Positions 1-64,000 of a stretch of DNA of 64,000 nucleotides are shown piece by piece (the stretch's first letter is position 1; each line of letters opens with the position of its first letter). Under the pieces are notes generated by a model that saw only the letters and a list, made by a program, of their open reading frames with translations, had not been told where the DNA came from and made no database searches. The stretch is from Escherichia phage RB49. The stretch lies in the sequence record NC_005066.1, one strand, 5' to 3'. The translations under genes were made by a program, and so were the position numbers.

Positions 1-43
1 GAGACGGCTTTTCGTCTTCTGTGATTATTTCAAATACGCTCAT
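1..43 (-). CDS. partial CDS, first ~14 codons only; gene continues beyond window start
   Basis: ATG at 43-41 preceded by GAGGA; frame open to position 1. Confidence 0.3.
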   Translation of the reverse strand, partial: MSVFEIITEDEKPS

Positions 44-54
44 AATATTATCCT

Positions 55-528
55 CTATTTGTTAAGCCCTTTAAAGCCAAACACTTTCTTTAATGCATGT
101 TCGGTGATGATCTTAAACTCCATGTTATGCTTTTGGCATAATTTCACGGCAGCTAACCATTTTTCAGTATTTTTTGTGTATGTCCATACTTCATGCATAT
201 ATCGTTGCTTTGTCTTCGCGGTCATTCTTTTTGGCTTTTCCGGTGGCCTTGTCTCTTTAGCTGGTTTAACTTCCCATAAATGCTCCTTGCCATCATCAAA
301 CTTAACGTAAAAATCCATAAAGTATCTGTGTCTTTTCCCGTCTGTCGATGACTCATAAGGAATTACTACGGTCTCAGATCCCCATTTTGCAACTCTAGGA
401 TTGCGGTCTAGCCACTGCATGATCCATCTTTCCCAGCTTGAACGGTATGTGATCTTACGTATATCCCCTTTATACTTTTCCTTATTCTCAGGAACATACT
501 TGCCCTTATAAGTGTTAGATCCTCCCAT
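55..528 (-). CDS. head completion gp4-like protein with nuclease-like D-x(n)-EVK motif
   Basis: 157 aa ORF divergent from gene 53; size and position as T4 gene 4; motif MDFYVKF...EVKPAKE. Confidence 0.45.
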   Translation of the reverse strand: MGGSNTYKGKYVPENKEKYKGDIRKITYRSSWERWIMQWLDRNPRVAKWGSETVVIPYESSTDGKRHRYFMDFYVKFDDGKEHLWEVKPAKETRPPEKPKRMTAKTKQRYMHEVWTYTKNTEKWLAAVKLCQKHNMEFKIITEHALKKVFGFKGLNK

Positions 529-543
529 TTTAGCACCCTTTAT

Positions 544-551
544 TATAAATA
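544..551 (+). promoter_or_regulatory. T4-type late promoter TATAAATA
   Basis: exact TATAAATA 33 nt upstream of gene 53 ATG. Confidence 0.6.
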
Positions 552-583
552 CATAATACTATTTATCAATTGAGGGTGATAAA

Positions 584-1138
584 ATGCTCTTTTCTTTCTT
601 CCCTGCCATTGAATACAACGGCAAGATGATTACTGACATTGTGCGCAATTACCGCGCATATTTCAACGCAATAATTTCTGATTATAACATACAAACATAT
701 TACATTCAAGGTAGTCCACGACCGGAACAAGTTGCATATGAAGTATACGGAAACCAACAACTTTATTGGATCTTGCTGATGCTTAATGACGTATACGATC
801 CGTTCCATGACTGGATCACTGATCAAGAGACAGCATATGAATCAGCCGAACAGCGATATGCAAATGTAGGAGGAAATCAAGTATTATACCACGTTGATAT
901 TGACGGAAACAAGTATTGGAATCTTACCGAATATCCGAAAGGATCAAGCAACTGGTATGATAAAGGGGATATTCATCACCGTCATTTGCAGTTTCATGGT
1001 GCATTATCGGCGGTAGACACGCTGGAAGATGCGATCCTCCGCAATGAGGAACGACGCAAGATCAAGATCATAGATCCTACACAAATTAAACAATTTATTA
1101 ACGCATTCATTCGAGAAATGGAAAAGGCTGATGTGTAA
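584..1138 (+). CDS. 53: baseplate wedge protein gp53
   Basis: 184 aa; T4 gp53-like sequence (YYIQGSPRPE, QLYWILLM, GALSAVDT); position before gene 5. Confidence 0.85.
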   Translation: MLFSFFPAIEYNGKMITDIVRNYRAYFNAIISDYNIQTYYIQGSPRPEQVAYEVYGNQQLYWILLMLNDVYDPFHDWITDQETAYESAEQRYANVGGNQVLYHVDIDGNKYWNLTEYPKGSSNWYDKGDIHHRHLQFHGALSAVDTLEDAILRNEERRKIKIIDPTQIKQFINAFIREMEKADV

Positions 1139-1149
1139 GGTGATTAATT

Positions 1150-2952
1150 ATGCTAATGTTTAATAACTCCGTTAAATGGTTTACCGGAATTGTAGAAAAC
1201 AGGGAAGACCCATTAATGCTGGGGCGTGTTCAGGTTAGGATTCATGGTATACATCCCTCGCTATCCGCACACGGTGACATTCAAGGTCTTCCAACCGAAG
1301 ATCTATTATGGATTACGCCAGTACAAGATATTACAAGCGCGGCGATCTCCGGTATAGGTCAAAGCCCTACTGGTATTGTTGAAGGTTCAATGGTATTTGG
1401 TTTGGCTTTAGATGAACGTTATTTAAACTGCGTTATTCTGGGTACTATTGCCGGACAATATACAGAGAAACCACTCACTACAGAAGGTTTTTGCGACCCT
1501 TCTGGTGCATATCCTCGTTATATTGGTAATGATGTTAATATTCTTGCTCGTGGCGGTATTAACCCAGAAACCGGGCAAACAACAAAACCTGATAGTGTCT
1601 ATATTCGAGATGAAAACACTGGAGTTGCAGTAAATCCAGACGACGAGCCATTAGACCAAATTCCGGTTGATGATAATCCTGATTTTACAATAGAAAAAAT
1701 GCTGCGGGGCGATGAGGGGTATCGCGAGAAATGGTATCTTGATTCAGAAGGATATCCGACAATAGGCATCGGGCATTTGATCATTTATAAGAAAACCAGT
1801 GATCTTGGTATTATCAATAATGAACTTTCTAAGCTGGTAGGGCGTGAAGTTACAAACGGAAGACTTACCGCCGAAGAAGTTAGTAAAGTATTTGCCGACG
1901 ATATAGAAAAGACTCGTCGTGATATGCGCAAACATCCACGAATTGCACCTGTCTATAATAAATGTAATGCCTCACGTCGTATGGCATTAGAAAATATGGC
2001 GTTTCAAATGGGTGTTGGTGGATTGGGTAAATTTAAGAATAGTCTTGCTGCAATGTTAGCGGAAGAATGGAAACAAGCCTATGATGGATTACGTCAATCG
2101 GTATGGGCTAACCAAACTCCAGGACGCTCCAGCCGTGTTTCTAAAATTATTTTAACTGGTAACTTAGAATCATATGGCGTAATTGCTCCAAAGAAAGAGG
2201 AATCAATTTCTGATGATCCGCGAGCACGTTTGAGAAATGCCCGTATTGCTGCCTATAAGACGCAGAGAGCAGAAGAAGAAGACCCAGAAGCACCGTTTAC
2301 CCCACAAGACACACGAATCATGTTTAAAGAGCCTAAGAGTTCGTATTCTGCTAGGTATCCTTATAACCATGTGTACGAGTCAGAGAGCGGTCATATTATC
2401 GAGATTGATGATACTCCTTCTCATGAGCGATATCATCGTAAACATCCTTCGGGTACATTTGAAGAAACCAGACCGGACGGAACGAGGGTAGAAAAGATTG
2501 AAGGCGATGATTATCTGATCGTTAAACAAGGCAGGAAAGTAAACGTTAAGGGTAATTTGCAAGTTGTTGTTGAAGGTGACGCGCAAGTTTATTATATGGG
2601 TAATGTGATGCAAACCGTTGATGGTAACGTCACTGAATTTATTCGTGGTAATGTTAATCAGACCGTTGAAGGTACTGCTAACATGCATGTTGTAGGTGAT
2701 GTTACCGCTCAGCTTGACGCTAATTTGACGGCTAACGTCAAGGGTAATGCTGAATTAATGATCGAGGGTAACACTACCGAAACAATTAAAGGTAACTATG
2801 ATTTAACCGTTGAGGGTAATTTTAATATGACCGTCAATGGCACTAAATCAGATCAGGTTAATGGTGACTGGTCCCGTAATTGTGGTGCAAGCGTTAAAGA
2901 TATTGCATCTGGTACAGTTAAAATTGATGGTAGCCGTATTGATCTTGGGTGA
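1150..2952 (+). CDS. 5: baseplate hub and tail lysozyme gp5
   Basis: 600 aa; N-terminal OB-like region, central T4-lysozyme-like region (GYPTIGIGHLI), C-terminal VxGxxxxx beta-helix repeats. Confidence 0.9.
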   Translation: MLMFNNSVKWFTGIVENREDPLMLGRVQVRIHGIHPSLSAHGDIQGLPTEDLLWITPVQDITSAAISGIGQSPTGIVEGSMVFGLALDERYLNCVILGTIAGQYTEKPLTTEGFCDPSGAYPRYIGNDVNILARGGINPETGQTTKPDSVYIRDENTGVAVNPDDEPLDQIPVDDNPDFTIEKMLRGDEGYREKWYLDSEGYPTIGIGHLIIYKKTSDLGIINNELSKLVGREVTNGRLTAEEVSKVFADDIEKTRRDMRKHPRIAPVYNKCNASRRMALENMAFQMGVGGLGKFKNSLAAMLAEEWKQAYDGLRQSVWANQTPGRSSRVSKIILTGNLESYGVIAPKKEESISDDPRARLRNARIAAYKTQRAEEEDPEAPFTPQDTRIMFKEPKSSYSARYPYNHVYESESGHIIEIDDTPSHERYHRKHPSGTFEETRPDGTRVEKIEGDDYLIVKQGRKVNVKGNLQVVVEGDAQVYYMGNVMQTVDGNVTEFIRGNVNQTVEGTANMHVVGDVTAQLDANLTANVKGNAELMIEGNTTETIKGNYDLTVEGNFNMTVNGTKSDQVNGDWSRNCGASVKDIASGTVKIDGSRIDLG

Positions 2953-2960
2953 GGTAACTA

Positions 2961-3527
2961 ATGGTTGAAATTCTTCCGATGAGTTCAAAATTGGAGGATA
3001 TCAGCGAGCGAGAAATCTTTGAGGTGGTGTTCTCTTATAAAGCAACGCCACCGGATGCAAATACCACATACACGATTAAAGAGTTTAAGATCAGCGAGTA
3101 TCGCCCTAATAAGGGCGTTACCGTTGAAGAAACTAAAATATCTGGTGAGTATCGGGATAGTTTTTCGCTTGGCGCGGATTCTCTTAAATATATAACGAAA
3201 GATAGAATTAAAAAATCTGCCGGAAGTTTTGATGATTTACCAGATCCAATTACCGCAGATCTATATTATTTTAACGCTCCTACACGTCTACAGGAGCTTT
3301 ATACTTATAAAGTCACCCTAACCTATATCCAATCTGTTTCAGAGTCTTCTGGTGGTTCTGGTGAAGGAAATAGTGGTGGTTCCAATAGCCGAGAGGGTGC
3401 TGGTGAAACTAATACGCCTCCGGTAGTAACCGAACACACAATAGAGAAAGTTTATACTCAAACCGTTTTTGGAAATTGGGATGTGTGGGCGCAGCAACTA
3501 AGAGATTATGTACATAGGGGTGTTTAA
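2961..3527 (+). CDS. gp5.1-like hypothetical protein with Gly/Ser-rich linker
   Basis: 188 aa ORF between gene 5 and PAAR gene; synteny only. Confidence 0.5.
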
Positions 3528-3820
3528 TGGCTGGATTATCCTACGATAAAGCTAAAACTACAGGGCACGGAAACTACCCACCTACGGTAATTAATGCAAC
3601 TCAATCTAAGGTATTTGTTGAGGGTATCCCTGTATTAGTCGAAGGAGACCCAATTACACCACACACAAAAACAACAAAGCCTTATGATACACACGGGGGA
3701 ACTACGGTCGCCAGTACCCCGAAAGTATTTGTTACCGGAAAGAAAGCAATTCAAATGGCAGATCGTATTAGCTGTGGCGATACCGTCGCTATGGCATCAC
3801 CGAAGGTATTCATAAAATGA
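3527..3820 (+). CDS. 5.4: PAAR-repeat spike tip protein gp5.4
   Basis: 97 aa, same length as T4 gp5.4; start overlaps upstream stop. Confidence 0.75.
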
Positions 3821-5721
3821 CAAAGCAAAAGATTACACAAATTCCTGATATTTTTAATGCTGCTACATTCGATGAAATTAAAAGCGCATTAACAGACTGG
3901 ATGAGAAACCAGGAAGAATTTAAAGATTTTGATTTTAATGGTGCTGGTATTAACGTATTGATGGACTTGCTCGCATATAATACCCTTTATATTCAGCAAT
4001 TCGCTAACGCCGCGCTATATGAATCTTTTATCAGAACGGCAATTAAGCGTAGTTCAGTTGTTCAAGCCGCGCAAGATTTAGGATATTTGCCAGCAAGTAA
4101 AACTAGTGCATCGACTACAATTATGTTGCACGTATCGCATCCACGAAATCCGGCAAGTATTCGAATCCCACGAGGAACTAAATTTATTGCAAGTGTGGAT
4201 CGCCAGACGTCTTACCCGTTTGTGACTACAGAAGACGTTGTGAGCGTTTTAGGTTCAAATGGTTTATATACTCCTATGCTTAAAGTCGCACAAGGTCGTA
4301 TTGTTCGTACAGAAATGTTATTTGATCCGAAGAAACAAATTCTGATCCGCGATCCTGATATTGACCGCGCTCAGGTTAAGTTGTGGGTAGACGGTGCTGA
4401 ATGGAAAGACTGGACACGAGAAAGCATTGTTAATGCAACTGGTGCAAGCAATATTTTCTATATGCGTGAAACCGTAGACGGACATACTGAAATTTTCTTT
4501 GGTGAGGGTGAATCAACTTTATCTGCTGCTGGCGGTGCACTGGAAGCAAATTATATCGGTGGACTTAAGCCGTCAACTGGTGCTAATATTGTTATCGAAT
4601 ATATCAGCACTAAGGGCGCGGAAGCAAACGGTTCAGTTAATTTCACATACGCGGATACCCTTGCATCTATCTCTATTGTTAAAATTATTGAGAATCCGAC
4701 AAATGATCGTGATTATGTCGGTGCAGATGGTGGTGGTGATCCTGAATCAATCGAACGTATCCGTGAACTTGCTCCGGTAATGCGTGAATCTCAGCGTCGT
4801 TGTGTTACTGCTTCTGACTATGAGGCTTTTGTGTCTAGCCGTTTTGGTAGTATTGTTCAGGCGGTACAATGTTTCACTGACCGAGAAAAACCGGGTTATG
4901 CTTTTGTTGCGGTTAAGCCTAAATCTGGCTTGCGCTTGACAACTGTTCAAAAAGAAGATATGCGGGATTATCTGGCAAAATATAATCTTGCCCCTATCAC
5001 TCCGAGCATCATTGACCCTAACTATCTATATATTAAACAGAATATTAAAGTTTCATATTCAATCAATGACTTGTCAGAATCAGAGCAGTGGTTGCGCGGT
5101 GCGGTTATTGATCAGATTGATGCATATTATACCGACGAAGTGGAAATTTTTAACCAGACCTTTAGTAAGTCTAAAATGCTTGCGCGTATTGACAAAGCTG
5201 ATGTATCTGTGATAGGTTCTAGTGCAGAAATCGAGATGGTGCGAGAGATCGACAACTTCTATAAAGCACCGATGGCTGGAATCAAGTTTTTAAACCAGTA
5301 TAAGAGCGGAATCAAGTCTAGTTCATTCAACTTCGAAAAGGACGACAAGCAATATCCGATCCATTATGTAAGTACAGAAATGAACAAAGAATCCGGTTTA
5401 GCTAAATTGCTGGTTGGACCTTTCCCTGTTGATTCTGCAATCGCTTTACCGCACTATTCCGGCACTGATTTTGATAAAGAGGTTATTGACGGTGCGGACC
5501 TATACTTTGAGGTTGGAGAGGTTCAGCATTATGACGACCTTATTTCATGGGATCTGGGTAAACTGAATATCAATAGCGATCGCTTTACTGGTTCATATAT
5601 TGAGTTGACAGCTAAACCGATTGCTGATAACATCTTTACTAAAGACGGTTCTTTGATCGTGTTTGAAAACGATCTCCGTCCTCAGTACACAACTATTAGT
5701 CTGGAGGCAATTGCTCAATGA
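3817..5721 (+). CDS. 6: baseplate wedge protein gp6
   Basis: 634 aa; synteny and size (T4 gp6 about 660 aa). Confidence 0.85.
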
Positions 5722-8700
5722 TTAAAGCGCCTAGTGTAACTAGCTTGACAATAGAAAAATTGTCTGCTAATCAGGCGTATATCACATGGGATGACGTAGG
5801 CGAAAACTTCTTTTATTTTGTGGAGTTAGCCGAAACCAGAACACGAGACGGGGAGATCATCCCCGTCGATGAGTTAAGCTGGGTAAACCTGGGATATACT
5901 GCCGAACAAAACTGGTTTGAGGATAAAAACCTTTTTCCAGAATATTATTACAAGTTTCGTGTAGCAGTAGCCGCAGAAGGATTTGAACAAAGTAAATGGG
6001 TTGAGACAGAAGAGTTTCAGACATTTAAAACAAACGCATATAATTTTTCTATGATGCGAGAGTTCAACCTTGCAAACGAGTTTATAAAGGAAAAATTTAC
6101 ATACGATAATCGAGAGTATGTCAAGTTTAATACCGACCTTATTCAAGCATCATTGATGAAGGAAGATTTTGTCTTTAGTCCTGAATATGCAAACATGACA
6201 AATATCTCAAACTATATTGTAGTTGATGAGAACTTTCATGAAATACAGGATCACATAGAAAAAGTTTGTACTGATATAAACCGCACTATGTTAGCGGAAA
6301 TGAACGGTGTTTTGTACCTTTTCGAACGGTTCCAGCCGATCGTGAAAGTGTCAAATGATAAAGGTCAATCATGGAAAGCATACAAGGCTTTTAATGACCG
6401 TGTAGGCAATCCGGTTTCCCGCACATGCGTTTATCAGTCTAAAACCACTACTTACGTTTTAGGATATGACCGAATCTTTTACGGACGACAAGCTAGCGAT
6501 ACTCGATGGAGCGCGGACGATGTTCGATTTAGTGATGATACGATCACTTTTGCAAAGGTTGGTGACGAAAACGACTTAGGGTTTGATGTTGAGGTCTTTG
6601 GTGTATTTTCCAGATTAACAGGTGACACCACAAAATACGCCGAAGCTATGGCGTGCAGTGATGACTATTTGTGGGTTGGTGCTAAAGATGTTATTCGCCG
6701 GATTCGTCTTAAGAATACTCCCGTTGATACCGTACAGGGTTCGCCTACGTTTGGAGAAAAAATATTCGATCCTGATGTTATCCGAGTAACAGGAAATGAT
6801 AAAGCCGTCATTCAGAAAATGGATGTGATCGACGGTAAATTGCTTGTATTTGTTACGGGTGAAGTTAAACAGCGTTATCAAGATCCAACTAAACCAGAAA
6901 ACGTTGTTCCGTCAGATGATGCGGGTGTATACTTAATAGGGAGTGATGGTCTGTCTTTTCAGAGAGTATTTGGCAACACTCCGCAGGAAAGGGAATATAT
7001 TCAGCACGGGTTCAGTAATATGTCAACCAATGGTGATGAGGTGTTCATAAGCCATTATAATCATCACTTCGAAAGCATTTTACCTGATCCAGAAACTGCC
7101 GCGAAATATGAATTGGGCGAAGCTGTAAAATATTCTCAGGAGCCAACTTATCTAACTGATAAGAAAATACATCAAACTACTTTCAGAGCAAGTTATGATG
7201 ATTTGCGTATTTGGGAGTTAGGACCGCAAGCGTATTATAATGAGGCTGATTATACATGGATGCGTCGAAATGGTGTTCGTGTATGGATCACAAATGATAA
7301 TCGCCCGTTGGTTGTTTATCCAGAGGTTATCTATACTCAAGAAGTTGATACATCTGGCATTCTTGACCAAAATAGGGTCAACCGAGAAGTTTATGATAAA
7401 GGGACCGTGACCTGTTATCTTAATAATGTTAAATTTGAAGGATTCAAACAATATGCATCCGGTGTAATGTTCCATAAAAACACGGGAGAGATCATAGGAT
7501 TCTATCAATTTAATTATCGTGTTCGTGATCAGGTTGGTGTATACTGGAAACCTACAAATGTAGCATTTGTTGCTGAATTGCAAAATCAGGTTCGAGAGGT
7601 TCCCTGGGTTCCTGTTCATTATGACAGAGAGCAAGATCCAGATTTGCGACCTTTACTGAATAAGATGACGCCTGATAGCTTTTTACTTGAGAACGAAAAT
7701 TTCAGAAAATTCTCTGAATATTATCTGCAATTCTTAAGCGATGGTTCAGGAACATATTATAATAAACTAAAAAATCTGATTAAAAACAAATATCCACGCG
7801 AGCAAGATGCATATGAGTATCTTTGGTCAGAGATGAACAAACGAAACATATATGCAGATAAAAACAAGCGAGATGCGGTAGTAAGATTCTTTGAATCCCG
7901 CAAATCAGATTTTTATTCCACTAAGGGCGTGGAGGCTTCTTATAAGTTCTTGTTTAAGTTACTTTATAATGAAGATGTAGAAATTGAGGTTGAATCACAA
8001 GCCGGACTAGAGTATGATATTGTTGTTAGTTCAACGAACATTGACGAGGATATCGTAGGTCGCACGATTTATACTCCAACCGGACGGGCTAACGTGACGT
8101 ATCTTGAAAGGGAATATGAAGGTGGTCGCCTACGCTGGCGAGTAACCATTCATAACCTGATCGGGCGGTTCGAAGAAGGTCAAGTGATCAAATCAGAGAA
8201 AACAGCGTTTGAAGGGATGATCCTTGTTGGTGTACGTGGTAAAGAGTTGTTGAGTAGTTCAATCGACTATATCAACCGCTCACGAAGCCAATACACCATG
8301 AAGATTAAAAGTGCATTGCCAGTTTCGCGCTATGCAAATGATGTAATGCGATTCGTTCATCCTGTCGGCTTTGGGTTTATCGGTGTTACCCTGCTTACGA
8401 TGTTCATTAACAGCGGGTTAAGCATGAAACACACAGAGACGATAATTCAATCTCTAAAAAATTATAAGTTTGACAGCGGATTGCCTAGCGTGTATCCTGA
8501 TCGGGTGGCAGACCTTGACGTTGACGGAAACATTAAGAAAGACCCGCTTACCGGAAAAGCATTATACTTAACGTCACCGACAATGGGCGAAGAGTTCCCC
8601 GTTCCTCCTGAATATGATCAGGAGAACAGCGAATTGTTCCACGGACTTAAAGCAAGCGAACGAAGATTTGCAATGAGTCCACTGTTTGACCAGTCGGCGG

Positions 8701-8804
8701 TAACATTCTCTATGTTCCGTGAACTTGTAGATAAACGGTTGAAGGATAATATAGGAAATCCACGCGATCCAAAGAATCCGACACAGAGGAAAATTAATGG
8801 CTAA
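5718..8804 (+). CDS. 7: baseplate wedge protein gp7
   Basis: 1028 aa; synteny and size (T4 gp7 about 1032 aa). Confidence 0.85.
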   Translation: MIKAPSVTSLTIEKLSANQAYITWDDVGENFFYFVELAETRTRDGEIIPVDELSWVNLGYTAEQNWFEDKNLFPEYYYKFRVAVAAEGFEQSKWVETEEFQTFKTNAYNFSMMREFNLANEFIKEKFTYDNREYVKFNTDLIQASLMKEDFVFSPEYANMTNISNYIVVDENFHEIQDHIEKVCTDINRTMLAEMNGVLYLFERFQPIVKVSNDKGQSWKAYKAFNDRVGNPVSRTCVYQSKTTTYVLGYDRIFYGRQASDTRWSADDVRFSDDTITFAKVGDENDLGFDVEVFGVFSRLTGDTTKYAEAMACSDDYLWVGAKDVIRRIRLKNTPVDTVQGSPTFGEKIFDPDVIRVTGNDKAVIQKMDVIDGKLLVFVTGEVKQRYQDPTKPENVVPSDDAGVYLIGSDGLSFQRVFGNTPQEREYIQHGFSNMSTNGDEVFISHYNHHFESILPDPETAAKYELGEAVKYSQEPTYLTDKKIHQTTFRASYDDLRIWELGPQAYYNEADYTWMRRNGVRVWITNDNRPLVVYPEVIYTQEVDTSGILDQNRVNREVYDKGTVTCYLNNVKFEGFKQYASGVMFHKNTGEIIGFYQFNYRVRDQVGVYWKPTNVAFVAELQNQVREVPWVPVHYDREQDPDLRPLLNKMTPDSFLLENENFRKFSEYYLQFLSDGSGTYYNKLKNLIKNKYPREQDAYEYLWSEMNKRNIYADKNKRDAVVRFFESRKSDFYSTKGVEASYKFLFKLLYNEDVEIEVESQAGLEYDIVVSSTNIDEDIVGRTIYTPTGRANVTYLEREYEGGRLRWRVTIHNLIGRFEEGQVIKSEKTAFEGMILVGVRGKELLSSSIDYINRSRSQYTMKIKSALPVSRYANDVMRFVHPVGFGFIGVTLLTMFINSGLSMKHTETIIQSLKNYKFDSGLPSVYPDRVADLDVDGNIKKDPLTGKALYLTSPTMGEEFPVPPEYDQENSELFHGLKASERRFAMSPLFDQSAVTFSMFRELVDKRLKDNIGNPRDPKNPTQRKING

Positions 8805-9792
8805 TGAAAATAGTGTGATCTATCGCTCAATCATTACTAGTAAATTCAGAACGGAAAAACTTCTGAATTTCTATAATTCTGTAGGCGATGAGGCAAATCA
8901 AATTACAATTTATGGAACGTTTGGACGTTCGGAGCCGTGGTCAGAAAACGAAAAAGAGGTGGGCTTTGCCCCACCTTATCCGACCGATTCAACGGCTGGT
9001 GTTGTTGATATGTGGACCCATATGATGGGGGCGGTTAAGATTAACAAATCACTTCTTGATGCGGTTATCCCTCGTAAAGATTGGGGTGATACCGGACAGG
9101 ATAACCCGCGCACATTCTTTATCAATGACATTGTTGTTGTCAACTCAGCACCATATAACCGAACTGATGTTGGTAGTGGCTGGATGGTGTATCGCGTAAC
9201 CGATGTTCCTGATCGCGGTTACTGCTCGATTTCAAGCATTGACGCTAAAGTAGAGTGTTTGAAGTTGGGCGGAAAGTGGACACCCACTCATGAATCAATT
9301 GCGCCACCTGTAGGAAAGGGCGATTCTATTGATATGGGTGATGGGTATCGTTGGGAATATCTGTACACAATTCCACCTGATGCGGCGATCAACCGTTGCA
9401 CCAATGAACATATTGTTGTTCCATTCCCTGATGAATTGAGACAAGATCCGGCGCGTTGGGGCTATGACAATGTGATCACCTGGTATAATGACTATAATCT
9501 GCTTTATCGGTTGAAAGTAGTAACTTTGCGTTTTCAGGCTTATATGGACTCTGCGCAATTCCCAACTACCGCGTTAGTGGGTAATACTGGTTTCCGTCAG
9601 TTAAGCATTATCCTTAACCCATTGGAAAAGAAAGCACGCCCTAGCGATCCAGACGTTAAAGCGGTTGAAGATAAGTACCGACCGCAAGACTTAGAGCCAC
9701 ACTCAGGCGAAATGATCTACATGGAAAACCGACAACCTATCGTTCGGTCATTAGATCAAACAGAACTTGTTTCTGTATTGTTTGAGTTCTAA
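8797..9792 (+). CDS. 8: baseplate wedge protein gp8
   Basis: 331 aa; synteny and size. Confidence 0.85.
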   Translation: MANENSVIYRSIITSKFRTEKLLNFYNSVGDEANQITIYGTFGRSEPWSENEKEVGFAPPYPTDSTAGVVDMWTHMMGAVKINKSLLDAVIPRKDWGDTGQDNPRTFFINDIVVVNSAPYNRTDVGSGWMVYRVTDVPDRGYCSISSIDAKVECLKLGGKWTPTHESIAPPVGKGDSIDMGDGYRWEYLYTIPPDAAINRCTNEHIVVPFPDELRQDPARWGYDNVITWYNDYNLLYRLKVVTLRFQAYMDSAQFPTTALVGNTGFRQLSIILNPLEKKARPSDPDVKAVEDKYRPQDLEPHSGEMIYMENRQPIVRSLDQTELVSVLFEF

Positions 9793-9806
9793 GTGTATGA
9801 TTTAAA

Positions 9807-9840
9807 AGCCAATTCGAGAGAGTTGGCTTTTTCTATTTTT
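9807..9840 (+). terminator. intrinsic terminator after gene 8
   Basis: hairpin AGCCAA-loop-TTGGCT followed by T-rich run. Confidence 0.5.
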
Positions 9841-9844
9841 GGTG

Positions 9845-9872
9845 TTGACAATCTTGCCTGATAAGGTATAAT
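9845..9872 (+). promoter_or_regulatory. sigma70-type promoter (TTGACA, 16 bp spacer, TATAAT)
   Basis: TTGACA at 9845-9850 and TATAAT at 9867-9872; GGAGG RBS and ATG follow. Confidence 0.6.
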
Positions 9873-9901
9873 GCTCACATCTAAACAACGGAGGATAAAT
9901 T

Positions 9902-10057
9902 ATGGCACGTCGTAAATTTACAGATAATTGTGAAGCAATTCAGGTATCCCCTTGCGGTTGGGATGTGATCGCGAACGGTGAAAAGATCGGCGAGATCATC
10001 GATCATACTCATTCATCACTAGCCGATTACACCGATGAACTATGGGAGCATGAATAA
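9902..10057 (+). CDS. small hypothetical protein (51 aa)
   Basis: ATG 9 nt after GGAGG, directly downstream of consensus promoter; below ORF-track length cutoff. Confidence 0.4.
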   Translation: MARRKFTDNCEAIQVSPCGWDVIANGEKIGEIIDHTHSSLADYTDELWEHE

Positions 10058-10135
10058 CACTAAACGATTCAAGACTATCGACGAAGCTATCTATTTTGTG
10101 TATAATCCAACTTTCGGTATGTGGAGTAATAGAAA

Positions 10136-10465
10136 ATGGCACGCGTAAACATTAAACTACACTACACAATGGGTAAACCAAAACATCCAATGCATAAAGT
10201 GTTTTGGGGCTTGCATCTTCAAGAAAAATGGCATGATAACTATTGGTTTTGTGAGCATGATAAGAAGTGGCATTCTCAAGATGAAGTTAATGCGATGATG
10301 GAACAGGGTATAAAATTTAATTACTCTAATTATGACCATAGCATTACTTGTATTCGAAAATTGAAACGGTTTATTCGAAAGAATCCGCAATTTAAAAACT
10401 TTGTGTTCTTTATGTCTCATGTTTATTTGGGGCATAGCGTTACAGTAACAGCAAAGGTTAAATAA
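10136..10465 (+). CDS. hypothetical protein (109 aa)
   Basis: ORF with GGAG RBS; stop overlaps methyltransferase start. Confidence 0.5.
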   Translation: MARVNIKLHYTMGKPKHPMHKVFWGLHLQEKWHDNYWFCEHDKKWHSQDEVNAMMEQGIKFNYSNYDHSITCIRKLKRFIRKNPQFKNFVFFMSHVYLGHSVTVTAKVK

Positions 10466-11304
10466 TGGCACGACTTTCTAAACAAGAACAAAAATTACAC
10501 GATCGGGTGATGGAGTTGATTAATTCAGATCGCCAATTGACATATGAAGAAAAAGAATTTTGCTATAATAACTATCATGGCGATGGTCTAGGCGGTTCAG
10601 GTGCATTCTTTACCCCAGAAGGGCTTGCATGGGATTTTACCATCGATGCACATTGCACAGGAAAAGTATTAGATCTTTGTGCTGGGATCGGTCGCTTATC
10701 TTTTTGTATGTTACATCGTTGTAAGCCAGAAAAGATCGTATGCGTCGAACTCAATCCAGAATTTGCGCGGATTGGCAAGAGACTATTACCGGAGGCAGAA
10801 TGGATCACCAGCGATGTATTCGAATTTGAGTCAAACGAAAAATTCGATGTGGTGATCAGCAATCCACCTTTCGGGAAAATCAATACAACCGACACAAAGG
10901 ATGTATTTGAGTACACTGGCGGCGAATTTGAATTTAAGGTTATGACATTAGGACAGAAGTTTGCCGATGTAGGTTATTTTATTGTTCCTACTGGTTCCGC
11001 TGGTTTTGCCTATTCCGGCAGACCTTATTATGACGGGACCATGAAGTCTAATAAATATCTAAAATGGAGCAAACAAACTGGTTTGGTGACTTATGCCGGA
11101 TGTGGGATCGATACATCAATCTATCGCGATGAATGGCATAGTACCAGCGTTTTAACAGAAGTGGTTGAGGTTCGGTATTACGAGAAAGAAGCCGTAGAAG
11201 CGCCTAAATCACGTCCTAACGAACAAATAGAAGAAAGTAAGGAGATTACCTTACCGAAACAGGAAAGCGAGTCTGGGACGCTCTCAGATTTGTTTGACAT
11301 TTAA
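10465..11304 (+). CDS. class I SAM-dependent methyltransferase, probable N6-adenine type
   Basis: motif I VLDLCAGIGRLS and motif IV DVVISNPPFG about 70 aa apart (gamma-like order). Confidence 0.65.
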   Translation: MARLSKQEQKLHDRVMELINSDRQLTYEEKEFCYNNYHGDGLGGSGAFFTPEGLAWDFTIDAHCTGKVLDLCAGIGRLSFCMLHRCKPEKIVCVELNPEFARIGKRLLPEAEWITSDVFEFESNEKFDVVISNPPFGKINTTDTKDVFEYTGGEFEFKVMTLGQKFADVGYFIVPTGSAGFAYSGRPYYDGTMKSNKYLKWSKQTGLVTYAGCGIDTSIYRDEWHSTSVLTEVVEVRYYEKEAVEAPKSRPNEQIEESKEITLPKQESESGTLSDLFDI

Positions 11305-11308
11305 TTAT

Positions 11309-11336
11309 AAGCCGTCCTTGTGGGCGGCTTTTTTGT
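11309..11336 (+). terminator. intrinsic terminator after methyltransferase gene
   Basis: hairpin AGCCGTCC-TTGT-GGGCGGCT followed by TTTTTT. Confidence 0.55.
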
Positions 11337-11344
11337 ATGTATTT

Positions 11345-11352
11345 TATAAATA
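11345..11352 (+). promoter_or_regulatory. T4-type late promoter TATAAATA
   Basis: exact TATAAATA 28 nt upstream of gene 9 ATG. Confidence 0.6.
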
Positions 11353-11379
11353 ATACATCATAACATGAGGAATTAAACA

Positions 11380-12234
11380 ATGGCACAAGTTCCAAAGAAA
11401 AGAATAGACACAGGTACTGTCGGCAATCCATCGACTGGCGATATCTTATATGATGGCGGTAATAAAATTAACGATAACTTTGATTCAATATATGACGCAT
11501 TTGCGGATCAGCGGTTTAAAGACGTAGACCACGGCGTGGGAAGAATGGTTATTCATGCAACCGGATACTATCAGAAACATCCACGTCAAAGCTACGCTGG
11601 TTCCGCTGTTGAGATTGGGAGTCTACACGATATCGATACAACTCAAGGCGCACTTATTGCTATTCTACCTAAAGCAAAGGTCGGCGAGGGTGTTGTATTC
11701 ATAAATAGTAACGGTAGCCTTTCAACGACTACACCGCTCAATATTCGAACTCAAGCAGGTGATTCTATTAGCGGTTATTCCGGTGATGCTACAATAACAC
11801 AACCATTTTCAAAAGTCACTGTTTGGTGTACTGCCGTTGAAGGTAGTCGCGTAACATGGCGATTGGGTATCGAAAGTATGTTTACCGATACAACAACGCC
11901 ATTAGATAAAACAGTTAACGTAACTGGAGTAGCAACAAACGTTGCTATTGCCGCAAAAACAGAATACGTTTCCATCAAATTATTAACTACCGCTAGCAAT
12001 ACATCCGGTTCAAAAATGCGTTCAAGTGAAACGCTACTGATGATTGATTCTAAAGCCGGAAAAGTTTATGCGACGGAATATGCAGTTTTGCAGAAGACAG
12101 AAGATGAACTATACACGGTTCGTTATTTCATCGGTTCCGGCGATAAAGTATATGCAGAGTATAAGGCTACTGGCGAAAATATTCGTTTAGCAGTTAAAGC
12201 CGTAGACACTATTAAAATCGGGGTTGCTACATGA
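11380..12234 (+). CDS. 9: baseplate wedge tail fibre connector gp9
   Basis: 284 aa; N-terminus closely T4 gp9-like (DTGTVGNPSTGDILYDGGNKINDNF). Confidence 0.85.
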   Translation: MAQVPKKRIDTGTVGNPSTGDILYDGGNKINDNFDSIYDAFADQRFKDVDHGVGRMVIHATGYYQKHPRQSYAGSAVEIGSLHDIDTTQGALIAILPKAKVGEGVVFINSNGSLSTTTPLNIRTQAGDSISGYSGDATITQPFSKVTVWCTAVEGSRVTWRLGIESMFTDTTTPLDKTVNVTGVATNVAIAAKTEYVSIKLLTTASNTSGSKMRSSETLLMIDSKAGKVYATEYAVLQKTEDELYTVRYFIGSGDKVYAEYKATGENIRLAVKAVDTIKIGVAT

Positions 12235-14033
12235 AACAATTAATTAATATCGGTAACGTTGTTGATGACGGTACAGGTGATTATCTAAGAAAAGGCGGTC
12301 AAAAGATTAATGACAACTTTTCTGAACTTTATACTAAGCTGGGGGATGGTGATATCCCTCATGCATCCGGCGCGTGGAAAACTCACACACAACCAGTATT
12401 AAAACCAAATTTTGGTGATGCATGGGCGATTAATACAACGAACAACGCTGTTTCTGTTGAATTGCCTAAAGGAAGCGCGAGTGATTATAATAAAACAATT
12501 AAACTTCGTGATGTTTGGCGCTCATGGGCTGCACATAACGTAACATTGAAGCCAGCACAAGGTGATACCATTAAGGGATCTCCAATCGACCGTGAGTTGT
12601 ATAAAGATTTCATGGATGTTGAATTGGTTTATTGTGCGCCTGGACGTTGGGAATATGTCGAAAATAAACGAGTAGATACTATCACCACTTCCGATTTAAG
12701 CACAGTCGCTAAGGAAGTTTATATTGCAACCGAAGGACAAACAGACTTCCCCAATGTGTTTGGTTCCAATACTTACAATATTCGAAATGTTGAAGTGTAT
12801 TATCGCGGTAACTTGCTTTATTATGGCAAGGATTTAACCGATGATTCTAACTATGGTTCAATCGGTGAAAACGGTGATATTGTTCCTCTGGACGGTAAAA
12901 GCATTAAATTACGCTTCCCTTGTTCGGCGGGTGATACCATTCAAATCATCACTTATATGGACGGTATCGCATCCTTCCGGTCAAGCTATATTACTCATAC
13001 AATACGCGTTTATGAAACAGGAATGACCACTTTGGAATCCATCCCCGGTGAAGTTTGGGTTGGTGAACTAGCTAATAAGAAAGAATTTACTAATGCTGAA
13101 TTAGGCGTAAGTAAGCGAGATCTTATTAATCCAAATTCATTTGAATTGCTGATCAACGGCACACAAATGATTAAAGCGGGTGATGCGGATTTACCTTCCT
13201 TTATTTGTGAAGGTGCTGACGGTGAAACGGAAGAAACCTGCGTACTTGCTGGCGGTCAATGGGTGGAATCTGGGGAAGATTATTCATTGATGTTCGACGA
13301 AAACAGCGTGGTGACTGGTATTAAATTATCTAAAGCACTAGATAACCGAGATACTATCACAATTCGCTGGTTTAATAATGATATCGGAACATTAATGGAA
13401 TGGGACGGTGTAGGCGGTATTAAAGAAAAAGCAGATAAAATCTATCTTAATAACGAAGATGAAGTCACTCTGACAAATCGAATTGAATATACCGATTTCC
13501 AAAATCCAAGCCAAGCGACTAAACGCCCAATGGAAGATTATACAGGTCGTGTGATGGATATCTATTCCATATTCGATATTTTCTATCCTATAGGCACAAT
13601 TTATGAAAATGCGCATAACCCAGCTAACCCAGCGACCTATATGGGATTTGGTACATGGGTACGTTATGCAGAAAAAGAATTTTTAGTTGGTTGGTCTTCT
13701 GACGCAAGCGATCAAAACTTCGCACTAAACAACAACGATCTTGATACACATGGTCAACCTACACACACCGCAGGTGGTAACGGTGGTGATGTTGCATACC
13801 AGATCAAGAAAAATATGATTCCTGAATTACAGAGCGACGATCGAGTTCTTGTAAAAGATGATAATGGAAATATTATTATCGGTGGTTGTCAGGTAGACCC
13901 TGATGCAGTAGGTCCAGCGTTTACCAAATATCGCGAAGATAATGTTAAAGTTAATCAGGGAAATACCGACCCGTCAATGATTGGTATTCTTCCTCCATAC
14001 AGAACTGTCTATCGTTGGCTAAGGGTAGGTTAA
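12231..14033 (+). CDS. 10: baseplate wedge protein gp10
   Basis: 600 aa; synteny and size. Confidence 0.85.
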   Translation: MKQLINIGNVVDDGTGDYLRKGGQKINDNFSELYTKLGDGDIPHASGAWKTHTQPVLKPNFGDAWAINTTNNAVSVELPKGSASDYNKTIKLRDVWRSWAAHNVTLKPAQGDTIKGSPIDRELYKDFMDVELVYCAPGRWEYVENKRVDTITTSDLSTVAKEVYIATEGQTDFPNVFGSNTYNIRNVEVYYRGNLLYYGKDLTDDSNYGSIGENGDIVPLDGKSIKLRFPCSAGDTIQIITYMDGIASFRSSYITHTIRVYETGMTTLESIPGEVWVGELANKKEFTNAELGVSKRDLINPNSFELLINGTQMIKAGDADLPSFICEGADGETEETCVLAGGQWVESGEDYSLMFDENSVVTGIKLSKALDNRDTITIRWFNNDIGTLMEWDGVGGIKEKADKIYLNNEDEVTLTNRIEYTDFQNPSQATKRPMEDYTGRVMDIYSIFDIFYPIGTIYENAHNPANPATYMGFGTWVRYAEKEFLVGWSSDASDQNFALNNNDLDTHGQPTHTAGGNGGDVAYQIKKNMIPELQSDDRVLVKDDNGNIIIGGCQVDPDAVGPAFTKYREDNVKVNQGNTDPSMIGILPPYRTVYRWLRVG

Positions 14034-14034
14034 T

Positions 14035-14679
14035 ATGATTTCGAAAACACGTTCAAAAGCTAGTGTATTTTCCAGCGATGCGGCGTTTATTTCATACGAT
14101 CCAGGATCGAAAGATCCTGTTATCGGTGGTTCTCGTCCTATTGGTGGTGTTAATGTCGATCAATCAAGAAAAGGTTCCTATGTAAGCAACGTTCAATCTG
14201 CAATTGATGACCTTTATTCATTGTCAATGATCCGAATTGGTGATGTGTTGGTTACAACCAACTCAACTCCACCACAAGCCGCAGGACAGATTGAAACTCT
14301 GTCATTTTCTGGTTCTGTTAACAATCAGCATAATCCAGACGCAAACAAAGTATTAATTGATGTTTTGGGTTATCCATTTATTGTTGATGTTGGGTCTTCC
14401 GGCGTTTCTCTATGTGAGAAAGTAACGGAAAAATTTACCGAACTAATGAATAAAAACATTATGTTCAAAGAAGTAAAAAGAAAAGGAAGTAGCAACGACC
14501 AATTAGAAATTCACTATATCGATTCTCTTGAACACCCACCAACCGATATTAACAAGTACGGAATTACAATTACAGGAAATGTTGATTCTCCTGCTCGTGT
14601 TGGTTATGGTTCATGGTCTCGAATGGGTACAGAAGAGAAATTTGGAACTACCCTATATTATTTCAAACGTATTGCATAA
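14035..14679 (+). CDS. 11: baseplate wedge protein gp11
   Basis: 214 aa; synteny and size. Confidence 0.85.
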   Translation: MISKTRSKASVFSSDAAFISYDPGSKDPVIGGSRPIGGVNVDQSRKGSYVSNVQSAIDDLYSLSMIRIGDVLVTTNSTPPQAAGQIETLSFSGSVNNQHNPDANKVLIDVLGYPFIVDVGSSGVSLCEKVTEKFTELMNKNIMFKEVKRKGSSNDQLEIHYIDSLEHPPTDINKYGITITGNVDSPARVGYGSWSRMGTEEKFGTTLYYFKRIA

Positions 14680-14690
14680 GGTGATGTATA

Positions 14691-16091
14691 ATGGCAAACA
14701 ATACTATTAACCATGTAAAAGACGATGCTCAATACGTCAAGTTTAACCCTGTAAATGATTGGCCTCAAAGCATTACCAACGTACAAGCGGCTTTAGCCGC
14801 TATTAATGGCTTTGCCGTAAATGGATTACCGGACGCTACGGAAGATACAGCCGGGATCGCTGCAATCGCAACTCAGGAAGAAGTAAACGACGGGACAGTA
14901 GACAATAAGATCGTGACTCCAAAAACACTGGCTGTTAAAATGTCACGTCCAGATGCTACAAAAGAAGTAAAAGGCATTACCCGATTTGCCACGATGGAAG
15001 AATCGCTGCAAGAGAGCAACGAGAACATGGCAATCGGTCCAGACACACTAAACCATTACTTCACCACTAAAAAGGCGTCAGAGAGCGTTCAGGGGACTAT
15101 TAAGATATGTTCTCTTGAGGCGGCAAAGATTGGCAGTGATGACACAATGGCAGTAACACCGAAAAAGATGCACACTGCCATTGCACAGATTGTACCGGGA
15201 TTAATTCCAGATCAAAACACAGCAACAGAAAGCGCACAGGGTTTAGTTCAGTTAGCAACTAATGCGCAGGTTTTACAAGGCCAGATTCGAGAAGGTTTTG
15301 CAATTAGTCCTTATGCATTTGCAAATGCTCGCGCCAATGAGAATCAGGCGGGTACTGTTAAGATCGCCAGCCAGTCACAGATGAATGCTGGTTCAGATGA
15401 TACTGTAGTTGTTTCTGCTAAGAAGTTTGCAAGCACTAAGGCAACAACGTCTCAATACGGTATTGTTAAACTACGAGACACCGTGGGAAGTGAGGCTAAC
15501 GCTGCATTATCAGCAAATGCTAAGGTTCTTCCGAGCACTGGCGGTACGGTAAGCGGAAACGTCTATAAAGGTTCTAACTCAGACGGCAACCAGTTTGTTA
15601 CTAAAAATGAATTAGCGAATCACGCAATGCCAATTGGTGGTATTATCCTTTCTGGATTCAATGCGGATCGCGGCGACTTTCTGATCTGTAATGGTCGTTC
15701 ACTGAATAAAAATCAATATCCGCAATTATTTTCTGCGATTGGTTATACCTTTGGTGGTTCAGGTGACAATTTTAACCTTCCTGATATGCGCGGTTTAGTT
15801 GCTCGTGGTTGCGATCATGGAAGAAACCTTGATCCAGGTCGTCGATTTGGTTCTTATCAAGAAGACGCAATGCAGAGAATTACTGGTAAATTCCCTGTAG
15901 CTGACCGCTGGCGCGGTTGGTATGGTGGCGCATTTACTGCACAGCGCGGTCAATGGAGCACGAACTATAAAAACGGTGGTGGTGATGATTGGGGTACTAC
16001 TGTTAACTTTGACTCAGGAAGATCCGTAAGAACGGCTAACGAGACTCGCGTCAAGAGTCTGGCATTAAACTATATCATAAGGGTGCGCTAA
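14691..16091 (+). CDS. 12: short tail fibre protein gp12
   Basis: 466 aa; N-terminus T4 gp12-like (VKFNPVNDWPQSITNVQAALAAI); C-terminal receptor-binding region. Confidence 0.85.
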   Translation: MANNTINHVKDDAQYVKFNPVNDWPQSITNVQAALAAINGFAVNGLPDATEDTAGIAAIATQEEVNDGTVDNKIVTPKTLAVKMSRPDATKEVKGITRFATMEESLQESNENMAIGPDTLNHYFTTKKASESVQGTIKICSLEAAKIGSDDTMAVTPKKMHTAIAQIVPGLIPDQNTATESAQGLVQLATNAQVLQGQIREGFAISPYAFANARANENQAGTVKIASQSQMNAGSDDTVVVSAKKFASTKATTSQYGIVKLRDTVGSEANAALSANAKVLPSTGGTVSGNVYKGSNSDGNQFVTKNELANHAMPIGGIILSGFNADRGDFLICNGRSLNKNQYPQLFSAIGYTFGGSGDNFNLPDMRGLVARGCDHGRNLDPGRRFGSYQEDAMQRITGKFPVADRWRGWYGGAFTAQRGQWSTNYKNGGGDDWGTTVNFDSGRSVRTANETRVKSLALNYIIRVR

Positions 16092-17860
16092 TGATTGAAC
16101 AATTAAACATCCACGAGATCCCACATGTTGACGGTGTACCAAGCGAAGGACAGCACCGTATTATTTGGATCAAGAATGGCGAATGTTTAAGCGCAGCAAC
16201 GACACAGACTGGCAATGACGGGACGCTTAACCGCGCCCCGGTTGCAATTCAAGAAAACGTTGCACGCGTAAACGAAAACGCAAAATCAACCGTCGCTAAA
16301 GTTAACGAGGTTGTAACGGCGGTTAACGATATTAAAACAACTTTAGGGGTCATTTCTGACGGAAGTATCATTGATGTGGTTAACCAGACTGTCGCAAAAG
16401 TTGAATCCGTCGAAGAGAACTTAGGAGAAACAGCAAGAACTCTACAAACAACGGTAGACGCTGTATCAGAACTTAACATCAAGATTGGTGATCGCCCCGC
16501 TGCCGATCCGAGCACAAGAACAATCTATGATGACATTTCTTTCATCAAACAAGAAATGGGTTCTTATCCTAACTTTAATATCAATGGTTCCCCTGATGCT
16601 GGCAGTTCCGGTTCTGGCATCAAATACCGAGTTATTCAGAATACCGCAGCATTAAATGACCACGGTCGCCGAATCGTTCAGCTTGAAAACGACTGGCAAG
16701 ATTCTGACGTAGGCGAGTTAACAAGACAAGTTAACAAAATGCGCAGTGAGATCGGCGACACGTCTCTTGCAACACAAGAAAATGTGTATGTTCGTCTCCG
16801 CACCAACGCAAGAAATATTGCTAACTTATCAAACGAAGTTCTAGAAGTCAAGAAAGCAATTTTGTTTGATTCAATCCCTGATATCGGGACTAAAGTCACT
16901 ACGCTGGGAACTAATTATGAACTTCTAAACAATGATGTTAATGGTGTAGATTCCGGTATTCGTCCTCGTCTTCTGGCTGTCGAGAATAAGATCGGAACGC
17001 CTCAATCGGCTGGAAGCATTGATTATCGATTAACCAACACAGAGCGAGAATTTTTAGATCTTAAACAGGTTGTTGGTGTAAGCGGTGCTGACGGTTTGCG
17101 CGGTGAAGTTGTTCGACTTTCCAATGAGATTGGCACTGACAGCGATCGACATACTCTAGCCGGACGTATTAAAGTTGTAGAAAACACTCAGGGTCGGTTA
17201 GAAGCAAGCGTACAGGACATGGAACAGATTGTAGGTGATCGCGAATCAGGTTTGACCGCTGGCGTTATTAAACTATCAAGTGATATCTATGGTGATGATG
17301 GTTCAGAAGATCCATTTACTCAGAAAGGCGTGATTAAAATCGTCAAAGAGCTACAAACATCTAACGGAAACAAAGTAGATGATGTACCTGATGACGGTTT
17401 CCATTATCTTCGTAAGCGCGGAGAATGGGTGCAAGTTGCATATGCTGCTGGAGCATTTAAAAATACCGCAGATATTACGGTTGAACTTGACGAACAGGAT
17501 GTTTATAAACCGATTCCACTTAACGACATGGCGGAAGAAGTTAATGCGCGTCAAATGGTGAAAAGTGAATCTGTTGTTACCGTTCAGGACAAAGGTTTAT
17601 TCCGTTGTGTATTCCGTTGTGCTGTACAAGCTCAACATAATGCAACATTCATTGTTGCGATTTTCAAAAATGGACAGATGGTACATGAAGCGAAAAATGG
17701 TCATTACGGCACAGACGAATTGATCAGCTATTCTACCAGTGCTTTCCTAAATATTGAAAATGGCGATCAGATTAACATCCGTATTAAGGGTGTATCTGCC
17801 GAAGCAGTAGCACAGCCAGTACAAATTAAAGAGTTCCTCTTTGGGATTTCTCCGGTATAA
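16091..17860 (+). CDS. wac: fibritin (whisker/neck protein) with extra C-terminal globular domain
   Basis: 589 aa; N-terminus T4 wac-like (VDGVPSEGQHRIIWIKNGE), long coiled-coil segments, foldon-like YLRKRGEWV, then about 125 further residues. Confidence 0.8.
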   Translation: MIEQLNIHEIPHVDGVPSEGQHRIIWIKNGECLSAATTQTGNDGTLNRAPVAIQENVARVNENAKSTVAKVNEVVTAVNDIKTTLGVISDGSIIDVVNQTVAKVESVEENLGETARTLQTTVDAVSELNIKIGDRPAADPSTRTIYDDISFIKQEMGSYPNFNINGSPDAGSSGSGIKYRVIQNTAALNDHGRRIVQLENDWQDSDVGELTRQVNKMRSEIGDTSLATQENVYVRLRTNARNIANLSNEVLEVKKAILFDSIPDIGTKVTTLGTNYELLNNDVNGVDSGIRPRLLAVENKIGTPQSAGSIDYRLTNTEREFLDLKQVVGVSGADGLRGEVVRLSNEIGTDSDRHTLAGRIKVVENTQGRLEASVQDMEQIVGDRESGLTAGVIKLSSDIYGDDGSEDPFTQKGVIKIVKELQTSNGNKVDDVPDDGFHYLRKRGEWVQVAYAAGAFKNTADITVELDEQDVYKPIPLNDMAEEVNARQMVKSESVVTVQDKGLFRCVFRCAVQAQHNATFIVAIFKNGQMVHEAKNGHYGTDELISYSTSAFLNIENGDQINIRIKGVSAEAVAQPVQIKEFLFGISPV

Positions 17861-17866
17861 GAAATT

Positions 17867-17890
17867 AAAGGGGCGTTAAGCCCCTTTTTC
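17867..17890 (+). terminator. intrinsic terminator after wac
   Basis: hairpin AGGGGC-GTTAA-GCCCCT followed by TTTTT. Confidence 0.6.
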
Positions 17891-17906
17891 GTTTATAGGT
17901 GATATT

Positions 17907-18839
17907 ATGTCAGGATATGTAACCAATAACCCAAGAGAATTAAAAGACGCTATTCTGCGTCGTTTAGGCGCACCAGTAATTAACGTAGAAGTAACAGAAG
18001 ACCAGATTTACGATTGTATTCAGAGAGCACTAGAACTCTATGGGGAATATCATTTCGATGGTGTGAATAAAGGATATAAAGTATTTCGTGTTAGTGCAGA
18101 GCAAGCGCAACACGGGGTATTTGATTTAAGCGATTCTGGTGTATTTGCAGTAACTAAAATAATTCGAACAAACGTAGGTAGCGCGGCTACGATGGATGGT
18201 ACTGCCGTTTATCCGTGGTTCACCGACTTTCTGTTGGGTTTAGCGGGTGTAAATGGCGGTTTAGGATCTGGCTGTAGTAAATTTTATGGTCCAAATGCAA
18301 TGGGTGGTGATCTAGGATATTTCGAACAGCTTATGAGCTATAGAGCCACTATGCAAAATATGCTCAATCCGCTGCCAGATTATTGGTATAACAGCGCAAA
18401 CGGACAACTTAAGATAACAGGAAACTTCCGAGAAGGTGATCTCATTGTTGTTGAATTATATGTTAAAAGCTATGTAGACGTTCCTGATATGATCGGCGCG
18501 GTTGCTGGTTATGCTCATGCGGGAGGATGTTCTACCGCTGGCGGGATTAGCGCCGTTTATGATAATCCAACTGCTGGTTTAAGCGGGATTGTTGCTGGCA
18601 TGGGACCGATCAGTGAGAACAAGCAGGGCGCATATAATAACCGTTGGGTTAAAGACATGGCAACCGCTTTCACTAAGGAGGTGTGGGGGTCCATCATGGC
18701 TAAACATCAAGGTCTGCAATTACCCGGCGGTGTCACTGTTGATGGTATCCGAATCATTGAAGAAGCACGCGCCGACATAGAGAAATTGCGACAAGAACTA
18801 GAATTATTAGATCCTCCGTTCGGCATCCTCATGATTTGA
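17907..18839 (+). CDS. 13: neck protein gp13
   Basis: 310 aa; synteny and size. Confidence 0.85.
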
Positions 18840-18875
18840 TTTATTGGGGGAGTATTCCCCCATTTGGAGTAACAT

Positions 18876-19616
18876 ATGTTTAACAACACTCTTTTTGCTC
18901 GCCTTGAATCGCAAAAGGATTATGAGAATACACGACAAACAGAGATTCTTAATCCTTATGTGAACTTTCACAAATATACAAATACTCAGACGTTAGCCGA
19001 CGTTATGGTCGCCGAAGCTATTCAGATGCGAGGTGTAGAATTATATTACATCCCTCGTGAATTTGTCAAACCAGATATGATCTTTGGTGAGGATGTTCAA
19101 AGCAAATTTACTAAAGCATGGAAATTTGCGGCTTATATTAACTCATTTGATGGGTATGAAGGAGCGGGTAATTTCTTCTCTAGTTTCGGGTATCAAGCTA
19201 ATGATGAACTAACTTTTACGGTTAACCCCAACCTATTCAAACATCAAGTAGATGATCAAGAGCCAAAATCAGGTGACTTAATTTATATTCCAATGAGTAA
19301 TGATTTATTTGAAATTAATTACGTTGAGCCATATCAGCCGTTTTTTCAGGCTGGCAAAAATGCCATGCGTAAAATTATTGCAGAGAAATTCGTGTATAGC
19401 GGTGAGGAATTGCGACCAGAATTACAACGCAATGAGGGAATTAATGTTGATGAGTTTGCGGATCTGGATCTTGCACCGATCACTAATCTGGACGGGTTAA
19501 CAGATATCAACTTAGATCAGTACAAAGAAGATAAGCAATTCAGAAGCGAAGGACAAGATTTTATTGATCCGTTTGATCCTATTAATGGCAAGGGTTCACC
19601 TTTCGCCGATTTTTGA
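18876..19616 (+). CDS. 14: neck protein gp14
   Basis: 246 aa; synteny and size. Confidence 0.85.
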
Positions 19617-19642
19617 TAAATACTCATAAACAAGGGGGTCAA

Positions 19643-20476
19643 ATGTTCGGTTGGCACTATAATTCGTCAATTAGAAGGTATATTGTATTGCTGGGTAATT
19701 TATTCTCCGGCGTACAAATTAAAAGGGTGCGTAGTGACGGTGAGCGGTTTATTAAAGTTCCTATCACCTACGCAAAGAAAGAAAAATTCATGATGAGTCT
19801 GGACAAATATAACAATATCTCAAGTGAGGAAGACGTAGCAAAGGTAGAAACTATTTTACCGCGTATGTGTCTTTCTTTGATTGATATGACATACGCCCAG
19901 AACTTTAAAACAAATATTGCAAATAAGACAGTACCAAAATATACGGCTGATGGAATCAGGAGTGTGACACAATATAATCCTGTACCATATAAGTTTACTT
20001 TCGAGTTAGGGATTTATACGCGTAACGAAGATGATATGTTTCAGATAATTGAACAGATTCTTCCTTACTTCCAGCCTCATTTTAACTGTAAGATTAAAGA
20101 ACTACACGGTAATGATGTATGGATTGATCGAGATATTCAGGTCACAATTAGTTCTATTACTCCAGATGAACAGGTAGGCGAAGATAAGTTTTCTCGTCGT
20201 CGTCTTGAGTGGACTATTATGTTCGAATTTATCGGGTTTATATATCCTCCCGCTACCGACGTTAAGGGGGAAATTAGAACGATTTATCTTGATTTTCATG
20301 CCAATTCTCGTGAATTGAATCCTAGCGGTAATTTTGAATCAGTGGATCACGAGGTCGTTAAACGTGACGTCGAGCAAGAAGATTGGGACGGAACAATCAA
20401 AGAATCATATTCTAGTGATATTCCAATACCAGTTGCACCAACTCCACCGGGTCCACGTATTGTAAGAGAATTTTAA
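19643..20476 (+). CDS. 15: tail sheath stabiliser/tail completion protein gp15
   Basis: start placed at MFGWHYNSS (T4 gp15-like N-terminus) after GGGGG RBS; ORF track starts 30 nt earlier. Confidence 0.85.
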   Translation: MFGWHYNSSIRRYIVLLGNLFSGVQIKRVRSDGERFIKVPITYAKKEKFMMSLDKYNNISSEEDVAKVETILPRMCLSLIDMTYAQNFKTNIANKTVPKYTADGIRSVTQYNPVPYKFTFELGIYTRNEDDMFQIIEQILPYFQPHFNCKIKELHGNDVWIDRDIQVTISSITPDEQVGEDKFSRRRLEWTIMFEFIGFIYPPATDVKGEIRTIYLDFHANSRELNPSGNFESVDHEVVKRDVEQEDWDGTIKESYSSDIPIPVAPTPPGPRIVREF

Positions 20477-20489
20477 GAGGTATTTTATT

Positions 20490-22807
<2,318 letters not shown>

Positions 22808-22841
22808 ATACGATAATGCATAAAAAGATGAGGAAATTCTA

Positions 22842-24842
22842 ATGACTCTATTATCACCGGGTTTCGAAACGAAAGAAACTACTCTCTCCACTACCATTGT
22901 GCAATCTGAGACTGGTCGCGCGGCACTGGTAGGTAAATTCCAATGGGGTCCAGCTTTCCAGATTATTCAAGTAACTAATGAAGTTGAATTAGTTAATAAA
23001 TTTGGTCAGCCGGATAATAACACCGCAGACTATTTCATGAGCGGGGCTAACTTCCTCCAGTACGGTAATGATCTGCGTGTTGTTCGTGTATTGAATAAAG
23101 AAAAAGCGAAAAACGCAACCGCACTGGCTGGTAACGTCGAGTTTGAAATCACAAACGAAGGTTCAAACTATGAAGTAGGCGATACTATCAAGATTAAACA
23201 TAACCGTCAAGATATTGAAACGGCGGGTAAAGTAACTAAAGTTGATGGTGATGGTAAAGTTAAGGGCGTATTTATCCCAACTGGTAAAATTATCGCTCAC
23301 GCTAAAGCAATCGGTGTATATCCAGAACTCGATGGCGGTTGGACGGCAGAGTTCACTTCTTCGTCAGGTAACGGTAGTGCGGCGCTGTCAGTAACTAAAA
23401 TTGTCACTGATTCCGGTCTTCTGTTAACGGATCTGGAAACTTCCCGCGCCAATATCACAAATCAAACTTTCTTGACTAAACTCAAGAAATATGATATGCC
23501 AGCGGTAAGCGCGATCTATGCTGGTGAGATTGGAAACTCGCTGGAAGTTGAAATTCTGGCGCGTAGTGCGTTTAAGAACACTGCACCGGATCTGACCATG
23601 TATCCTTATGGTGGCGAGCGCACCGCAGCACGCAACCTGATTCCATATGCACCGCAGAATGATAATCAATATGCATTTATTGTTCGTCGCGATGGTGTTG
23701 TGGTAGAATCCTATGTACTGTCTACTCTGAAAGGGGATAAAGACGTATATGGCAATTCTATCTACATGGACGACTTCTTTGCTCGCGGTTCTAGCCAGTA
23801 CATCTATGCAACCGCTCAAGGGTGGGTAGATGGTTTCAGTGGTATTATCTCTCTTGCTGGTGGTGTTTCTGCTAACGAAGCAACGACTGGTGGAGTTGGT
23901 GCTGATCCGTTCATCGGTGCGATGATGCAAGGTTGGGATCTGTTTGCTGAACGAGAATCTATTCACGTAAACCTGTTGATCGCTGGTGCATGTGCTGGCG
24001 AAGGCGATGCGTTCTCTACCGTACAGAAACATGCTGTTTCCATCGGTGATGAGCGTCAGGATTGCTTAGTAATGGTTTCTCCGCCGCGTAGCACTGTTGT
24101 TAATATTCCGGTGACTACCGCAATTGATAACCTGATTGCATGGCGCGAAGGTTCAGGAAACTATAATGAAAACAACATGAACATTAATACCACTTACGCG
24201 GTTATTGATGGTAACTACAAATATCAGTATGACAAATACAACGACGTAAACCGTTGGGTTCCGTTGGCTGCTGATATTGCTGGTTTGTGCGCTCGTACTG
24301 ATGCTGTATCCCAGCCGTGGATGAGTCCGGCAGGTTATAACCGTGGTCAGATCATGAACGTGGTTAAACTGGCAATTGAGCCTCGCAAGGCGCACCGCGA
24401 TCGTCTGTATCAGGCCGCAATTAACCCGGTGATCGGTGCTGGTGGTGAAGGGTTTATCCTGATGGGTGATAAAACCGCTACGACTGTTCCCAGCCCGTTT
24501 GACCGCATTAACGTTCGTCGTCTGTTTAACATGCTGAAAAAGAATATCGGCGATTCAAGCAAATACAAACTGTTTGAAAACAACGATAACTTTACTCGCG
24601 CTTCCTTCCGTATGGAGGTTTCGCAATATCTCAGCACGATTCGCTCTCTGGGTGGCATTTATGACTTCCGAGTACAATGCGACACCACGAATAACACGCC
24701 GGATGTAATTGATCGTAACGAATTTGTTGCTAGTATGTTCATCAAACCAGCAAAATCGATCAACTATATCATGCTCAATTTCACTGCTGTTGCAACTGGT
24801 TCTGATTTTGACGAAATTATCGGTCCAGCTAACCAGGCATAA
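22842..24842 (+). CDS. 18: tail sheath protein gp18
   Basis: 666 aa; synteny and size. Confidence 0.9.
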   Translation: MTLLSPGFETKETTLSTTIVQSETGRAALVGKFQWGPAFQIIQVTNEVELVNKFGQPDNNTADYFMSGANFLQYGNDLRVVRVLNKEKAKNATALAGNVEFEITNEGSNYEVGDTIKIKHNRQDIETAGKVTKVDGDGKVKGVFIPTGKIIAHAKAIGVYPELDGGWTAEFTSSSGNGSAALSVTKIVTDSGLLLTDLETSRANITNQTFLTKLKKYDMPAVSAIYAGEIGNSLEVEILARSAFKNTAPDLTMYPYGGERTAARNLIPYAPQNDNQYAFIVRRDGVVVESYVLSTLKGDKDVYGNSIYMDDFFARGSSQYIYATAQGWVDGFSGIISLAGGVSANEATTGGVGADPFIGAMMQGWDLFAERESIHVNLLIAGACAGEGDAFSTVQKHAVSIGDERQDCLVMVSPPRSTVVNIPVTTAIDNLIAWREGSGNYNENNMNINTTYAVIDGNYKYQYDKYNDVNRWVPLAADIAGLCARTDAVSQPWMSPAGYNRGQIMNVVKLAIEPRKAHRDRLYQAAINPVIGAGGEGFILMGDKTATTVPSPFDRINVRRLFNMLKKNIGDSSKYKLFENNDNFTRASFRMEVSQYLSTIRSLGGIYDFRVQCDTTNNTPDVIDRNEFVASMFIKPAKSINYIMLNFTAVATGSDFDEIIGPANQA

Positions 24843-24876
24843 TCAGTAAATTAGCATAGATTAAAAGTTAAATCAA

Positions 24877-24895
24877 GCGGGGAGAAAATCCCCGC
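24877..24895 (+). promoter_or_regulatory. intercistronic RNA hairpin GCGGGGA-GAAAA-TCCCCGC
   Basis: perfect 7 bp GC stem between genes 18 and 19; no T-run. Confidence 0.4.
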
Positions 24896-24915
24896 TCTAC
24901 TAAGGAATATCAATT

Positions 24916-25410
24916 ATGGCACTCGATTTGAATGATATTACACGCGGTTTCGAGTCTGGCGATTTTGCTCGTCCTAACCTGTTTGAAGTTGAGATCCCGT
25001 ATCTGGGGCAAAACTTTAAGCTGATGTGTAAGGCTGCGACTGTCCCGGCTGCTACCGTAGAAAAAATTGCTATAGGCTATCAAAACCGTAAAATTAACAT
25101 CGCTGGCGACCGTGTATACGACGACTGGACCATCACTGTATTCAACGATGACGCACACAAGATCCGTGATGCTATCGTTGCATGGAGCGATCAGACACAT
25201 GGCACTGGTTCGGCGATCACTGGTGCAACTCCTGCACAATATAAGAAACAAGCTATTGTTCGTCAACTTAACCGTAACACCGAATCAACTAGCGAAAAAA
25301 CATTGTACGGTATTTTCCCTACCAACGTTGGTGAAGTAACCCTCGATTGGGAACAAAACAACGAAGTTGAAACGTTTGAAGTTACTTTTGCTATCGATTG
25401 GGTAGAATAA
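24916..25410 (+). CDS. 19: tail tube protein gp19
   Basis: 164 aa; synteny and size. Confidence 0.9.
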   Translation: MALDLNDITRGFESGDFARPNLFEVEIPYLGQNFKLMCKAATVPAATVEKIAIGYQNRKINIAGDRVYDDWTITVFNDDAHKIRDAIVAWSDQTHGTGSAITGATPAQYKKQAIVRQLNRNTESTSEKTLYGIFPTNVGEVTLDWEQNNEVETFEVTFAIDWVE

Positions 25411-25422
25411 ATATATTATCAT

Positions 25423-25441
25423 GCGGGGAGAAGTTCCCCGC
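25423..25441 (+). promoter_or_regulatory. intercistronic RNA hairpin GCGGGGA-GAAGT-TCCCCGC
   Basis: same stem as hairpin at 24877; between genes 19 and 20. Confidence 0.4.
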
Positions 25442-25468
25442 CTAATTTCTCCCAATTCGAGGTGAATA

Positions 25469-27034
25469 ATGTTTAGTAGATTAAAAATGCTTGCGCGTTG
25501 GGCTGATTTTGACAACGACAAATACGAAGAACAAATTAAAGATAAAGCAGAGTCTATCGCCGCACCTAAAAACAATGATGGTGCTACGGAAGTAGAAATT
25601 AACGATAATTCACCTGCTAGCTCGTGGAACTCTCTTACCCAGCAATTTTACAGCACCGACCAGAAAATCAGCACAACTAAGCAATTAGTTAACACATATC
25701 GCGGTTTGATGAATAACCATGAAGTCGAAAACGCTGTACAAAATATCGTTAACGATGCGATTGTATTTGAAGAAGGTCATGAAGTTGTTTCATTAAATCT
25801 TGAGGCGACTGGCTTTAGTGAATCTGTAAAAGAGCGCATTCATGAAGAATTTAAAGATCTTTTAAACACTATCCAGTTTGATAGGCGCGGTCAGGATATG
25901 TTCCGTCGCTGGTATGTCGATTCGCGTATTTTCTTCCATAAAATCATCGGCAAAAATCCAAAAGATGGTATCGTAGAATTACGCCAGCTTGACCCACGTA
26001 ATCTTGAATATGTTCGCGAGATCATTACAGAAGACACACCGGAAGGTAAAATTTATAAAGCAACTAAAGAATATTTCATTTACACCGTAGGCAATAGTTC
26101 TTATTGCGCGGGTGGTCAAGTATTCTCTCCCAATAGTCGCGTTAAAATCCCGCGTAGTGCTATTACATACGCTCACAGCGGCTTGATGGATTGTGATGAT
26201 AAATATATCATTGGTTATTTGCATCGGGCTGTTAAGCCAGCAAACCAGCTTAAATTGTTGGAAGACGCAATGGTCGTTTATCGTATCACGCGTGCACCGG
26301 AACGCCGAGTGTTCTTTATTGATACCGGAAACATGAACAACCGCAAGGCTGCACAGCACATGAACTCAGTGGCACAGTCTTTTAAAAACCGCGTTGTTTA
26401 TGATGCATCGACTGGTAAACTTAAAAACCAGCAAGCAAATCTATCAATGACAGAGGACTACTGGTTACAGCGTCGAGATGGTAAAGCAATCACCGACGTT
26501 ACTACTTTACCCGGTGCATCCGGTATGAGTGATATCGATGATATTCGCTACTTTAACCGTAAATTGTATGAAGCGTTGCGTGTGCCATTGTCACGCAGCA
26601 ATCTCTCCGATGCTAATATGGTGATCGGTGGTGATGGTTCAGAAATTACTCGCGATGAGTTGGAATTTTCGAAATTCATTAGAACTCTGCAATCACAGTT
26701 TTCGGAAGTATTGCGCGATCCTCTGAAATATAATCTGATTCTCAAAAATGTAATTACGGAAGACGATTGGGATCGTGAAATAAATAATATCAAGGTGGTT
26801 TTCCATCGGGACTCTTACTATACAGAAGTTAAAGACGCGGAAATTTTAGAACGTCGAATCGGTCTAATCGAACGTATTACACCTTACATTGGTAAATATT
26901 TCTCTAACCAGACAGTGATGCGTGACATTCTGAAATATACCGATGACCAGATGGACACCGAGAAGAAACAGATCGAAGAAGAAGCGAACGATCCGCGCTT
27001 TAAACAAACTCCCGATGAAATAGAGGATTTTTAA
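25469..27034 (+). CDS. 20: portal vertex protein gp20
   Basis: 521 aa; synteny and size. Confidence 0.9.
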   Translation: MFSRLKMLARWADFDNDKYEEQIKDKAESIAAPKNNDGATEVEINDNSPASSWNSLTQQFYSTDQKISTTKQLVNTYRGLMNNHEVENAVQNIVNDAIVFEEGHEVVSLNLEATGFSESVKERIHEEFKDLLNTIQFDRRGQDMFRRWYVDSRIFFHKIIGKNPKDGIVELRQLDPRNLEYVREIITEDTPEGKIYKATKEYFIYTVGNSSYCAGGQVFSPNSRVKIPRSAITYAHSGLMDCDDKYIIGYLHRAVKPANQLKLLEDAMVVYRITRAPERRVFFIDTGNMNNRKAAQHMNSVAQSFKNRVVYDASTGKLKNQQANLSMTEDYWLQRRDGKAITDVTTLPGASGMSDIDDIRYFNRKLYEALRVPLSRSNLSDANMVIGGDGSEITRDELEFSKFIRTLQSQFSEVLRDPLKYNLILKNVITEDDWDREINNIKVVFHRDSYYTEVKDAEILERRIGLIERITPYIGKYFSNQTVMRDILKYTDDQMDTEKKQIEEEANDPRFKQTPDEIEDF

Positions 27035-27265
27035 ATGAAACAATTTATCGAAGCAATTAAAACTCGCGATCTAACGCTGATCGAAAAAGAATTTGATAAG
27101 ATCATGGAGGCTAAAAAAGCCCAGATCATCGAATCCCAGCGTGTCGAAATCGCATCCAGTATCATGATCGAAGGTGAAGAAGAAAAAGACCGCGATGATG
27201 AAGATATGGAAGATGAGGACGAAGATCGCAAAGACGATAAAAAAGACAAAGAAGACGACGAATAA
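27035..27265 (+). CDS. 67: prohead core protein gp67 (acidic C-terminus)
   Basis: 76 aa with D/E-rich tail; synteny. Confidence 0.7.
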   Translation: MKQFIEAIKTRDLTLIEKEFDKIMEAKKAQIIESQRVEIASSIMIEGEEEKDRDDEDMEDEDEDRKDDKKDKEDDE

Positions 27266-27277
27266 TAGGAAGCCAAC

Positions 27278-27685
27278 ATGATTAAAGATTTTACTCCTAA
27301 AGCTGACTTAGAAACTTTTCTGCCGGAAGCACAGGAAAAATTGGACATGTTGGCTATGTTTGAGTCAGAAGAACTATTGAAAATCGTTGAAGGTATCTCC
27401 GAGGATGAGCCGGAACTGGCGGTAGCAATGCTGTCTATCATCGACGGAATTACTGTAAATGAAGCAATGGTTAAACATGTAAACGCACGCGGGGAAGTTG
27501 CACGTAAGAAAGATCGCAAAACCCGTGAGCGCAATGCTTACATGACTACTGGCCTAAGCAAAGCTAAACGCCGTCAAATTGCCCGTCGTGCTGCAAAAAC
27601 CAAACGTGCAAATCCATCTATCGAACGTCATGCGGAACGTAAGCGCAAAAAAGCAATGCGTAAACGTAAGGCGTTAGGATTATAA
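27278..27685 (+). CDS. 68: prohead core protein gp68
   Basis: 135 aa with basic C-terminus; synteny. Confidence 0.7.
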   Translation: MIKDFTPKADLETFLPEAQEKLDMLAMFESEELLKIVEGISEDEPELAVAMLSIIDGITVNEAMVKHVNARGEVARKKDRKTRERNAYMTTGLSKAKRRQIARRAAKTKRANPSIERHAERKRKKAMRKRKALGL

Positions 27686-27696
27686 CAGGAAACAAC

Positions 27697-28392
27697 ATGG
27701 AAAAGAACGAATTACTGATCGAACAATGGGGCGTTCCTTGTGCTCGCGGTAGTTCGTCATTGCTTGAATCATTTGATGATAAGGCTACAGGAAATCTCTA
27801 TATTCAAGGGATTTTCCTGCAAGCCGAAACAGTAAACCGTAATAAACGCTGGTATCCTCGCAGTGTTCTAGAAAATGCGGTTACTAAATACATACATGAA
27901 CAAGTTGAGACACATCAAGCTCTAGGCGAACTTAATCACCCAGCAAGAGCAATGCCAGATCCATCTAATGCTTGCATCATAATTGAAAAATTATGGTGGG
28001 AAGGTAATAACGTGATGGGTAAAGCCCGTGTTATTGAAGGGGATAAAGGCGCAGGTGATAAACTTGCTGCACTGATTCGCGCTGGCTGGATTCCTGGCGT
28101 TTCCTCCCGTGGGTTGGGTCGGTTGAAAGACTCTGGTCGCGGATACAATATTGTACAGGAAGGTTTTGTGTTGACGGTTGGTGTTGATGTTGTATGGGGT
28201 CCGAGCGCACCTGATGCGTGGGTAACTCCGGTGGTTGAGTCAATGGATAGCGATTCTAGCGCGTCAGACGCACCAGAAAGCGATAAAACCGAAAAAGTGA
28301 CTAACCCTACAGCCTCACAACAAAACATCGTAGAATCGAATAATAGCGCGTTTATGGCGCTCGCAGAAGCGTTATCTAAACGCTATAAATAA
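27697..28392 (+). CDS. 21: prohead core protease gp21
   Basis: 231 aa; synteny before scaffold and major capsid genes. Confidence 0.85.
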   Translation: MEKNELLIEQWGVPCARGSSSLLESFDDKATGNLYIQGIFLQAETVNRNKRWYPRSVLENAVTKYIHEQVETHQALGELNHPARAMPDPSNACIIIEKLWWEGNNVMGKARVIEGDKGAGDKLAALIRAGWIPGVSSRGLGRLKDSGRGYNIVQEGFVLTVGVDVVWGPSAPDAWVTPVVESMDSDSSASDAPESDKTEKVTNPTASQQNIVESNNSAFMALAEALSKRYK

Positions 28393-28423
28393 TAACGTCG
28401 TTATCAACAAGAAGGTTATAACC

Positions 28424-29218
28424 ATGCTTAAAGAAATGCTGCTCGAAGAAGCAAAACAGATCACCGTAGACGTTGCTCTCGATGACCTGTTTGAATCCGT
28501 CGAACTGTCGCCGGAAGTAAAAGAAAATTTTGGTACTATCTACGCTCAGGCGGTAAAAGCTAATGCTGTTGCTCTGGCAGAAAGCCACATTGAAAAAATC
28601 GCCGCTAAAGCCGATGAACTGGTAGAATCAAAGGTCGAAGAAGCACGCACCGAGATTGAAACCAAACTGTACGAAGATGCAGATAAATTCCTGAATCACT
28701 TAGGCGCTAAATGGCTGGCAGAAAATAAAGAAGCCGTCACCCGTAATATTAAAGCGGATCTGTGCGAATCCCTGATTGGTTCTCTGAAAGATGTTTTCGT
28801 TACTCACAATGTTGTAGTACCGGAAGAATCTGTAGACGTTGTTGCTGAACTTGACGAAGCACTCAAAGAAGAAAAAGAAAAAACCTCTGAACTCTTTGAT
28901 GCCAAACTGCAACTTGAAAGCGAAATTCGTGGCATGAAGCGCGAACAAGCGATCAATGAAAGCACTCGTGATCTTTCCGATACTCAGAAAGAAAAAGTAA
29001 CCGCGCTGATTGAAGGTCTGGAATATAGCGAAACTTTCGATAAGAAATTAACTGCAATTGTCGAAATGGTTGCTAAGAAAGAAGACAAACAAGCTAAGAT
29101 TGAAGAATCACTAAATACTGATGCCGACAAGCTGAATGTTATTGCAGAAAATGTCGAAAAATCAGATAAAAAGGCAACTGTAGATTCCGGCGTATCCCGC
29201 TACCTGAATTTCATCTAA
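28424..29218 (+). CDS. 22: prohead core scaffold protein gp22
   Basis: 264 aa, highly charged and helical; synteny. Confidence 0.8.
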   Translation: MLKEMLLEEAKQITVDVALDDLFESVELSPEVKENFGTIYAQAVKANAVALAESHIEKIAAKADELVESKVEEARTEIETKLYEDADKFLNHLGAKWLAENKEAVTRNIKADLCESLIGSLKDVFVTHNVVVPEESVDVVAELDEALKEEKEKTSELFDAKLQLESEIRGMKREQAINESTRDLSDTQKEKVTALIEGLEYSETFDKKLTAIVEMVAKKEDKQAKIEESLNTDADKLNVIAENVEKSDKKATVDSGVSRYLNFI

Positions 29219-29236
29219 TGTAATTCAAATCTACTT

Positions 29237-29244
29237 TATAAATA
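29237..29244 (+). promoter_or_regulatory. T4-type late promoter TATAAATA
   Basis: exact TATAAATA 34 nt upstream of gene 23 ATG. Confidence 0.65.
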
Positions 29245-29277
29245 CTTTAGGTTAACAACAAACAAGGTTTAAAGAAC

Positions 29278-30864
29278 ATGAAAACTACCAAAGAACTGAT
29301 GGAAAAATGGTCCCCGCTGCTGGAGAACGAAAAACTGCCGGAAATCGCAACTGCGTCTAAGCAGAAACTGGTTGCTAAAATTCTGGAATCTCAGGAAGCG
29401 GATTTTGCTGTAGACCCGATCTATAAGGATGAAAAAGTTGTTGAAGCATTCGGTGGCTTTATCGCAGAAGCCGAAGTTGCTGGCGACCACGGTTATGACG
29501 CATCTCAGATCGCGGCTGGTCAGACTACTGGTGCAATCACCAACGTAGGTCCGGCTGTTATCGGTATGGTTCGCCGTGCTATCCCTAACCTGATCGCATT
29601 TGATATTTGTGGCGTTCAGCCGATGAGCACCCCGACTAGCCAGATCTTTGCAATCCGTTCTGTATACGGTGGCGATCCGCTGAAATCCGGTGCTCGCGAA
29701 GCATTCCATCCGATGTATGCACCTGATGCGTTCCATAGCTCTCTTGCTGCTAAAGAGGCAACTGTAGGTTCACCAACTGGTACTGCATTCGCTAAACTAA
29801 CTCTTTCCCAGGCTATCACTGCTGGTGATATCGTATATCACACCTTCGCAGAAACTGGTATTGCTTATCTGCAAAACGTAACTGGTGATTCTGTAACACC
29901 ACAGAAAGTAGGTAGCGAATCCGAAGATGAAGTAGTAATGAAGCTGATTGAAGAAGGTAAATTGGCTGAAATCGCTTTCGGTATGGCTACTTCCATCGCC
30001 GAAATTCAGGAAGGCTTTAACGGTTCCAGCAATAACCCGTGGGCTGAAATGTCAATGCGTATTGACAAACAGGTTGTTGAAGCGAAATCTCGCCAACTGA
30101 AAGCCCGTTACTCTATCGAAGTTGCGCAGGATCTGCGTGCTGTACATGGTATGGATGCTGACGCTGAACTGAATGCTATCCTGGCTAACGAAGTTCTGCT
30201 GGAAATCAACCGTGAAATCGTTGACGTCATCAACTTTACCGCTCAGGTTGGTAAAACTGGTATGACTCAGACCGTTGGTTCTAAAGCTGGTGTATTTGAC
30301 CTGCAAGACCCGATCGATACTCGCGGTGCTCGTTGGGCTGGTGAATCCTTCAAATCTCTGATCTACCAGATCGACAAAGAAGCTGCTGAAATCGCTCGTC
30401 AGACTGGTCGCGGTGCTGGTAACTTTGTTATCGCTTCCCGTAACGTTGTAAACATTCTGGCTTCTGCTGATCAGGGTATCAGTCTTGCTATGCAGGGTGC
30501 TGCAAAAGGTCTGAATACCGACACCACTAAAGCTGTTTTCGCTGGTGTTCTGGCTGGTAAGTACAAAGTGTTCATCGACCAGTATGCTCGTCAAGACTAC
30601 TTCACCGTAGGTTACAAAGGCGACAACGAAATGGATGCTGGTATCTACTATGCTCCGTATGTTGCTCTGACTCCGCTGCGTGCAACTGATCCGCAGTCTT
30701 TCCACCCGGTTCTGGGCTTCAAGACTCGCTACGGCATCGGTATTAACCCGTTTGCAGACAGCAAATCCCAGGAACCGTCCGCTCGCATCACCTCTGGTAT
30801 GTTGAGCAAAGACAGCGTAGGCAAAAACGCATACTTCCGTCGTGTATGGGTTAAAGGCTGCTAA
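29278..30864 (+). CDS. 23: major capsid protein gp23
   Basis: 528 aa; T4 gp23-like throughout; codon usage typical of a highly expressed gene. Confidence 0.95.
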   Translation: MKTTKELMEKWSPLLENEKLPEIATASKQKLVAKILESQEADFAVDPIYKDEKVVEAFGGFIAEAEVAGDHGYDASQIAAGQTTGAITNVGPAVIGMVRRAIPNLIAFDICGVQPMSTPTSQIFAIRSVYGGDPLKSGAREAFHPMYAPDAFHSSLAAKEATVGSPTGTAFAKLTLSQAITAGDIVYHTFAETGIAYLQNVTGDSVTPQKVGSESEDEVVMKLIEEGKLAEIAFGMATSIAEIQEGFNGSSNNPWAEMSMRIDKQVVEAKSRQLKARYSIEVAQDLRAVHGMDADAELNAILANEVLLEINREIVDVINFTAQVGKTGMTQTVGSKAGVFDLQDPIDTRGARWAGESFKSLIYQIDKEAAEIARQTGRGAGNFVIASRNVVNILASADQGISLAMQGAAKGLNTDTTKAVFAGVLAGKYKVFIDQYARQDYFTVGYKGDNEMDAGIYYAPYVALTPLRATDPQSFHPVLGFKTRYGIGINPFADSKSQEPSARITSGMLSKDSVGKNAYFRRVWVKGC

Positions 30865-30950
30865 TATAAGCCAATTCCTGAAAAACTCCGGTCGGGTGCA
30901 ATACCCGACTTATCATAAACCTTATGACAGTGTAAAGTGTTAATTCCAAA

Positions 30951-30979
30951 GGGAAGACTCGAAAGGGTCTTCCCTTTTT
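30951..30979 (+). terminator. intrinsic terminator after gene 23
   Basis: hairpin GGGAAGAC-loop-GTCTTCCC followed by TTTTT. Confidence 0.7.
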
Positions 30980-30995
30980 GCGTATTATAACCCGT

Positions 30996-31003
30996 TATAA
31001 ATA
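30996..31003 (+). promoter_or_regulatory. T4-type late promoter TATAAATA reading into the 23-24 intergenic region
   Basis: exact TATAAATA 17 nt after the gene 23 terminator; no long ORF downstream for about 360 nt. Confidence 0.45.
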
Positions 31004-31367
31004 AGGTTGCAAGCCTATATTCTATTGGGAGCGAAAATCGATACACACAACAAAGACAGGAAGATGCGGAACATCGGTGGGTTGCTAGCCTAAATCCGGT
31101 GGATATGATATGTGATTTCTTTTGATGCTGGATTTATTAAAACACAACAAACAATTCCACCAATTTTCGTAGTAACTGCATGGCAAAGGACCAATGAATG
31201 AAATGAGCGTTCATGTTGATATTGGGTCGGATAGATTTGGTAGATATATATACAGATCTTGTGTATACAGACCTTGTTATGACATTTCAGCGTGACGCTA
31301 GCGGTAATTTTTGGTTTTGGTACGCTGTTCCCTGAATTAACCCAAAATTCTCCATAAGGAGGAATGC

Positions 31368-31520
31368 ATGAGTAAGAAAGAAAACAGCTATGTTATGACT
31401 CGTAAGGAATACAACGAATTGATGTTAGCATTAGCTTATGCAATTATTCGTTCTGATCATGCAATTAATCTGGTAAACAAAGTTAACCGTAGCGTTGATA
31501 ATGTTTCTAGGAAGAAGTAA
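31368..31520 (+). CDS. small hypothetical protein (50 aa)
   Basis: ATG preceded by AAGGAGG; followed by hairpin terminator. Confidence 0.35.
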   Translation: MSKKENSYVMTRKEYNELMLALAYAIIRSDHAINLVNKVNRSVDNVSRKK

Positions 31521-31530
31521 GTTTATTTTT

Positions 31531-31558
31531 GGAATCCTTCGGATTCCTTTTTCTTTTT
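31531..31558 (+). terminator. intrinsic terminator
   Basis: hairpin GGAATCC-TTC-GGATTCC followed by TTTTTCTTTTT. Confidence 0.6.
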
Positions 31559-31559
31559 G

Positions 31560-31567
31560 TATAAATA
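31560..31567 (+). promoter_or_regulatory. T4-type late promoter TATAAATA
   Basis: exact TATAAATA 37 nt upstream of gene 24 ATG. Confidence 0.6.
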
Positions 31568-31604
31568 TGATATATCCATTAAGGCAAATACAGGATTCAT
31601 AAAC

Positions 31605-32846
31605 ATGACTCATATTTTTACTGAACTGTTGCGGGAATCTACTTCCTCAGTAGCTAACCAGACAGCGCGACCGCAACTATTATCATTAACTCGCGCGGTA
31701 AACAACCTGATTTTCTCTGATCTGGTAGCAATCCAGCCAACGGATCAACCAGTATCTGCATTGTACGGCCTACGTTATCTTAATCGTGATGGTCAGATGA
31801 CTTTCCGAACTGCTGCGACCTACGGTGGCGCGGCTGGTGATCGCACAGAGATTGAAGAGTTTTCAAAAGAAAAATCTTATGACGAAGGCGCACTATTCAA
31901 ATCAGGCGATGTTGTATACGAAGTTGTGACCGCTGGTACAGTCGGTGAAGATGCCGAAACTCCAGAATCTGCAATCTTTAAAGGCGTAATGACAAACAAA
32001 ATTCGTTTCTATAGCGATTGTGCATCGGTAGAATACTTTGAAGATAAAAACACCGAAATTTCGTCTACCTCTATGCAGTTTGACAAGTGGCAAGTTAATG
32101 TAGGTTCTCGTAAACTGAAAACCTCGTTCACGACCGAATTGATGCAGGATCTTGAGGCAAGCCAAATCAACTCTGAAAACTCTGTAATTGATCTTCTGGC
32201 TACTGTTGCTTCCGAAGAGATCAACAAAGATATTATTCAGAAGTTGATCACTGTATCATCTCGCTATAAAATTAAAGGGATCACCCCTGATGGCGTACTT
32301 TCTCTCGTTAGCGTTCAGGATGCACCAACACAAGCGCGTGAACTTTACCGCTATGCTTGCGAAATGAGCAATCAAATGTTGCGGACTTCCTCCTTTGCTG
32401 GTACATACGTTTTGGCGTCTTCTCGCGTGGTTGGCCTCCTGCAATCTTCCGGTTGGATGGAAGAAACCGACAATGCTCTAAGCGAAGGTCGTCTACGTTG
32501 CGGTCTGGAAGTGTACGCAGACACGACAACACCTTTCGATTATATGCTCGTTGGTTGTAAGCACATGATCGGTGATATGGAGAGTGTAGGTTCTCTGTTC
32601 TACTCCCCATATACAGAAGCAGACGGCGCTGGCGCGTATAAGAGCGTAATTGACCCTAATAGCTTCCAGCATCATGTAGCTATTATGAATCGTTATTCAC
32701 TCTCTGTCAACCCATACACATCAAAAGTTGATCAGGAAGAACACCAGGTCATCAAGGGTGACGATTGGGGTAAAATGGCTGGACGTTCAGAAATGTCCTA
32801 CATTTTAGGAATCGAACTGCCACCGCTTGAGATTGACAACGCTTAA
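31605..32846 (+). CDS. 24: capsid vertex protein gp24
   Basis: start placed at MTHIFTELLRE (T4 gp24 starts ...ELLRESTT); gp23 paralog; ORF track extends 48 nt further upstream across the late promoter. Confidence 0.9.
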   Translation: MTHIFTELLRESTSSVANQTARPQLLSLTRAVNNLIFSDLVAIQPTDQPVSALYGLRYLNRDGQMTFRTAATYGGAAGDRTEIEEFSKEKSYDEGALFKSGDVVYEVVTAGTVGEDAETPESAIFKGVMTNKIRFYSDCASVEYFEDKNTEISSTSMQFDKWQVNVGSRKLKTSFTTELMQDLEASQINSENSVIDLLATVASEEINKDIIQKLITVSSRYKIKGITPDGVLSLVSVQDAPTQARELYRYACEMSNQMLRTSSFAGTYVLASSRVVGLLQSSGWMEETDNALSEGRLRCGLEVYADTTTPFDYMLVGCKHMIGDMESVGSLFYSPYTEADGAGAYKSVIDPNSFQHHVAIMNRYSLSVNPYTSKVDQEEHQVIKGDDWGKMAGRSEMSYILGIELPPLEIDNA

Positions 32847-33434
32847 CTAAATATCTAACCAAGACAAGTCAGATCCGCCCAAGATTTTTTCGACGGCGGA
32901 TCTATTTTCTTGATGATATAAGTTAAAACATGGTATCCCATGTCTACGGGCAACATAAACAGCAATTCGAGTTCCTCCCGAAACAATCCCATTAACTTCT
33001 TTCGCCCAAAATATCACACAATCTACAGGGTCATCAAGTGTCTCACCTAAAACTTGAGCAACATTTCTGGAAAACAGATTTTGCATGTATAACGGTATCG
33101 AACGAGGATTATCATAAACGTGTTCTAATTCATCCATCGCCAGATTTTTTTGTTCTAAGGTTTGCCATGCAATCACATCATGACCGTTATGCTTGTGGTC
33201 ATAAAACTTCCAATTTGGAATGAAAATTTTTCTATAATCTGGATCGTAATACTTCATGAAAGCATTGTCCATACCATAAGCCCCTCCAGAATGCGCTACA
33301 ACGCGATTTTCTGACAATACCCTCCCAATGGTACTAGCCATTATCAAAATGTCGCTAGGCGCTTTTCTAGAGCCTATTAAAGCACATCTACGAAGTGGTT
33401 TTACTCCAAATAGATCTTGTAACTGGTCAAACAT
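32847..33434 (-). CDS. DprA/Smf-like Rossmann-fold (SLOG-type) protein
   Basis: 195 aa; motifs LIGSRKAP, HSGGAYGMD, FSRN, SGGTRIAVYVARRHGIPCF in DprA order; strong GGAGGA RBS. Confidence 0.55.
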   Translation of the reverse strand: MFDQLQDLFGVKPLRRCALIGSRKAPSDILIMASTIGRVLSENRVVAHSGGAYGMDNAFMKYYDPDYRKIFIPNWKFYDHKHNGHDVIAWQTLEQKNLAMDELEHVYDNPRSIPLYMQNLFSRNVAQVLGETLDDPVDCVIFWAKEVNGIVSGGTRIAVYVARRHGIPCFNLYHQENRSAVEKILGGSDLSWLDI

Positions 33435-33586
33435 AATATTTCCTCCATAGAAAGCAATATCATACTACAAGTTAATAACAAATACAAGTATCCGCGTAGC
33501 GGAAGCGAGCACAGCGAGCAATAAAACACTTCTAGTAATTGATTAATAAATGTTCGAAACAAATTTTTATTATTCTATAAGATAAG

Positions 33587-33612
33587 TCTTCGTTTTGATC
33601 ATAATTTAATCA
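33587..33612. repeat. 26 bp direct repeat, copy 1 (TCTTCGTTTTGATCATAATTTAATCA)
   Basis: identical to copy at 33736-33761. Confidence 0.8.
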
Positions 33613-33735
33613 TACATGTAAAAACTACACAAAAGGATATCGCTTCGCGAACTCCTACGGAGTATAACATTTGTGTTACAATATGTAGTGATTAATAATT
33701 AACCAAAGATACATTTTCTATGTTCTAAAGATCTT

Positions 33736-33761
33736 TCTTCGTTTTGATCATAATTTAATCA
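33736..33761. repeat. 26 bp direct repeat, copy 2
   Basis: identical to copy at 33587-33612; flanking ACATGTAAA also shared. Confidence 0.8.
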
Positions 33762-33814
33762 AACAGTATTAATATTGTGCACATGTAAACTAAAATTATG
33801 TTAATAACAGATAC

Positions 33815-33838
33815 AAAAAAGCCGTCCCGAAGGACGGC
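33815..33838 (-). terminator. intrinsic terminator (minus strand)
   Basis: hairpin GCCGTCC-TTCG-GGACGGC then TTTTTT on minus strand, just after stop at 33848. Confidence 0.6.
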
Positions 33839-33847
33839 TAATGTTAA

Positions 33848-34285
33848 TTATTTGTTGATAACGATCTGATTTCGGCGAATGGTAACATTACTCTTAGAGA
33901 TGATCAGATCATCCGGCACTACGTTAGTTTTGTATGGTTGGAAGCGAACAAGCATCTGATTGCGTTTAGACCCTTCCTTAATCTTGATTTCCATCTGGAT
34001 ATTGTTTCCTACGTGAGCAACCGCAATTTCACCTTTATTCTCATAGACCCACTTGCTGGTAACGTCTCCAGCAAAAGCCTTAATAACTTGCAATGCTTCG
34101 TCGTATGCGGTAGAGCTGTGAACTTTCAAAAGGCCAGCCGTAGCAAGACGGGAGCAGGTGATCGCCGGAGATTGCCAAACATCAACATTAATTTGCTCAA
34201 TCAGAGTAACACCGCCATGATCAACTGCTTTGAATGCTTCAAACATTGCCTTTTTCATTGCTACGTGGTTTTTACGGAATTTCAT
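33848..34285 (-). CDS. hypothetical protein (145 aa)
   Basis: ORF with terminator downstream; no recognised motif. Confidence 0.5.
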   Translation of the reverse strand: MKFRKNHVAMKKAMFEAFKAVDHGGVTLIEQINVDVWQSPAITCSRLATAGLLKVHSSTAYDEALQVIKAFAGDVTSKWVYENKGEIAVAHVGNNIQMEIKIKEGSKRNQMLVRFQPYKTNVVPDDLIISKSNVTIRRNQIVINK

Positions 34286-34331
34286 AATTAGTCACCTCTA
34301 TTGATTAGTTATTCAGAATATCAATTACAAA

Positions 34332-34607
34332 TCAGGACATTGCCCGTTTGAATGCGTCCATTATAACAGTGTTATTTGGCTTGTCAACACGTTTTTGAAC
34401 TTTATTTTTAAATTTTTTGTTGATGTGGTGTTTACGATAAACAACCTTTTCACGGTTGGCGTAAGCCTCTCGTGCGTCTTTTACCATCAACCATGCCTTA
34501 GCCGCATCTTGTCCGCTGATCCCGCCAATCTTCTTAGCAATATCAACAAAATTAAGACCGTGGTCTTCGCGTAGCATGTAAACCATTAACGCTGTTTTCT
34601 TGTCCAT
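34332..34607 (-). CDS. hypothetical protein (about 91 aa from Met at 34607; ORF open to 34715)
   Basis: internal ATG overlaps stop of upstream small ORF as TGATG. Confidence 0.45.
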   Translation of the reverse strand: MDKKTALMVYMLREDHGLNFVDIAKKIGGISGQDAAKAWLMVKDAREAYANREKVVYRKHHINKKFKNKVQKRVDKPNNTVIMDAFKRAMS

Positions 34608-34804
34608 CACTTCGCCCCATTGACGATTAACAGGATAGTGATCAGCACCGGAAACTGGATCATGATAGTGCCAATAAACCGGATAAATGCATTTTCTGAC
34701 TTCCACACATGACATGCGACTAGCTGATAGACCATTGTTGAAACCAGAACTAGGATATAAACCGAAAGCGGTGTAACTTCGATTAGTCGGGAAATCTCAT
34801 TCAT
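34607..34804 (-). CDS. small hydrophobic (two-helix membrane-like) protein, 65 aa
   Basis: two hydrophobic stretches; stop overlaps next start. Confidence 0.35.
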   Translation of the reverse strand: MNEISRLIEVTPLSVYILVLVSTMVYQLVACHVWKSENAFIRFIGTIMIQFPVLITILLIVNGAK

Positions 34805-34962
34805 ACTTCACCTCATACATTCATAAACACAACAACGAATAATACAGTAACAGTTATCAACGCCATTTTCAACCCCATATTCATAATATTTTCTTCGCCT
34901 CACGATGGACAGTAGCATGTCGATTCGTGCCATTATAGTCATCTAAATCGCTCTGTCAAGAA

Positions 34963-34996
34963 CAAAAAAACAAAAAAGCCACCCCGAAGGATGGCT
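34963..34996 (-). terminator. intrinsic terminator after hoc (minus strand)
   Basis: hairpin with UUCG loop followed by long T-run on minus strand. Confidence 0.55.
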
Positions 34997-35007
34997 GATA
35001 GATTTCA

Positions 35008-36222
35008 TTAAGCAGGATGCGTTTCACGAATGCGTAGAACTCGCTCTAACGTCTCTCGGTCCAGTTTATGTAACTCTTTAGACTGATACATGAAACCATT
35101 GCGAGATTCCATGCATGTGCAATCACTATATTTTTCTTCCGCTGCTGCGATCGTCTCCAGATCTTTGGCGTACTTGCTGGTTGAATAAACTTCTCGATCA
35201 CGCCACTCTAACCCAGCCTCATTGAATTTAACAATCTCGTCAAATACCCACCATCCAATGTAGATAAATGAAGTTTTGCGCCACGGGATCGGGTGTACGT
35301 AACGAAACATTTTAACAACTTCCATTGAACATTTTCGGCTTGTACTTGCTGCAACTTCTACTGTTTCATCTTCGATCTGTTGATATAGTTTAGCAACACA
35401 CCAGAATTTGGCTGTGTCATCGTAAGTAGCACTCTCTTTGAACAGATGACCGTCTGGAGTGATAGAAAATCCTTCCAGTGCTTCGCCGACCTCACTACCG
35501 ATCAGAGTCGGTGACAGTTGCCCTTCGCGCTGCAAATACCAGTTATATTTGATCGTCAAATTAGGCATACCGCTAGAATCGCCTACAATGTCCTCTGACA
35601 CAACATAATTAAGTGAGATCTCATTACCTAGTGCCACGGTCTTTGATTCCACCACATCCTGATCTACGTTCATTGTTGCCAGCATGATTTTAGTCGATGC
35701 GCTAGCGGCTGAATCTTCCGACTCTCCCCACACTTTTACAGTATACACGCCGTTTTTATCTGCTGTAAATTCTTGGATCGTAATATCCTGTGTTGTGTCT
35801 ATAACGTCTTCGCCCTTACTCCAACTATAATGTAGTTCATAGTTGTCTGCTGGAGTCTTCCCACCAGAAAATTTTACTGTTGCATGTAATTCTACGTCTG
35901 TTTGTGATGATACGTAGAAATGCTGCGGTTCGGTGATATTTACGATTAACTCAGCTTCTTCCATGAGGAAAACTTCAGATTCTACTGATGTCATCGTATC
36001 GGTATCTTGTACCGTGACTTTATAGCTACCCGCATTTTCACTTGTTGCGTCTGCTACAGTTAGCGTAGCTGTGTTATTTTCATGTGGTTGGTCGTCTTTT
36101 GTCCATGTATATGTCAAATTGCTGGGTAATGGTTCGTCACCCGCTACAGTCGCTGTTAAGGTGAAACCATCTCCAGCAAGAAAACATCTTTTGTTAGATT
36201 GTATTGATACTGTGAAAGCCAT
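35008..36222 (-). CDS. hoc: Hoc, highly immunogenic outer capsid protein (Ig-like domains plus capsid-binding C-terminus)
   Basis: 404 aa; repeated Ig-like segments (YTWTKD...AGSYKVTV), C-terminal GWWVFDEI...ESRNG as in T4 Hoc. Confidence 0.8.
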   Translation of the reverse strand: MAFTVSIQSNKRCFLAGDGFTLTATVAGDEPLPSNLTYTWTKDDQPHENNTATLTVADATSENAGSYKVTVQDTDTMTSVESEVFLMEEAELIVNITEPQHFYVSSQTDVELHATVKFSGGKTPADNYELHYSWSKGEDVIDTTQDITIQEFTADKNGVYTVKVWGESEDSAASASTKIMLATMNVDQDVVESKTVALGNEISLNYVVSEDIVGDSSGMPNLTIKYNWYLQREGQLSPTLIGSEVGEALEGFSITPDGHLFKESATYDDTAKFWCVAKLYQQIEDETVEVAASTSRKCSMEVVKMFRYVHPIPWRKTSFIYIGWWVFDEIVKFNEAGLEWRDREVYSTSKYAKDLETIAAAEEKYSDCTCMESRNGFMYQSKELHKLDRETLERVLRIRETHPA

Positions 36223-36391
36223 ATAAAGCCACTCCCATCGAAAATCCGAATTTAATTAATTGAAATAGTTGATTGTCATCAACCAGATAACCATTGCGAG
36301 ATTCCAATACATGAGTATTAGAATAGTGATGCAACGAGGCCGAAATAGTATCGATCTCGTCTGGGTATTTGTTCTGTTTGATGTAATACAT
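36194..36391 (-). CDS. short ORF resembling the Hoc C-terminal tail (possible duplicated fragment or pseudogene)
   Basis: KYPDEIDTISASLHHYSNTHVLESRNGYLV parallels hoc KYAKDLETIAAAEEKYSDCTCMESRNGFMY; no convincing RBS. Confidence 0.3.
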   Translation of the reverse strand: MYYIKQNKYPDEIDTISASLHHYSNTHVLESRNGYLVDDNQLFQLIKFGFSMGVALYGFHSINTI

Positions 36392-36486
36392 TGATTTTGT
36401 TAGACATGTAGTATCCTCTTTTTAATTGCATAACGGAACTACAATTAAAATTATAACAAATATTTCACAACTTTTATCACCCAAAA

Positions 36487-37215
36487 TTACTTGAGTGTGT
36501 GGAATTGGCTATGTTTAGTCTCTCGCACCTTGACAGACCCATCGCGTTTGATATAATAGATCAGTGACTTGAGGGTGTCGTGTACATACGCGTGCGGGAA
36601 ACGCTCTGGATACTTCTTCCAATCTGGAGTATTAACGATCCAGTCGAAAATCCACCACGGGCAGGAGTAGTAACCACGACCGCCACCGATCAAGCAAATG
36701 GTCGGACGGAAGCCAGTAAGATCGCAAAATGAATCAGTGTCATGTGCTGGGGAACGATGTTCTGCTTCGTCAGAGAAAATGTTGGCTACCGGAGATTCCA
36801 CTTTAACTTCCGGTACATCTACAACTTCAATTGTAACTGGTACTGTGTGTGGTTTGGCTTCTTCTACAACTTCAATTGTAATTGGTTCTTCTTTTTGTTC
36901 TGGTTCTTTCATTGCTTCAACCAGAGACGGATCAACTTCGTCGAATACCACTTTATCATCTACGGTGTCTGCTGCCAGAATAAGATCGTTAATACTGGTT
37001 CCTTCTGCCGGAGTTTCTTCTTCCATTTCGGAAGCCAGTTTAGTTAATTCGGTTTCTACGAACTCGATCATGTTCTCTAGTGATAAAGTCTTTTTGACCT
37101 TAATATCAAATTGTTTTGCGTAGTCAGCTAATTCTGTTTTAGCTGTTTTCTGTGCTTCTTTGTCGTCGGACGCCGCAATAGCGCGGAGTTCTTCGAAATA
37201 TTCTTTATCAAACAT
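36487..37215 (-). CDS. Inh-like acidic protein with Hoc-like WW capsid-binding motif
   Basis: 242 aa; acidic low-complexity N-terminal two thirds; C-terminal CPWWIFDWI; position of T4 inh next to hoc. Confidence 0.5.
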   Translation of the reverse strand: MFDKEYFEELRAIAASDDKEAQKTAKTELADYAKQFDIKVKKTLSLENMIEFVETELTKLASEMEEETPAEGTSINDLILAADTVDDKVVFDEVDPSLVEAMKEPEQKEEPITIEVVEEAKPHTVPVTIEVVDVPEVKVESPVANIFSDEAEHRSPAHDTDSFCDLTGFRPTICLIGGGRGYYSCPWWIFDWIVNTPDWKKYPERFPHAYVHDTLKSLIYYIKRDGSVKVRETKHSQFHTLK

Positions 37216-37241
37216 GTTATTCTCCTGAATGGGGGTGTTTG

Positions 37242-37249
37242 TATAAATA
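37242..37249 (+). promoter_or_regulatory. T4-type late promoter TATAAATA
   Basis: exact TATAAATA upstream of uvsW. Confidence 0.55.
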
Positions 37250-37285
37250 TTTGTATACTGTATTTATTGAGTGAGGCTATTCGCT

Positions 37286-38788
37286 ATGCAAGATATTAAA
37301 ATTCACTTTCTGAACTACTCCCATGTTCAAATTGAATGTAGCGATTCAATTTTATTAGAAATGCGAGATTATTTTAGTTTTGAAGTCGAGGGAGCGCGGT
37401 TTCAAAAAAGATTTAAGTATGGTGGATGGGATGGGCGTATTCGTCTTTTAGATTACAACGGAAAGCTGCCAATCGGCCTAACTAAAACCGTGGGAATCTT
37501 CGCTAAAAATATGGGCTATAGCGTATGGGTAGATCCTCGCTTATTCGAAAAAGAACAAGTTACAGAAGAAGAAATTACAAAATGGTGTAATGACTTAGAA
37601 TTATATTCCGGTGCTAACAGGATCACCCCGCACTGGTATCAATCAAAGGCTGTCTTTGAAGGTATTCATCATAAACGCCGTATGTTAGTTTTGCCTACGT
37701 CCGCTGGTAAATCTGCGATTGCTTGTATGTTGTCTCGTTGGTACTTAGAGAACTACGAAGGGAAAGTGCTGATCATCGTTCCTACCACGTCGCTAGTGCT
37801 GCAAATGCGTGATGATTTTGTTGATTATCGCCAGTTTCCGTATGAAGCAATTCATACTATCATGAGCGGTACTAGTAAACACGTAGGTGATCGCCTGATC
37901 GTTGTTAGTACGTGGCAATCAGCATGTAAACAGCCGAGTGAATGGTTCCAGCAATTTGGGATGGTTATTGTTGATGAATGTCACAAGGCCACTGCTAAAA
38001 ACCTGCTAAACATCGTTACTGATATGGATCATTGCCAGTTTAAGATCGGTATGACTGGTTCCCCTCGTGACGGGAAAGCTAACATGATGCAGTATGTCGG
38101 TCTTTTCGGTGATATTTCTAAGATCGTGAGTATTGACCGCCTGATGGAAGAAGGTCAAGTGACGAAACTGAAAATCAACTGTCTTTTCCTTCGTTATACC
38201 GATGAGGAATGTAGCGCGGTTAAGGGTAGAGAATATGCGGAAGAGATCAAGTATATTACGTCTAACCCACGACGTAATAAGTTTGCTTGTAATTTGGCGC
38301 TAAAACTCGCTAAGAAGGGCGAAAACGTATTCCTGATGTTCCGCAATACTAAGCACGGAAAACTTATGTATGATGCGTTACAGAAGGTACACGACAAGGT
38401 TTATTATATTGACGGTGGAGTTAAGACAGAAGAACGTGATGAATTTAAGAAATTAGCGGAAGGGGAAACAGGGATCATTTGCGTTGCATCCTATGGTGTG
38501 TTCTCTACTGGTGTTTCAATTAAGAACTTGCACCATGTTATTTTCGGTCATCCAGTGAAGGAATCAACTATCGTTCGTCAGAGTATCGGTCGTGCATTGC
38601 GTAAACATGGTTCTAAGGATATTGCAACGGTCTGGGATCTTATAGATCATCTGGCGGTGAAGACAAAGAGCAAGAATGCTAAGAAACAGTTTAGCCACCT
38701 TAATTATGCTCTTAAACATGCCCTTGAAAGAATAAAAATTTACAACACCGATCGATTCGAATATGTCACGAAAACCATCGAGATTTAA
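37286..38788 (+). CDS. uvsW: UvsW DNA helicase (SF2)
   Basis: start placed at MQDIKIHF (T4 UvsW-like); Walker A PTSAGKS, DECH box; ORF track begins at an upstream GTG. Confidence 0.9.
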   Translation: MQDIKIHFLNYSHVQIECSDSILLEMRDYFSFEVEGARFQKRFKYGGWDGRIRLLDYNGKLPIGLTKTVGIFAKNMGYSVWVDPRLFEKEQVTEEEITKWCNDLELYSGANRITPHWYQSKAVFEGIHHKRRMLVLPTSAGKSAIACMLSRWYLENYEGKVLIIVPTTSLVLQMRDDFVDYRQFPYEAIHTIMSGTSKHVGDRLIVVSTWQSACKQPSEWFQQFGMVIVDECHKATAKNLLNIVTDMDHCQFKIGMTGSPRDGKANMMQYVGLFGDISKIVSIDRLMEEGQVTKLKINCLFLRYTDEECSAVKGREYAEEIKYITSNPRRNKFACNLALKLAKKGENVFLMFRNTKHGKLMYDALQKVHDKVYYIDGGVKTEERDEFKKLAEGETGIICVASYGVFSTGVSIKNLHHVIFGHPVKESTIVRQSIGRALRKHGSKDIATVWDLIDHLAVKTKSKNAKKQFSHLNYALKHALERIKIYNTDRFEYVTKTIEI

Positions 38789-38793
38789 TAAAT

Positions 38794-38817
38794 AGGGGCT
38801 TTAATGCCCCTTTATTC
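38794..38817 (+). terminator. intrinsic terminator after uvsW
   Basis: hairpin AGGGGC-TTTAAT-GCCCCT then TTTATT. Confidence 0.5.
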
Positions 38818-38831
38818 TACGGAGATTAAAA

Positions 38832-39068
38832 ATGATTAGCTTTAAACGTTTTTTGGTTGAGGCCGCTATTGACGGTTTCATGAGTAAGATTTATTCTTGT
38901 AATACTATCGAGGGATTAAATGAACTTGAGGCATATTATGAGAAGCGCAAGAAAGAAACAGAATTGAAACCTGCTGATGATATTTCGATCCGTGATGCCA
39001 TCGCTGGACGCCGTAAGCAATTGGAAGCGGACAACGAGCCAGAAGAGGAGCCGGAAGAGGATTTTTAA
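38832..39068 (+). CDS. uvsW.1: UvsW.1-like small acidic protein
   Basis: 78 aa ORF immediately after uvsW, as in T4. Confidence 0.65.
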   Translation: MISFKRFLVEAAIDGFMSKIYSCNTIEGLNELEAYYEKRKKETELKPADDISIRDAIAGRRKQLEADNEPEEEPEEDF

Positions 39069-39079
39069 GATATAAAAAA

Positions 39080-39104
39080 GCCCCATCATTGATGGGGCAA
39101 AATA
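39080..39104 (-). terminator. hairpin terminator (minus strand)
   Basis: GCCCCATC-AAT-GATGGGGC followed by T-run on minus strand. Confidence 0.45.
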
Positions 39105-39131
39105 AACCAATTAAAATCGGTTATCAACAAA

Positions 39132-39308
39132 TTACATTAACAGCATTGTTTGCTCTACGAGTTGTTCTTGTTCTTCGCCGTTCGCATCTTCACTAATCGA
39201 ACGTTCTGTTACTAGCTGTAAGCAGTAGCCAGTATGAACAACGCCGTTTTCTGTCTGGACGGATAACGCATCCTCGACAGGTTGTTTACAACAAATACAG
39301 ATTTTCAT
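39132..39308 (-). CDS. small hypothetical protein (58 aa, Cys-containing)
   Basis: ATG at 39308 preceded by GGAGGA; below ORF-track cutoff. Confidence 0.4.
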   Translation of the reverse strand: MKICICCKQPVEDALSVQTENGVVHTGYCLQLVTERSISEDANGEEQEQLVEQTMLLM

Positions 39309-39329
39309 AAAAATTCCTCCTGCATGTAT

Positions 39330-39737
39330 TTAGCGACCAGATTCCAGCATACGCAATTCTATAGCATTCTTGATCGCAAAGCCACGAGATTTAACGATAT
39401 CAAGTGCGCGACCAGCAAAATCCATTACCATCTGGTAATATGCAATTTTCGTATCAAGCGGTAAGATCTCGTCGTCTGCTGCCATGACAACTTTCAATTC
39501 TGATTTCTCATATTCAGCACGACACCAGTCATCACTACGGTTAGTGTAAAAGTCAAGACGATTTTTCATAGCCTTTTTCTTTTTAGCCTCAAGAGCAATC
39601 GTCTCTCTTTTCGCCTCGCTGTAAATCCTTAACCACTTTGAGTATACTACCGGATTATTCAGCGCCTCCCATTGCAACTTAGTCGCATCGATCTTCATGT
39701 CAGCTTCTAATTGTTCTTTCAAATCGTTTAGGTCCAT
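39330..39737 (-). CDS. uvsY: UvsY recombination mediator
   Basis: 135 aa; T4 UvsY-like (KSRGFAIK, YSKWL). Confidence 0.85.
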   Translation of the reverse strand: MDLNDLKEQLEADMKIDATKLQWEALNNPVVYSKWLRIYSEAKRETIALEAKKKKAMKNRLDFYTNRSDDWCRAEYEKSELKVVMAADDEILPLDTKIAYYQMVMDFAGRALDIVKSRGFAIKNAIELRMLESGR

Positions 39738-39784
39738 AATATCCCCTTATTCACACTAAGACCTATATCATATCACACACAAAA

Positions 39785-40183
39785 TCACTTTGCAAGTCTT
39801 ATGCGTAGTTGTTCAAGATCATCTGGGTTGTCTATTACTGAAAAGTAGATTGATACTATGATTGAGTTATCGTCGTACTGCGGAGTTACTTCTACTGTCA
39901 GGTTTCGGACCCGTGGTTCATAGTTTCGGATCGCCTCATTGATGTTTTTTGATAAGGTATCCACCGTCAGTGGGTTCATGTTCTCAAACAAAGATTTATT
40001 GAGATCGCATCCAAACAGTGGATCAAATGGACGAGATCCCTTGCGAGTAGTCACGATCAGTAGAATAGAATCCTTAACCGCTTTAATCCCTATGTTCTTT
40101 TTAACGTCGTTATTCCACGATCTGGATATATTGAGATCCAAATCAGTATACATCTGATTAATAGTTGCCATGTTATACCTCAA
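39785..40183 (-). CDS. 25: baseplate wedge protein gp25
   Basis: 132 aa, same length as T4 gp25; gpW/gp25-family features. Confidence 0.85.
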   Translation of the reverse strand: MRYNMATINQMYTDLDLNISRSWNNDVKKNIGIKAVKDSILLIVTTRKGSRPFDPLFGCDLNKSLFENMNPLTVDTLSKNINEAIRNYEPRVRNLTVEVTPQYDDNSIIVSIYFSVIDNPDDLEQLRIRLAK

Positions 40184-40809
40184 AGAATTTTAAGGAAACT
40201 GGATAGACCTGATAATGAATATACACCAGATTCCCCGCATTCGCACTTGATCGGTACTGCCAGCGTGATTTGATTTCTTGTTAGCTCGTCGATCACTTCT
40301 TCCACTTTATCCGTGGTAAGCATATCCAGCACGCGGTCAAAGTCCTGTGCGTTCAGGTCGTCTATATTGAATTGCTGATCGCCGATCACGATATATTCGA
40401 TACATGCAATTACCATCTGCATAATATCAACATCTTCTGTAAACTTAGGTTGACGAAACTTGATTTTTACTTGTCCTAAGTCCAGAATATACGGTTCAAC
40501 TTCTGGTATCTGTGTGCGTGAAACATCAAGAGAGTATACTTTCTCTTTATTGCATACACCACACACCCAAGTAGCATCAAATTTCATCTTATTGAGGCTG
40601 TGACACCATAAGAGAAGAAAAATATATTCTGCTTCGCATTTCTCTAGCTCTAATGCATTGATCCCCGTACATTCATGTATGATCTCTATAACAACCTCTG
40701 ACAGCTTGCCAGTCTCTTTTGCTGCTACCAGTTTTTGAAATTCGCCGAAGGTGAAAGCACGGGCGTGTATCAACTTTTCGCCTAATTGGATCTTGAAAAA
40801 GTATTGCAT
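40180..40809 (-). CDS. 26: baseplate hub protein gp26
   Basis: 209 aa; synteny, start overlaps gene 25. Confidence 0.75.
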   Translation of the reverse strand: MQYFFKIQLGEKLIHARAFTFGEFQKLVAAKETGKLSEVVIEIIHECTGINALELEKCEAEYIFLLLWCHSLNKMKFDATWVCGVCNKEKVYSLDVSRTQIPEVEPYILDLGQVKIKFRQPKFTEDVDIMQMVIACIEYIVIGDQQFNIDDLNAQDFDRVLDMLTTDKVEEVIDELTRNQITLAVPIKCECGESGVYSLSGLSSFLKIL

Positions 40810-40851
40810 AATAAAACACCCTTTATAAACACATAGAATTATTTAGTATTT

Positions 40852-40859
40852 TATAAATA
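40852..40859 (+). promoter_or_regulatory. T4-type late promoter TATAAATA
   Basis: exact TATAAATA 21 nt upstream of gene 51 in divergent 26/51 intergenic region. Confidence 0.6.
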
Positions 40860-40879
40860 CCCGAAAGGGGGATTATACC

Positions 40880-41650
40880 ATGAATATTATCCGAATAAAA
40901 CTACCGGAAGGTGTGCAGAGATTTAAACCGTTCACGGTAAAAGATTATAGAGATTTCCTTCTGGTGTCAACTGAAATTAAGATGAATCCAGAAGAAGAAC
41001 AAACGATTCTTGATGAGCTATTAGAAGAAATATATCCAGACGTAGACCCGGCATTTCGTGAATATATTTTCCTGAATGTCTTTACTAGTTCAATTGGTAA
41101 AACTAAGATACCGCTTTGTTTTACTTGCCCGACTTGCAACAAAGAAAGAAAAATGTTGCTTAACTTACAGGTTGAAGCACTAAAACCAATCGTTCTAGAG
41201 GCCGCAGGGCTTAAAATAACTTTCCGGTATGTTAAACCATCAACCGACTATGCAAAAACGTTTCTGGATGCGATAGAGCGTGTATCTGATGGTATTAATG
41301 ATTATCTATGGACTGAATTACCGGAAGAAGTTAGAGAACAGGTTATAGATTCAATCTCATTTGCTGAATTTGAAGAAGTTGTTAAGCAGATGCACACAAT
41401 CAAGATCGAACAAAAGATATCTTGTTGTGAAAGTCATGACCTGAAATACATAGGTCTTCTTCCATTGTTCAAATTGTTGTTGAATCCAGATGAGTTATTC
41501 ATCTTTTATCGAATAAACCATCTATTGGCAAAATCAAATTATTCTATCAGTGATCTTATGGATATGTTACCGATTGAGAGAAACATTGCACTGACACTGG
41601 TCGAGAAAGACGTAAAAGAGGCAAATAATGCAAAGAACGGGGTTTCCTAA
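40880..41650 (+). CDS. 51: baseplate hub assembly protein gp51
   Basis: 256 aa; synteny. Confidence 0.75.
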   Translation: MNIIRIKLPEGVQRFKPFTVKDYRDFLLVSTEIKMNPEEEQTILDELLEEIYPDVDPAFREYIFLNVFTSSIGKTKIPLCFTCPTCNKERKMLLNLQVEALKPIVLEAAGLKITFRYVKPSTDYAKTFLDAIERVSDGINDYLWTELPEEVREQVIDSISFAEFEEVVKQMHTIKIEQKISCCESHDLKYIGLLPLFKLLLNPDELFIFYRINHLLAKSNYSISDLMDMLPIERNIALTLVEKDVKEANNAKNGVS

Positions 41651-42737
41651 TGTCTCAATAAAACTTTATCAGGATTATGAGGCATTTCTAAATCATCGCT
41701 TTATAGAGTTGGGTGCTACCTTTGTTACAATGACTCTGCGTGATTCGATTCGTGGGGTGAACGAAGGATTGTTGCAATTCTATGATAATAAGGTGATGCA
41801 TACAAAATTAAACGGGAGAGAGATCATTCAGATTTCGCTATCCACTGCTAATACAGATGAAGTGTTTAACCGAATCTATGGGATCTCTCATAGTAATGTA
41901 ACAATTGACCAAAAATCCGACAATATTTTAACATTCCAGTTAAAGAGCTATCACGAAACATTAAACCTTAAATTTTCTCGCTCATTGACAAATAACGCGG
42001 TTAATAACGTAACTAGCATGATTGATGCCATCTATAAGGAAGTTCCTTTATGGAAACCTACTATAAAGGGTGATAACGTTGTTATTCCTCGTTGTCCGTG
42101 GGTTAGTACCATAAATGACTATATGGATTTTGTGAGGGCATACGGGCAAAGCGTAGAAACAGAGTCTTTCGTGTATTGCTGGGAAGATTTTGATGGTATA
42201 ACGATCGCTGGACACGATACAATATTAAAAAATGAGCCAATACCAGCTATAATCTGTGAGCCTAGACTCATGGGGCAGTTTATTGATATGTCGCCTAATC
42301 TGATGGTTTTTAATTTCGAGTGGCAGACTAAGAGTAATGCTAAAGTTAAAAATTCATTTAGCAATGTGACATACACAACTATTGATTTTGTTACTAAGCA
42401 GTATAATAAAATTGTTGTTGGTAATGGGGATAATATTGCACACTTTGCTCATGGTGGCGCTTATGGTAATTTAACTTATAAGAATGCGTTTTTGGAAGGT
42501 TCTAAACTTGCCACAATAGAACAATATGATTCATATGCTACCGCCGTGTGTCACGGTAATTTTTCGTTGCGCCCCGGTATGGTTATTCGATTCTTTGATG
42601 AGAAACAACAAGCACGCAATGATTTTATTGTTGACGAAGTTGTGCATGAAATTAGCCGAGAGCAATCATTAACTCACCTGTATATGATCGGTAACAGCGA
42701 AGAATTACAGGAAGTCAAATTTGAAGGTAAGATATAA
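41628..42737 (+). CDS. 27: baseplate hub protein gp27
   Basis: 369 aa; synteny and size. Confidence 0.85.
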   Translation: MQRTGFPNVSIKLYQDYEAFLNHRFIELGATFVTMTLRDSIRGVNEGLLQFYDNKVMHTKLNGREIIQISLSTANTDEVFNRIYGISHSNVTIDQKSDNILTFQLKSYHETLNLKFSRSLTNNAVNNVTSMIDAIYKEVPLWKPTIKGDNVVIPRCPWVSTINDYMDFVRAYGQSVETESFVYCWEDFDGITIAGHDTILKNEPIPAIICEPRLMGQFIDMSPNLMVFNFEWQTKSNAKVKNSFSNVTYTTIDFVTKQYNKIVVGNGDNIAHFAHGGAYGNLTYKNAFLEGSKLATIEQYDSYATAVCHGNFSLRPGMVIRFFDEKQQARNDFIVDEVVHEISREQSLTHLYMIGNSEELQEVKFEGKI

Positions 42738-43255
42738 TGACAGAAACTAAACCTATGTTAAAATTTGTTGTTCCTGTAAAAAAATTAGAGATAAACGGGA
42801 AACATATTAAGATCCCAAAAATGGGGATTAAGCAACATCGATTATTAAAAGATGTTCGTAGCTGTGATGAAACATTAAAGATTCTTCTTGATTCAATCTG
42901 TCCTGGGTTAAACGCTGCCGAGTCTGAATTGGTTATGCTTAACCTTTGTGCGTTTAATGGTAAGTGTCTGGAAGAAAAAGATGGTCTTAAGCTGTCTGAT
43001 GTGTATATTTGTACAGAGACCGAATTTACTTTAAATGGTAAAGTCTTTAAATTTAAAAATCCAATGTATACTTCTGACCCCATTATCGATGACGCTGATT
43101 TCTTGAGTCATCATTATCACGATCCTAGCGTAGACTTCCATGATTTCCCAGCTTTTATTATGGATTGGGCTACAGGATTAAGAAAAACTATTGCACTGGA
43201 TACACCGGAAGGTACTATCTATGGTGGAATTAACATATTGGATCGCCTATCATGA
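42737..43255 (+). CDS. 28: baseplate hub distal subunit gp28
   Basis: 172 aa; synteny. Confidence 0.75.
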   Translation: MTETKPMLKFVVPVKKLEINGKHIKIPKMGIKQHRLLKDVRSCDETLKILLDSICPGLNAAESELVMLNLCAFNGKCLEEKDGLKLSDVYICTETEFTLNGKVFKFKNPMYTSDPIIDDADFLSHHYHDPSVDFHDFPAFIMDWATGLRKTIALDTPEGTIYGGINILDRLS

Positions 43256-44985
43256 ATGACGCATTAACATCATTTCGCGGGATGCGCAAGGAAGCGGAAG
43301 AAAACCCGATTGATAAACTTAACAAATTAGATAAACTTGATTCTATTGATAATTTGCAAGCCGCTACCGAATTGGTGGCAGAGACAGTAGAACAAAAATC
43401 TAATGAAGTTGTTGGTGCGGTAGAGGATAACACCGCAGCCAATGAATTGACGGCCGAGAATACCCAATCTACCGCTGGCAATACCCAAAAAACTTATGAA
43501 GAATTGCAAAAACTCAATAATTTCTCTTCTCAGATGAATGAGAAATTACGTGGTTTTGGTGTTATGATGGAACGTAGATTTGGTGTTGTCAGTAAAATGG
43601 CTAGCGGTATTGGTGCGATTGAAGAAGCACTGAAAAAACCGGAACAACCGCAAACAATGCCATCACCTCAGCCATTTTTGCCTACTGTACCGGAACAGCC
43701 TAATAATGACAACTATCAAGGTCTTCCAAAGAAAAAACCGGATGTTGATGACCGAAAGAAAAAGAACGCCACAGATAAGCGTAATGCTGATTCTATGGAA
43801 AATCTTCTTAAAGTTGTTCGTGGAGGATTTAAAGAAACCATAGGTATCTCTAATAAGGTCTTAGGGATGTTATTTAAGATCACTTTGACCGCTATGGCAG
43901 AAGCCGCAAAATGGGGTGCTATTTTGATGGGTATTGTTTTTGTCATTGATACCCTGATGGTTCATTTCAGATATTGGAGTGATTTATTCGAAACAAAATT
44001 CAAGGAATTTATGGATAAGGCCGGAGGATGGGCTGGTCCTATTAGCGATATTTTAACTACTGTTCGTCAGGTTCGAGATTATTGGTCTAAAGGAGAATAT
44101 AAAGAATTAATTAAATCTCTGGTTATGGGTATTGGTGATGCGTTCTATAAAACCTTTATCCAACTTGATCGAATTATCACTACTGGTATTGCTAAAATTC
44201 TTCGCATGATCCCTGGTATGGGTGATTATGCCGATAATTTAGAATACGGTGCTTTAAAGTCTGCTGTTGCTAAAGGCTATAAGCCAAATGAAAGAGAACT
44301 CGAATTAATGGATAAGGTCGAGTCTGAACACGAAGAAGACAAATATGGAGAGCGCACAGGATGGACAGGAAAAGCCCGTGATATTGGCGAGGCCATAGGC
44401 GAATCTATTAAAGATAAATTTAATGAAGGTCTTGTTAGTCTGGGCTGGAGAGATCAAAAGGATGTTGACGCAGAGAAACGACAAGAAGAATTAAAACGCG
44501 GGGAATACAAGTCTGTTTCTGCTGAACAACGATCTGCTAGTCGTAAACTTAAAATTAAAAGCGAGGGAGCGATCAATAATATTAATGAAGTTATGGAGAA
44601 TTTGAGCGGTGACTATGACAAAGAAAGAATGGAAGAGTTGAAAAAGGATATTGATGTTTACCGTGAACAAGTTCAAGATCCTACATTAGTTGAAAGTGAT
44701 CGTTCTCAGTTAGAGCGTCTTATTGAAAAATTTGATGAGATGTATGCTGATAAAACTAATGGTGTGGTTCCAACTAACCCTGTTCCTGCAACTGAAACGG
44801 AAACAGCAAAACAAGCGGAACGTACTGAACAAATGCAGAAACAAGCTGCAATCCAGCAACAAACGACAAATCAGACCTCAAACGTAAATAATACACAAAT
44901 TGTAACAAACAATAGAACTATTAAACAGGGTGCACCAACAACTAGAATTGATGCCCCTGGTACAATTAATATGGGGAACTTTTAA
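43252..44985 (+). CDS. 29: baseplate hub/tail length tape-measure protein gp29
   Basis: 577 aa; synteny and size. Confidence 0.85.
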   Translation: MNDALTSFRGMRKEAEENPIDKLNKLDKLDSIDNLQAATELVAETVEQKSNEVVGAVEDNTAANELTAENTQSTAGNTQKTYEELQKLNNFSSQMNEKLRGFGVMMERRFGVVSKMASGIGAIEEALKKPEQPQTMPSPQPFLPTVPEQPNNDNYQGLPKKKPDVDDRKKKNATDKRNADSMENLLKVVRGGFKETIGISNKVLGMLFKITLTAMAEAAKWGAILMGIVFVIDTLMVHFRYWSDLFETKFKEFMDKAGGWAGPISDILTTVRQVRDYWSKGEYKELIKSLVMGIGDAFYKTFIQLDRIITTGIAKILRMIPGMGDYADNLEYGALKSAVAKGYKPNERELELMDKVESEHEEDKYGERTGWTGKARDIGEAIGESIKDKFNEGLVSLGWRDQKDVDAEKRQEELKRGEYKSVSAEQRSASRKLKIKSEGAINNINEVMENLSGDYDKERMEELKKDIDVYREQVQDPTLVESDRSQLERLIEKFDEMYADKTNGVVPTNPVPATETETAKQAERTEQMQKQAAIQQQTTNQTSNVNNTQIVTNNRTIKQGAPTTRIDAPGTINMGNF

Positions 44986-46043
44986 TGAAAATTAGTGTTA
45001 TCAATGATGCCGTTGATAGCTTTAAAGCGGGGGTTAAAACCTCCGCTGGTTTTACCTCAAAAAATAAAGGGAAAACATTAACCGCTCAATTCCCCGCTGA
45101 ACGTGCTAGCGGTAATGATGCTAGCGGTTATTATATCAACGACTTATATAATAATGGTCTGTTATTCACTGCATACGATTATACATCTCGTACTACCGGA
45201 TCGTTGCGTGATTTCAGGAAAAAGAAAAATGTTGCTAGCGGTTTTGGTGGTAGCGTTAATATCGCTGGTTTTGATTTAAATTTGGGTGGGAGAAATGCTG
45301 CATTTGACCGAGAGGCAATTGCTAATATTCTTCTTCCTCGTAGTCAATCTGACGTTGACGCTGCCAGCCATAAGTTTAATGATGTTGGTGAATCTGTTAT
45401 TTCTCGCGGCGGTGGTACTTTAGGCGGTGCTCTTTCTAATATGGCATCTACTGCCGTTTTTGGTGGTATCGAAAGTATTACTGGTGGATACCTTGCCGAT
45501 CACGGTGAACAGATTTATAATACTGCGCGAAGCATGTATGCGGGTGCTGACGCACGAACGAAAAACTACGTATGGCATCTAACCCCACGTAGTATTGAAG
45601 ACCTTCGCAATATTCTGATCATATACGAAACGTTTTTAGAATTGTCTTATGGTTCTAGTGGTATTTCCAGCACCGCAAAAGAATTAAAAGCGGAAGTTGA
45701 TGCGTGGTATAAAAATACACTATTGAGAAAATCCACTCCAGAGGAAGCGAAGAGAAATGATACTCTGTTTGAAGGGATCACCGATTTTCTATCAAACGTA
45801 ATTACTGTATCTAACCCGACAATATGGATGATCTCTAACTTCGGCAAGCGTACATCGTTTGAAGGGCGTAGCGATGCATTTGGTCCCGCTCAGATCTCAA
45901 GTGTACGTCTGGACAAGTCGCCTGATGGTAAGTTTAATGGCCTTGCTATTTCTCCTAACTTGCCGAGTACCTTTGTTCTGGAAGTAACATTTAGAGAGAT
46001 CTTGACACTTTCCCGTGGTACTATATTTGGGAGTGCGGCATAA
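44985..46043 (+). CDS. 48: baseplate tail tube cap gp48
   Basis: 352 aa; synteny. Confidence 0.85.
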   Translation: MKISVINDAVDSFKAGVKTSAGFTSKNKGKTLTAQFPAERASGNDASGYYINDLYNNGLLFTAYDYTSRTTGSLRDFRKKKNVASGFGGSVNIAGFDLNLGGRNAAFDREAIANILLPRSQSDVDAASHKFNDVGESVISRGGGTLGGALSNMASTAVFGGIESITGGYLADHGEQIYNTARSMYAGADARTKNYVWHLTPRSIEDLRNILIIYETFLELSYGSSGISSTAKELKAEVDAWYKNTLLRKSTPEEAKRNDTLFEGITDFLSNVITVSNPTIWMISNFGKRTSFEGRSDAFGPAQISSVRLDKSPDGKFNGLAISPNLPSTFVLEVTFREILTLSRGTIFGSAA

Positions 46044-46975
46044 TGTTTGATTTAAATGACTTTAACGAACAAGCCGCTAACCTTGACTTTCAGCGATCGA
46101 ACTTATTCAGTGTGGCATTTGCCACCACTCCAAGTAATAAGACACAAGCGATCCTAGAAAGTATGGGTGGTGCGGTATATGATATTATACCAAATGCATT
46201 AAATGACTATTTCGGGATTACTCGTGGTGATTATACTGACGCATTAACAAATCTTGCTGTACAGGGTGTTAGGCGTGCTGTTGATTCATCTGGTGTCAAA
46301 AAGTATCTTTTAGGTGCAATGTCATCCCGCGTAGTTCAATCTCTTCTGGGGCAATTTGATGTTGGTACGTATGCGCTTGACTGGTTCAATATGGCATATA
46401 AGACAAGCGGTCTTCTGGTGTATGCTGTTAAGGTTCCAGAAAACAGATTGAATTATGAAATGGACCGTAACCACAATGCGCCAAACATTCGAATTACCGG
46501 ACGTGATTTTGATCCGCTTGTATTGAGCTTTAGAATGGACTCTAGCGCATCAAACTATAGAGCAATGCAGGATTGGGTTAACTCAGTAGAAGACCCCGTT
46601 ACAGGGCTTCGTGCGCTTCCTGTTGACGTTGAAGCAGATATTCAGGTCAACTTACATAACCGAATGGGAGTTCCTCACACGATCATGATGTTTAATGGTT
46701 GTGTTCCTGTTGGTGTGAGTGCACCGGAATTAAACTATGAAAACAACAACGAAATCACAACATTCGATGTTACTTTTGCGTATAGGACTATGCAAACTGG
46801 TGCTGTAGGAGAGCAAGCCGCGCGAGAATGGATTGAGGATAAGGCAATAAACGCAATAACAAACACTTTCGGTAATAATTTACTTGATAGTGGGTTATCT
46901 GCTGCTGGTAATGCTTTATCGCGTCTAAATGGCGTTGGTGGGCGTGTGGTGAATACTGTTACTAACTGGTTCTGA
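46043..46975 (+). CDS. 54: baseplate tail tube initiator gp54
   Basis: 310 aa; gp19/gp54-like tube fold motifs; synteny. Confidence 0.85.
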   Translation: MFDLNDFNEQAANLDFQRSNLFSVAFATTPSNKTQAILESMGGAVYDIIPNALNDYFGITRGDYTDALTNLAVQGVRRAVDSSGVKKYLLGAMSSRVVQSLLGQFDVGTYALDWFNMAYKTSGLLVYAVKVPENRLNYEMDRNHNAPNIRITGRDFDPLVLSFRMDSSASNYRAMQDWVNSVEDPVTGLRALPVDVEADIQVNLHNRMGVPHTIMMFNGCVPVGVSAPELNYENNNEITTFDVTFAYRTMQTGAVGEQAAREWIEDKAINAITNTFGNNLLDSGLSAAGNALSRLNGVGGRVVNTVTNWF

Positions 46976-46984
46976 TAAGCGAAA

Positions 46985-47008
46985 GGCGGGGATAATCCCC
47001 GCCTTTTT
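46985..47008 (+). terminator. intrinsic terminator after gene 54
   Basis: hairpin GGCGGGGA-TAA-TCCCCGCC followed by TTTTT. Confidence 0.7.
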
Positions 47009-47492
47009 ATTTTGCTAAATCATTGCAATATTTTAGTGCCTTAGTTTGAAATTCTGCGCTGTTAAGTTCTTCATAACGGTCATAATCACCGTTTAATGCT
47101 GCCTTTCTTGCTTCTTGCTCTATCTGCATGTCAGACATGATAATACAGCGATCCCGCGCTTTCATCTTCTCAAGTTGTATAGACTCTTCTTTCTGCTTGC
47201 GCAATTCTTCTTGACGCTTCTTTTCTTCTTGTGCTTTCTCTTCCCGCGCTTCTTTGATTGCATCCTTGAACATCTGCGTTTGTGGTGCTAAACCAACTTT
47301 AACTCGATCTACGTCTCGACGTTCCATTTTAGAAATAAAGCATGATTCGATCTGATCATCACTTGCATATGCTGCTTTACATTCACGAAGCAAGAAAACC
47401 GGATCTGATTTAGCATTCATCATAGCTTCCATGTTGGCACAACCAGTAAGCATGAATACAGCCGCAAGACCAATCAGTTTAATCATTTTCAT
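47007..47492 (-). CDS. putative lipoprotein (signal peptide with LTGC lipobox, charged coiled-coil body)
   Basis: N-terminus MKMIKLIGLAAVFMLTGC; stop overlaps start of upstream ART gene. Confidence 0.6.
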   Translation of the reverse strand: MKMIKLIGLAAVFMLTGCANMEAMMNAKSDPVFLLRECKAAYASDDQIESCFISKMERRDVDRVKVGLAPQTQMFKDAIKEAREEKAQEEKKRQEELRKQKEESIQLEKMKARDRCIIMSDMQIEQEARKAALNGDYDRYEELNSAEFQTKALKYCNDLAK

Positions 47493-48313
47493 TTAGTCAC
47501 CTCACCGAAAATTGTAAATTGTCTACGATTCTCATCGCCGAAAGATTCTACTACGTCGTTTACCTTGACGCAAGTCCCGCGCGGTAAAATTACTTCACAT
47601 TCGCAAGGGTTCCATGCAATGGACCCAACAACAAAACCTTTATGATCTTTTACGTCAATTACCCATGATACATTACAAGAATGTTGCATCTTTCCGGTCA
47701 TTGATTCATATCGATTCTCACAATAAAGGCTAGTGCTGTTTGATAGCCATCCTCCAAAGATGATCGGTGTCATGCTGGTTGACACAAAGTTTTTAAAGGT
47801 AAATTCCTTATCTTCAATAATACGCTCTATTGTCTGAATGTCAAGATGTTGACCGCGATAAAGAGTACCGTTTAACTTTTCGGTTTTATCCATGACGCAA
47901 TCCATCAAATCAACAATCTCTGATATCTCATCGGTCATGTCTTCTTCCCCTAAGAGAGCACCATTTACCCATTCGTATTGCTCAGACACATAATCACAGA
48001 TTGCATTATATTCTGCTGGTGTTATGTTGTTATGTTTGTAATGTTTGAATACATTATCTCCAAAGTCTTCGGAGTGTACTTCATACATCACATTAATGAT
48101 TTTCTTGACAAATCCATAATCTTGTGTCTCACGCTCAAGGAAGCGGATAACCTTCACATAATCATCAAAGTTAATCTGATCGCTGATCATCTCAGTGATC
48201 ATGTAACCATTAATCCCCTCAATGTCATATGTTTCAATATAATTGTCCATACGTTCCATCATTGATTCGCGTGATTCTTCCGAAAGACGAAAATCCTGTA
48301 ATTTCTTGAACAT
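47489..48313 (-). CDS. ADP-ribosyltransferase, Alt-like short paralog
   Basis: R-S-E triad motifs LYRG, FVSTS, ECEVILPRG colinear with those of the 683 aa Alt; GGGAGG RBS. Confidence 0.7.
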   Translation of the reverse strand: MFKKLQDFRLSEESRESMMERMDNYIETYDIEGINGYMITEMISDQINFDDYVKVIRFLERETQDYGFVKKIINVMYEVHSEDFGDNVFKHYKHNNITPAEYNAICDYVSEQYEWVNGALLGEEDMTDEISEIVDLMDCVMDKTEKLNGTLYRGQHLDIQTIERIIEDKEFTFKNFVSTSMTPIIFGGWLSNSTSLYCENRYESMTGKMQHSCNVSWVIDVKDHKGFVVGSIAWNPCECEVILPRGTCVKVNDVVESFGDENRRQFTIFGEVTK

Positions 48314-48337
48314 TTTAAACCTCCCATATAACAGAAA

Positions 48338-48365
48338 ACGGGGCTAGTATAAAACTAGTCCCCGT
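48338..48365 (-). terminator. hairpin between alt and the Alt-like gene (minus strand)
   Basis: 10 bp bulged stem ACGGGGCTAG/CTAGTCCCCGT, U-rich tail on minus strand. Confidence 0.4.
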
Positions 48366-48390
48366 TTGAGTCAACCATTATTTCTTAAAA

Positions 48391-50442
48391 TTACATTTTA
48401 AATTTATCTGGCATTGCGTCTACAGATACCAGATCAGCGATAAGCTGACGTAGAGTTGCCTTATCTGCTTTCTTACGTTCGGTTTTAGCTTCGCTAATGA
48501 AGCTGGAGAAAGACAGGTCAGAAGCAGGTTTAACAACACCTTCACGGATGAATGCATCACCGTCCGCGATCATCTCGCCAGATTCTTGTAATGCTGCCAG
48601 TTCATTTTTGTTCATAATATGTGCCTCAATGTAATAAGTTTCTTGTGAATCCGTCGATGCCGTAGCACGAGTTACCGTATCAAAGGATAACACAACACCG
48701 CGAGGAAGTAAAATCTCGCATTCTTTGTAAGCAAATGCTTTGTTACCTACTGGCAAGACAGGGATGTTTTCCGCGCCAGCAATGGAGAAAGCAACATTGG
48801 CGCCACCTTCACCGCGAGAGCCAGCCATAGAATCAACACCAGCAACGGCACTAGCCACGTTTGCATTCCAGCCGCCAAAAATGTTAGGTGCAAGGGAAGT
48901 GCTCACATAGTTTTTAAAGTAAAACGCTTTTTGCTTACGTGCAGTTTCCCACATTTGCGACCGGAAGTCCATACCACGATACAGAATAGTACCCGGATCA
49001 AGTTTAACGCCATAGTTGGAGAAGGCATTATCCAGTGCATCGCACATCTTGACCAATTCTTCTGGATCTGATATGCCTTCAAACTCTTCCAGCTTGCGGT
49101 CGGTTAGGAAGTTGTTCATATTGATGTATGCTGCATCGGCATATTCGCTCAACACAAAACCTTCCGCGCCTGGCAGATCAAGATCAATATCTGCCATCAT
49201 TTCACCCATGTTGCTAGCAATTGCTTCAAACATACCGGAAGCAACATTACGTAGGGCATCGGTTTTAATCTGGGTGATATGACTACGCAGCATTTCAGCT
49301 TTTACATCTGCTGGCATAGACTGGTCTACTCGATCCATTGCCAGGGCGGTGATCTTGTTTTCGAATACTTCCTCGCTCATGATTTCTTTTAAGCGTTTGA
49401 CCGAGGCTGCGATAACTTCCGCAGACAACGGATCATATTGATCCTGAACTTTTACCAGTTCGCTTACTGCGTATTTTGCATCGGCTTCGCTTTCAAAAAT
49501 AGTACGCATGAAACCATAGCGAGTGATAATATCACTTGTCCAGTCATTCAGAGAACGGGCGGTTGAACGTTCTAAGGCTTGACGGTCAATCAGAGTATTA
49601 AACTGTTTCTTAGGTTCGGCTTCGGTGATATCTTCTTCCGGTTTAAGATTAATTTTTTCTGGATGATTCACATAGTCGCTGTTATAGGTCGCTTGAGTTT
49701 TCAGCATTTCTTCTTTAGTCAAACGAGATTTAGCCGCTACGCGTTGTTCTGCTTCCGCGTTTCGTTCTTCTTCTGACACAAGACTAGCCGCATACGCTTC
49801 ATCTTTAGTCAGAGATTCACCAGTAGCCTTAGATACCCAGCGATCACCTAAATCACTTTCTACTTTAGTGAACAAGGATTCATCAAGTTTAATCCCTTTA
49901 ATCTTATCAATCGCCATCCCGCGACGCTTGACAACAACTAAAGCGATCTTTTTGCTGGTCATTACTTCCTGCTGGAATACTTCAAACTTCGGTGTACGAC
50001 GCACCAAACGCTCTATAACGCGCTTAACCAGTTCGGTCTTACCTTTCATGCGGGATACGTTAAAACGGAACATAACAGCGTCTAATTGCGATTTACGGGC
50101 TGTTTCCATAACCACATCAAAAGCACTTGCCATGACTGCAATCGGGTTATCGCCTAGACCATTTTTAAGCTGTACAATACGACCGCTTTTGTTCATTTCG
50201 CACAGTACAACATGTGCGGTCTTGTCACCCATACGAATGATTTTAGGTGTTTTGTTGGTGAAGTTACAAAGACGGACAATCACATCTTTATCGCGTGTCT
50301 GTACTGCAAAAAGCTGTTTAGGATTCTGCTTAGGCTTTAAGCACTGTACCGGAGCAATACTGCCAAAGTTTTCTTCCTCTTCCGTCAACAGCCATTTCTC
50401 GAAAGATTCAATCATTAGATCGTCGATTTCTAAGTTAAACAT
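48391..50442 (-). CDS. alt: Alt ADP-ribosyltransferase (packaged host-takeover enzyme)
   Basis: 683 aa (T4 Alt 682 aa); motifs ILYRG, YVSTS, KECEILLPRG; position next to gene 54. Confidence 0.85.
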   Translation of the reverse strand: MFNLEIDDLMIESFEKWLLTEEEENFGSIAPVQCLKPKQNPKQLFAVQTRDKDVIVRLCNFTNKTPKIIRMGDKTAHVVLCEMNKSGRIVQLKNGLGDNPIAVMASAFDVVMETARKSQLDAVMFRFNVSRMKGKTELVKRVIERLVRRTPKFEVFQQEVMTSKKIALVVVKRRGMAIDKIKGIKLDESLFTKVESDLGDRWVSKATGESLTKDEAYAASLVSEEERNAEAEQRVAAKSRLTKEEMLKTQATYNSDYVNHPEKINLKPEEDITEAEPKKQFNTLIDRQALERSTARSLNDWTSDIITRYGFMRTIFESEADAKYAVSELVKVQDQYDPLSAEVIAASVKRLKEIMSEEVFENKITALAMDRVDQSMPADVKAEMLRSHITQIKTDALRNVASGMFEAIASNMGEMMADIDLDLPGAEGFVLSEYADAAYINMNNFLTDRKLEEFEGISDPEELVKMCDALDNAFSNYGVKLDPGTILYRGMDFRSQMWETARKQKAFYFKNYVSTSLAPNIFGGWNANVASAVAGVDSMAGSRGEGGANVAFSIAGAENIPVLPVGNKAFAYKECEILLPRGVVLSFDTVTRATASTDSQETYYIEAHIMNKNELAALQESGEMIADGDAFIREGVVKPASDLSFSSFISEAKTERKKADKATLRQLIADLVSVDAMPDKFKM

Positions 50443-50477
50443 TTTATATCCTCTAGTTGATAACCTATAAACCTATA

Positions 50478-50504
50478 TTTATGAAAAGGGGGCTTAACGC
50501 CCCC
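50478..50504 (-). terminator. intrinsic terminator (minus strand)
   Basis: hairpin GGGGGC-GTTAA-GCCCCC then TTTT on minus strand. Confidence 0.6.
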
Positions 50505-50508
50505 TTTA

Positions 50509-50721
50509 TTATAATGCACCATCGAGCAATTGCTCTAAGGTGTATCCTGAATAGTCTTTTTCAATCAGGGTATATTTTCCTACTCGTTTAATCCAGCCAC
50601 GCATTTCAACGTATTCTGCGTAGTTGATGGTGCGAGTTGTTCCATCTTCTAGCAAAGCAGTACCGATTTCGTTAATGCGGTCATAAGTTACGTCGGTAAT
50701 GATGATTTCGATGTTAGCCAT
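50509..50721 (-). CDS. hypothetical early protein (70 aa)
   Basis: ATG follows promoter cassette and AAGGAG RBS. Confidence 0.6.
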   Translation of the reverse strand: MANIEIIITDVTYDRINEIGTALLEDGTTRTINYAEYVEMRGWIKRVGKYTLIEKDYSGYTLEQLLDGAL

Positions 50722-50757
50722 TTGATACTCCTTAGTAGTTCGTTTCGGTATGGGTGT

Positions 50758-50786
50758 ATTATGATATACACCCTCTGTTATGTCAA
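50758..50786 (-). promoter_or_regulatory. early promoter cassette A (TTGACA-17-CATAAT)
   Basis: minus-strand -35 at 50786-50781, -10 at 50763-50758; -10 sits in loop of GGGTGTAT/ATACACCC hairpin. Confidence 0.65.
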
Positions 50787-50792
50787 CAACTT

Positions 50793-50972
50793 TTAGAACA
50801 TTTTTGAAATTAATTCTGCTTTGATTTCGCAGAGAACATCTAAAGATTTCTCGTCACCTGCTTTTGCGGCTTCTGTTTGCATTTTTGAAATGGCTTCAAT
50901 GTCAGTGCAATTATAAGCCGCTTGAACTTTAGCGATTGCGATGATTGCCGATTCGATGGTTAAGTGTTTCAT
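50793..50972 (-). CDS. hypothetical early protein (59 aa)
   Basis: ATG after cassette B with AGGAGA RBS; below ORF-track cutoff. Confidence 0.45.
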   Translation of the reverse strand: MKHLTIESAIIAIAKVQAAYNCTDIEAISKMQTEAAKAGDEKSLDVLCEIKAELISKMF

Positions 50973-51004
50973 GTTTGATTCTCCTTTCGTTTCGGTATGG
51001 GTGC

Positions 51005-51033
51005 ATTATAGGGGATCGGTGACCCCCTGTCAA
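51005..51033 (-). promoter_or_regulatory. early promoter cassette B (TTGACA-17-TATAAT)
   Basis: consensus hexamers; spacer is GC-rich near-palindrome. Confidence 0.7.
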
Positions 51034-51040
51034 CAACTTT

Positions 51041-51559
51041 TTAGTTATTTTTTAATTGTTCATCTTGCAATAATGCAATCACATGCTGGCGATGTTCTTC
51101 CGATTGAGACACACCGAAAAAGTTTGTTTTGTAGAAATACTCTAATCGGTCTTCTCGTGTGCTCTCTTCCATCATGATCGCGGGTAGTCCGAGATTTCGG
51201 AAACGTCGCTTTTCTGCTGGCGTAAAATCACTGTAATACAACATAGAATCATCATTACAAGCAATGCTAAACTCATCCTTCATAAAGGAGAATATTGCGT
51301 TTAAACGCTGTTTACCGTCCACGATTTCGATCTCATAGCGAGAGCCATCATCAATCTTAGCCATTGCGATAGCACCAACCGGAAAATCATTAATCAGGTT
51401 TTCGATAAACATACGTTTGTTTTCGGTGTCCCATACTAAAGGACGCTGATAATCTGGGTTCATGTTGATATAGCCATCTTCTAACCATGCTTCATAAACA
51501 GAGATAACAAAGTTTTTAGTATTGGTATAGTAACGGCGTTTAGGCGTTAAACGGTTCAT
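51041..51559 (-). CDS. DUF262-like (ParB/GmrSD N-terminal domain-like) protein
   Basis: motifs NPDYQRPLVW and IVDGKQRL; start placed at Met 51559 with AGGAGA RBS (ORF track extends to 51595). Confidence 0.6.
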   Translation of the reverse strand: MNRLTPKRRYYTNTKNFVISVYEAWLEDGYINMNPDYQRPLVWDTENKRMFIENLINDFPVGAIAMAKIDDGSRYEIEIVDGKQRLNAIFSFMKDEFSIACNDDSMLYYSDFTPAEKRRFRNLGLPAIMMEESTREDRLEYFYKTNFFGVSQSEEHRQHVIALLQDEQLKNN

Positions 51560-51560
51560 G

Positions 51561-51890
51561 TTATAGTCTCCTGAATGGATCATCACGTAAATCAATATCT
51601 TTTAAGAACTCATCCCATGAATGGCGGATATTGTTCTTAATTCTCCAGATAAGAGCAGGGATTGAACGCTCTCCCATCTGGAAGTATGGATCATATGATC
51701 CGTATGCCCAATATGCTACTACAATTCCACAATCAGCGCAATAGTATTCTATTTCACTTGCTGGCGACCAAAGTCCATCAATATGATCGGTGATCTTGCT
51801 TTCGATGTTATGGCTATGACAATCAGGGCAACGGATGCAATGACCTTGTTTATCGTAATTTGACGTTAGCGAATACTTAAACAATCTCAT
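51561..51890 (-). CDS. zinc-ribbon protein
   Basis: CIRCPDCHSH ... YYCADCG cysteine pairs; 109 aa. Confidence 0.55.
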   Translation of the reverse strand: MRLFKYSLTSNYDKQGHCIRCPDCHSHNIESKITDHIDGLWSPASEIEYYCADCGIVVAYWAYGSYDPYFQMGERSIPALIWRIKNNIRHSWDEFLKDIDLRDDPFRRL

Positions 51891-52606
51891 TATAGATCCT
51901 TATTTGCTTCAAATACTGCCTTTGCGAATCCTCGCGGGGTAAGTGACCTGATAGTCTTTGTTTTCGTTCCTTTCCCGCCTAGCTTAGAATGCTGTTTACT
52001 GTACCCTTTATTAATCTGCAAAGGTTTCTTTTCTGGCATTATAAAGCCTTGTCCGGTCCATAAGCAAGTCTTTTTCGGGTACATATCACGGGCGGCAATA
52101 TACTCAGGAAAAGTAGGATGTTTATCATCTTCCGGCAAATAACCGCCATATTCCCACGGATGGAACATATAATCAGGCTTACGCCACATGCTAGAGATAA
52201 CGCTTACAGGATTCTCTATCATGTAGGGAACTCCTATCCATTCACCCAAATAAGCGGTTATTTTAGCTGCCCTTACATCATGAACTTGAATCAATGGTCC
52301 TTGTTCTAGTTTCTTTCGTTCAAAGTGCGCAGCGCCACTAACAGCTAAATTGGTGCACGGTGGGAATGCAAAGATAATATCCGGTTTCCCCCATTCAAGG
52401 TCCATTGCTCTTTCCAGCCAGTTCAAATCAATCCAGGTGTTTACATAGGTAATGTTTGGATGTTCAAATCTGGTATTATATTTTTTGTATGTACCGTGGT
52501 CGCCATCGTCAGCATTAAAGCAGATCACCTTATGACCCGCTTTAGCCCATTCTAACCCCATTATCCCCGACCCGTCAAAGTTGCAGAATATTAATTTTTG
52601 TTTCAT
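51890..52606 (-). CDS. C5-pyrimidine methyltransferase-like protein lacking a target-recognition domain
   Basis: motif I-like FDGSGIMGLEWAKAG, PC motif FAFPPCTNLAVSG, ENV-like YMIENPVSV; only 238 aa. Confidence 0.45.
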   Translation of the reverse strand: MKQKLIFCNFDGSGIMGLEWAKAGHKVICFNADDGDHGTYKKYNTRFEHPNITYVNTWIDLNWLERAMDLEWGKPDIIFAFPPCTNLAVSGAAHFERKKLEQGPLIQVHDVRAAKITAYLGEWIGVPYMIENPVSVISSMWRKPDYMFHPWEYGGYLPEDDKHPTFPEYIAARDMYPKKTCLWTGQGFIMPEKKPLQINKGYSKQHSKLGGKGTKTKTIRSLTPRGFAKAVFEANKDL

Positions 52607-52848
52607 ATACGCCCCTTTAATCCAACACAGATTTTAGAAGGTTCTTTGCCGTGCCACATTAAGTAAAGTCCGTTAATGCGGCCTTGTTTTGTATATGATT
52701 CTTTTCTGATCTTCTTATAGTGTCGTGTTTCCTCTACCGATTGTTTAGAATACCAATCATAAAGGAAGAGGAACAAAGGCCAACCATTAGCAACCTTAAT
52801 GCAGTTATTCAAAAATTCCTTATTTCGTTTAATTAATTTTCTTTTCAC
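52603..52848 (-). CDS. hypothetical protein (81 aa)
   Basis: start overlaps upstream stop; operonic. Confidence 0.5.
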   Translation of the reverse strand: MKRKLIKRNKEFLNNCIKVANGWPLFLFLYDWYSKQSVEETRHYKKIRKESYTKQGRINGLYLMWHGKEPSKICVGLKGRI

Positions 52849-53096
52849 GCTGCCCCCATTGGTTTGATAGTAACAGAATCTAAAAGACCTTTGTTAGCCA
52901 GTTCGCGGCAAGTTTTCAGATCCGCAACTTCCCAGCCAGCCGCAATCAGGTTATCAATGAGGCTGTTAGCAACTTCTTCGCTCATGAAAGAGCACTGTTT
53001 GCCGATGGTGTAGCGTACACGCTGTAATTTCAGTTTACGGAAGCCTTTAACGTTCAGGTCTTTAGCGATTTTCTTTGCGGTTTCGATGTTAGCCAT
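52845..53096 (-). CDS. hypothetical early protein (83 aa), first gene of five-gene operon
   Basis: ATG GCT AAC ATC start directly after cassette C. Confidence 0.55.
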   Translation of the reverse strand: MANIETAKKIAKDLNVKGFRKLKLQRVRYTIGKQCSFMSEEVANSLIDNLIAAGWEVADLKTCRELANKGLLDSVTIKPMGAA

Positions 53097-53136
53097 TGTT
53101 TGATTCTCCTAAGTGGTATCTCGTCTTGATGGTTGT

Positions 53137-53165
53137 ATTGTAGGGGAGTTATCCTCCCCTGTCAA
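53137..53165 (-). promoter_or_regulatory. early promoter cassette C (TTGACA-17-TACAAT)
   Basis: spacer is hairpin GGGGAG-loop-CTCCCC. Confidence 0.6.
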
Positions 53166-53179
53166 CACTTTTTATAAAA

Positions 53180-53347
53180 TTATTTGTTAATTTCTGGTGC
53201 GTTGCTAGGATAGTAACCTTCTTTAACTCCGAGGTATTTCGCAACCATCCCTACAATCTTCTGTGCTACTACAATGTCAAATTTCAGATAATCTTCGCCG
53301 TGGGTTTCAACGATATATGCTTCACATGCTGCTTTAGTCTCGAACAT
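53180..53347 (-). CDS. small hypothetical protein (55 aa), duplicate copy 1
   Basis: about 85 percent nt identity to 57506-57673; ORF track entry 53284-53490 reads on through the promoter. Confidence 0.5.
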   Translation of the reverse strand: MFETKAACEAYIVETHGEDYLKFDIVVAQKIVGMVAKYLGVKEGYYPSNAPEINK

Positions 53348-53380
53348 TTTGATTCTCCTATTTCGTTTCGGTATGTGTGT

Positions 53381-53409
53381 ATTATAGGGGATCTCCCGAT
53401 CCCCGTCAA
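53381..53409 (-). promoter_or_regulatory. early promoter cassette D (TTGACG-17-TATAAT)
   Basis: spacer hairpin GGGGATC-loop-GATCCCC. Confidence 0.6.
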
Positions 53410-53422
53410 CAACTTTTTTAGA

Positions 53423-53899
53423 TTATTTGCACCACACTGTAATTTTCTTATCATGTTGGTAGTGAATCCATCGAATATCATCTTTATCAATCATGACAGT
53501 AACATACCCATTTACTAGTGATTTGTCAAAACGGTTATGTAACAGTGCAATATATTGAAAGAATGGTTCTTTTGTATTTGAATATATTCCCTTACCATCA
53601 AACGTCATGACATTTTTGTGAACTTTAAATTCATTACGAAGAACAGCCGTCATTGTCCCGTCTTCATTAGTTTTGAGTTTTAATTCGGATTCTTTGTAAA
53701 AATATGCGTCACGGGCTTTACTTTCTTCCCCGTCTTGTACTCTTACTTCACTAGCATAATCACACTGATAGGTCTTATCTACATTTTCGATCTTTTCTTG
53801 TGTCATATCAAAAAGCGGTGCGACCTTTTTCTTGGCCGCGTGTGCTACGTTGGTCATGGACAGTGCTGCAACAACCGCAATAGCAATAATCTTCTTCAT
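53423..53899 (-). CDS. secreted/periplasmic protein with N-terminal signal peptide
   Basis: MKKIIAIAVVAALSMTNVAHA signal peptide; 158 aa. Confidence 0.6.
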   Translation of the reverse strand: MKKIIAIAVVAALSMTNVAHAAKKKVAPLFDMTQEKIENVDKTYQCDYASEVRVQDGEESKARDAYFYKESELKLKTNEDGTMTAVLRNEFKVHKNVMTFDGKGIYSNTKEPFFQYIALLHNRFDKSLVNGYVTVMIDKDDIRWIHYQHDKKITVWCK

Positions 53900-53929
53900 A
53901 GTATTCTCCTTTTGTTTTGTGTTGGGAGT

Positions 53930-53958
53930 ATCTTAGCGACACTCCCGTTATTTTTCAA
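53930..53958 (-). promoter_or_regulatory. early promoter cassette E (TTGAAA-17-TAAGAT)
   Basis: weaker hexamers; hairpin GGGAGT/ACTCCC overlaps -10. Confidence 0.45.
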
Positions 53959-53964
53959 ATCTTT

Positions 53965-54246
53965 TTATTCGTGATTAGTTTCGATGTTGTGCATTTTGCA
54001 CCAGTTCAACCAATCGCCCAGATCTTGATAGTTGATGCTTTTATCTGCTGCCATCGTTTTTGTCTTGATACCCATATGTGCGTTATGAGTAAGCATTTTT
54101 ACAGTGAACTCAATTTTATCACCTTTAGCTTTAACATCAACCAGTTTGGTCCACTGGCTACCAGCGCCGCGAATGTTCATACCAACGATGTTTCCGATGT
54201 ATGCTTCTTTGTTTTTCAGGATTTCGGTTGCTTTGATGAATTTCAT
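53965..54246 (-). CDS. hypothetical early protein (93 aa)
   Basis: ATG after cassette F. Confidence 0.55.
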   Translation of the reverse strand: MKFIKATEILKNKEAYIGNIVGMNIRGAGSQWTKLVDVKAKGDKIEFTVKMLTHNAHMGIKTKTMAADKSINYQDLGDWLNWCKMHNIETNHE

Positions 54247-54279
54247 TTTTGATTCTCCAGTTCGTTTCGGTATGGGTGT

Positions 54280-54308
54280 ATTATGCTATGTTCTTACTTT
54301 GGTGTCAA
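54280..54308 (-). promoter_or_regulatory. early promoter cassette F (TTGACA-17-CATAAT)
   Basis: consensus -35, conserved leader ACACCCATACCGAAACGA. Confidence 0.65.
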
Positions 54309-54315
54309 CAACTTT

Positions 54316-54585
54316 TTAGATATTTTCAGAAATAAATTTTAAAACTTGACGTAAATGTTTCTCATCTTTGATAGTCGCCGGAAGTTCTTCTTTTACTTCC
54401 TGTGCAAGATAGATATTTCCGTTCCAAGTGAAAGATCCGTCTTCGTTTACGCGATAGCTGAACATCCACTCGCAATCATTTTCGATTTCATATACACACA
54501 GAAGGGTGTAATCGTTAAAGCTAGTGATTTCAAGGTCGAAGCCGTGACGTTTTGCAAAGTTGGTAGTGGTTTTAGTCAGTGCCAT
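54316..54585 (-). CDS. hypothetical early protein (89 aa)
   Basis: ATG after cassette G. Confidence 0.55.
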   Translation of the reverse strand: MALTKTTTNFAKRHGFDLEITSFNDYTLLCVYEIENDCEWMFSYRVNEDGSFTWNGNIYLAQEVKEELPATIKDEKHLRQVLKFISENI

Positions 54586-54625
54586 TGTTTGATTCTCCTA
54601 AGTGGTATCTCGTCTTGATGGGTGT

Positions 54626-54654
54626 ATTATGCTATAGTCGTGATCTGGTGTCAA
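54626..54654 (-). promoter_or_regulatory. early promoter cassette G (TTGACA-17-CATAAT)
   Basis: consensus -35; follows terminator hairpin. Confidence 0.65.
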
Positions 54655-54684
54655 CAACTTTTTTAAATTTTTGGAAATAAAAAA

Positions 54685-54702
54685 GCCGACACTAAGGTCG
54701 GC
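54685..54702 (-). terminator. intrinsic terminator (minus strand)
   Basis: GCCGAC-loop-GTCGGC then T-run on minus strand. Confidence 0.6.
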
Positions 54703-54707
54703 ACATT

Positions 54708-55019
54708 TTAAAAATTCTTGCTATATATGCAAGCCTCATAATCTAGAGGATGACCGCCAATCCTACCAGGCTTAATATTCCAACCGCATCGATATTTTCT
54801 GACCATGCTAACCGTTTCGGTTCTTAGAGCATTTCTTTGCAAATCATACCCCCTAAATTCTTGTCTATAAGGACAGTCCGCTTTGCAAGTTGGCGGTTCT
54901 ACGTCATTTAGCGGGTCGGAAGCAGTTGGCTTTATTATCAATTCTTTGTTTGCAATAATCATAAGCACATCCCATTGAAGACAATTTAACATCTTCGCAA
55001 TAAGTGTTGAATCCGTCAA
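54708..55019 (-). CDS. Cys-rich hypothetical protein (overlaps next ORF; possible frameshifted gene)
   Basis: 103 aa ORF overlapping 54904-55095 in another frame. Confidence 0.35.
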   Translation of the reverse strand: MTDSTLIAKMLNCLQWDVLMIIANKELIIKPTASDPLNDVEPPTCKADCPYRQEFRGYDLQRNALRTETVSMVRKYRCGWNIKPGRIGGHPLDYEACIYSKNF

Positions 55020-55095
55020 ATACGATCACTTCGTATTTGACTCCATCAGCGATAGCTTTTACTTTATACCATCCATGCTTGTATAAAATCTTCAT
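54904..55095 (-). CDS. Cys-rich hypothetical protein (63 aa)
   Basis: ATG after cassette H with GAGGA RBS. Confidence 0.45.
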   Translation of the reverse strand: MKILYKHGWYKVKAIADGVKYEVIVFDGFNTYCEDVKLSSMGCAYDYCKQRIDNKANCFRPAK

Positions 55096-55127
55096 CTTTA
55101 TTTCCTCAATCTCGTTTCGATGGGTGT

Positions 55128-55157
55128 ATTATGCTATAGGCTAGACCAGGTTGTCAA
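55128..55157 (-). promoter_or_regulatory. early promoter cassette H (TTGACA-18-CATAAT)
   Basis: consensus -35. Confidence 0.6.
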
Positions 55158-55188
55158 CAACTTTTTTAATTTTTTGGGAAATAAAAAA

Positions 55189-55206
55189 GCCGACGCTAAG
55201 GTCGGC
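55189..55206 (-). terminator. intrinsic terminator (minus strand)
   Basis: GCCGAC-loop-GTCGGC then T-run; near-identical to hairpin at 54685. Confidence 0.6.
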
Positions 55207-55214
55207 TAATAAAA

Positions 55215-55523
55215 TCATTTGGACAAATAATCATTCTGTGCAATCCGGTCGGCGTATGCTGGTGTTATGTCAATCGCCAGCACTTTAACGCGTGCTTTCT
55301 TGCGACCTGGGTTTTCTCGTAACCAGTGCTCATGACCGTGAACATTTTTATACTTTGATGCTTCTTCAAATGTACGGATCGGACCTGGGTAATCAGCGTA
55401 AAGGATCTCTAGGTCTTCGGTGATGTAAAAATATACATCGTAATTACTGTTCTCTAGTTTAAGCAGAGAGTTGCGAAATTGTGGTAAATTCTCGCGGGTA
55501 AATTCAACTACAAGATTTTTCAT
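55215..55523 (-). CDS. hypothetical protein, HxHW...VLAVDV-motif family, paralog 1
   Basis: VYFYITEDL ... HGHEHWLREN ... VLAIDI. Confidence 0.6.
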   Translation of the reverse strand: MKNLVVEFTRENLPQFRNSLLKLENSNYDVYFYITEDLEILYADYPGPIRTFEEASKYKNVHGHEHWLRENPGRKKARVKVLAIDITPAYADRIAQNDYLSK

Positions 55524-55552
55524 AGTGATATCCTCATTCAGATAGATTAAAA

Positions 55553-55567
55553 GGGGCTTAACGCCCC
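55553..55567 (-). terminator. hairpin terminator (minus strand)
   Basis: GGGGC-loop-GCCCC then U-rich on minus strand. Confidence 0.45.
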
Positions 55568-55574
55568 CCGTATA

Positions 55575-55862
55575 TTAAAACAGTCCTTCCTGTACACCGT
55601 AGTAGAGTTCGTCACTGATAATTTCATTAATGCGACGGTGTGCATATTCCTGATTTGCGAAGTTATCAGCAAGTTCTACTTTAGTTTCGCCGTCATGAGT
55701 CCATTTAGTGATAACTTTACCATCTGCAAATTTGAAGTTGAACTCTTTAGCTACTGCATCGCGTACCAGACGTGCGAACTTGTTGTTACGGATGGCATTA
55801 TCGGTTTCGTGTGCAGCGTGAGCGAATTTGTTAACTTTCAGAGTGATAGTAATGTATGCCAT
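55575..55862 (-). CDS. hypothetical early protein (95 aa), AKEFN family copy 1
   Basis: RLVRDAVAKEFNFK parallels REVRKALAKEFNTK of 58891-59220. Confidence 0.55.
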   Translation of the reverse strand: MAYITITLKVNKFAHAAHETDNAIRNNKFARLVRDAVAKEFNFKFADGKVITKWTHDGETKVELADNFANQEYAHRRINEIISDELYYGVQEGLF

Positions 55863-55908
55863 AATTTGATTCTCCTAGTTAGAAAGTGTATCTCGTTTCG
55901 ATGGGGAT

Positions 55909-55937
55909 ATTATGCTATATCCCCGATCCGGTGTCAA
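55909..55937 (-). promoter_or_regulatory. early promoter cassette J (TTGACA-17-CATAAT)
   Basis: -10 in loop of GGGGATAT/ATATCCCC hairpin. Confidence 0.65.
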
Positions 55938-55943
55938 CACTTT

Positions 55944-56237
55944 TTATAAAATAATTTTTTGATATTTTTCTATGATGTTTGTGTAGGTCACGTCAACCGC
56001 TAGCACCGTTGCTTCGAATCCACCGTTTAGCCAATGGCTATGATCATGATCGTGAAAGAAACCTAGACCAGTACGAAGACCTTCTTTATATTCTGCGCGT
56101 ACATTCAGTTTGTCGTCGATAAACAGATAAAACCATGAATTTTTACTAGGATTGATGATACAACCTTTCAGATTAGGAAGAATATCACGACTAAGAATAA
56201 ACTTATCACCTACTTTGAACATAATATTAGTCCTCAC
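55944..56237 (-). CDS. hypothetical protein, HxHW family, paralog 2 (probable true start at internal ATG near 56222)
   Basis: WFYLFIDDKL ... HDHDHSHWLNG ... VLAVDV. Confidence 0.55.
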   Translation of the reverse strand: MRTNIMFKVGDKFILSRDILPNLKGCIINPSKNSWFYLFIDDKLNVRAEYKEGLRTGLGFFHDHDHSHWLNGGFEATVLAVDVTYTNIIEKYQKIIL

Positions 56238-56547
56238 TTATAAGGTCAAACCAATTGTTTTTCGCATAATGCTTAATGCGTGCTTGATCTGCTTCCGCTG
56301 GTGATAGATTCCATGCAACCACTACAACTTCTGACGCATCGTCATCCGTTTCTGATACCCAATGATTGTGATTCATACAGTTATTTGCTATCGAGTGAGC
56401 AAATGATTTCATCACTGGAGACGTATAATCATAGTAACGGATTTTCAGATTTTCATCAACGTACAAGTAGATCGTATACGGCTTATATTCAGTAACCAGT
56501 AACAGACAGTTACGCAATTCTGGGAAAATCTTTTTAGTTAATTTCAT
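56227..56547 (-). CDS. hypothetical protein, HxHW family, paralog 3
   Basis: start placed at MKLTKK with GAGGA RBS; TIYLYVDENL ... NHNHWVSE ... VVVVAW; ORF track extends to 56628. Confidence 0.5.
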   Translation of the reverse strand: MKLTKKIFPELRNCLLLVTEYKPYTIYLYVDENLKIRYYDYTSPVMKSFAHSIANNCMNHNHWVSETDDDASEVVVVAWNLSPAEADQARIKHYAKNNWFDLISED

Positions 56548-56548
56548 T

Positions 56549-56767
56549 TTATAATCCTCGGTCTCGGCTATAGTACACGGTACGCCATACAATTTCATGT
56601 TTCGTGTCGCTCCAGCACACGATCTCATTTACTCTTAAATCTTTGTTATCAACAAAAGATGAACATTGTGACGCTTCTTTCATCATTTTATCTGCTGTTT
56701 TCTCATCAAATACAGCACAGATTTCTTTATACACTCGATAATCTTTGAATTGACTCTGAATACCCAT
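56549..56767 (-). CDS. hypothetical protein, KMMxxASxC family copy 1
   Basis: start placed at MGIQSQFKDY; paralog of 56727-56990. Confidence 0.45.
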   Translation of the reverse strand: MGIQSQFKDYRVYKEICAVFDEKTADKMMKEASQCSSFVDNKDLRVNEIVCWSDTKHEIVWRTVYYSRDRGL

Positions 56768-56990
56768 AATTAACACCATTCCAACCAATTGTTTTTGAGA
56801 AAACGTTTATCCACTGTTGAGTGTAGCATGTTTCTTTCCATGATACAATACGAGTGGAATAATGGTTTTTGTTTCCAGAAAAGGACGGGCATTTTGATGC
56901 ATCTTCCATCATCTTTTCGGCGAACTCTGGTGCGTATACTCGCAGGATCTGTTGATATGCTTTGTATTCTTTAAATTTGCTCATAATCAT
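56727..56990 (-). CDS. hypothetical protein, KMMxxASxC family copy 2
   Basis: MSKFKEYKAY...AEKMMEDASKCPSF; 3' end overlaps next gene by about 40 nt. Confidence 0.5.
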   Translation of the reverse strand: MIMSKFKEYKAYQQILRVYAPEFAEKMMEDASKCPSFSGNKNHYSTRIVSWKETCYTQQWINVFSKTIGWNGVNYGYSESIQRLSSV

Positions 56991-57249
56991 TCACTACCTT
57001 ATCAGCTTCTTTTGTTGTTTTTACATCAACTGCGATAACTCGTAAAGGTTCGTCATGGTTCCACCAGTGGTCATGAATATCAGCTTGTGATTTATCACCA
57101 AAGGAATCACGAATATCATTTTTACATTTATAGCTAATGTGACCTTCATAGTCAACATAAAGGTAATTATCGAAAATCGGCGTTTTTAAGATCATACCGA
57201 AAAATCTTTCTTTGTGTGTCTTATCCAGCGTTGCAGTAATTCGCATCAT
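56971..57249 (-). CDS. hypothetical protein, HxHW family, paralog 4
   Basis: NYLYVDYEGH ... HDHWWNHDE ... VIAVDV. Confidence 0.55.
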   Translation of the reverse strand: MMRITATLDKTHKERFFGMILKTPIFDNYLYVDYEGHISYKCKNDIRDSFGDKSQADIHDHWWNHDEPLRVIAVDVKTTKEADKVVNDYEQI

Positions 57250-57261
57250 AATATATTCCTC

Positions 57262-57441
57262 TTAGAAAGGGATGGTCATTTCTTGAGCTTGTACATTCTC
57301 GTTAGGATTAAACTTCATCCAGCCGATATTGTCTACCAGCATATGCACATTTTTATCATATCCTACGTGAGTAGTCAACACTAAATGTGCTTTACCTTCA
57401 ATGATGAGTTCCATGTACTTCTGAACTTCGATAGCTTTCAT
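57262..57441 (-). CDS. hypothetical early protein (59 aa)
   Basis: ATG after cassette K; below ORF-track cutoff. Confidence 0.45.
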   Translation of the reverse strand: MKAIEVQKYMELIIEGKAHLVLTTHVGYDKNVHMLVDNIGWMKFNPNENVQAQEMTIPF

Positions 57442-57473
57442 TTTGATTCTCCGTTTGTTGTCTTGATGGGAGT

Positions 57474-57502
57474 ATCTTACTACTCCATTTAATCATTGTC
57501 AA
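57474..57502 (-). promoter_or_regulatory. early promoter cassette K (TTGACA-17-TAAGAT)
   Basis: consensus -35; hairpin GGAGTA/TACTCC overlaps -10. Confidence 0.5.
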
Positions 57503-57505
57503 CTA

Positions 57506-57673
57506 TTATTTGTTAATTTCTGGTGCGTTGCTCGGATAGTAACCTTCTTTAACACCTAGATATTTTGCAACCATTCCGGTGATCTTCTGTGCTACTACGA
57601 TATCGAATTTCAGGTAGTCTTCACCGTGGTTTGCTACAATGTATGCTTCGCATTCTGCTTTAGTCTGGAACAT
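57506..57673 (-). CDS. small hypothetical protein (55 aa), duplicate copy 2
   Basis: near-identical to 53180-53347 protein; ORF track entry extends through promoter. Confidence 0.5.
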   Translation of the reverse strand: MFQTKAECEAYIVANHGEDYLKFDIVVAQKITGMVAKYLGVKEGYYPSNAPEINK

Positions 57674-57707
57674 TTTTGATTCTCCTATATCTCGTTGGTA
57701 TGTGTGC

Positions 57708-57736
57708 ATTATAGGGGATCACCGATCCCCTGTCAA
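57708..57736 (-). promoter_or_regulatory. early promoter cassette L (TTGACA-17-TATAAT)
   Basis: spacer is perfect hairpin GGGGATC-GGT-GATCCCC. Confidence 0.7.
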
Positions 57737-57741
57737 CAACT

Positions 57742-58035
57742 TTATAATGCTTTATATGCGTATTTCATAAATTTGTCTGCCACTTCATTGGCATGTTCAG
57801 ATTCTACGCCTGATTCGAGAACAATAGCTAGGTCGGTTTCGTCATTCCCGCCGTACCAATGATTTGATGTTCGATTTTTTTCAATTGGAAATTGGTCACT
57901 TTTATCTGTGCGACAAAATACATCTAAATGCTCGTCGATGTAAAAGATCCAATCTTCATAAAGAATAACGGTATTAGCAAGATTTTTATTGCCTTCAACG
58001 AAAGGTTCCGCGACAAATAGCTTAGTTTGTTCCAT
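57742..58035 (-). CDS. hypothetical protein, HxHW family, paralog 5
   Basis: start placed at MEQTKLF with GAGGA RBS; WIFYIDEHL ... SNHWYGGNDE; ORF track extends to 58092. Confidence 0.5.
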   Translation of the reverse strand: MEQTKLFVAEPFVEGNKNLANTVILYEDWIFYIDEHLDVFCRTDKSDQFPIEKNRTSNHWYGGNDETDLAIVLESGVESEHANEVADKFMKYAYKAL

Positions 58036-58051
58036 AGTAATTTCCTCAAAA

Positions 58052-58243
58052 TTATACAGTTTCGTAAACTTCCCAATGTTCAGCGCCAACACGCTTAACG
58101 AAAAGGTTTTCTTTGATGTTATTCATAAACGTCTGGATGGATTTAATGCGGTTTGAAGGTTTCCATTCTTCGTTGGCATTGCGTCGATACATCATAACAT
58201 TACCAGTTCGCTTATATTCAGCAACCATTTTAAGACCACACAT
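58052..58243 (-). CDS. hypothetical protein (63 aa)
   Basis: ATG with GAGGA RBS. Confidence 0.4.
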   Translation of the reverse strand: MCGLKMVAEYKRTGNVMMYRRNANEEWKPSNRIKSIQTFMNNIKENLFVKRVGAEHWEVYETV

Positions 58244-58300
58244 AATATTATCCTCAATTTGTGGGAGAGTATTACCCCTCCCAATGATTGTTATGTTATA

Positions 58301-58621
58301 TCACACAAAATGGCGTGTCAATGCTTCTTTTGCGGTTCCGCTAAGACTTTCAATCTCGCCTGGCATAACATCAACCGCCAGAACTTCTACAACATCCTCG
58401 GACCCTAACCAGTGAGTATGGCCTTTGTAGAACTTGATAACCAGACCACCTTCCTCGTCCCATTTAACGCTATCGCTAGCCCACCACACATCACCGTCGA
58501 TAAAGTTGATGTAAAGCACACTACGCCACATTGAATTAATTACTTTCAATACTGCGCCTTTCATCTCTTCCACGGTATGGTCTTCCATTTTGAAGACCTC
58601 ACCTACCTGAACTTTTGCCAT
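58301..58621 (-). CDS. hypothetical protein, HxHW family, paralog 6
   Basis: VLYINFIDGD ... KGHTHWLGSED ... VLAVDV. Confidence 0.6.
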   Translation of the reverse strand: MAKVQVGEVFKMEDHTVEEMKGAVLKVINSMWRSVLYINFIDGDVWWASDSVKWDEEGGLVIKFYKGHTHWLGSEDVVEVLAVDVMPGEIESLSGTAKEALTRHFV

Positions 58622-58638
58622 TTAGTCACCTCTCTTTA

Positions 58639-58818
58639 TTACATAACAATCACGCCAGCCGTTGAAAGTTGATGTTTCAACTGAGCATTTTCTGCTACCG
58701 TCAAATCAATGATTTCTTGTGACGCTGCAATCATATAGCCATTGGTGATATTGTTTTGCATCAGTTCAATGGTTTCTTCGTTGTAGCGGATTTTAGCGAT
58801 GATTTCGTTGAAGTTCAT
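58639..58818 (-). CDS. hypothetical early protein (59 aa)
   Basis: start placed at MNFNEIIAK after cassette M; ORF track entry 58639-58884 reads through promoter. Confidence 0.45.
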   Translation of the reverse strand: MNFNEIIAKIRYNEETIELMQNNITNGYMIAASQEIIDLTVAENAQLKHQLSTAGVIVM

Positions 58819-58852
58819 AATTGATTCTCCTAGTTCGTTTCGGTATGTGTGT

Positions 58853-58881
58853 AGTATAGGGGATCGGTGATCCCCTGTCAA
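58853..58881 (-). promoter_or_regulatory. early promoter cassette M (TTGACA-17-TATACT)
   Basis: spacer hairpin GGGGATC-ACC-GATCCCC. Confidence 0.6.
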
Positions 58882-58890
58882 CAACTTTTT

Positions 58891-59220
58891 TTAAAGTTTT
58901 TCCATGATAACGGTCATAATTACATCTTCTGCGCGAGCTGTCAGATTATCAGCGTCAGCATGTGGGCGGTTGGTTGTTACAGAGATAACACCGTTGCGCA
59001 CTGGTTTGATATTGATATCAAGATGATCCGCGAAACGTTCGTGATCCGCGAAACGTTCGCCAGTTACAGAATGAATTTTGGTGTTAAATTCTTTTGCCAG
59101 TGCCTTGCGAACTTCACGAATCAGGATAGCGTTTTTCAGTTGGTTCTCCGCGCTCATGGTCTTCTGGGTGTTCATGGTTCCGTCGAAGTCAATCATTGGC
59201 AGCGTTACGATGTATTTCAT
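58891..59220 (-). CDS. hypothetical early protein (109 aa), AKEFN family copy 2, with internal ERFADH tandem duplication
   Basis: paralog of 55575-55862; contains 18 bp tandem repeat. Confidence 0.55.
   Translation of the reverse strand: MKYIVTLPMIDFDGTMNTQKTMSAENQLKNAILIREVRKALAKEFNTKIHSVTGERFADHERFADHLDINIKPVRNGVISVTTNRPHADADNLTARAEDVIMTVIMEKL
59025..59060. repeat. 2 x 18 bp tandem direct repeat (GATCCGCGAAACGTTCGT / ...GC)
   Basis: 17 of 18 identical; in-frame within CDS 58891-59220. Confidence 0.75.
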
Positions 59221-59265
59221 TTTTGATTCTCCGTTTAAGAAAGTGTGTTTCGTTTTGATGTGTGT

Positions 59266-59294
59266 AGTATAGGGGATACGTGATCCCCTGTCAA
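59266..59294 (-). promoter_or_regulatory. early promoter cassette N (TTGACA-17-TATACT)
   Basis: spacer hairpin GGGGAT-loop-ATCCCC. Confidence 0.6.
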
Positions 59295-59307
59295 CAACTT
59301 TTTTGAA

Positions 59308-59652
59308 TTATTTTTTCATGAGCTTAATGGCTTCTTCCATAGCCAGCACATTTCGATAGTTAGGGTATCGTGTTAGATCGTCATACATTCGCTTAAGGGT
59401 GGAAACTTCCTCAAACTCTGGGTTTTCTAGATACAGTTGAACAAATTGTTTCTCTACCATCTCTGCTTTTAGCTTGTCTGCTTGTTCCTGTTCATATGAT
59501 TTAGTTGGACCCAACACCAACAAAATGATAAAGGTGATCAACGGGCTAATGATCAACGATAGGAGAACATAACCGATAACGCTACGGTTTAAACGGCTTG
59601 CGTACATGCCTACTAGGAAAACAAAAAGGATATAGATAAACAGAAAGAACAT
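59308..59652 (-). CDS. membrane protein (two N-terminal TM helices plus cytoplasmic tail)
   Basis: hydrophobic stretches at residues about 1-20 and 27-47. Confidence 0.55.
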   Translation of the reverse strand: MFFLFIYILFVFLVGMYASRLNRSVIGYVLLSLIISPLITFIILLVLGPTKSYEQEQADKLKAEMVEKQFVQLYLENPEFEEVSTLKRMYDDLTRYPNYRNVLAMEEAIKLMKK

Positions 59653-59659
59653 ATAATGG

Positions 59660-60133
59660 TTACTCCTTATTTTCTCGCTCGTACTTTTCGAAATAAAATT
59701 CTACTGGCTGGTCATGAATTGACAGCAAGCCAAAGCGTTTAGCCGCTCGCAATCCCATATTGCGCTGAATGTACTTCTGGAAGTTCTCGCGTATACACTT
59801 ACGCCAGTATTCTAAGCCCATACAGCTTTTATAAAGATTGCATTGCACACACGCCGGATTCATGTTATCAAGTATATCATGTTCCGGTTTATGCATTCCT
59901 ACAACCTTATACTTCCACGATCCATCATCATTACGGGCAATTCGTCCATTTTCATCATAGACTACCTTTGAGCGTCGCAATACTGGTTTGATGTGGTCTG
60001 CGTGCCAGCGATCCCCTAGTTCCTCGCCACAATAGGCACAACGTCCACCATATTTCATTTTCAGGATCTGGCGTTGCTCTTTCTTTGACAATTTTTTAGG
60101 TTTAGGGGCTTTCGCCCCTTCATTATCACACAT
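59660..60133 (-). CDS. HNH endonuclease
   Basis: CAYCG ... HADHIKP ... N ... CVQCN HNH motif; start overlaps ligase stop. Confidence 0.7.
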   Translation of the reverse strand: MCDNEGAKAPKPKKLSKKEQRQILKMKYGGRCAYCGEELGDRWHADHIKPVLRRSKVVYDENGRIARNDDGSWKYKVVGMHKPEHDILDNMNPACVQCNLYKSCMGLEYWRKCIRENFQKYIQRNMGLRAAKRFGLLSIHDQPVEFYFEKYERENKE

Positions 60134-61628
60134 CGAATACCTCTTTTACTGTATTTGCAGTGGTCTTGTCGTAGCGAATACGTTTGATGATTGGGAGAAA
60201 TAAAGAGAACTCCGGTTCATCTTCTTTACGTGATTTGCTGCGGATATACCCGTTGCATGTCATCTCAATGACTTTTCCAATCAGGTTATGACGGTCAGTC
60301 CATAACATTTCTCGGTCGAGTTCATTTCGACGATCGAACGGAATTACACGTTCAGTACCATCATCACCTTTTTCGGTTGTAGTGTCGGTTAATCCCGATC
60401 CGGTGTTAGTCATCATTCGTCCGCACGCACTACGGACAGTAAAACCGCCTACCTTATTGGGGTCTTTACTATGCGGATATACATCAACAATTTCCGCGTC
60501 GAAGTCAATCACTTCTTTAAATTTAACCTGATCTTTACTACGGCGATCTTCAAATACACCATGTAAATTTTTAAGGATAATACCTTCTAAGCCCATGTTT
60601 ACATAGCGATGATATACTTCGCGAGCTTCATCTATATTGTTAACTACAGTGTTTTCGATTATCTGAACACGAGGATCGTTAAGTTCTTCAACAATCTGTT
60701 TTAGTTCTTCGAATCGATCTTTATATTGCTTCGTTGCTTTCTCATTTCCGTAATACACATCACGGTCGATAACATCCCAGACAGTATAAACAATACATTG
60801 GGCTTCTTCTTTTGGAATAGTTCCTTTAAGTGATTTGTTGAGGATACCATTTCCAGTCTGACGGTCTGCAACAACGGATTCTTTCACTGCTTCCGCTACT
60901 GGCGTTAATGGCATTTCCTCTTCTTCAAATATCCATGACAGAGTACCATCATAAACGCTCTCAACGAAGTTCTGCGCTGGTGTTTGCGAAAGGGTAGGCA
61001 TATATACCAATTCGCCATCTAGAACAATTCCACGGCCTCGTAGACGCTCTAAAACCGCAAACAAATCATCAAGCCCTTGATAGGTATTACCTGAGCGGGT
61101 ATAGATTGCTAATGTTTCCCCGTCAATATCAGCCATACCACGAGCGCCATCGCTTTTAAGTTGTGCATACGCCGGATATTTGATATTGGCAATGGTCTTA
61201 TCAGAACATGACGATGCAAGGTGGCACGGCTGCTGGGGGATCAGTTTCTTCCATACCTTGTTTGCAGTGGTAGCGGAACAACCGCATTCCAGGTCACGAT
61301 TCAGGACCATCATTGCAACTTTAGCATCATCTTCTGACAAGCAAGTCAGAGTATCGGTAACTAGCTGTAATGCTGCATTACCAGTTACTTGACGTGTTGC
61401 AAGTTTATTTTTAAAGACCTGCAATGCACCGGATAAAGACAATACAGACGAATAGCGAGACGGTTTATCGTATTTCTTTACGCCAAACGTAACCTGTTTG
61501 CAATATGCCAGATAAAAGCATTCTTTCAGCGTTTCATTGCTCGCGGATTCTTTCAGAATCTTTTCTTTCAGCGATGTTTTGTCTGTTGCTGCAAGCTGAT
61601 TAATGATATTAAGAATTGACATTTTCAC
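60126..61628 (-). CDS. 30: ATP-dependent DNA ligase gp30
   Basis: 500 aa; adenylation motif I LKSDGAR (KxDG); position between gp31 region and alt as in T4. Confidence 0.9.
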   Translation of the reverse strand: MKMSILNIINQLAATDKTSLKEKILKESASNETLKECFYLAYCKQVTFGVKKYDKPSRYSSVLSLSGALQVFKNKLATRQVTGNAALQLVTDTLTCLSEDDAKVAMMVLNRDLECGCSATTANKVWKKLIPQQPCHLASSCSDKTIANIKYPAYAQLKSDGARGMADIDGETLAIYTRSGNTYQGLDDLFAVLERLRGRGIVLDGELVYMPTLSQTPAQNFVESVYDGTLSWIFEEEEMPLTPVAEAVKESVVADRQTGNGILNKSLKGTIPKEEAQCIVYTVWDVIDRDVYYGNEKATKQYKDRFEELKQIVEELNDPRVQIIENTVVNNIDEAREVYHRYVNMGLEGIILKNLHGVFEDRRSKDQVKFKEVIDFDAEIVDVYPHSKDPNKVGGFTVRSACGRMMTNTGSGLTDTTTEKGDDGTERVIPFDRRNELDREMLWTDRHNLIGKVIEMTCNGYIRSKSRKEDEPEFSLFLPIIKRIRYDKTTANTVKEVFDV

Positions 61629-62088
61629 CTCGTTTTGTTAAACGTTCACGAATATCATTGAGGATACTACAAAATTCCGATTCAGTCAATATAGTCTTTA
61701 ACGGATCAGTTCCACCTATGCTATGACGTAATTTCTTATTTCCGGTCGCGAGTAATGCTTTACAAAATTCTGGGTTATTCCGTGCCATCGTAACAAATGC
61801 CAGATGTACCAGTCTGTAATAATGCTCACTCATTCGATGAATCGGGCGACCCTGAAAATATAACATGTGATTCTCAATCTTTTCAGTTCTTCCGGTTCTT
61901 TTTGCTTTGCCGCCGTGCATCAAAAAGATTTCTCTTTGTCTCTGAGGGTTCTTAAATCTTAGCCCCTGTAAAAATCCTTCTGTGCTGTTAATATCGCAAC
62001 CAAATAGACGGAATGGTCTTTTATTGAAATTACTCAATTCACCCGATGGATAAGGTCCACCCGCATAGATATCAATTTCAGAAGTCAT
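61609..62088 (-). CDS. NADAR (YbiA-like, DUF1768) domain protein
   Basis: GELSNF...PF...STEGFLQGLRF ... LLATGNKKL in NADAR order; 159 aa. Confidence 0.55.
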   Translation of the reverse strand: MTSEIDIYAGGPYPSGELSNFNKRPFRLFGCDINSTEGFLQGLRFKNPQRQREIFLMHGGKAKRTGRTEKIENHMLYFQGRPIHRMSEHYYRLVHLAFVTMARNNPEFCKALLATGNKKLRHSIGGTDPLKTILTESEFCSILNDIRERLTKRGENVNS

Positions 62089-62242
62089 TGAAACTAATCT
62101 CGCTAATCAGAGAGAACGGATCATAATCGTCATTAGGAATATCGATAGTAATCGAATGAGGATTTACCCATACACCAAACTGGTCTTCTTCGGTGAATAC
62201 TTCGGTATGGATTTCGTGGATGTTTACATTCATAGTTTTCAT
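62078..62242 (-). CDS. small hypothetical protein (54 aa)
   Basis: ATG at 62242; overlaps NADAR gene start by 11 nt. Confidence 0.3.
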   Translation of the reverse strand: MKTMNVNIHEIHTEVFTEEDQFGVWVNPHSITIDIPNDDYDPFSLISEISFNDF

Positions 62243-62324
62243 AATAAAATTCCTTAATAATCAATAACTTACAAAATCATATAGCCAAAATATAGGCGGG
62301 ATTATTTCCCGCCGTTTAAAATAA

Positions 62325-62648
62325 TTAACCGTAAACTACCACAATATTCTGTTTGTGCGTTACAGTCCATTTCAGGTCGATCTCTTCTTCCTTCTTAACG
62401 CCGTTAATAACGTCTGGATGAGGAACTTTATTCATCTTGCCATGTGGCAGTAAAACAGTTTTACCCAGCAATTCTTTATCTACCGTCTCGCCAATATCAA
62501 TAATCTTACCTACCAGCGGAATCTCACCCATAGTGCGCTTTTGCTCAATAATGATCCCCATAGAGCTTTTTACTTCGGTCCCTGCGCTTTCTGCTTTAGC
62601 TTCGATAATTACATAATCACCAAGTGCTTTAGGAGTTTTAACGGTCAT
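62325..62648 (-). CDS. 31: GroES-like co-chaperonin gp31
   Basis: 107 aa; GroES-like fold features (GDYVIIEAKAE, mobile loop); position as in T4. Confidence 0.8.
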   Translation of the reverse strand: MTVKTPKALGDYVIIEAKAESAGTEVKSSMGIIIEQKRTMGEIPLVGKIIDIGETVDKELLGKTVLLPHGKMNKVPHPDVINGVKKEEEIDLKWTVTHKQNIVVVYG

Positions 62649-62689
62649 AATTTTATTACCTCTTCAAATCAATACAGTTTAATGATGAA

Positions 62690-63010
62690 TTATTTATAAA
62701 TTTCGACGATCTGCGCTGGAGTCAGCCCATCTACATTAATCAGACTATCAAGCCCAAAACTACGGAAACCTTCAACTGCAATTTCATATACTGGCAAAGA
62801 TGTTTCTGATTCTTTACGCGGTTTTTCAACATTCGGAACTAACCACTTTTCGTATGTTTCAAACGGCATCAGTGCCGGATCTCGCGTGGCGATCATCTCG
62901 CGGACAGTACCATCTTTCTTAGTAAACTGCAAAGAGTGAGTACCGACCGAGAACATTTTCTTTAGTGCTTCACGAAGTGCGATATTATCAATTTGTTCAG
63001 TCATTATCAA
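62690..63010 (-). CDS. hypothetical protein (106 aa)
   Basis: ORF between gene 31 and cd; start overlaps cd stop. Confidence 0.5.
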   Translation of the reverse strand: MIMTEQIDNIALREALKKMFSVGTHSLQFTKKDGTVREMIATRDPALMPFETYEKWLVPNVEKPRKESETSLPVYEIAVEGFRSFGLDSLINVDGLTPAQIVEIYK

Positions 63011-63503
63011 TACCCTTCAAATCAGTCAATAATGCTTTTGGAATACGCGTAACCGTAATGTCGGCTTTATCCAAAATATCAGCCCAATCACGCCCACCGT
63101 TTCGGTCGTATGTATCGCAATAGTATAGATGTTTAATACCACTGTTTGCAATTGCTTTAGCGCAATCTGGACACGGTGAAGCAGTACACCACATACTAGC
63201 GCCTTCAATCGATACACCATTACGGGCAGCAAACAAAATAGCATTTAATTCAGCGTGGATCTCGTTTTTCTGTGACCATGCACTATGTTCTGGTCGTTTT
63301 TCTGGGATCATTTTACCGTCATCATCCAGCCAACCGCTTTTATGTGCATGACAGCTACAATTTACTTGCCCTGCTGGAGTGCCGTTAAATCCAGTAGAAA
63401 TGATTCGCCCGTCTTTTTCGATCAGTGCGCCTACCTTCCACGAAACACATTTAGAGTTCTTTGCGATCAGATAGGCGATCTGCATGTAAGTTTGTGACAA
63501 CAT
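62997..63503 (-). CDS. cd: dCMP deaminase
   Basis: zinc-dependent deaminase motifs HAELNAI and PCPDC; 168 aa. Confidence 0.85.
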   Translation of the reverse strand: MLSQTYMQIAYLIAKNSKCVSWKVGALIEKDGRIISTGFNGTPAGQVNCSCHAHKSGWLDDDGKMIPEKRPEHSAWSQKNEIHAELNAILFAARNGVSIEGASMWCTASPCPDCAKAIANSGIKHLYYCDTYDRNGGRDWADILDKADITVTRIPKALLTDLKGIDND

Positions 63504-63524
63504 AATATAATCCTCACATAGTAA

Positions 63525-63728
63525 TTAACCGTATACGCGAAAGTATTCTACTGATCCGTCGCTATACTGTTTTACATTGAATGTATTCACACCATGATTA
63601 TTTCTCATGATGACATATACACTGCGACGTTCATCGCTAAACGGCATAACTGGCGCTGGTTCAATATCAACACTAAAACCACGTTTAGCAAGTGCTTCGC
63701 CTAATTGCTTGAGTTTATCGGTAAACAT
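63525..63728 (-). CDS. hypothetical protein (67 aa)
   Basis: ORF; start overlaps upstream stop (TAATG). Confidence 0.45.
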   Translation of the reverse strand: MFTDKLKQLGEALAKRGFSVDIEPAPVMPFSDERRSVYVIMRNNHGVNTFNVKQYSDGSVEYFRVYG

Positions 63729-64000
63729 TAAAATTCTCCGTAGTTAACCTGAAAACATTCTACACCAATTGAGCGGTACATGTCAACCACTTGATCACGG
63801 TCATCTACCGCCAAAACAACATGATAACGCGGTGCAATTTCAGAGAAGAAGATCTCTTTCTTCACTTCATGATCAGGACGACGATCATTAGTTTCACGTT
63901 GAAAGTGATCACTAGGTTCAATACCCTGTTCACGCAACCATTGCAGAGTATCTTCTTCGCAAACATCCTCACGCCCTGAGCATGTGATGATACGATAGCC
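63728..64000 (-). CDS. partial CDS, C-terminal part of a gene continuing beyond window end
   Basis: frame open from 64000 to stop at 63728; ORF track start at 63937 is a TTG inside this frame. Confidence 0.4.
   Translation of the reverse strand, partial: GYRIITCSGREDVCEEDTLQWLREQGIEPSDHFQRETNDRRPDHEVKKEIFFSEIAPRYHVVLAVDDRDQVVDMYRSIGVECFQVNYGEF

What the first reader, a model, noticed from the sequence alone, without database searches (positions are those of the whole stretch)
36194..37215. Hoc-like capsid-binding sequence motifs outside hoc
The 242 aa acidic protein upstream of hoc ends with CPWWIFDWIVNTPDWKKYPE, resembling the Hoc capsid-binding segment GWWVFDEI. The next 65 aa ORF mirrors the Hoc extreme C-terminus (KYPDEIDTISA...ESRNGYLV versus KYAKDLETIAA...ESRNGFMY). 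This suggests a duplicated or exchanged capsid-binding module, possibly a second decoration protein or a decayed hoc duplicate.
Basis: seen in the sequence. Interest (0 to 1): 0.5.

Follow-up and report, generated by a model that had tools for sequence, protein, structure and literature searches.

The report
Hoc-type capsid anchor reused; hoc relic
In this RB49-like T4-type phage, the head-protease inhibitor Inh ends in an old, diverged copy of the domain that anchors the decoration protein Hoc to the capsid, and the neighbouring 65-codon ORF is the dead remnant of a second, long hoc gene that some sister phages still carry intact.

Summary
Both resemblances are real, but they are two unrelated things, not two halves of one module.

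**Inh.** The last ~75 residues of the 242-aa Inh are a complete homologue of the Hoc capsid-binding domain.
- Profile-profile comparison of 12 Inh against 10 Hoc domains from different T4-like genera: 98% probability, E 3e-13. Column-shuffled controls scored 11 +/- 2.5 against 69.
- Identity is a uniform ~21% in every phage, so this is an ancient paralogy, not a recent exchange.
- I found no mention of it in the Hoc structure paper or in three T4 head reviews, and Pfam files the domain separately as Phage_Inh_C.

**The 65-aa ORF.** It is an accidental reading frame across the relic of a second hoc gene ("hocL", 847 aa).
- hocL lies intact between inh and hoc in 6 of 57 Krischvirus records.
- The window keeps codons 1-12 and 812-847. 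About 2.4 kb is missing and the frame is shifted.
- The old stop codon is now CAA and the terminator is lost.
- Close relatives carry stop codons in this frame.

Capsid binding by Inh is inferred, not shown.

The parts
36487..37215 (-). inh, inhibitor of prohead protease gp21 (242 aa): helical N-domain, long acidic disordered linker, C-terminal domain
   Evidence: phrog_1051 E 7.5e-76. Relatives carry PF26097 Phage_Inh_N and PF26098 Phage_Inh_C. tblastn finds it in 1421 phage records. AF2 model: aa 1-66 helical (pLDDT 81-91), aa 67-160 below 50, aa 180-242 at 77-88.
36490..36726 (-). Inh C-terminal domain (aa 164-242), a homologue of the Hoc capsid-binding domain
36637..36660 (-). PWWIFDWI (aa 186-193), start of helix 1, equivalent to T4 Hoc W309-W310...D313
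   Evidence: [WY]W is invariant in 12 Inh and 10 Hoc sequences. Fokine et al. 2023 describe W309/W310 as gp23 contacts.
36508..36522 (-). E-T-K-H-S loop (aa 232-236) between the last two strands, equivalent to the Hoc ESRNG loop. It is ETRNS/ESRNS in all other genera sampled.
   Evidence: Alignments. The Hoc loop contacts all six gp23 subunits, and mutations in it affect binding.
36414..36420 (-). AAGAGGA ribosome-binding site of the former hocL gene
   Evidence: Same sequence and spacing precede the intact 847-aa gene in JK32 and L023.
36372..36407 (-). hocL relic, 5' piece: codons 1-12 (MSNKINVLHQTE). Reading on in this frame gives a 29-aa ORF that ends at 36318.
   Evidence: Aligns to the start of intact hocL. 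Phi1-type relatives keep 72 nt more.
36367..36376 (-). Deletion junctions: CAGAA (36376-36372, the 72-nt deletion between CAGAA repeats) and CAAAT (36371-36367, junction of the ~2.3-kb deletion)
   Evidence: Comparison with Phi1 and with intact L023. 2396 nt of hocL are missing in all, and 2396 mod 3 = 2, so the 3' piece is out of frame.
36263..36371 (-). hocL relic, 3' piece: codons 812-847 (KYPDEIDTISASLHHYSNTHVLESRNGYLVDDNQLF), the last helix and two strands of the HocL capsid-binding domain. This equals residues 8-43 of the 65-aa ORF.
   Evidence: 87% DNA identity to the JK32 hocL 3' end. Coordinates.
36260..36262 (-). Former hocL stop codon, TAA in intact genes and CAA here, which lets the 65-aa frame run on
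36223..36259 (-). Former hocL-hoc spacer. The intrinsic terminator hairpin of intact relatives (GCCGACCTTCGGGTCGGC-TTTT) is mostly deleted.
   Evidence: A terminator is found in JK32 at L014 3631-3648 and none in the window. Alignment gaps.
36194..36391 (-). The 65-aa ORF of the finding. It is an accidental frame: residues 1-7 are out-of-frame hocL 5' codons, 8-43 are the HocL C-terminus, and 44-65 read through the old stop, the spacer and the hoc start.
   Evidence: No ribosome-binding site precedes its ATG. The frame is broken in MIZ6 (TAG at codon 6) and in all Phi1-type genomes (two stops, no ATG). JSE has ESRNG changed to EYRNG.
35008..36222 (-). hoc (404 aa): three Ig-like domains plus a capsid-binding domain
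   Evidence: Residues 1-304 are identical to PDB 3SHS (RB49 Hoc). Residues 296-381 match the T4 Hoc C-domain, E 1.5e-11. phrog_1149 E 5.9e-83.
35059..35310 (-). Hoc capsid-binding domain (about aa 305-388), the reference copy in this window

Best explanation
Two separate things lie next to hoc.

(1) Inh is a three-part protein: a helical N-domain, a long acidic disordered linker, and a C-terminal domain. The C-terminal domain is a complete, old paralogue of the Hoc capsid-binding domain, with the same order of strands and helices, the WW at the start of helix 1, and an E-[ST]-R-N-[SG] loop between the last two strands. It is present in Inh of every T4-like genus sampled, and inh usually sits immediately next to hoc, so it most likely arose by an ancient tandem duplication of the module. 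This much is shown. Inferred: the domain docks Inh onto gp23 capsomers, and the linker and N-domain then carry out the annotated gp21-protease-inhibiting activity, which I did not test or find documented. Several Hoc contact residues are replaced, so the docking geometry or lattice state is probably not the same as for Hoc.

(2) The 65-aa ORF is not a gene. Krischviruses originally had two hoc genes in tandem, a long one (hocL: 847 aa, a string of Ig-like domains plus a capsid-binding domain) and the short hoc. In the lineage of this window a deletion of about 2.3 kb that is not a multiple of three removed hocL codons 13/42 to 811. A further 72-nt deletion occurred between CAGAA repeats. The old stop mutated to CAA and the terminator was lost. 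The 65-aa frame is what happens to be open across this wreck.
For: **Inh**
- hhalign of 12 Inh C-domains against 10 Hoc binding domains from 9-12 genera: 98%, E 2.9e-13. Without the window sequences: E 7.6e-14. Shuffled controls reached at most 20.3 against a real score of 69.3.
- A global hhalign run covers 78 of 81 columns. Plain MAFFT gives the same register.
- The AF2 model of Inh has E182-185, H187-195, H210-225, E228-232 and E238-241 at pLDDT 77-88.
- Shared between the families: an aromatic at position 304, [WY]309, W310, D313 (D in 7 of 12 Inh, otherwise E or Q), E355, S/T356, R357 and N358 (roles).
- inh and hoc are adjacent in RB68, moha, KpV477, Octan, Acj9, IME13, myPSH1140 and LPCS28.

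**Relic**
- An intact 846-848-aa gene lies between inh and hoc in JK32, Brandy, G2248 and UPWr_E1, and in metagenomic contigs L018-L021 and L023.
- It carries Ig domains and a capsid-binding domain, and matches Hoc by BLASTP at E 3e-26.
- The window spacer aligns to it in two blocks only.
- State in 57 records: 6 intact, 12 Phi1-type, 39 window-type or similar.
- The frame is disrupted in MIZ6 and in Phi1-type genomes.
Against: - Capsid binding by Inh is untested.
- Hoc contact residues Y293, H295, R300 and W306 are not conserved in Inh.
- In this window the key loop is ETKHS rather than ETRNS.
- The AF2 alignment was shallow (12 sequences) and whole-chain confidence is low (pLDDT 64, pTM 0.33).
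- Three T4 head reviews do not list Inh among prohead or head components. The unexpanded-head paper mentions no extra or unassigned density anywhere in its text (term search).
- For the relic, the order and number of the small deletions (9, 33 and 72 nt) cannot be resolved from the data.
Confidence: 0.85

Rival explanations
1. The Inh C-domain has the Hoc fold but no longer binds the capsid. It has been re-used for something else, for example binding gp21 or the scaffold, and the shared motifs are kept for folding only.
For: Four Hoc contact residues (Y293, H295, R300, W306) are replaced in all Inh sequences, while Inh has its own invariant residues: a Pro at the 292 position, Arg at 354 and Ser at 359. 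R357-D313 is described as an intramolecular pair that shapes the loop. Reviews do not list Inh as a capsid component.
Against: The conserved residues include the surface-exposed WW and the Asn of the loop, which contact gp23 in Hoc. These are held across genera that share only ~21% identity with Hoc.
Confidence: 0.3
2. The 65-aa ORF is a functional small protein, for example a mini decoration protein or a competitor for the Hoc site.
For: It is open in the window and in several relatives (KFS-EC, JSE, phiS). It forms its own PHROG (phrog_32100, E 3.5e-50), and some genome records annotate it.
Against: It holds only the last 36 residues of the binding domain, without strands 1-2 or the WW helix. 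Its ATG has no ribosome-binding site and lies out of frame inside old hocL codons. Its tail is read-through of a mutated stop into the hoc start. MIZ6 has a stop at codon 6 and 12 Phi1-type records have two stops and no ATG. The apparent conservation reflects 96-98% DNA identity among these genomes.
Confidence: 0.04
3. The Inh tail and the 65-aa ORF are two halves of one gene split by a sequencing frameshift.
For: The two lie in order on the same strand, about 95 nt apart.
Against: Inh ends at the same conserved C-terminus in every genus and already contains the whole domain. The gap contains the hocL ribosome-binding site and start codon. Dozens of independently sequenced genomes show the same arrangement.
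Confidence: 0.01
4. The Inh-Hoc resemblance is chance or convergence on short motifs (WW, RNG).
For: Pairwise BLASTP in this phage finds only an 8-residue match, E 0.057.
Against: The profile-profile score lies about 23 sd above column-shuffled controls and covers the whole domain. The predicted fold independently picks the Hoc C-domain as the single best PDB match.
Confidence: 0.03
5. There was a recent exchange or gene conversion of the binding module between hoc and inh in this lineage.
For: The genes are adjacent. In IME13 the two copies share VPYW[IV]HDWM.
Against: Same-phage identity (21.2%) equals cross-phage identity (21.1%), p 0.43. The window pair is the least similar at 14%.
Confidence: 0.03

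Closest known systems
Hoc C-terminal capsid-binding domain (T4 Hoc residues 281-376; PDB 8T1X/8T9R; Fokine et al. 2023, PMC10385173)
   Same: [quoted passage not shown] The relic ORF encodes the last 36 residues of such a domain.
   Different: Inh lacks the Hoc sheet-surface contact residues (Y293, H295, W306) and R300. It has a shorter helix 1-2 connection and a longer helix 3. It carries an acidic linker and a helical N-domain instead of Ig-like domains. Binding to gp23 is unproven.
Pfam PF26098 Phage_Inh_C / PF26097 Phage_Inh_N; PHROG 1051 'minor head protein inhibitor of protease'
   Same: The 242-aa protein is an ordinary full-length member.
   Different: In the precomputed hits visible here, the Hoc and HocL proteins next door list only Ig families and not Phage_Inh_C. 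These libraries therefore appear to treat the Inh tail and the Hoc anchor as unrelated. I could not read the Pfam entry text.
Phages with two Hoc proteins (Serratia phage Muldoon 1174 aa + 314 aa; Enterobacter phage PG7), described by Fokine et al. 2023
   Same: Krischviruses JK32, Brandy, G2248, UPWr_E1, SSG23 and SFHK24 have a long (846-848 aa) and a short (about 404-413 aa) Hoc in tandem, both ending in the binding domain.
   Different: In the window and in most Krischvirus records the long copy has been deleted, leaving only its two ends.
Decay of hoc in other T-even phages (T2 record MH751506)
   Same: hoc is dispensable and is found broken: in T2 it is split into at least three ORFs while inh next to it is intact.
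   Different: T2 shows frameshifts in the only hoc gene. Here a large internal deletion removed the second copy.

Membership tests
Hoc capsid-binding domain superfamily (candidate: Inh aa 164-242) | Sequence-profile similarity over the whole domain | tested here: met
   hhalign 98%, E 2.9e-13. The global mode aligns 78 of 81 columns. Shuffled controls reach at most 20.3 against 69.3.
Hoc capsid-binding domain superfamily (candidate: Inh aa 164-242) | [quoted passage not shown] | tested here: met
Hoc capsid-binding domain superfamily (candidate: Inh aa 164-242) | [quoted passage not shown] | tested here: met
   W187-W188 in the window. [WY]W in 12 of 12 Inh sequences.
Hoc capsid-binding domain superfamily (candidate: Inh aa 164-242) | Conserved ESRNG loop between strands 3 and 4 | tested here: inconclusive
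   E-[ST]-R-N-[SG] in 11 of 12 Inh sequences. The window and other Krischviruses have E-T-K-H-S.
Hoc capsid-binding domain superfamily (candidate: Inh aa 164-242) | Sheet-surface and loop contact residues Y293, H295, R300, W306 | tested here: not met
   Replaced by T/N/K, variable residues, a gap, and T/S respectively in Inh.
Hoc capsid-binding domain superfamily (candidate: Inh aa 164-242) | Binds the centre of expanded gp23* hexamers | not testable with these tools
   Needs binding assays or cryo-EM.
Inh (inhibitor of prohead protease gp21) | Full-length match to the family, with conserved synteny between uvsW and hoc | tested here: met
   phrog_1051 E 7.5e-76 over residues 1-242. 45% identity to T-even Inh. 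The uvsW-inh-hoc order is seen.
Inh (inhibitor of prohead protease gp21) | Inhibits gp21 | not testable with these tools
   The activity is taken from the GenBank annotation of the T4 gene. No paper describing it was in the searchable library.
Hoc decoration protein (candidate: the 65-aa ORF) | Ig-like domain(s) plus a complete capsid-binding domain | tested here: not met
   Only HocL residues 812-847 remain. No Pfam hit.
Hoc decoration protein (candidate: the 65-aa ORF) | Reading frame conserved in close relatives, with its own translation start signals | tested here: not met
   Stops in MIZ6 and in Phi1-type genomes. No ribosome-binding site.
Pseudogene remnant of hocL (candidate: 36260-36420) | Collinear DNA homology to both ends of an intact gene in sister genomes, with a frame-breaking internal deletion | tested here: met
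   Two alignment blocks at 87-88% identity to JK32. 2396 nt missing (mod 3 = 2). Former stop now CAA.

The most novel reading that the evidence does not exclude
Inh is a capsomer-centre-binding protein, a second natural ligand of the gp23 hexamer that uses a Hoc-type anchor tuned to a different lattice state. For example, it might sit on the unexpanded prohead, where Hoc cannot bind, or compete with Hoc on expanded heads. Protease control would then be tied physically to the state of the shell. This would put an overlooked protein into the T4 head assembly pathway and give a second, orthogonal display anchor for T4 nanoparticle engineering.
Probability: 0.2. Interest if true: 0.7.

Novelty: new member of a known kind. 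Interest (0 to 1): 0.45.

Why it matters
The Hoc anchor is the handle used to display antigens on T4 heads, and its 2023 structure paper reported no structural relatives in the PDB. If Inh carries the same domain in every T4-like genus sampled, two things follow. First, there is a concrete and cheap hypothesis to test for a protein that the three head reviews I checked do not mention at all: does the Inh tail bind gp23 capsomers, in which lattice state, and does it compete with Hoc? Second, comparing the two families separates residues kept for the fold and the central loop from residues specific to Hoc docking. The relic result is housekeeping, but useful. Two 'hypothetical protein' families in phage databases (phrog_32100 and phrog_19377) are fragments of a deleted long hoc gene and should be annotated as a pseudogene. 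It also shows that Krischviruses are polymorphic for a second, eight-to-nine-domain Hoc fibre.

Tried and rejected
- **Pairwise BLASTP, Inh against Hoc in the window:** too weak to decide (E 0.057).
- **Local Pfam copy:** it has no Inh or Hoc-anchor model.
- **Two large homologue searches with Inh:** both returned lists saturated with close relatives. They served only to build a shallow alignment.
- **Inh profile against 1.84 billion representatives:** 120 hits. The ten I inspected were Inh-like or fragments, and none was a recognisable Hoc. HMM-to-sequence search does not bridge the two families.
- **Test for co-evolution or gene conversion between Inh and Hoc of the same phage:** negative.
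- **IMG/VR scan with the 65-aa ORF:** only two loci. One attempt failed because the query was too short.
- **Literature on Inh:** nothing useful. Miller et al. 2003 and Sathaliyawala et al. 2010 are not held.
- **gp21 cleavage motifs (L/I-x-E) in the Inh linker:** I looked by eye, found nothing convincing, and make no claim.
- **Programmed +1 frameshift from the 29-aa frame into the Hoc-like frame:** considered and rejected. The product would be 12 + 36 residues of a half-domain, and the junction is simply a deletion scar.
Full report
**What the window is.** The region is 98.3% identical to phage RB49, and 57 Krischvirus records match it. The first 304 residues of the 404-aa ORF are identical to the crystallised RB49 Hoc fragment, PDB 3SHS. 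On the minus strand the order is inh (36487-37215, 242 aa), a 265-nt spacer holding the 65-aa ORF (36194-36391), then hoc (35008-36222). uvsW is divergent on the plus strand. The 242-aa protein is a standard Inh: phrog_1051 at E 7.5e-76, and relatives carry Pfam Phage_Inh_N and Phage_Inh_C.

**Checking the observation.**
- The 65-aa ORF matches the Hoc C-terminus by BLASTP at 14/39 identities, E 3e-8.
- It also hits three Hoc PHROG profiles and a Hoc binding-domain profile at 96% probability, E 2e-9.
- Inh against Hoc in this phage gives only WWIFDWIV/WWVFDEIV, E 0.057, so this half needed more than a pairwise test.

**Inh carries a full Hoc-type capsid-binding domain.**
- I collected inh-hoc regions from twelve further T4-like phages spanning Tequatrovirus, Mosigvirus, Karamvirus, Jiaodavirus, Pseudotevenvirus, Slopekvirus-like, Acajnonavirus, Lazarusvirus, Tulanevirus, Cinqassovirus and Nanhuvirus.
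- Laid side by side, the Inh tails and the Hoc anchors share a pattern over about 75 residues: aromatic-x3-[PG]-[WY]-W-[IV]-x-[DQE]-[WE]-[IM], then DW[KR], a leucine-rich helix, and [IV]-x-E-[ST]-R-N-[GS].
- hhalign of 12 Inh C-domains against 10 Hoc domains gives 98% probability, E 2.9e-13. Leaving out the window's own sequences gives E 7.6e-14.
- 200 column-shuffled Inh alignments scored 11.2 +/- 2.5 (maximum 20.3) against 69.3 for the real one. A reversed alignment scored 9.3.
- In global mode 78 of 81 columns align, and MAFFT alone finds the same register.
The Hoc ESRNG loop corresponds to the last residues of Inh (RETKHS here, RETRNS elsewhere), not to KRDGS.

**Structural check.**
- An AlphaFold2 model of the window Inh, built from a 12-sequence alignment, shows a confident helical N-domain (aa 1-66), a disordered acidic linker (aa 67-160), and a C-domain at pLDDT 77-88.
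- The C-domain runs strand, helix starting at WW, helix, strand, loop, strand.
- Foldseek also ranks that chain first of 350,542, but not significantly (E 0.74, target TM 0.47).
- An HMM of full-length Inh searched against all PDB sequences has T4 Hoc as its best hit, E 0.096, in the same register.

**How old and how similar.**
- Using the T4 Hoc contacts described by Fokine et al., the two families share the aromatic at 304, [WY]309, W310, D313 (D in 7 of 12 Inh sequences, otherwise E or Q), E355, S/T356, R357 and N358.
- Inh does not share Y293, H295, R300 or W306. It has its own invariant Pro, Arg354-equivalent and Ser359-equivalent.
- Krischvirus Inh is unusual in having K-H for the R-N of the loop.
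- Identity between Inh and Hoc domains is 21.2% for pairs from the same phage and 21.1% for pairs from different phages (permutation p 0.43). There is no sign of recent exchange, gene conversion or lineage-specific co-variation.
- inh lies directly next to hoc in most genera. An ancient tandem duplication is therefore the simplest origin. That is inference.

**What this suggests for Inh.**
- Shown: homology and a predicted common fold.
- Inferred: the domain docks Inh on gp23 capsomers. Because several Hoc docking residues differ, it probably docks in a different geometry or lattice state.
- Against the inference: three T4 head reviews do not list Inh among prohead or head proteins, and a term search of the unexpanded-head paper finds no mention of extra or unassigned density.
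- I put about 0.4 on capsomer binding and 0.3 on the domain having been re-used for another partner.
- I found no published statement of the Inh-Hoc link. The Hoc structure paper never mentions Inh, and its BLAST census of 650 homologues describes only Hoc-like fibres and one lipase fusion. The Hoc proteins beside Inh show no Phage_Inh_C hit in the precomputed Pfam data. I could not consult the Pfam entry text or the older T4 literature, so prior knowledge cannot be excluded.

**The 65-aa ORF is the wreck of a second hoc gene.**
- A tblastn search with a composite of the two small spacer ORFs found matches only in Krischviruses.
- In JK32, Brandy, G2248 and UPWr_E1, and by DNA match in SSG23 and SFHK24, an intact 2.54-kb gene lies between inh and hoc. 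The same is true of metagenomic contigs.
- Its 846-848-aa product ("HocL") has a string of Ig-like domains and a canonical binding domain. It aligns with the short Hoc at E 3e-26.
- The window's spacer aligns to JK32 in just two blocks: the inh end, ribosome-binding site and first codons of hocL, and then the last ~120 nt of hocL through the hoc start.
- Against the closest intact relative (L023) the window keeps hocL codons 1-12 and 812-847. 2396 nt are missing, which is not a multiple of three, so the 3' piece is +1 out of frame.
- Phi1-type genomes keep 72 nt more. The window type differs from them by a deletion between two CAGAA repeats, and both types share the same 3' junction. That implies one large deletion followed by a smaller one.
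- The old TAA stop is CAA here, and the terminator hairpin present in JK32 is gone.
- The 65-aa frame therefore consists of seven residues of out-of-frame 5' codons, 36 residues of the HocL C-terminus, and 22 residues of read-through into the hoc start.
- Its ATG has no ribosome-binding site. The good site serves the old hocL start, which now gives a 29-aa frame.
- The 65-aa frame is broken by TAG at codon 6 in MIZ6 and by two stops in all Phi1-type genomes. JSE has mutated the key Ser of ESRNG.
- Of 57 records, 6 have hocL intact, 12 are Phi1-type and 39 are of the window type or similar.

**Verdict.** The relic is ordinary gene decay. The Inh-Hoc domain homology is well supported, apparently unreported, and turns an obscure protein into a testable capsid-binding candidate. 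Its function remains inference.

Noticed in passing
window 36530-36557, + strand: A perfect sigma-70 consensus promoter (TTGACA, 16 nt, TATAAT, with TG) lies antisense inside the 3' end of inh and points towards uvsW (start 37271). The same site is conserved in JK32 (L014 958-931).
   Followed up: no
L014 1080-3620 (JK32); L015, L016, L017, L018-L021, L023: Some Krischviruses carry an intact long Hoc (846-848 aa, many Ig-like domains plus anchor) in tandem with the short Hoc. The genus is polymorphic for it, with 6 of 57 records intact.
   Followed up: yes
L006 4194-4685 (Aeromonas phage Aeh1 ORF232): Directly after inh lies a 163-aa protein with an acidic N-terminal half and an Inh-like C-domain ending ...VVREPRNSMFVHV. 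It looks like a second Inh paralogue where hoc would normally be.
   Followed up: partly
proteins P0269 (208 aa) and P0271 (161 aa); window Inh aa 2-58: The Inh N-terminal helical module also occurs at the C-terminus of otherwise different proteins, so both ends of Inh look like movable modules (phrog_3259 hit).
   Followed up: no
proteins P0262, P0266, P0267, P0270: These are distant Inh_C-like proteins with strongly basic, lysine-rich N-termini instead of acidic ones. They lack the WW pair (IPxRVFxF) and the RN loop.
   Followed up: no
L002 4191-5174 (phage T2, MH751506): hoc is split into at least three ORFs and is unannotated in the record, while the adjacent inh is intact.
   Followed up: partly
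L010 3287-3844 (Enterobacter phage myPSH1140): An unannotated 185-aa short Hoc (one Ig-like domain plus anchor) lies right after inh.
   Followed up: partly
L012 3180-3716 (Stenotrophomonas phage IME13) and L003 5210-5713 (RB43), L011 4665-4940 (Tauntaun): The IME13 Hoc-like anchor lacks the 4-residue insertion after helix 1 and reads VPYWVHDWM, almost the Inh motif. RB43 and Tauntaun have the anchor at the N-terminus of small proteins.
   Followed up: partly
window 36508-36522 (Inh aa 232-236): Krischvirus Inh has E-T-K-H-S where all other genera sampled have E-[ST]-R-N-[SG]. This is a lineage-specific change in the loop that is critical for Hoc binding.
   Followed up: partly

Follow-up and report, generated by a model that had tools for sequence, protein, structure and literature searches.

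A stand-alone Alt-type ADP-ribosyltransferase and a lipoprotein behind a predicted early promoter cassette in the alt locus of RB49-like phages

Introduction

Llp of phage T5 and Cor of phages T1 and phi80 are phage early lipoproteins that are active at the cell envelope, and in the internal proteins of T4 a very short N-terminal signal can be enough for packaging. Interest in phage ADP-ribosyltransferases (ARTs) has been renewed by the RNAylation activity of ModB, the action of Alt on MazF and the ART-type anti-CRISPR proteins. In T4, alt was measured as a late gene and ModA and ModB as early proteins (PMC9697503), and MKTYQEFIAE is the capsid-targeting sequence (PMC8442874). Tandem copies of alt are frequent among T-even phages. 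The two copies of T2 and of RB51 lie 3 nt apart and both encode the N-terminus MELITELFD, and alt.-1/alt.-2 of T4 match the second Alt of T2 at 96% identity over its first 116 amino acids. In RB49, Nolan et al. 2006 (PMC1524935) list RB49ORF183c as a paralog of alt.

The arrangement of the RB49 alt region has already been sequenced, annotated and published, its genes are known, and some GenBank records carry the label "ADP-ribosyltransferase x2 + putative lipoprotein". Here, we add a regulatory split between a PeSL-type cassette and a late-type promoter box, the age of the paralog, and the swapping of lipoprotein alleles; current understanding is left unchanged by these findings. The window, i.e. 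the whole DNA stretch analysed, comprises 64,000 nucleotides of the Escherichia phage RB49 genome (NC_005066.1). The part described below is the alt locus of this RB49-like T4-type coliphage (Krischvirus), which is probably organized as two separate transcription units.

Results

Organization of the alt locus

The locus is placed between the early hyperplastic region and the baseplate genes 54 and 48. It contains three open reading frames on the minus strand, which a model's initial reading of the DNA alone (the sequence-only reading) had called and which we confirmed at the coordinates listed in Table 1. The trio of Alt, short ART and lipoprotein is present in 57 GenBank phages (Krischvirus) with 95-99% DNA identity, and the short ART has 100% identity with its RB49 counterpart. 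All contexts recovered (L011, L014, L016, L017/18, L019 and L020) show Alt, short ART, lipoprotein and convergent gp54 in this order. The hairpin between the lipoprotein gene and gene 54 folds with -19.6 kcal/mol (z = -4.4). A search of Rfam gave no match in the region, and nothing useful was found in the literature on Krischvirus proteomics.

Table 1 Features of the RB49 alt locus in window coordinates
Feature	Position	Strand	Details
Hairpin terminator AAAGGGGGC-GTTAA-GCCCCCTTT	50485..50507	-	Terminates the early ORF that lies upstream; adjoins the putative alt promoter on its 5' side
Late-promoter-like box CATAAATA	50476..50483	-	7/8 of T4 TATAAATA; ~35 nt upstream of alt start codon
alt, full-length Alt ADP-ribosyltransferase, 683 aa	48391..50442	-	PHROG 802, PF03496; R489, S514-T-S, E574/E576
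PeSL-type cassette	48320..48390	-	AT-rich stretch, sigma-70 boxes, hairpin, T-run, Shine-Dalgarno
PeSL -35 box TTGACT	48374-48369	-	Sigma-70 box
PeSL hairpin	48364-48339	-	Overlaps -10 TATACT (48351-48346)
PeSL T-run TTTTCTGTT and Shine-Dalgarno GGGAGG	48325-48320 (GGGAGG)	-	Upstream of short ART
Short stand-alone Alt-type ADP-ribosyltransferase, 274 aa, RB49ORF183c family	47489..48313	-	R153, S178-T-S, E238/E240
Lipoprotein gene, 161 aa	47007..47492	-	Signal peptide and lipobox LTGC; Cys18 codon 47441-47439
Shared hairpin terminator	46981..47007	.	Serves ART-lipoprotein unit (-) and convergent gene 54 (+)

Full-length Alt and its upstream region

The larger ART matches PHROG 802 over residues 16-683 (E 7e-180) and the Pfam family PF03496 (ADPrib_exo_Tox) with 37.7 bits (E 1.8e-9; cut-off 23.4), and its motifs Y488-R489-G, S514-T-S and E574-C-E576-ILLPRG are colinear. 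A homologue that is 98.7% identical to it carries PF26846 (Tevenvirinae_ADPRT) in addition to PF03496. The 683-aa protein displays both hallmarks of full-length Alt, the N-terminal PF26846 region and the C-terminal ...MPxKF tail.

Upstream of alt, the order of elements is that of T4: a terminator, xATAAATA and then ACTAGAGGAT. The terminator hairpin has a predicted RNA folding energy of -16.8 kcal/mol (z = -3.3), and late-type boxes are found at the equivalent place in lineages L011 (AATAAATA) and L017 (TCTAAATA) and in T4. The mismatch in the RB49 box is a C at -13. Nolan et al. 2006 state that this position is poorly conserved in the late promoters of most phages they studied and that the same had been described for late promoters of RB49. 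We infer from its sequence that this box acts as a late promoter. Alt would then be expressed as in T4, from a late-type promoter located behind a terminator. By homology to T4 Alt, the protein would be built into the prohead and injected with the DNA, and the injected enzyme would ADP-ribosylate arginines of the RNA polymerase alpha subunit and of other host proteins.

The short ART is a catalytic module of the Alt type

The sequence-only reading described the two ARTs as a tandem pair of Alt-family paralogs in which the R-S-E motifs are colinear, and this description holds. The short ART, like Alt, passes the PF03496 cut-off of 23.4 (59.3 bits, E 4.3e-16), and Y152-R153-G, S178-T-S and E238-C-E240-VILPRG follow each other in the same order. 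Its end-to-end match to PHROG 15144 (E 2.6e-198) is far above chance. Careful alignment, which could have revealed a loss of catalytic residues, instead shows that R, S-T-S and E-x-E are invariant when the short ART is compared with two Alt-like proteins and five clusters of orthologues, to which it is 24-83% identical; R153, STS and both glutamates are also kept in a second alignment set, down to 27% identity. The motifs likewise align with those of T4 and T2 Alt. The short ART is probably arginine-specific because its motif is ExE.

The protein aligns only to positions 330-602 of the 674 positions of PHROG 802. As had been noted from the sequence, it lacks the long N-terminal region of Alt (~330-400 residues), with which the PF26846 region is missing. 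The C-terminal tail of ~70 residues, on which the sequence-only reading was silent, is absent too: the short ART ends before ...MPxKF.

The AlphaFold model of the short ART (pLDDT 80, pTM 0.77) has a C3-like mixed alpha/beta ART fold. Its best Foldseek matches are the Vis, Certhrax, C3 and iota/CDTa toxins (E 1e-10 to 1e-8), with Vis, Certhrax and C3bot at E 1e-10 to 1e-9 and a probability of 1.00. A sequence search of the PDB returned weak ART matches only.

We rejected the assignment of the short ART as a ModA/ModB homologue, an outcome that would have contradicted the sequence-only reading. T4 ModA and T4 ModB match PHROG 832, whereas the short ART matches PHROG 15144, 802, 26651, 9935 and 595, but not 832. 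PHROG 832 is matched by a different RB49 ORF (rb49 86698-87246, E 1e-20), which adjoins a gene-56-like ORF and is the only Mod-family ORF in the RB49 genome.

A recent tandem duplication was likewise rejected: the short ART is 37% identical to the neighbouring Alt over 109 aa, no closer than it is to T4 Alt. In a neighbour-joining tree of ART domains, the short ARTs group together with 67% bootstrap support and the RB49-like Alts with 99%. L017 branches first in both clades, so the duplication is older than the RB49-like radiation. These sequence relationships identify the short ART as an ancient paralog of Alt rather than a recent copy.

A PeSL-type cassette precedes the short ART gene

The region between alt and the short ART gene fits the definition of a PeSL, a class of elements of which other members have been tested for promoter and terminator activities (Arbiol 2010, PMC2839356, as described there for those members). 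It is intergenic and contains sigma-70 boxes with an AT-rich upstream stretch and a G-run/C-run stem-loop that overlaps the promoter, and is followed by a Shine-Dalgarno sequence. Its -35 region, GTTGAC, matches the RB49 early-promoter consensus as that consensus is presented in PMC1524935, and its fold has an energy of -19 kcal/mol (z = -4.2). The same architecture with differing stem sequences is found in L011, L017, L019 and L020, i.e. in five diverged lineages in all; because the position of the bulge shifts between lineages, the sequences of each lineage were folded separately. The cassette is 84% identical to that of L011 at the nucleotide level, and the flanking coding sequence 65-73%. 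No TATAAATA-like box was found before the short ART gene. Canonical PeSL copies also occur nearby within the window.

As deduced from these sequence features, the locus is likely split between a late, packaged Alt and an early, newly made short ART with its lipoprotein. The early unit would be started by the PeSL, in which a terminator hairpin and a sigma-70 promoter are intertwined, and would encode a complete 274-aa C3-like, Alt-type R-S-E enzyme and the lipoprotein. Most likely, the short ART is newly synthesized within minutes in the infected cell and, as the sequence-only reading had suggested, is absent from the virion, because it has neither the N-terminal Tevenvirinae_ADPRT region of Alt nor its C-terminal tail; the early-type promoter of its own and the hairpin terminator that sets it apart from alt support this indirectly. 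The enzyme would combine Mod-like timing with an Alt-type catalytic core. The PeSL hairpin may be leaky and so allow late read-through into the short ART gene.

The lipoprotein and its alleles

Directly downstream, the sequence-only reading placed a coupled lipobox lipoprotein gene, and this gene was confirmed. The lipoprotein ATG overlaps the ART stop codon as ATGA (a 4-nt overlap) with a GAGG Shine-Dalgarno upstream, and the lipoprotein would be translationally coupled to the short ART. The N-terminus, MKMIKLIGLAAVFMLTGC, comprises a signal peptide and an L-T-G-C lipobox ending at Cys18, in agreement with the pattern [LVI][ASTVI][GAS]C; L15, T16, G17 and C18 are invariant among 14 homologues. 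The residue at +2 is Ala, which predicts sorting of the lipoprotein to the outer membrane. The mature part is predicted to be all-helical and has four further conserved cysteines (38, 51, 116 and 156) that could form disulfide bonds.

The lipoprotein matches PHROG 16112, which has no assigned function; beyond this, searches of Pfam, NCBIfam and PHROG returned only signal-peptide noise, and a Foldseek search of the PDB gave no match at E < 2. A profile search of 1.84 billion representatives yielded 11 matches only, of which one is a repeat artefact (P0054), one is a 103-aa fragment and the rest are 155-174 aa long. The lipobox is present in all five of the five profile-search homologues inspected, and the homologues adjoin T4-type phage genes in every context looked up.

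Sequence comparison shows that phages which are otherwise nearly identical have exchanged the mature part of the lipoprotein. In L016, the allele is exchanged between 47434 and 47023, where identity is 33%, beside an ART that is 97% identical. A crude comparison, made with identities to one reference tip, found no association of the lipoprotein allele with the gp37 tail-fibre tip: both allele classes occur in the same tip-identity bands, for example, ELT3 with allele A and 011D4/E26 with the divergent allele have the same score. Our best guess, by analogy with other phage lipoproteins, is that the protein works at the envelope, e.g. in superinfection exclusion.

Discussion

We tentatively propose that the PeSL-driven ART and lipoprotein form an early module, conserved throughout the RB49-like clade, in which the two proteins have independent jobs. 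The ART could supply a third ADP-ribosylation specificity, unlike Alt and Mod in time and target. The lipoprotein could be a fast-swapping envelope factor, serving for instance in superinfection exclusion or as a shield from a host function of the periplasm or outer membrane, with the mature domain exchanged as an allelic cassette and the signal peptide kept.

The short ART could also be a stand-in for one of the T4 Mod enzymes that, early in infection, completes the modification of the RNA polymerase alpha subunit or modifies translation factors. [quoted passage not shown] However, the matching gene counts may be a coincidence and the short ART is related to ModA/ModB by shared superfamily only, which makes this role rather unlikely, although it would be compatible with, and would refine, the reading of the locus as a late Alt unit and an early ART-lipoprotein unit. 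Less probable still, and to our minds distinctly so, is that the short ART is packaged and injected like the second full-length Alt of T2, using a short N-terminal targeting/cleavage signal and late read-through from alt. The T2/RB51 pairs set a precedent, the gene lies directly downstream of the late gene alt, and the N-terminus MFKKLQDFRLSE loosely resembles MKTYQEFIAE and has L-x-E. This resemblance is faint and not significant (rank 11 among 927 RB49 ORFs), and the orthologues do not show it, their targeting-sequence scores being at the 37-94% level of background; we rejected it as evidence of a capsid-targeting signal. Furthermore, a conserved terminator hairpin and a separate sigma-70 promoter lie between alt and the short gene in all lineages, and the protein has neither the Alt N-terminal domain nor the tail.

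Two other readings concern the pair and the gene itself. The overlap of the ART and lipoprotein genes and their co-inheritance in every lineage found might suggest a functional pair, such as a toxin and its immunity protein or an effector and its export helper. Gene overlaps are, however, commonplace in T4-type genomes; the signal peptide and lipobox are carried by the lipoprotein and not by the ART, so the two are expected in different compartments, and the allele swap beside a nearly unchanged ART argues against a tight protein-protein fit. We consider such a pair very improbable. That the short ORF is a functionless, decaying remnant of a tandem alt duplication, as alt.-1/alt.-2 of T4 truly are, has hardly any likelihood, and the pattern of conservation effectively refutes it: an intact ORF is present in 57/57 phage genomes and in every metagenomic lineage, the catalytic residues do not vary even among proteins as distant as 24-27% identity, and the ORF has a complete predicted ART fold with a promoter and Shine-Dalgarno sequence of its own.

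Krischvirus represents a natural experiment in which the same Alt-type core occurs in two settings, in a 683-aa protein that is probably packaged and in a free protein with an early-type promoter. The pair could reveal the role of the non-catalytic parts of Alt in packaging, ejection and target choice, as well as the effect of timing on targets. The swapping of lipoprotein alleles provides a minor new clue to conflict at the envelope in T4-type phages.

Comparison with known systems

The 683-aa protein is the full-length orthologue of T4 Alt. It has equal length, the same place between the early region and genes 54/48, the same terminator and late-box layout, R-S-E motifs and an EVILPRG-type ARTT segment, but is only 27% identical overall (whole-length alignment, E 3e-61). 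The short ART has only the catalytic module in common with T4 Alt (31% identity over 181 aa, E 1e-23), is missing the residues on either side of it and has an early-type promoter of its own.

ModA and ModB (PHROG 832) are early, non-packaged R-S-E enzymes of ~200 aa. The short ART is probably, like them, made early and free in the cytoplasm but belongs to another family, and the RNAylation activity of ModB should not be assumed for it. With C3-like, Vis and iota-Ia R-S-E toxins (PF03496), the short ART shares the fold over ~215-225 alignment columns and the catalytic triad at 15-19% identity; these toxins, however, are secreted bacterial proteins with eukaryotic targets, and C3 has the QxE motif (asparagine) where the short ART has ExE (arginine type).

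Like T5 Llp and T1/phi80 Cor, the RB49 lipoprotein is a small lipobox protein of a lytic phage and probably early, although no sequence or fold similarity to them was found. The cassette before the short ART gene shares the AT-rich stretch, sigma-70 boxes, G-run/C-run hairpin over the -10 box and Shine-Dalgarno sequence with one subclass of RB49/phi1 PeSLs described by Arbiol et al. 2010; it is a predicted PeSL.

A second Alt-family gene directly downstream of alt is also seen in T2 and RB51 (alt.-2), in the T4 remnant alt.-1/alt.-2 and in 44RRORF187c/188c. The second Alt of T2 is full length (685 aa) and is probably co-expressed and packaged, because only 3 nt and no promoter separate its gene from alt and the N-termini of the two proteins agree. 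In contrast, the second copy of Krischvirus is a catalytic module only and is transcriptionally insulated from alt.

The alt region and its two transferases

The minus strand holds the three reading frames exactly as the sequence-only reading had described them: alt, a gene for a short ADP-ribosyltransferase (ART), and a lipoprotein gene that overlaps its stop. Upstream, the plus strand encodes gp48, the baseplate tail-tube cap (PF11091, E 5e-126), and gp54. GenBank matches to the region come from 57 phage records, with 95–99% DNA identity over the whole length, and the records inspected among them are classed as Krischvirus (the RB49/phi1/JSE group). The short protein is 100% identical in RB49 and ECD7, the trio is already annotated in several records (e.g. 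W115), and a dedicated PHROGs family, phrog_15144 "ADP-ribosyltransferase", covers residues 1–274 of 274 (E 2.6e-198). According to Nolan et al. 2006 (PMC1524935), RB49ORF183c, 44RRORF188c and T4 alt.-1/alt.-2 seem to have arisen from the neighbouring alt as paralogous duplications. The locus is real but not new: RB49-like phages are known to carry this annotated alt region, and T-even phages commonly have tandem alt paralogs.

Features of the alt region, the early region and the Mod-family locus (window coordinates unless another record is named)
Feature	Position	Strand	Remark
alt	48391-50442	-	683 aa
Short ART gene	47489-48313	-	274 aa
Lipoprotein gene	47007-47492	-	161 aa
Hairpin terminator	46981-47007		common to the gp48/gp54 side (+ strand) and the converging - strand genes
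Swapped allelic cassette	47023-47434; L016:3583-4024		mature lipoprotein
Canonical PeSLs, early region	51033-51005, 53165-53137, 53409-53381, 57736-57708, 58881-58853, 59294-59266	-	
DUF262 ORF	51041-51595	-	184 aa; domain content limited to the N-terminal DUF262/GmrSD_N (PF03235, E 6e-20)
Early ORF	51890-52606	-	238 aa; no Pfam match; segment FPPCTNLAVSG
Mod-family ORF	OZ035808.1 86698-87246 (loci L008/L009, outside the window)	-	PHROG 832, E 1e-20

Both proteins pass the Pfam PF03496 cut-off and bear the colinear R-S-E motifs (catalytic Arg, Ser-Thr-Ser and Glu-x-Glu) that had been claimed for them, namely R489 (LYRG), S514-T-S and E574-C-E576-ILLPRG in Alt, and R153 (LYRG), S178-T-S and E238-C-E240-VILPRG in the short protein. 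When T4 Alt and the two Alt copies of T2 are added to the alignment, the motifs match column for column; T4 ModA and ModB align poorly in this comparison. The 683-aa protein matches T4 Alt end to end (27% identity, E 3e-61) and PHROG 802 (E 7e-180), a 98.7%-identical homologue has PF26846 (Tevenvirinae_ADPRT) together with PF03496, and the protein is a full-length Alt orthologue. The short protein corresponds to positions 330–602 of the 674-position Alt profile, so that Alt's N-terminal half is missing, and the C-terminal ~70 residues of Alt, with their conserved ...MPxKF end, are missing as well. The earlier observation and the earlier reading were both correct. The AlphaFold model of the short protein (pLDDT 80, pTM 0.77) predicts a complete C3-like transferase, N-terminal helices included, with Vis, Certhrax, C3bot and iota/CDTa as the best PDB matches (E 1e-10 to 1e-8, about 215–225 alignment columns). 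Within the R-S-E toxin class the ExE motif marks arginine specificity, which suggests that the short enzyme may modify arginine.

Predicted late and early control elements

A hairpin terminator precedes alt; after it comes CATAAATA, which lies about 35 nt ahead of the ATG. T4 alt has a matching terminator-then-box layout with the box TATAAATA, and the equivalent box reads AATAAATA and TCTAAATA in the comparison loci L011 and L017, respectively. Late-promoter position −13 is poorly conserved in most phages studied by Nolan et al. 2006 (PMC1524935), and RB49 late promoters had earlier been described likewise at −13, as the same paper states. Exact TATAAATA occurs nine times in the window, on the structural-gene strand; the coding strand of the minus-strand early region (47–64 kb) has only two ATAAATA cores, one of which is the alt box. 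Measurements in T4 place alt among the late genes and ModA/ModB among the early proteins (PMC9697503).

The 77-nt spacer between alt and the short gene consists, in minus-strand order, of an AT-rich stretch, GGTTGACT, a 17-nt spacer, TATACT, GGGAGG and the ATG. Overlapping the −10 box is a hairpin, CGGGG(A)CTAGT-TTTAT-ACTAGCCCCG, which is followed by TTTTCTGTT and folds at −19 kcal/mol (z = −4.2). In RB49 the −35 consensus takes the form GTTGAC (PMC1524935). This cassette is a predicted copy of the promoter-early-stem-loop (PeSL), a σ70 promoter interwoven with a terminator hairpin, which Arbiol et al. 2010 (PMC2839356) described for phi1 and RB49, demonstrating promoter and terminator activity for copies other than that of the short gene. 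Six near-identical canonical PeSLs of the TTGACAGGGGATCACCGATCCCCTATAAT type and its variants lie further along the minus strand; they are repeated promoter-terminator cassettes punctuating the early region, as in that study. Directly behind a perfect 12/12 σ70 PeSL lies the DUF262 ORF, which looks like a truncated, phage-encoded relative of a restriction-enzyme domain. We take the tabulated segment of the 238-aa ORF to resemble a DNA methyltransferase catalytic motif.

Five diverged lineages were recovered, and each keeps the short-gene cassette: the window (grouped with L014 and L016), L011, L017, L019 and L020. Its promoter boxes and Shine-Dalgarno sequence are constant, and its stem sequences vary (GGGGACTAG/CTAGCCCC in the window, GGGGATCAG/CTGTCCCC in L011, GGAGGCATC/GATGTCTCC in L020, an unrelated 16-bp stem in L017); every hairpin beats its shuffled controls by far (z = −3.8 to −7.7). 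The automatic call of the L020 short-ART gene puts the start (1530) 36 nt too far upstream, within the cassette, and so hides it; the true ATG, with the conserved Shine-Dalgarno sequence, is at L020:1566. DNA identity between the window and L011 is 84% in the cassette versus 65–73% in the flanking coding sequence. These sequence elements suggest that late alt transcription is kept out of the short gene and the lipoprotein gene, which would together make up an early unit. The conserved promoter architecture, newly described here, implies a temporal split between late alt and an early short ART and lipoprotein.

A lipoprotein with an exchangeable mature part

The lipoprotein has a predicted signal peptide and lipobox (LTGC, Cys18). 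Ala at position +2 directs E. coli lipoproteins to the outer membrane, and predicts this sorting here. Four more cysteines (38, 51, 116 and 156) are invariant in 14 homologues, and the mature protein is modelled as all-helical, with a 62-residue helix (pLDDT 88.6, pTM 0.55). Pfam, NCBIfam, PHROG annotation and a PDB fold search yielded no informative clue to function. A profile of the mature part found 11 matches among 1.84 billion representative proteins, including one tandem-repeat artefact (P0054) and one 103-aa fragment; the others are 155–174 aa long, with a lipobox in 5/5 inspected. Every gene context recovered has the order Alt (660–683 aa), short ART (264–282 aa), lipoprotein (159–174 aa) and convergent gp54, the lipoprotein gene overlapping or abutting the ART gene. 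Among sequenced phages the lipoprotein occurs in 57 records, equal to the number of DNA matches to the region.

Locus L016 shares 98% identity with the window in Alt and 97% in the short ART, but only 33% in the lipoprotein. DNA homology ends at window 47434, just past the lipobox Cys codon, and returns at 47023, 16 nt before the stop; the exchange is limited to the mature part, a new addition to the known locus. A divergent allele of this kind is present in 8 of the 57 GenBank Krischvirus genomes (28–31% identity to the window protein); a crude check against the gp37 tail-fibre tip gave no obvious association with allele class. Other phage lipoproteins act in envelope functions such as superinfection exclusion, and an early function of this type is our tentative best guess.

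Origin and role of the short enzyme

The short gene did not arise by recent copying of its neighbour: the two products share 37% identity over only 109 aa (E 1e-16). The matches of the short protein to T4 Alt and to the second Alt of T2 cover 181 aa at 31% identity (E 1e-23) and 194 aa at 32% (E 1e-21), respectively. Its family is tiny, with six clusters at 90% identity among 5.8 billion proteins searched (44–99% identical to the query) and three more orthologues reached via lipoprotein gene contexts. A neighbour-joining tree built on the catalytic domains groups the short proteins in one clade (67% bootstrap) and the Alts of the RB49-like phages in a second (99%); L017 branches first within both, and the join between them is weakly supported (40%). 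These separate clades, each with L017 as its earliest branch, place the duplication or acquisition before the RB49-like radiation, and the two genes have been inherited jointly ever since. Nor is the short ORF a decaying remnant, because its R-S-E residues, whose loss on careful alignment would have spoken against the earlier reading, are invariant across all orthologue alignments. The short enzyme is thus an old, conserved, stand-alone Alt-type catalytic module.

Its N-terminus, MFKKLQDFRLSE, is reminiscent of the T4 capsid-targeting sequence MKTYQEFIAE (PMC8442874). Scored for this resemblance, the short ART comes only 11th among 927 RB49 ORFs, and no MKTYQEFIAE-like N-terminus was found in the short-ART orthologues. 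Packaging in the capsid is unlikely, because the gene has an insulating hairpin and its own σ70 promoter, and both non-catalytic parts of Alt are lost. Identity with ModA/ModB, the other possible objection to the earlier reading, is rejected: the short enzyme is Alt-type, and a search of a complete RB49 genome (loci L007–L010) found a separate gene in PHROG 832, to which T4 ModA and ModB belong. Its product is probably 167 aa long (start MQFTPEEL), with LYRG and ERE motifs. The adjoining ORF resembles T4 gene 56, near whose site we take T4 modA/modB to lie.

In L013, a metagenomic T4-like contig, alt is apparently split (L013:2366-4386) into two ORFs of 356 aa and 316 aa that lie between gp48 and DNA ligase, the 316-aa ORF with the ART domain and a C-terminal ...LPEKF tail.

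In T2 and RB51 a gap of 3 nt separates two full-length alt genes, both with a MELITELFD N-terminus. T4 alt.-1/alt.-2 (L004:4817-5202) shares 96% identity with residues 1–116 of the second full-length T2 Alt and, unlike the RB49 short gene, is what is left of a second alt copy after truncation. Whereas T4 encodes Alt, ModA and ModB, RB49, given its separate PHROG 832 ORF, has Alt, the short Alt-type enzyme and one Mod-type enzyme, a coexistence that adds to the known annotation; the role of the second Mod enzyme may be filled by the short enzyme.

Follow-up and report, generated by a model that had tools for sequence, protein, structure and literature searches.

The question raised by this locus is what role is played by a promoter module that recurs 13 times on the minus strand within the 64 kb stretch analysed (the window). 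The modules are, with high confidence, PeSLs (promoter-early stem-loops) of an RB49-like Krischvirus, self-contained units combining an early promoter, an insulator, a translation start and a recombination linker. The region is 92–98% identical to Krischvirus genomes (RB49-like T4-type coliphages), and the annotation of phage Sf20 maps the ORFs of the array to RB49 gp185–gp211. The locus is a hyperplastic region lying between an Alt-like gene on one side and HNH endonuclease and DNA ligase genes on the other (Table 1).

Architecture and copy number of the cassettes

Each copy is 78–94 bp long and comprises, in this order, an A-tract, TTGACA, a spacer of 17–18 bp, a −10 box, a C/A-rich leader, the SD box GGAGAATCAAA and ATG. 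The preliminary description had listed 13 positions of −35 boxes, from which the copies are named here, and all 13 coincide with the low plus-strand coordinate of a minus-strand TTGACA-type hexamer. A MAFFT alignment of the 13 intervals has 17 fully conserved and 15 almost fully conserved columns with the hexamers in register; −35, −10 and GGAG are the most conserved. A profile built from this alignment and searched against the 64 kb recovered exactly the same 13 copies as strong matches (E = 2e-20 to 4.5e-7). No further strong copy was found in the window, the next-best match having E = 5e-4. The spacer, described earlier as 17 ± 1 bp, is 17 bp long in 12 copies, c55152 being the only one with 18 bp. 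The −10 variants are those first listed, namely CATAAT (five copies), TATAAT (three), TATACT and TAAGAT (two each) and TACAAT (one).

Searches with single motifs gave 16 matches to AAAGTTGTTGACA with up to two mismatches, compared to 3.2 expected (11 of the 16 inside the array), 13 matches to GGAGAATCAAA with up to one mismatch, compared to 2.0 expected (11 inside the array), and five matches to the leader 18-mer with up to three mismatches, compared to 0.03 expected. A conserved leader is present in a looser form than first proposed: the sequence originally quoted is exact in only two copies and within one mismatch in five, and the remaining copies carry related variants, e.g., ATCAAGACGAGAT or ATCGAAACGAGAT. 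The leaders are predicted to be unstructured (MFE −1.5 to −2.6 kcal/mol, z-scores 0 to +1).

About 26 ORFs lie behind the 13 cassettes. Eight or nine units consist of a single gene, and there are operons of 2, 4, 5 and 6 ORFs. The notion of tightly packed independent units applies to about two thirds of the cassettes but not to the four heading multi-gene operons. The −35 box closely follows the stop codon of the preceding gene (3–14 nt) in 11 copies, whereas the other two both come after canonical terminators. The A-tract and the near-consensus sigma70 −35 and −10 boxes would allow unmodified host RNA polymerase to fire immediately after infection, and the short unstructured leader with its fixed SD box would presumably provide efficient initiation of translation.

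Table 1. Cassettes and flanking features of the array (window coordinates).
Feature	Coordinates	Strand	−35, spacer, −10	Hairpin or terminator	Genes and remarks
Alt-like ADP-ribosyltransferase gene	48391-50442	-			Conserved downstream boundary of the hyperplastic region
Terminator-like hairpin	50484-50504	-		GGGGGCGTTAAGCCCCC + TTTT	Array end, ahead of the Alt-like gene
c50781	50716-50800	-	TTGACA, 17 bp, CATAAT	8-bp, across −10, GGGTGTAT/ATACACCC, −12.1 kcal/mol	Between gp186 and gp185 orthologues; leads 70-aa ORF (50509-50721)
c51028	50967-51047	-	TTGACA, 17 bp, TATAAT	Spacer, GGGGGTC-ACC-GATCCCC, one G.T pair	Leads 59-aa ORF (50793-50972), missing in 6 of 10 relatives
c53160	53092-53179	-	TTGACA, 17 bp, TACAAT	Spacer, GGGGAG-gataa-CTCCCC	Long leader variant; operon of 5 ORFs, including a GmrSD_N/DUF262 protein and an ORF annotated in relatives as methyltransferase
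c53404	53343-53423	-	TTGACG, 17 bp, TATAAT	Spacer, GGGGATC-GGGA-GATCCCC	Leads 55-aa ORF (gp191-like), paralogue of the c57731-led ORF
c53953	53895-53972	-	TTGAAA, 17 bp, TAAGAT	Across −10, −16.2 kcal/mol	Weakest copy; leads 158-aa ORF with hydrophobic, signal-peptide-like N-terminus; variable '192 slot'
c54303	54242-54322	-	TTGACA, 17 bp, CATAAT	None	Leads 93-aa ORF
c54649	54581-54668	-	TTGACA, 17 bp, CATAAT	None internal	
Canonical intrinsic terminator	54685-54702	-		GCCGACCTTAGTGTCGGC + T6	Directly upstream of c54649
c55152	55091-55171	-	TTGACA, 18 bp, CATAAT	None internal	SD GAGGAAATAAAG
Canonical intrinsic terminator	55188-55207	-		AGCCGACCTTAGCGTCGGCT + T6	Directly upstream of c55152
c55932	55858-55951	-	TTGACA, 17 bp, CATAAT	Across −10, GGGGATAT/ATATCCCC	
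c57497	57437-57516	-	TTGACA, 17 bp, TAAGAT	6-bp, across −10, −7.9 kcal/mol	Operon of 6 ORFs downstream
c57731	57669-57750	-	TTGACA, 17 bp, TATAAT (perfect)	Spacer, GGGGATC-GGT-GATCCCC	Position of RB49/phi1 'PeSL206/205'
c58876	58814-58895	-	TTGACA, 17 bp, TATACT	Spacer, GGGGATC-ACC-GATCCCC	Operon of 4 ORFs downstream
c59289	59216-59308	-	TTGACA, 17 bp, TATACT	Spacer, GGGGATC-ACGTA-TCCCC	Position of 'PeSL211/210'
HNH endonuclease gene	59660-60133	-			Conserved upstream boundary, with DNA ligase
ATP-dependent DNA ligase gene	60126-61628	-			Conserved upstream boundary, with HNH endonuclease

Promoter hairpins and upstream terminators

The preliminary description placed the spacer or the −10 box of most copies in a GC-rich inverted repeat, read as either an operator or an RNA structure. 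Of the 13 copies, 10 have a stable inverted repeat, located in the spacer in six and across the −10 box in four; c54303, c54649 and c55152 lack one. Hairpins of −9 kcal/mol or lower occur in nine of the 13 copies versus 10% of random 42-nt windows. Orthologous sites carry compensatory stem alleles: five relatives have GGGTGTAT/ATACACCC at the c55932 site, and an alternative stem GGGGAG/CTCCCC is found in relatives at the c58876 site. Stem pairing amounts to 93% and 91%, versus 22–69% with the partner columns slid.

Genome-wide, the hairpin and a canonical terminator upstream of the cassette exclude each other (Fisher p = 2.3e-5), the hairpin being present in 26 of 30 cassettes without such a terminator and missing in 9 of 10 cassettes with one. 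In all 10 phages carrying c54303 (Cognac lacks the cassette), this copy is devoid of both the hairpin and an upstream terminator. This exclusivity favours a terminator or insulator role over an operator. Of the two original readings, an RNA structure (a terminator or attenuator of upstream transcription) is the one supported, because the position and sequence of the hairpin vary and it is lacking in just those cassettes that have a canonical terminator upstream. Located in the spacer abutting the −10 box or across that box, the GC-rich hairpin would terminate or attenuate read-through RNA, and each unit would therefore be insulated.

Canonical intrinsic termination by the cassette hairpins is not evident from the sequence. 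No U-tract follows the four hairpins spanning the −10 box, the sequence there being AUACC or AUCAA; behind the spacer hairpins comes just the −10 hexamer (UAUAAU), and a consensus terminator scan called no cassette hairpin. At the end of the array, the site orthologous to the terminator-like hairpin bears an annotated ARNOLD terminator in G37-3.

The GGGG...CCCC palindrome might alternatively be a DNA operator, bound by a phage or host protein for early-promoter repression, or a nuclease or recombinase recognition site; recombination directed by such an enzyme at the palindrome was a speculation of Arbiol et al. in 2010 (PMC2839356). The stems are near-perfect palindromes within the RNA polymerase footprint, and many include one or two GATC sites. 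The loop alternates between ACC and GGT at orthologous sites, i.e., the whole palindrome is reverse-complemented, which is compatible with hairpin or cruciform events at the DNA level. The array encodes a GmrSD_N protein and is flanked by an HNH endonuclease gene. However, there are at least four unrelated stem sequences in two registers relative to −35 and −10, and it is the pairing, not the sequence, that is conserved. Absence of the hairpin exactly where a canonical terminator stands upstream is not expected of an operator, and the stem contains no indel junctions, these being located in the A-tract or the leader. A DNA-level site is thus considered unlikely.

Gene shuffling at the cassettes

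Array copy number varies from 5 to 13 among 11 phages. In a comparison with 10 relatives, presence/absence polymorphisms bounded by cassettes, as anticipated earlier, account for six of about ten two-ended indels, which have both breakpoints on cassettes, several events having breakpoints in common and hence not being independent. Cassettes do not bound three or four of the indels or replacements (52605/52832, a 261-bp insertion at 58619 and a replacement at 58054–58241), and two further indels have one end on a cassette and the other at 59673. Relatives without the gp186-like gene carry a chimeric cassette, in which a c51028-type promoter half is joined to the c50781 leader and SD. Cognac has a 4.1-kb deletion between cassette-plus-paralogue repeats. 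An indel found in three relatives is bounded by a ~100-bp direct repeat, comprising the c55152 cassette with its terminator and the counterpart at 54581–54702.

The similarity among cassettes ends at ATG. The cassette is independent of its cargo, since only 1 of 78 lead-gene pairs is paralogous (12 of the 13 lead genes are mutually unrelated). The same ~80–90 bp stand before unrelated genes, and therefore crossover between copies is possible. Phage general recombination would act mainly in the A-tract/−35 block or the leader/SD block, deleting, inserting or swapping 'cassette + gene' modules. The stretches of identity shared by two copies are short (median 14 bp, at least 20 bp in 8 of 78 pairs) and marginal for homologous recombination. 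Junctions lie in the leader (18–24 bp overlap), at the A-tract edge, in a 237-bp cassette-plus-gene overlap (Cognac) or in the ~100-bp terminator-plus-cassette repeat, a variety that fits general homologous recombination and not a fixed crossover point. The role of recombination linker is supported by these comparative breakpoints together with the published mini-circles, i.e., circular 'cassette + ORF' molecules detected by inverse PCR, with junctions mapping between the −10 box and SD/ATG (PMC2839356).

The mini-circles would also suit integron- or transposon-like elements whose hairpin would serve, like attC, as the substrate of a dedicated site-specific recombinase, and the PeSL authors themselves drew the integron analogy (PMC2839356). 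This is quite improbable: neither an integrase nor a transposase has been reported for RB49/phi1 (PMC2839356) and none was seen among the array proteins scanned, there are neither terminal inverted repeats nor target-site duplications, and the junctions are found at several different places. Slightly less probable still is that tandem duplication of small genes with their promoters produced the repeats as a by-product, which would then form a paralogous family and not an independent cassette. Families of paralogous small genes are indeed found within the array, and one pair of lead genes fits: the c53404 and c57731 cassettes are similar, and the 55-aa ORFs that they lead share 91% identity. 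The other 12 lead genes, however, have no mutual BLASTP similarity at E < 1e-3, the end of cassette similarity at ATG argues against gene-plus-promoter duplication, and the array families g55523/g56544/g56222/g57249/g58621 and g56767/g56990 are precisely those without cassettes. Least credible is convergence, in which near-consensus sigma70 promoters and optimal ribosome-binding sites would have arisen separately at each gene, without common ancestry or a role in recombination: the functional columns are indeed the most conserved, but positions without a required function are also common to the copies (upstream AAAAAGTTG, discriminator ACACCC/ACACAC, AATCAAA after GGAG), leader tracts of 18–41 bases are identical between copies, deletion junctions carry chimeric cassettes, and a search of 50,697 phage records found the module in 57 RB49-like records only and no unrelated phage with the same leader and SD box.

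Comparison with published PeSLs and the T4 RegB/S1 site

The 13 modules are the PeSL cassettes described previously from RB49-type coliphages; the promoter, terminator and gene-shuffling roles of these cassettes were demonstrated experimentally in 2010. The resemblance to mobile promoter-early/stem-loop cassettes of T4-type hyperplastic regions, pointed out in the preliminary description, is thus an identity of locus, since Arbiol et al. defined and tested PeSLs here (PMC2839356); the leader and SD are already included in the published definition. About 51–52 PeSLs per genome were reported, with five stem-loop positions (PMC2839356). In plasmid assays, PeSL206/205 proved to be a very strong promoter, with ~13,000 Miller units, and the stem-loop of PeSL211/210 cut lacZ read-through about as the rrnB T1 terminator does (PMC2839356). 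Promoter and terminator activities are extrapolated from these two orthologous elements. Early promoter activity, shown experimentally for the c57731 orthologue, would be expected of the other copies by analogy, and the insulator function, shown for the c59289 orthologue, gains support from the mutual exclusivity of hairpin and terminator.

The SD box GGAGAATCAAA agrees with the T4 RegB/S1 strong-site consensus GG*AGRAYARAA (PMC3014915) at 10 of 11 positions. The box is found at nine cassettes, and the relaxed pattern GGAGRAYNRAA at none of ~55 other crude gene starts. A homologue of RegB (41–42% identity) is encoded by Krischviruses; its gene is the second behind a cassette and has GGAU as SD. 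Judging from the motif, the SD box is probably also a RegB/S1 cleavage site, at which cassette-led early mRNAs would later be inactivated; its conservation could merely stem from the common descent of the cassettes. Compared with T4, the RB49 RegB is divergent and the cassette box departs from the consensus at position 8. The new analyses agree with the published PeSL model, and the RegB/S1 match of the SD box is one modest extension beyond it.

Cassette structure and its relation to published PeSLs

All 13 minus-strand promoter/leader cassettes of the preliminary description (named by the plus coordinate of the -35 hexamer, c50781 to c59289) were extracted, and their MAFFT alignment, A1, places every copy in register on that hexamer. 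Of the columns of A1, 17 are invariant and another 15 nearly so, with the hexamers in register, and the consensus reads AAAAAAGTTGTTGACA, a 17-nt spacer, TATAAT, ACACCCAT..CGAAACGA.., GGAGAATCAAA, a few nucleotides and ATG. A profile search of the 64 kb with A1 gave exactly the 13 cassettes as strong matches (E 2e-20 to 4.5e-7) and nothing comparable elsewhere, the next being 9841–9899 on the plus strand (E 5e-4) and a partial match at 34352–34399. Cassette motif counts are well beyond shuffled expectation. In a generic sigma70 scan of 47–64 kb, 11 of the 13 sites with at least 11/12 hexamer positions are cassettes. These 11 copies have a 17–18 bp spacer; c57497 matches at 10/12 positions and c53953 at 9/12. 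An A-rich tract precedes the -35 in all 13 copies, a stop codon lies 3–14 nt 5′ of the -35 in 11/13, and GGAG or GAGG is found 6–9 nt 5′ of the ATG in every copy. The leader as first quoted is exact in two copies only, with related variants in the rest. The cassettes head about 26 ORFs. The claim that they form independent single-gene units holds for eight or nine of them; four head operons of two, four, five and six ORFs. The lead ORFs (the first behind each cassette) are 55–158 aa long, and Pfam gave no family in those scanned.

The array is 92–98% identical to genomes of Krischvirus (RB49-like T4-type coliphages, among them Sf20, TB34, MIZ6 and an RB49-species assembly) without being identical to any record, and its ORFs are annotated in Sf20 as "similar to phage RB49 gp185 ... 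gp211". The cassette query matches phi1, JSE, GEC-3S and the RB49-species genome. An 82-nt query searched against 50,697 phage records matched only 57; each of these is RB49-like, with about seven matching places per genome, and at the sequence level the cassette is restricted to the RB49-like genus. In IMG/VR, the 14-mer AAAAGTTGTTGACA proved too unspecific, returning at least 120 unrelated loci, and the profile search revealed no cassette among the matches listed. Among 11 phages, the copy number in the array ranges from 5 (Cognac) to 13 (the window). The GenBank records of GEC-3S and Makalu already carry promoter, -35, -10 and terminator features at cassette sites. In G2494 (L006, ~3990–4071), the c51028-orthologous cassette is intact and now precedes a decaying ORF, the cargo start codon having changed from ATG to ATA.

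The promoter-early stem-loop (PeSL) was described by Arbiol et al. 2010 (PMC2839356) in RB49 and phi1; each genome has about 51–52 copies, which cluster in hyperplastic regions. It consists of an AT-rich tract, sigma70-consensus -35 and -10 boxes, a GGGG...CCCC stem-loop and a terminal SD and start codon; the stem-loop takes one of five positions (spacer, over the -35, over the -10, the upstream AT-rich region or downstream of the -10), most commonly the spacer or over the -10 (PMC2839356). The experiments were done in HPR3, the region to which the array corresponds, with "eight PeSLs in an ~5-kb area". An activity of ~13,000 Miller units was measured for PeSL206/205, promoter clones mostly gained -35 or -10 mutations, implying toxic strength, and the PeSL211/210 stem-loop cut read-through about as much as rrnB T1 (PMC2839356). 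Inverse PCR detected mini-circles with ORFs 191–194 or 192–193, with junctions between the -10 and the SD/ATG; the reported mini-circles include those of ORF192 and ORF210 (PMC2839356). The concept was later extended to other T4-like groups (Comeau et al. 2014, PMC4122927). By gene order, c57731 occupies the PeSL206/205 position and c59289 that of PeSL211/210. Promoter, terminator and mini-circle activities are known solely from the 2010 experiments on orthologous elements and are ascribed to the present cassettes by analogy; a literature search gave nothing relevant on Krischvirus transcription starts.

The cassettes share with PeSLs the promoter, the stem-loop, the stop/SD/ORF layout, locus homology and the association with indels. 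The initial reading as mobile promoter-early/stem-loop cassettes was correct, the element being the published PeSL at the same locus and in the same genus; the cassettes are already known and are not a new kind of element. What is added here to the PeSL papers is the breakpoints in 10 genomes, the hairpin/terminator exclusivity statistic and the RegB-consensus match.

Two further promoter-like sequences were noted. The lone element at 9841–9899 has a canonical terminator upstream and a conserved counterpart at 151473 of the RB49-species genome, and looks like an early-type promoter inside a late-gene block. Upstream of the Alt-like gene, CATAAATA resembles TATAAATA, the T4 late-promoter consensus. 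An early-to-late transcription switch at the terminal terminator of the array would fit this arrangement.

Features of the array region and of related sites in the window, with structural differences from relatives
Feature	Position	Strand	Remarks
Lone cassette-like promoter and SD	9841-9899	+	TTGACA, 17 bp, TATAAT, GGAGGATAAAT, ATG; among virion genes
Second ADP-ribosyltransferase, 274 aa	47489-48313	-	Pfam; adjoins Alt-like gene
Alt-like ADP-ribosyltransferase, 683 aa	48391-50442	-	Pfam; array boundary, directly downstream
CATAAATA	~50460-50475		Upstream of Alt-like gene
c53160 five-ORF operon	51041-52606	-
158-aa ORF	53423-53899	-	Variable "192 slot"
Paralogue family 1, five ORFs	55215-55523, 55944-56222, 56227-56544, 56971-57249, 58301-58621	-	27-34% identity
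Paralogue family 2, two ORFs	56549-56767, 56727-56990	-	40% identity
Hairpins with loop flip	51011-51027, 53387-53403, 57714-57730, 58859-58875, 59272-59288		Also orthologous sites in the 10 relatives (L001-L010)
Predicted membrane protein, 114 aa (gp211-like)	59308-59673		Without own cassette; presence varies among relatives
HNH endonuclease	59660-60133		Pfam; array boundary
ATP-dependent DNA ligase	60126-61628		Pfam; array boundary
Indel	50762/50986		Both ends on cassettes; 22-24 bp junction overlap in leader; absent in 6 relatives
Indel	53427/53965		Both ends on cassettes
Indel	53184/53965		Both ends on cassettes
Indel	50762/53965		Both ends on cassettes
Indel, Cognac	53416/57505		Both ends on cassettes; 237-bp overlap = cassette + paralogous gene
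Indel	54667-54702/55109-55182		Both ends on cassettes; terminator + cassette repeat
Two differences	59315 or 58891/59673		One end at cassette edge
Three or four differences	52605/52832; 261-bp insertion at 58619; replacement 58054-58241		Unrelated to cassettes

Internal hairpins and transcription terminators

The inverted repeat is stable in 10 of the 13 copies, and not in all. It lies in the spacer in six copies and over the -10 in four; c54303 has no hairpin, and in c54649 and c55152, which lack an internal one, the AT-rich region upstream contains the hairpin of a canonical terminator. The fold energy of the 42 nt from the -35 is -7.9 to -16.2 kcal/mol in the 10 copies and 0 to -2 in the other three; values of -9 kcal/mol or lower occur in 9/13 copies and in 10% of 3000 random windows. 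At orthologous sites in relatives the stems differ and the pairing is kept. The gp198 alleles GGGGATAT/ATATCCCC and GGGTGTAT/ATACACCC constitute two double-compensatory pairs, and gp209 has GGGGATC/GATCCCC and GGGGAG/CTCCCC. Paired cells in the stem counts amount to 93% at the first site and 91% at the second, compared with 22–69% when the partner columns are slid, and the covariation scores were exceeded by 25/500 and 1/500 shuffles.

Hairpins and terminators were compared over the RB49-species genome OZ035808 (assembled from L011–L014) using profile-anchored coordinates. It contains 40 cassette profile matches, 39 of them on one strand. In 30 cassettes the 75 nt upstream contain no canonical terminator, and 26 of these have an internal hairpin; of the 10 with such a terminator, nine have no internal hairpin (Fisher p = 2.3e-5). 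Together with the one published reporter assay, this exclusivity leads us to conclude that the hairpin acts like a terminator on incoming transcription. The repeat had at first been taken for an operator or an RNA structure; the exclusivity supports a terminator-like RNA role and argues against an operator. The terminator scan called none of the 10 internal hairpins, and none has the canonical form of a GC-rich hairpin directly followed by at least five U in 8 nt: the sequence 3′ of the hairpin is UAUAAU/UAUACU in the spacer class and AUACC/AUCAA in the class spanning the -10.

RNA-level and DNA-level function of the hairpin were compared by G.T and A.C appositions and by folding of the two strands. 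The stems contain four or five G.T appositions and no A.C (p ~ 0.06–0.13), counting only those flanked by at least two Watson–Crick pairs on each side, as an unrestricted count extends into the fixed ACA...TAT flanks. Since selection on the sense strand biases the comparison of sense and antisense folding, selection was made symmetric; stability was then alike (p = 0.58), with the G/U-rich antisense leader as a confounder.

The perfect palindrome GGGGATC-NNN-GATCCCC has the loop ACC in some phages and GGT in others at orthologous positions. As this change equals the reverse complement of the entire element, it suggests hairpin-mediated inversion or template switching, or else conversion from paralogous cassettes. 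One or two GATC (Dam) sites lie in the stems, inside the promoter spacer; the PeSL paper is silent on them.

Breakpoints and cargo genes

Chained BLAST HSPs against 10 relatives (L001–L010) yielded about 12 distinct structural differences, about 10 of them two-ended. Of the ~10 two-ended indels, six begin and end on cassettes, in line with the idea that cassettes bound the presence/absence differences between relatives. Cassettes make up ~14% of the region and 13 of ~29 gene boundaries, and a back-of-envelope binomial calculation puts the both-ends expectation at ~2% under a sequence null and ~19% under a gene-boundary null; 6/10 is well above either, counted over events that are not independent, as several have breakpoints in common. 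The junction overlap of indel 50762/50986 is an 18-bp exact repeat in the window. Relatives without the gp186-like gene have a chimeric cassette, with a c51028-type promoter half and the c50781 leader and SD, which is the product expected from the PeSL model. Among the phages, the gp205 site shows each of the four possible pairings of loop (ACC/GGT) with -10 (TATAATG/TATACTA), which indicates that exchange or conversion has occurred repeatedly over ~15 bp. The tracts that are identical between copies have a median of 14 bp and a maximum of 41 bp; they fall equally into the A-tract/-35 and leader/SD blocks, the zones of the observed junctions. The recurrent breakpoint at 59673 adjoins the HNH endonuclease stop codon, and a link with endonuclease activity is possible.

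BLASTP among the 13 lead ORFs found a single paralogous pair, g53347/g57673 (91% identical), the others being unrelated. It follows that the repeat did not arise as a by-product of duplicated genes, and an origin of the copies by tandem duplication was rejected on the same ground. Convergent origin was dismissed, as the cassette is confined to RB49-like records and its copies have identical tracts in common. No member of either paralogue family is cassette-led; all lie inside multi-gene operons (55215–58621), so that gene duplication and cassette spread are separate processes here. H-x-HW and VLAVDV-like motifs seem common to the members of family 1.

The ORF in the "192 slot", the variable position of RB49 ORF192, differs from that of the RB49/phi1 PeSL papers. 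The 158-aa ORF was rejected as the "ORFan192" of those papers: it has matches in five phages only, at no more than 58% identity, and the slot alone is shown to be the same. Its relatives are confined to five RB49-like phages among the 50,697 phage records. The N-terminus of the protein is hydrophobic and signal-peptide-like (MKKIIAIAVVAALSMTNVAHA). Conservation with the MIZ6/G2494 allele covers the first ~46 codons and the rest (53434–53762) is replaced, which makes the gene a mosaic.

Three products of the c53160 operon stand out. One has a GmrSD_N/DUF262 domain (E 5e-20), a second, small one matches a zinc ribbon weakly and below the cutoff, and the third, a 238-aa ORF, gave no Pfam match here, although relatives have it annotated as a DNA methyltransferase. 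The operon may serve anti-restriction or DNA modification as a module; the entire block is missing from MIZ4.

The putative RegB site and comparison with known systems

The predicted transcribed leader, taken from the A ~7 nt 3′ of the -10 through codon 6, is unstructured (MFE -1.5 to -2.6 kcal/mol, z-scores 0 to +1), folding no better than shuffles. An Rfam search of the leader gave no family, the sole match being a chance snoRNA (E = 0.94), so the leader corresponds to no described RNA element. In T4, strong RegB/S1 cleavage sites in early-gene Shine–Dalgarno regions have the consensus GG*AGRAYARAA (PMC3014915). The SD box GGAGAATCAAA, found in nine cassette copies, agrees with it at 10 of 11 positions, the sole mismatch being C instead of A at position 8. 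Even if any base is allowed at position 8, none of ~55 other crude gene starts in the window shows the pattern. With a query checked as 100% identical to T4 ORF 61.9, RegB homologues were found in G37-3 and GoldenSnicker (41–42% identity over full-length T4 RegB). In the RB49-species genome, RegB (128567–128974) comes second behind a cassette and is preceded by a GGAU SD, as given for RB49 regB in a review (PMC3014915). The PeSL paper nowhere mentions RegB, leader or UTR.

From this pattern we infer that cassette-led mRNAs may be built for immediate translation and later inactivation by RegB. More specifically, and with somewhat less than an even chance of being right, the cassette may work as a full "on-then-off" timing module, in which the invariant 11-nt GGAGAATCAAA, kept single-stranded by the unstructured C/A-rich leader, would serve as a built-in RegB/S1 site. 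Conservation of the SD box could also be simple common descent. If the timing-module reading is true, a gene acquiring a cassette gains immediate-early transcription, insulation and mRNA inactivation minutes later, all at once, and RegB itself would be made behind such a module, a reading absent from the PeSL papers.

Few concrete mechanisms with experimental support exist for the old idea of "modular evolution by conserved linkers" in phages, and PeSLs are one of them: a portable promoter/terminator/RBS unit offers both safe expression of accessory genes and homology for their gain, loss and swap. The window is a clean case and, with 13 cassettes in 8.6 kb, has more copies than any other of the 11 phages. 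About 57 related genomes are now public, against two in 2010, which makes breakpoint enrichment, cassette conversion and hairpin/terminator complementarity testable quantitatively. The residual value of the present analysis lies in quantitative support from ~10–57 genomes and in the testable RegB hypothesis.

Integron cassettes resemble the present modules as small single-ORF units with a boundary hairpin repeat and circular intermediates. However, they combine an attC hairpin with a promoterless ORF, whereas each module of the window brings its own promoter. A tyrosine-recombinase integrase and a fixed crossover in a folded attC define integrons; the array proteins scanned include no integrase, nor was one reported for RB49/phi1 (PMC2839356). 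The junctions of the array vary, and variable crossover points fit homologous rather than site-specific recombination. Lambdoid morons and the "linker" sequences of Botstein and Campbell are similar in being autonomous promoter–gene–terminator units between genes, with conserved linkers steering exchange to acceptable sites; the regulatory flanks of morons, however, are unconserved and not thought to drive mobility, whereas the PeSL flank is itself the repeated homology. The PeSL-like elements of T-even phages (T4 IP loci; the PST/T4 and nt-1/KVP40 pairs) likewise combine an early promoter with a stem-loop, flank variable genes and mediate swaps, but are described as analogues, not homologues, with T4-type early promoters and weaker AT-rich stems without polyG/polyC arms. 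Like T4 RegB/S1 sites, the SD box is part of a translation-initiation region that is unstructured, here in presumed early mRNAs, and RegB is encoded in the genus; the RB49 RegB, however, is divergent (~42% identity to T4 RegB), and the cassette box is a predicted site. The closest system is the RB49/phi1 PeSL, with the same genus, hyperplastic region (ORFs 185–211), architecture, ~100-bp extent and ORFan indels; the array of the window shows no categorical difference from it and is set apart by its 13 copies, the most among the 11 phages.
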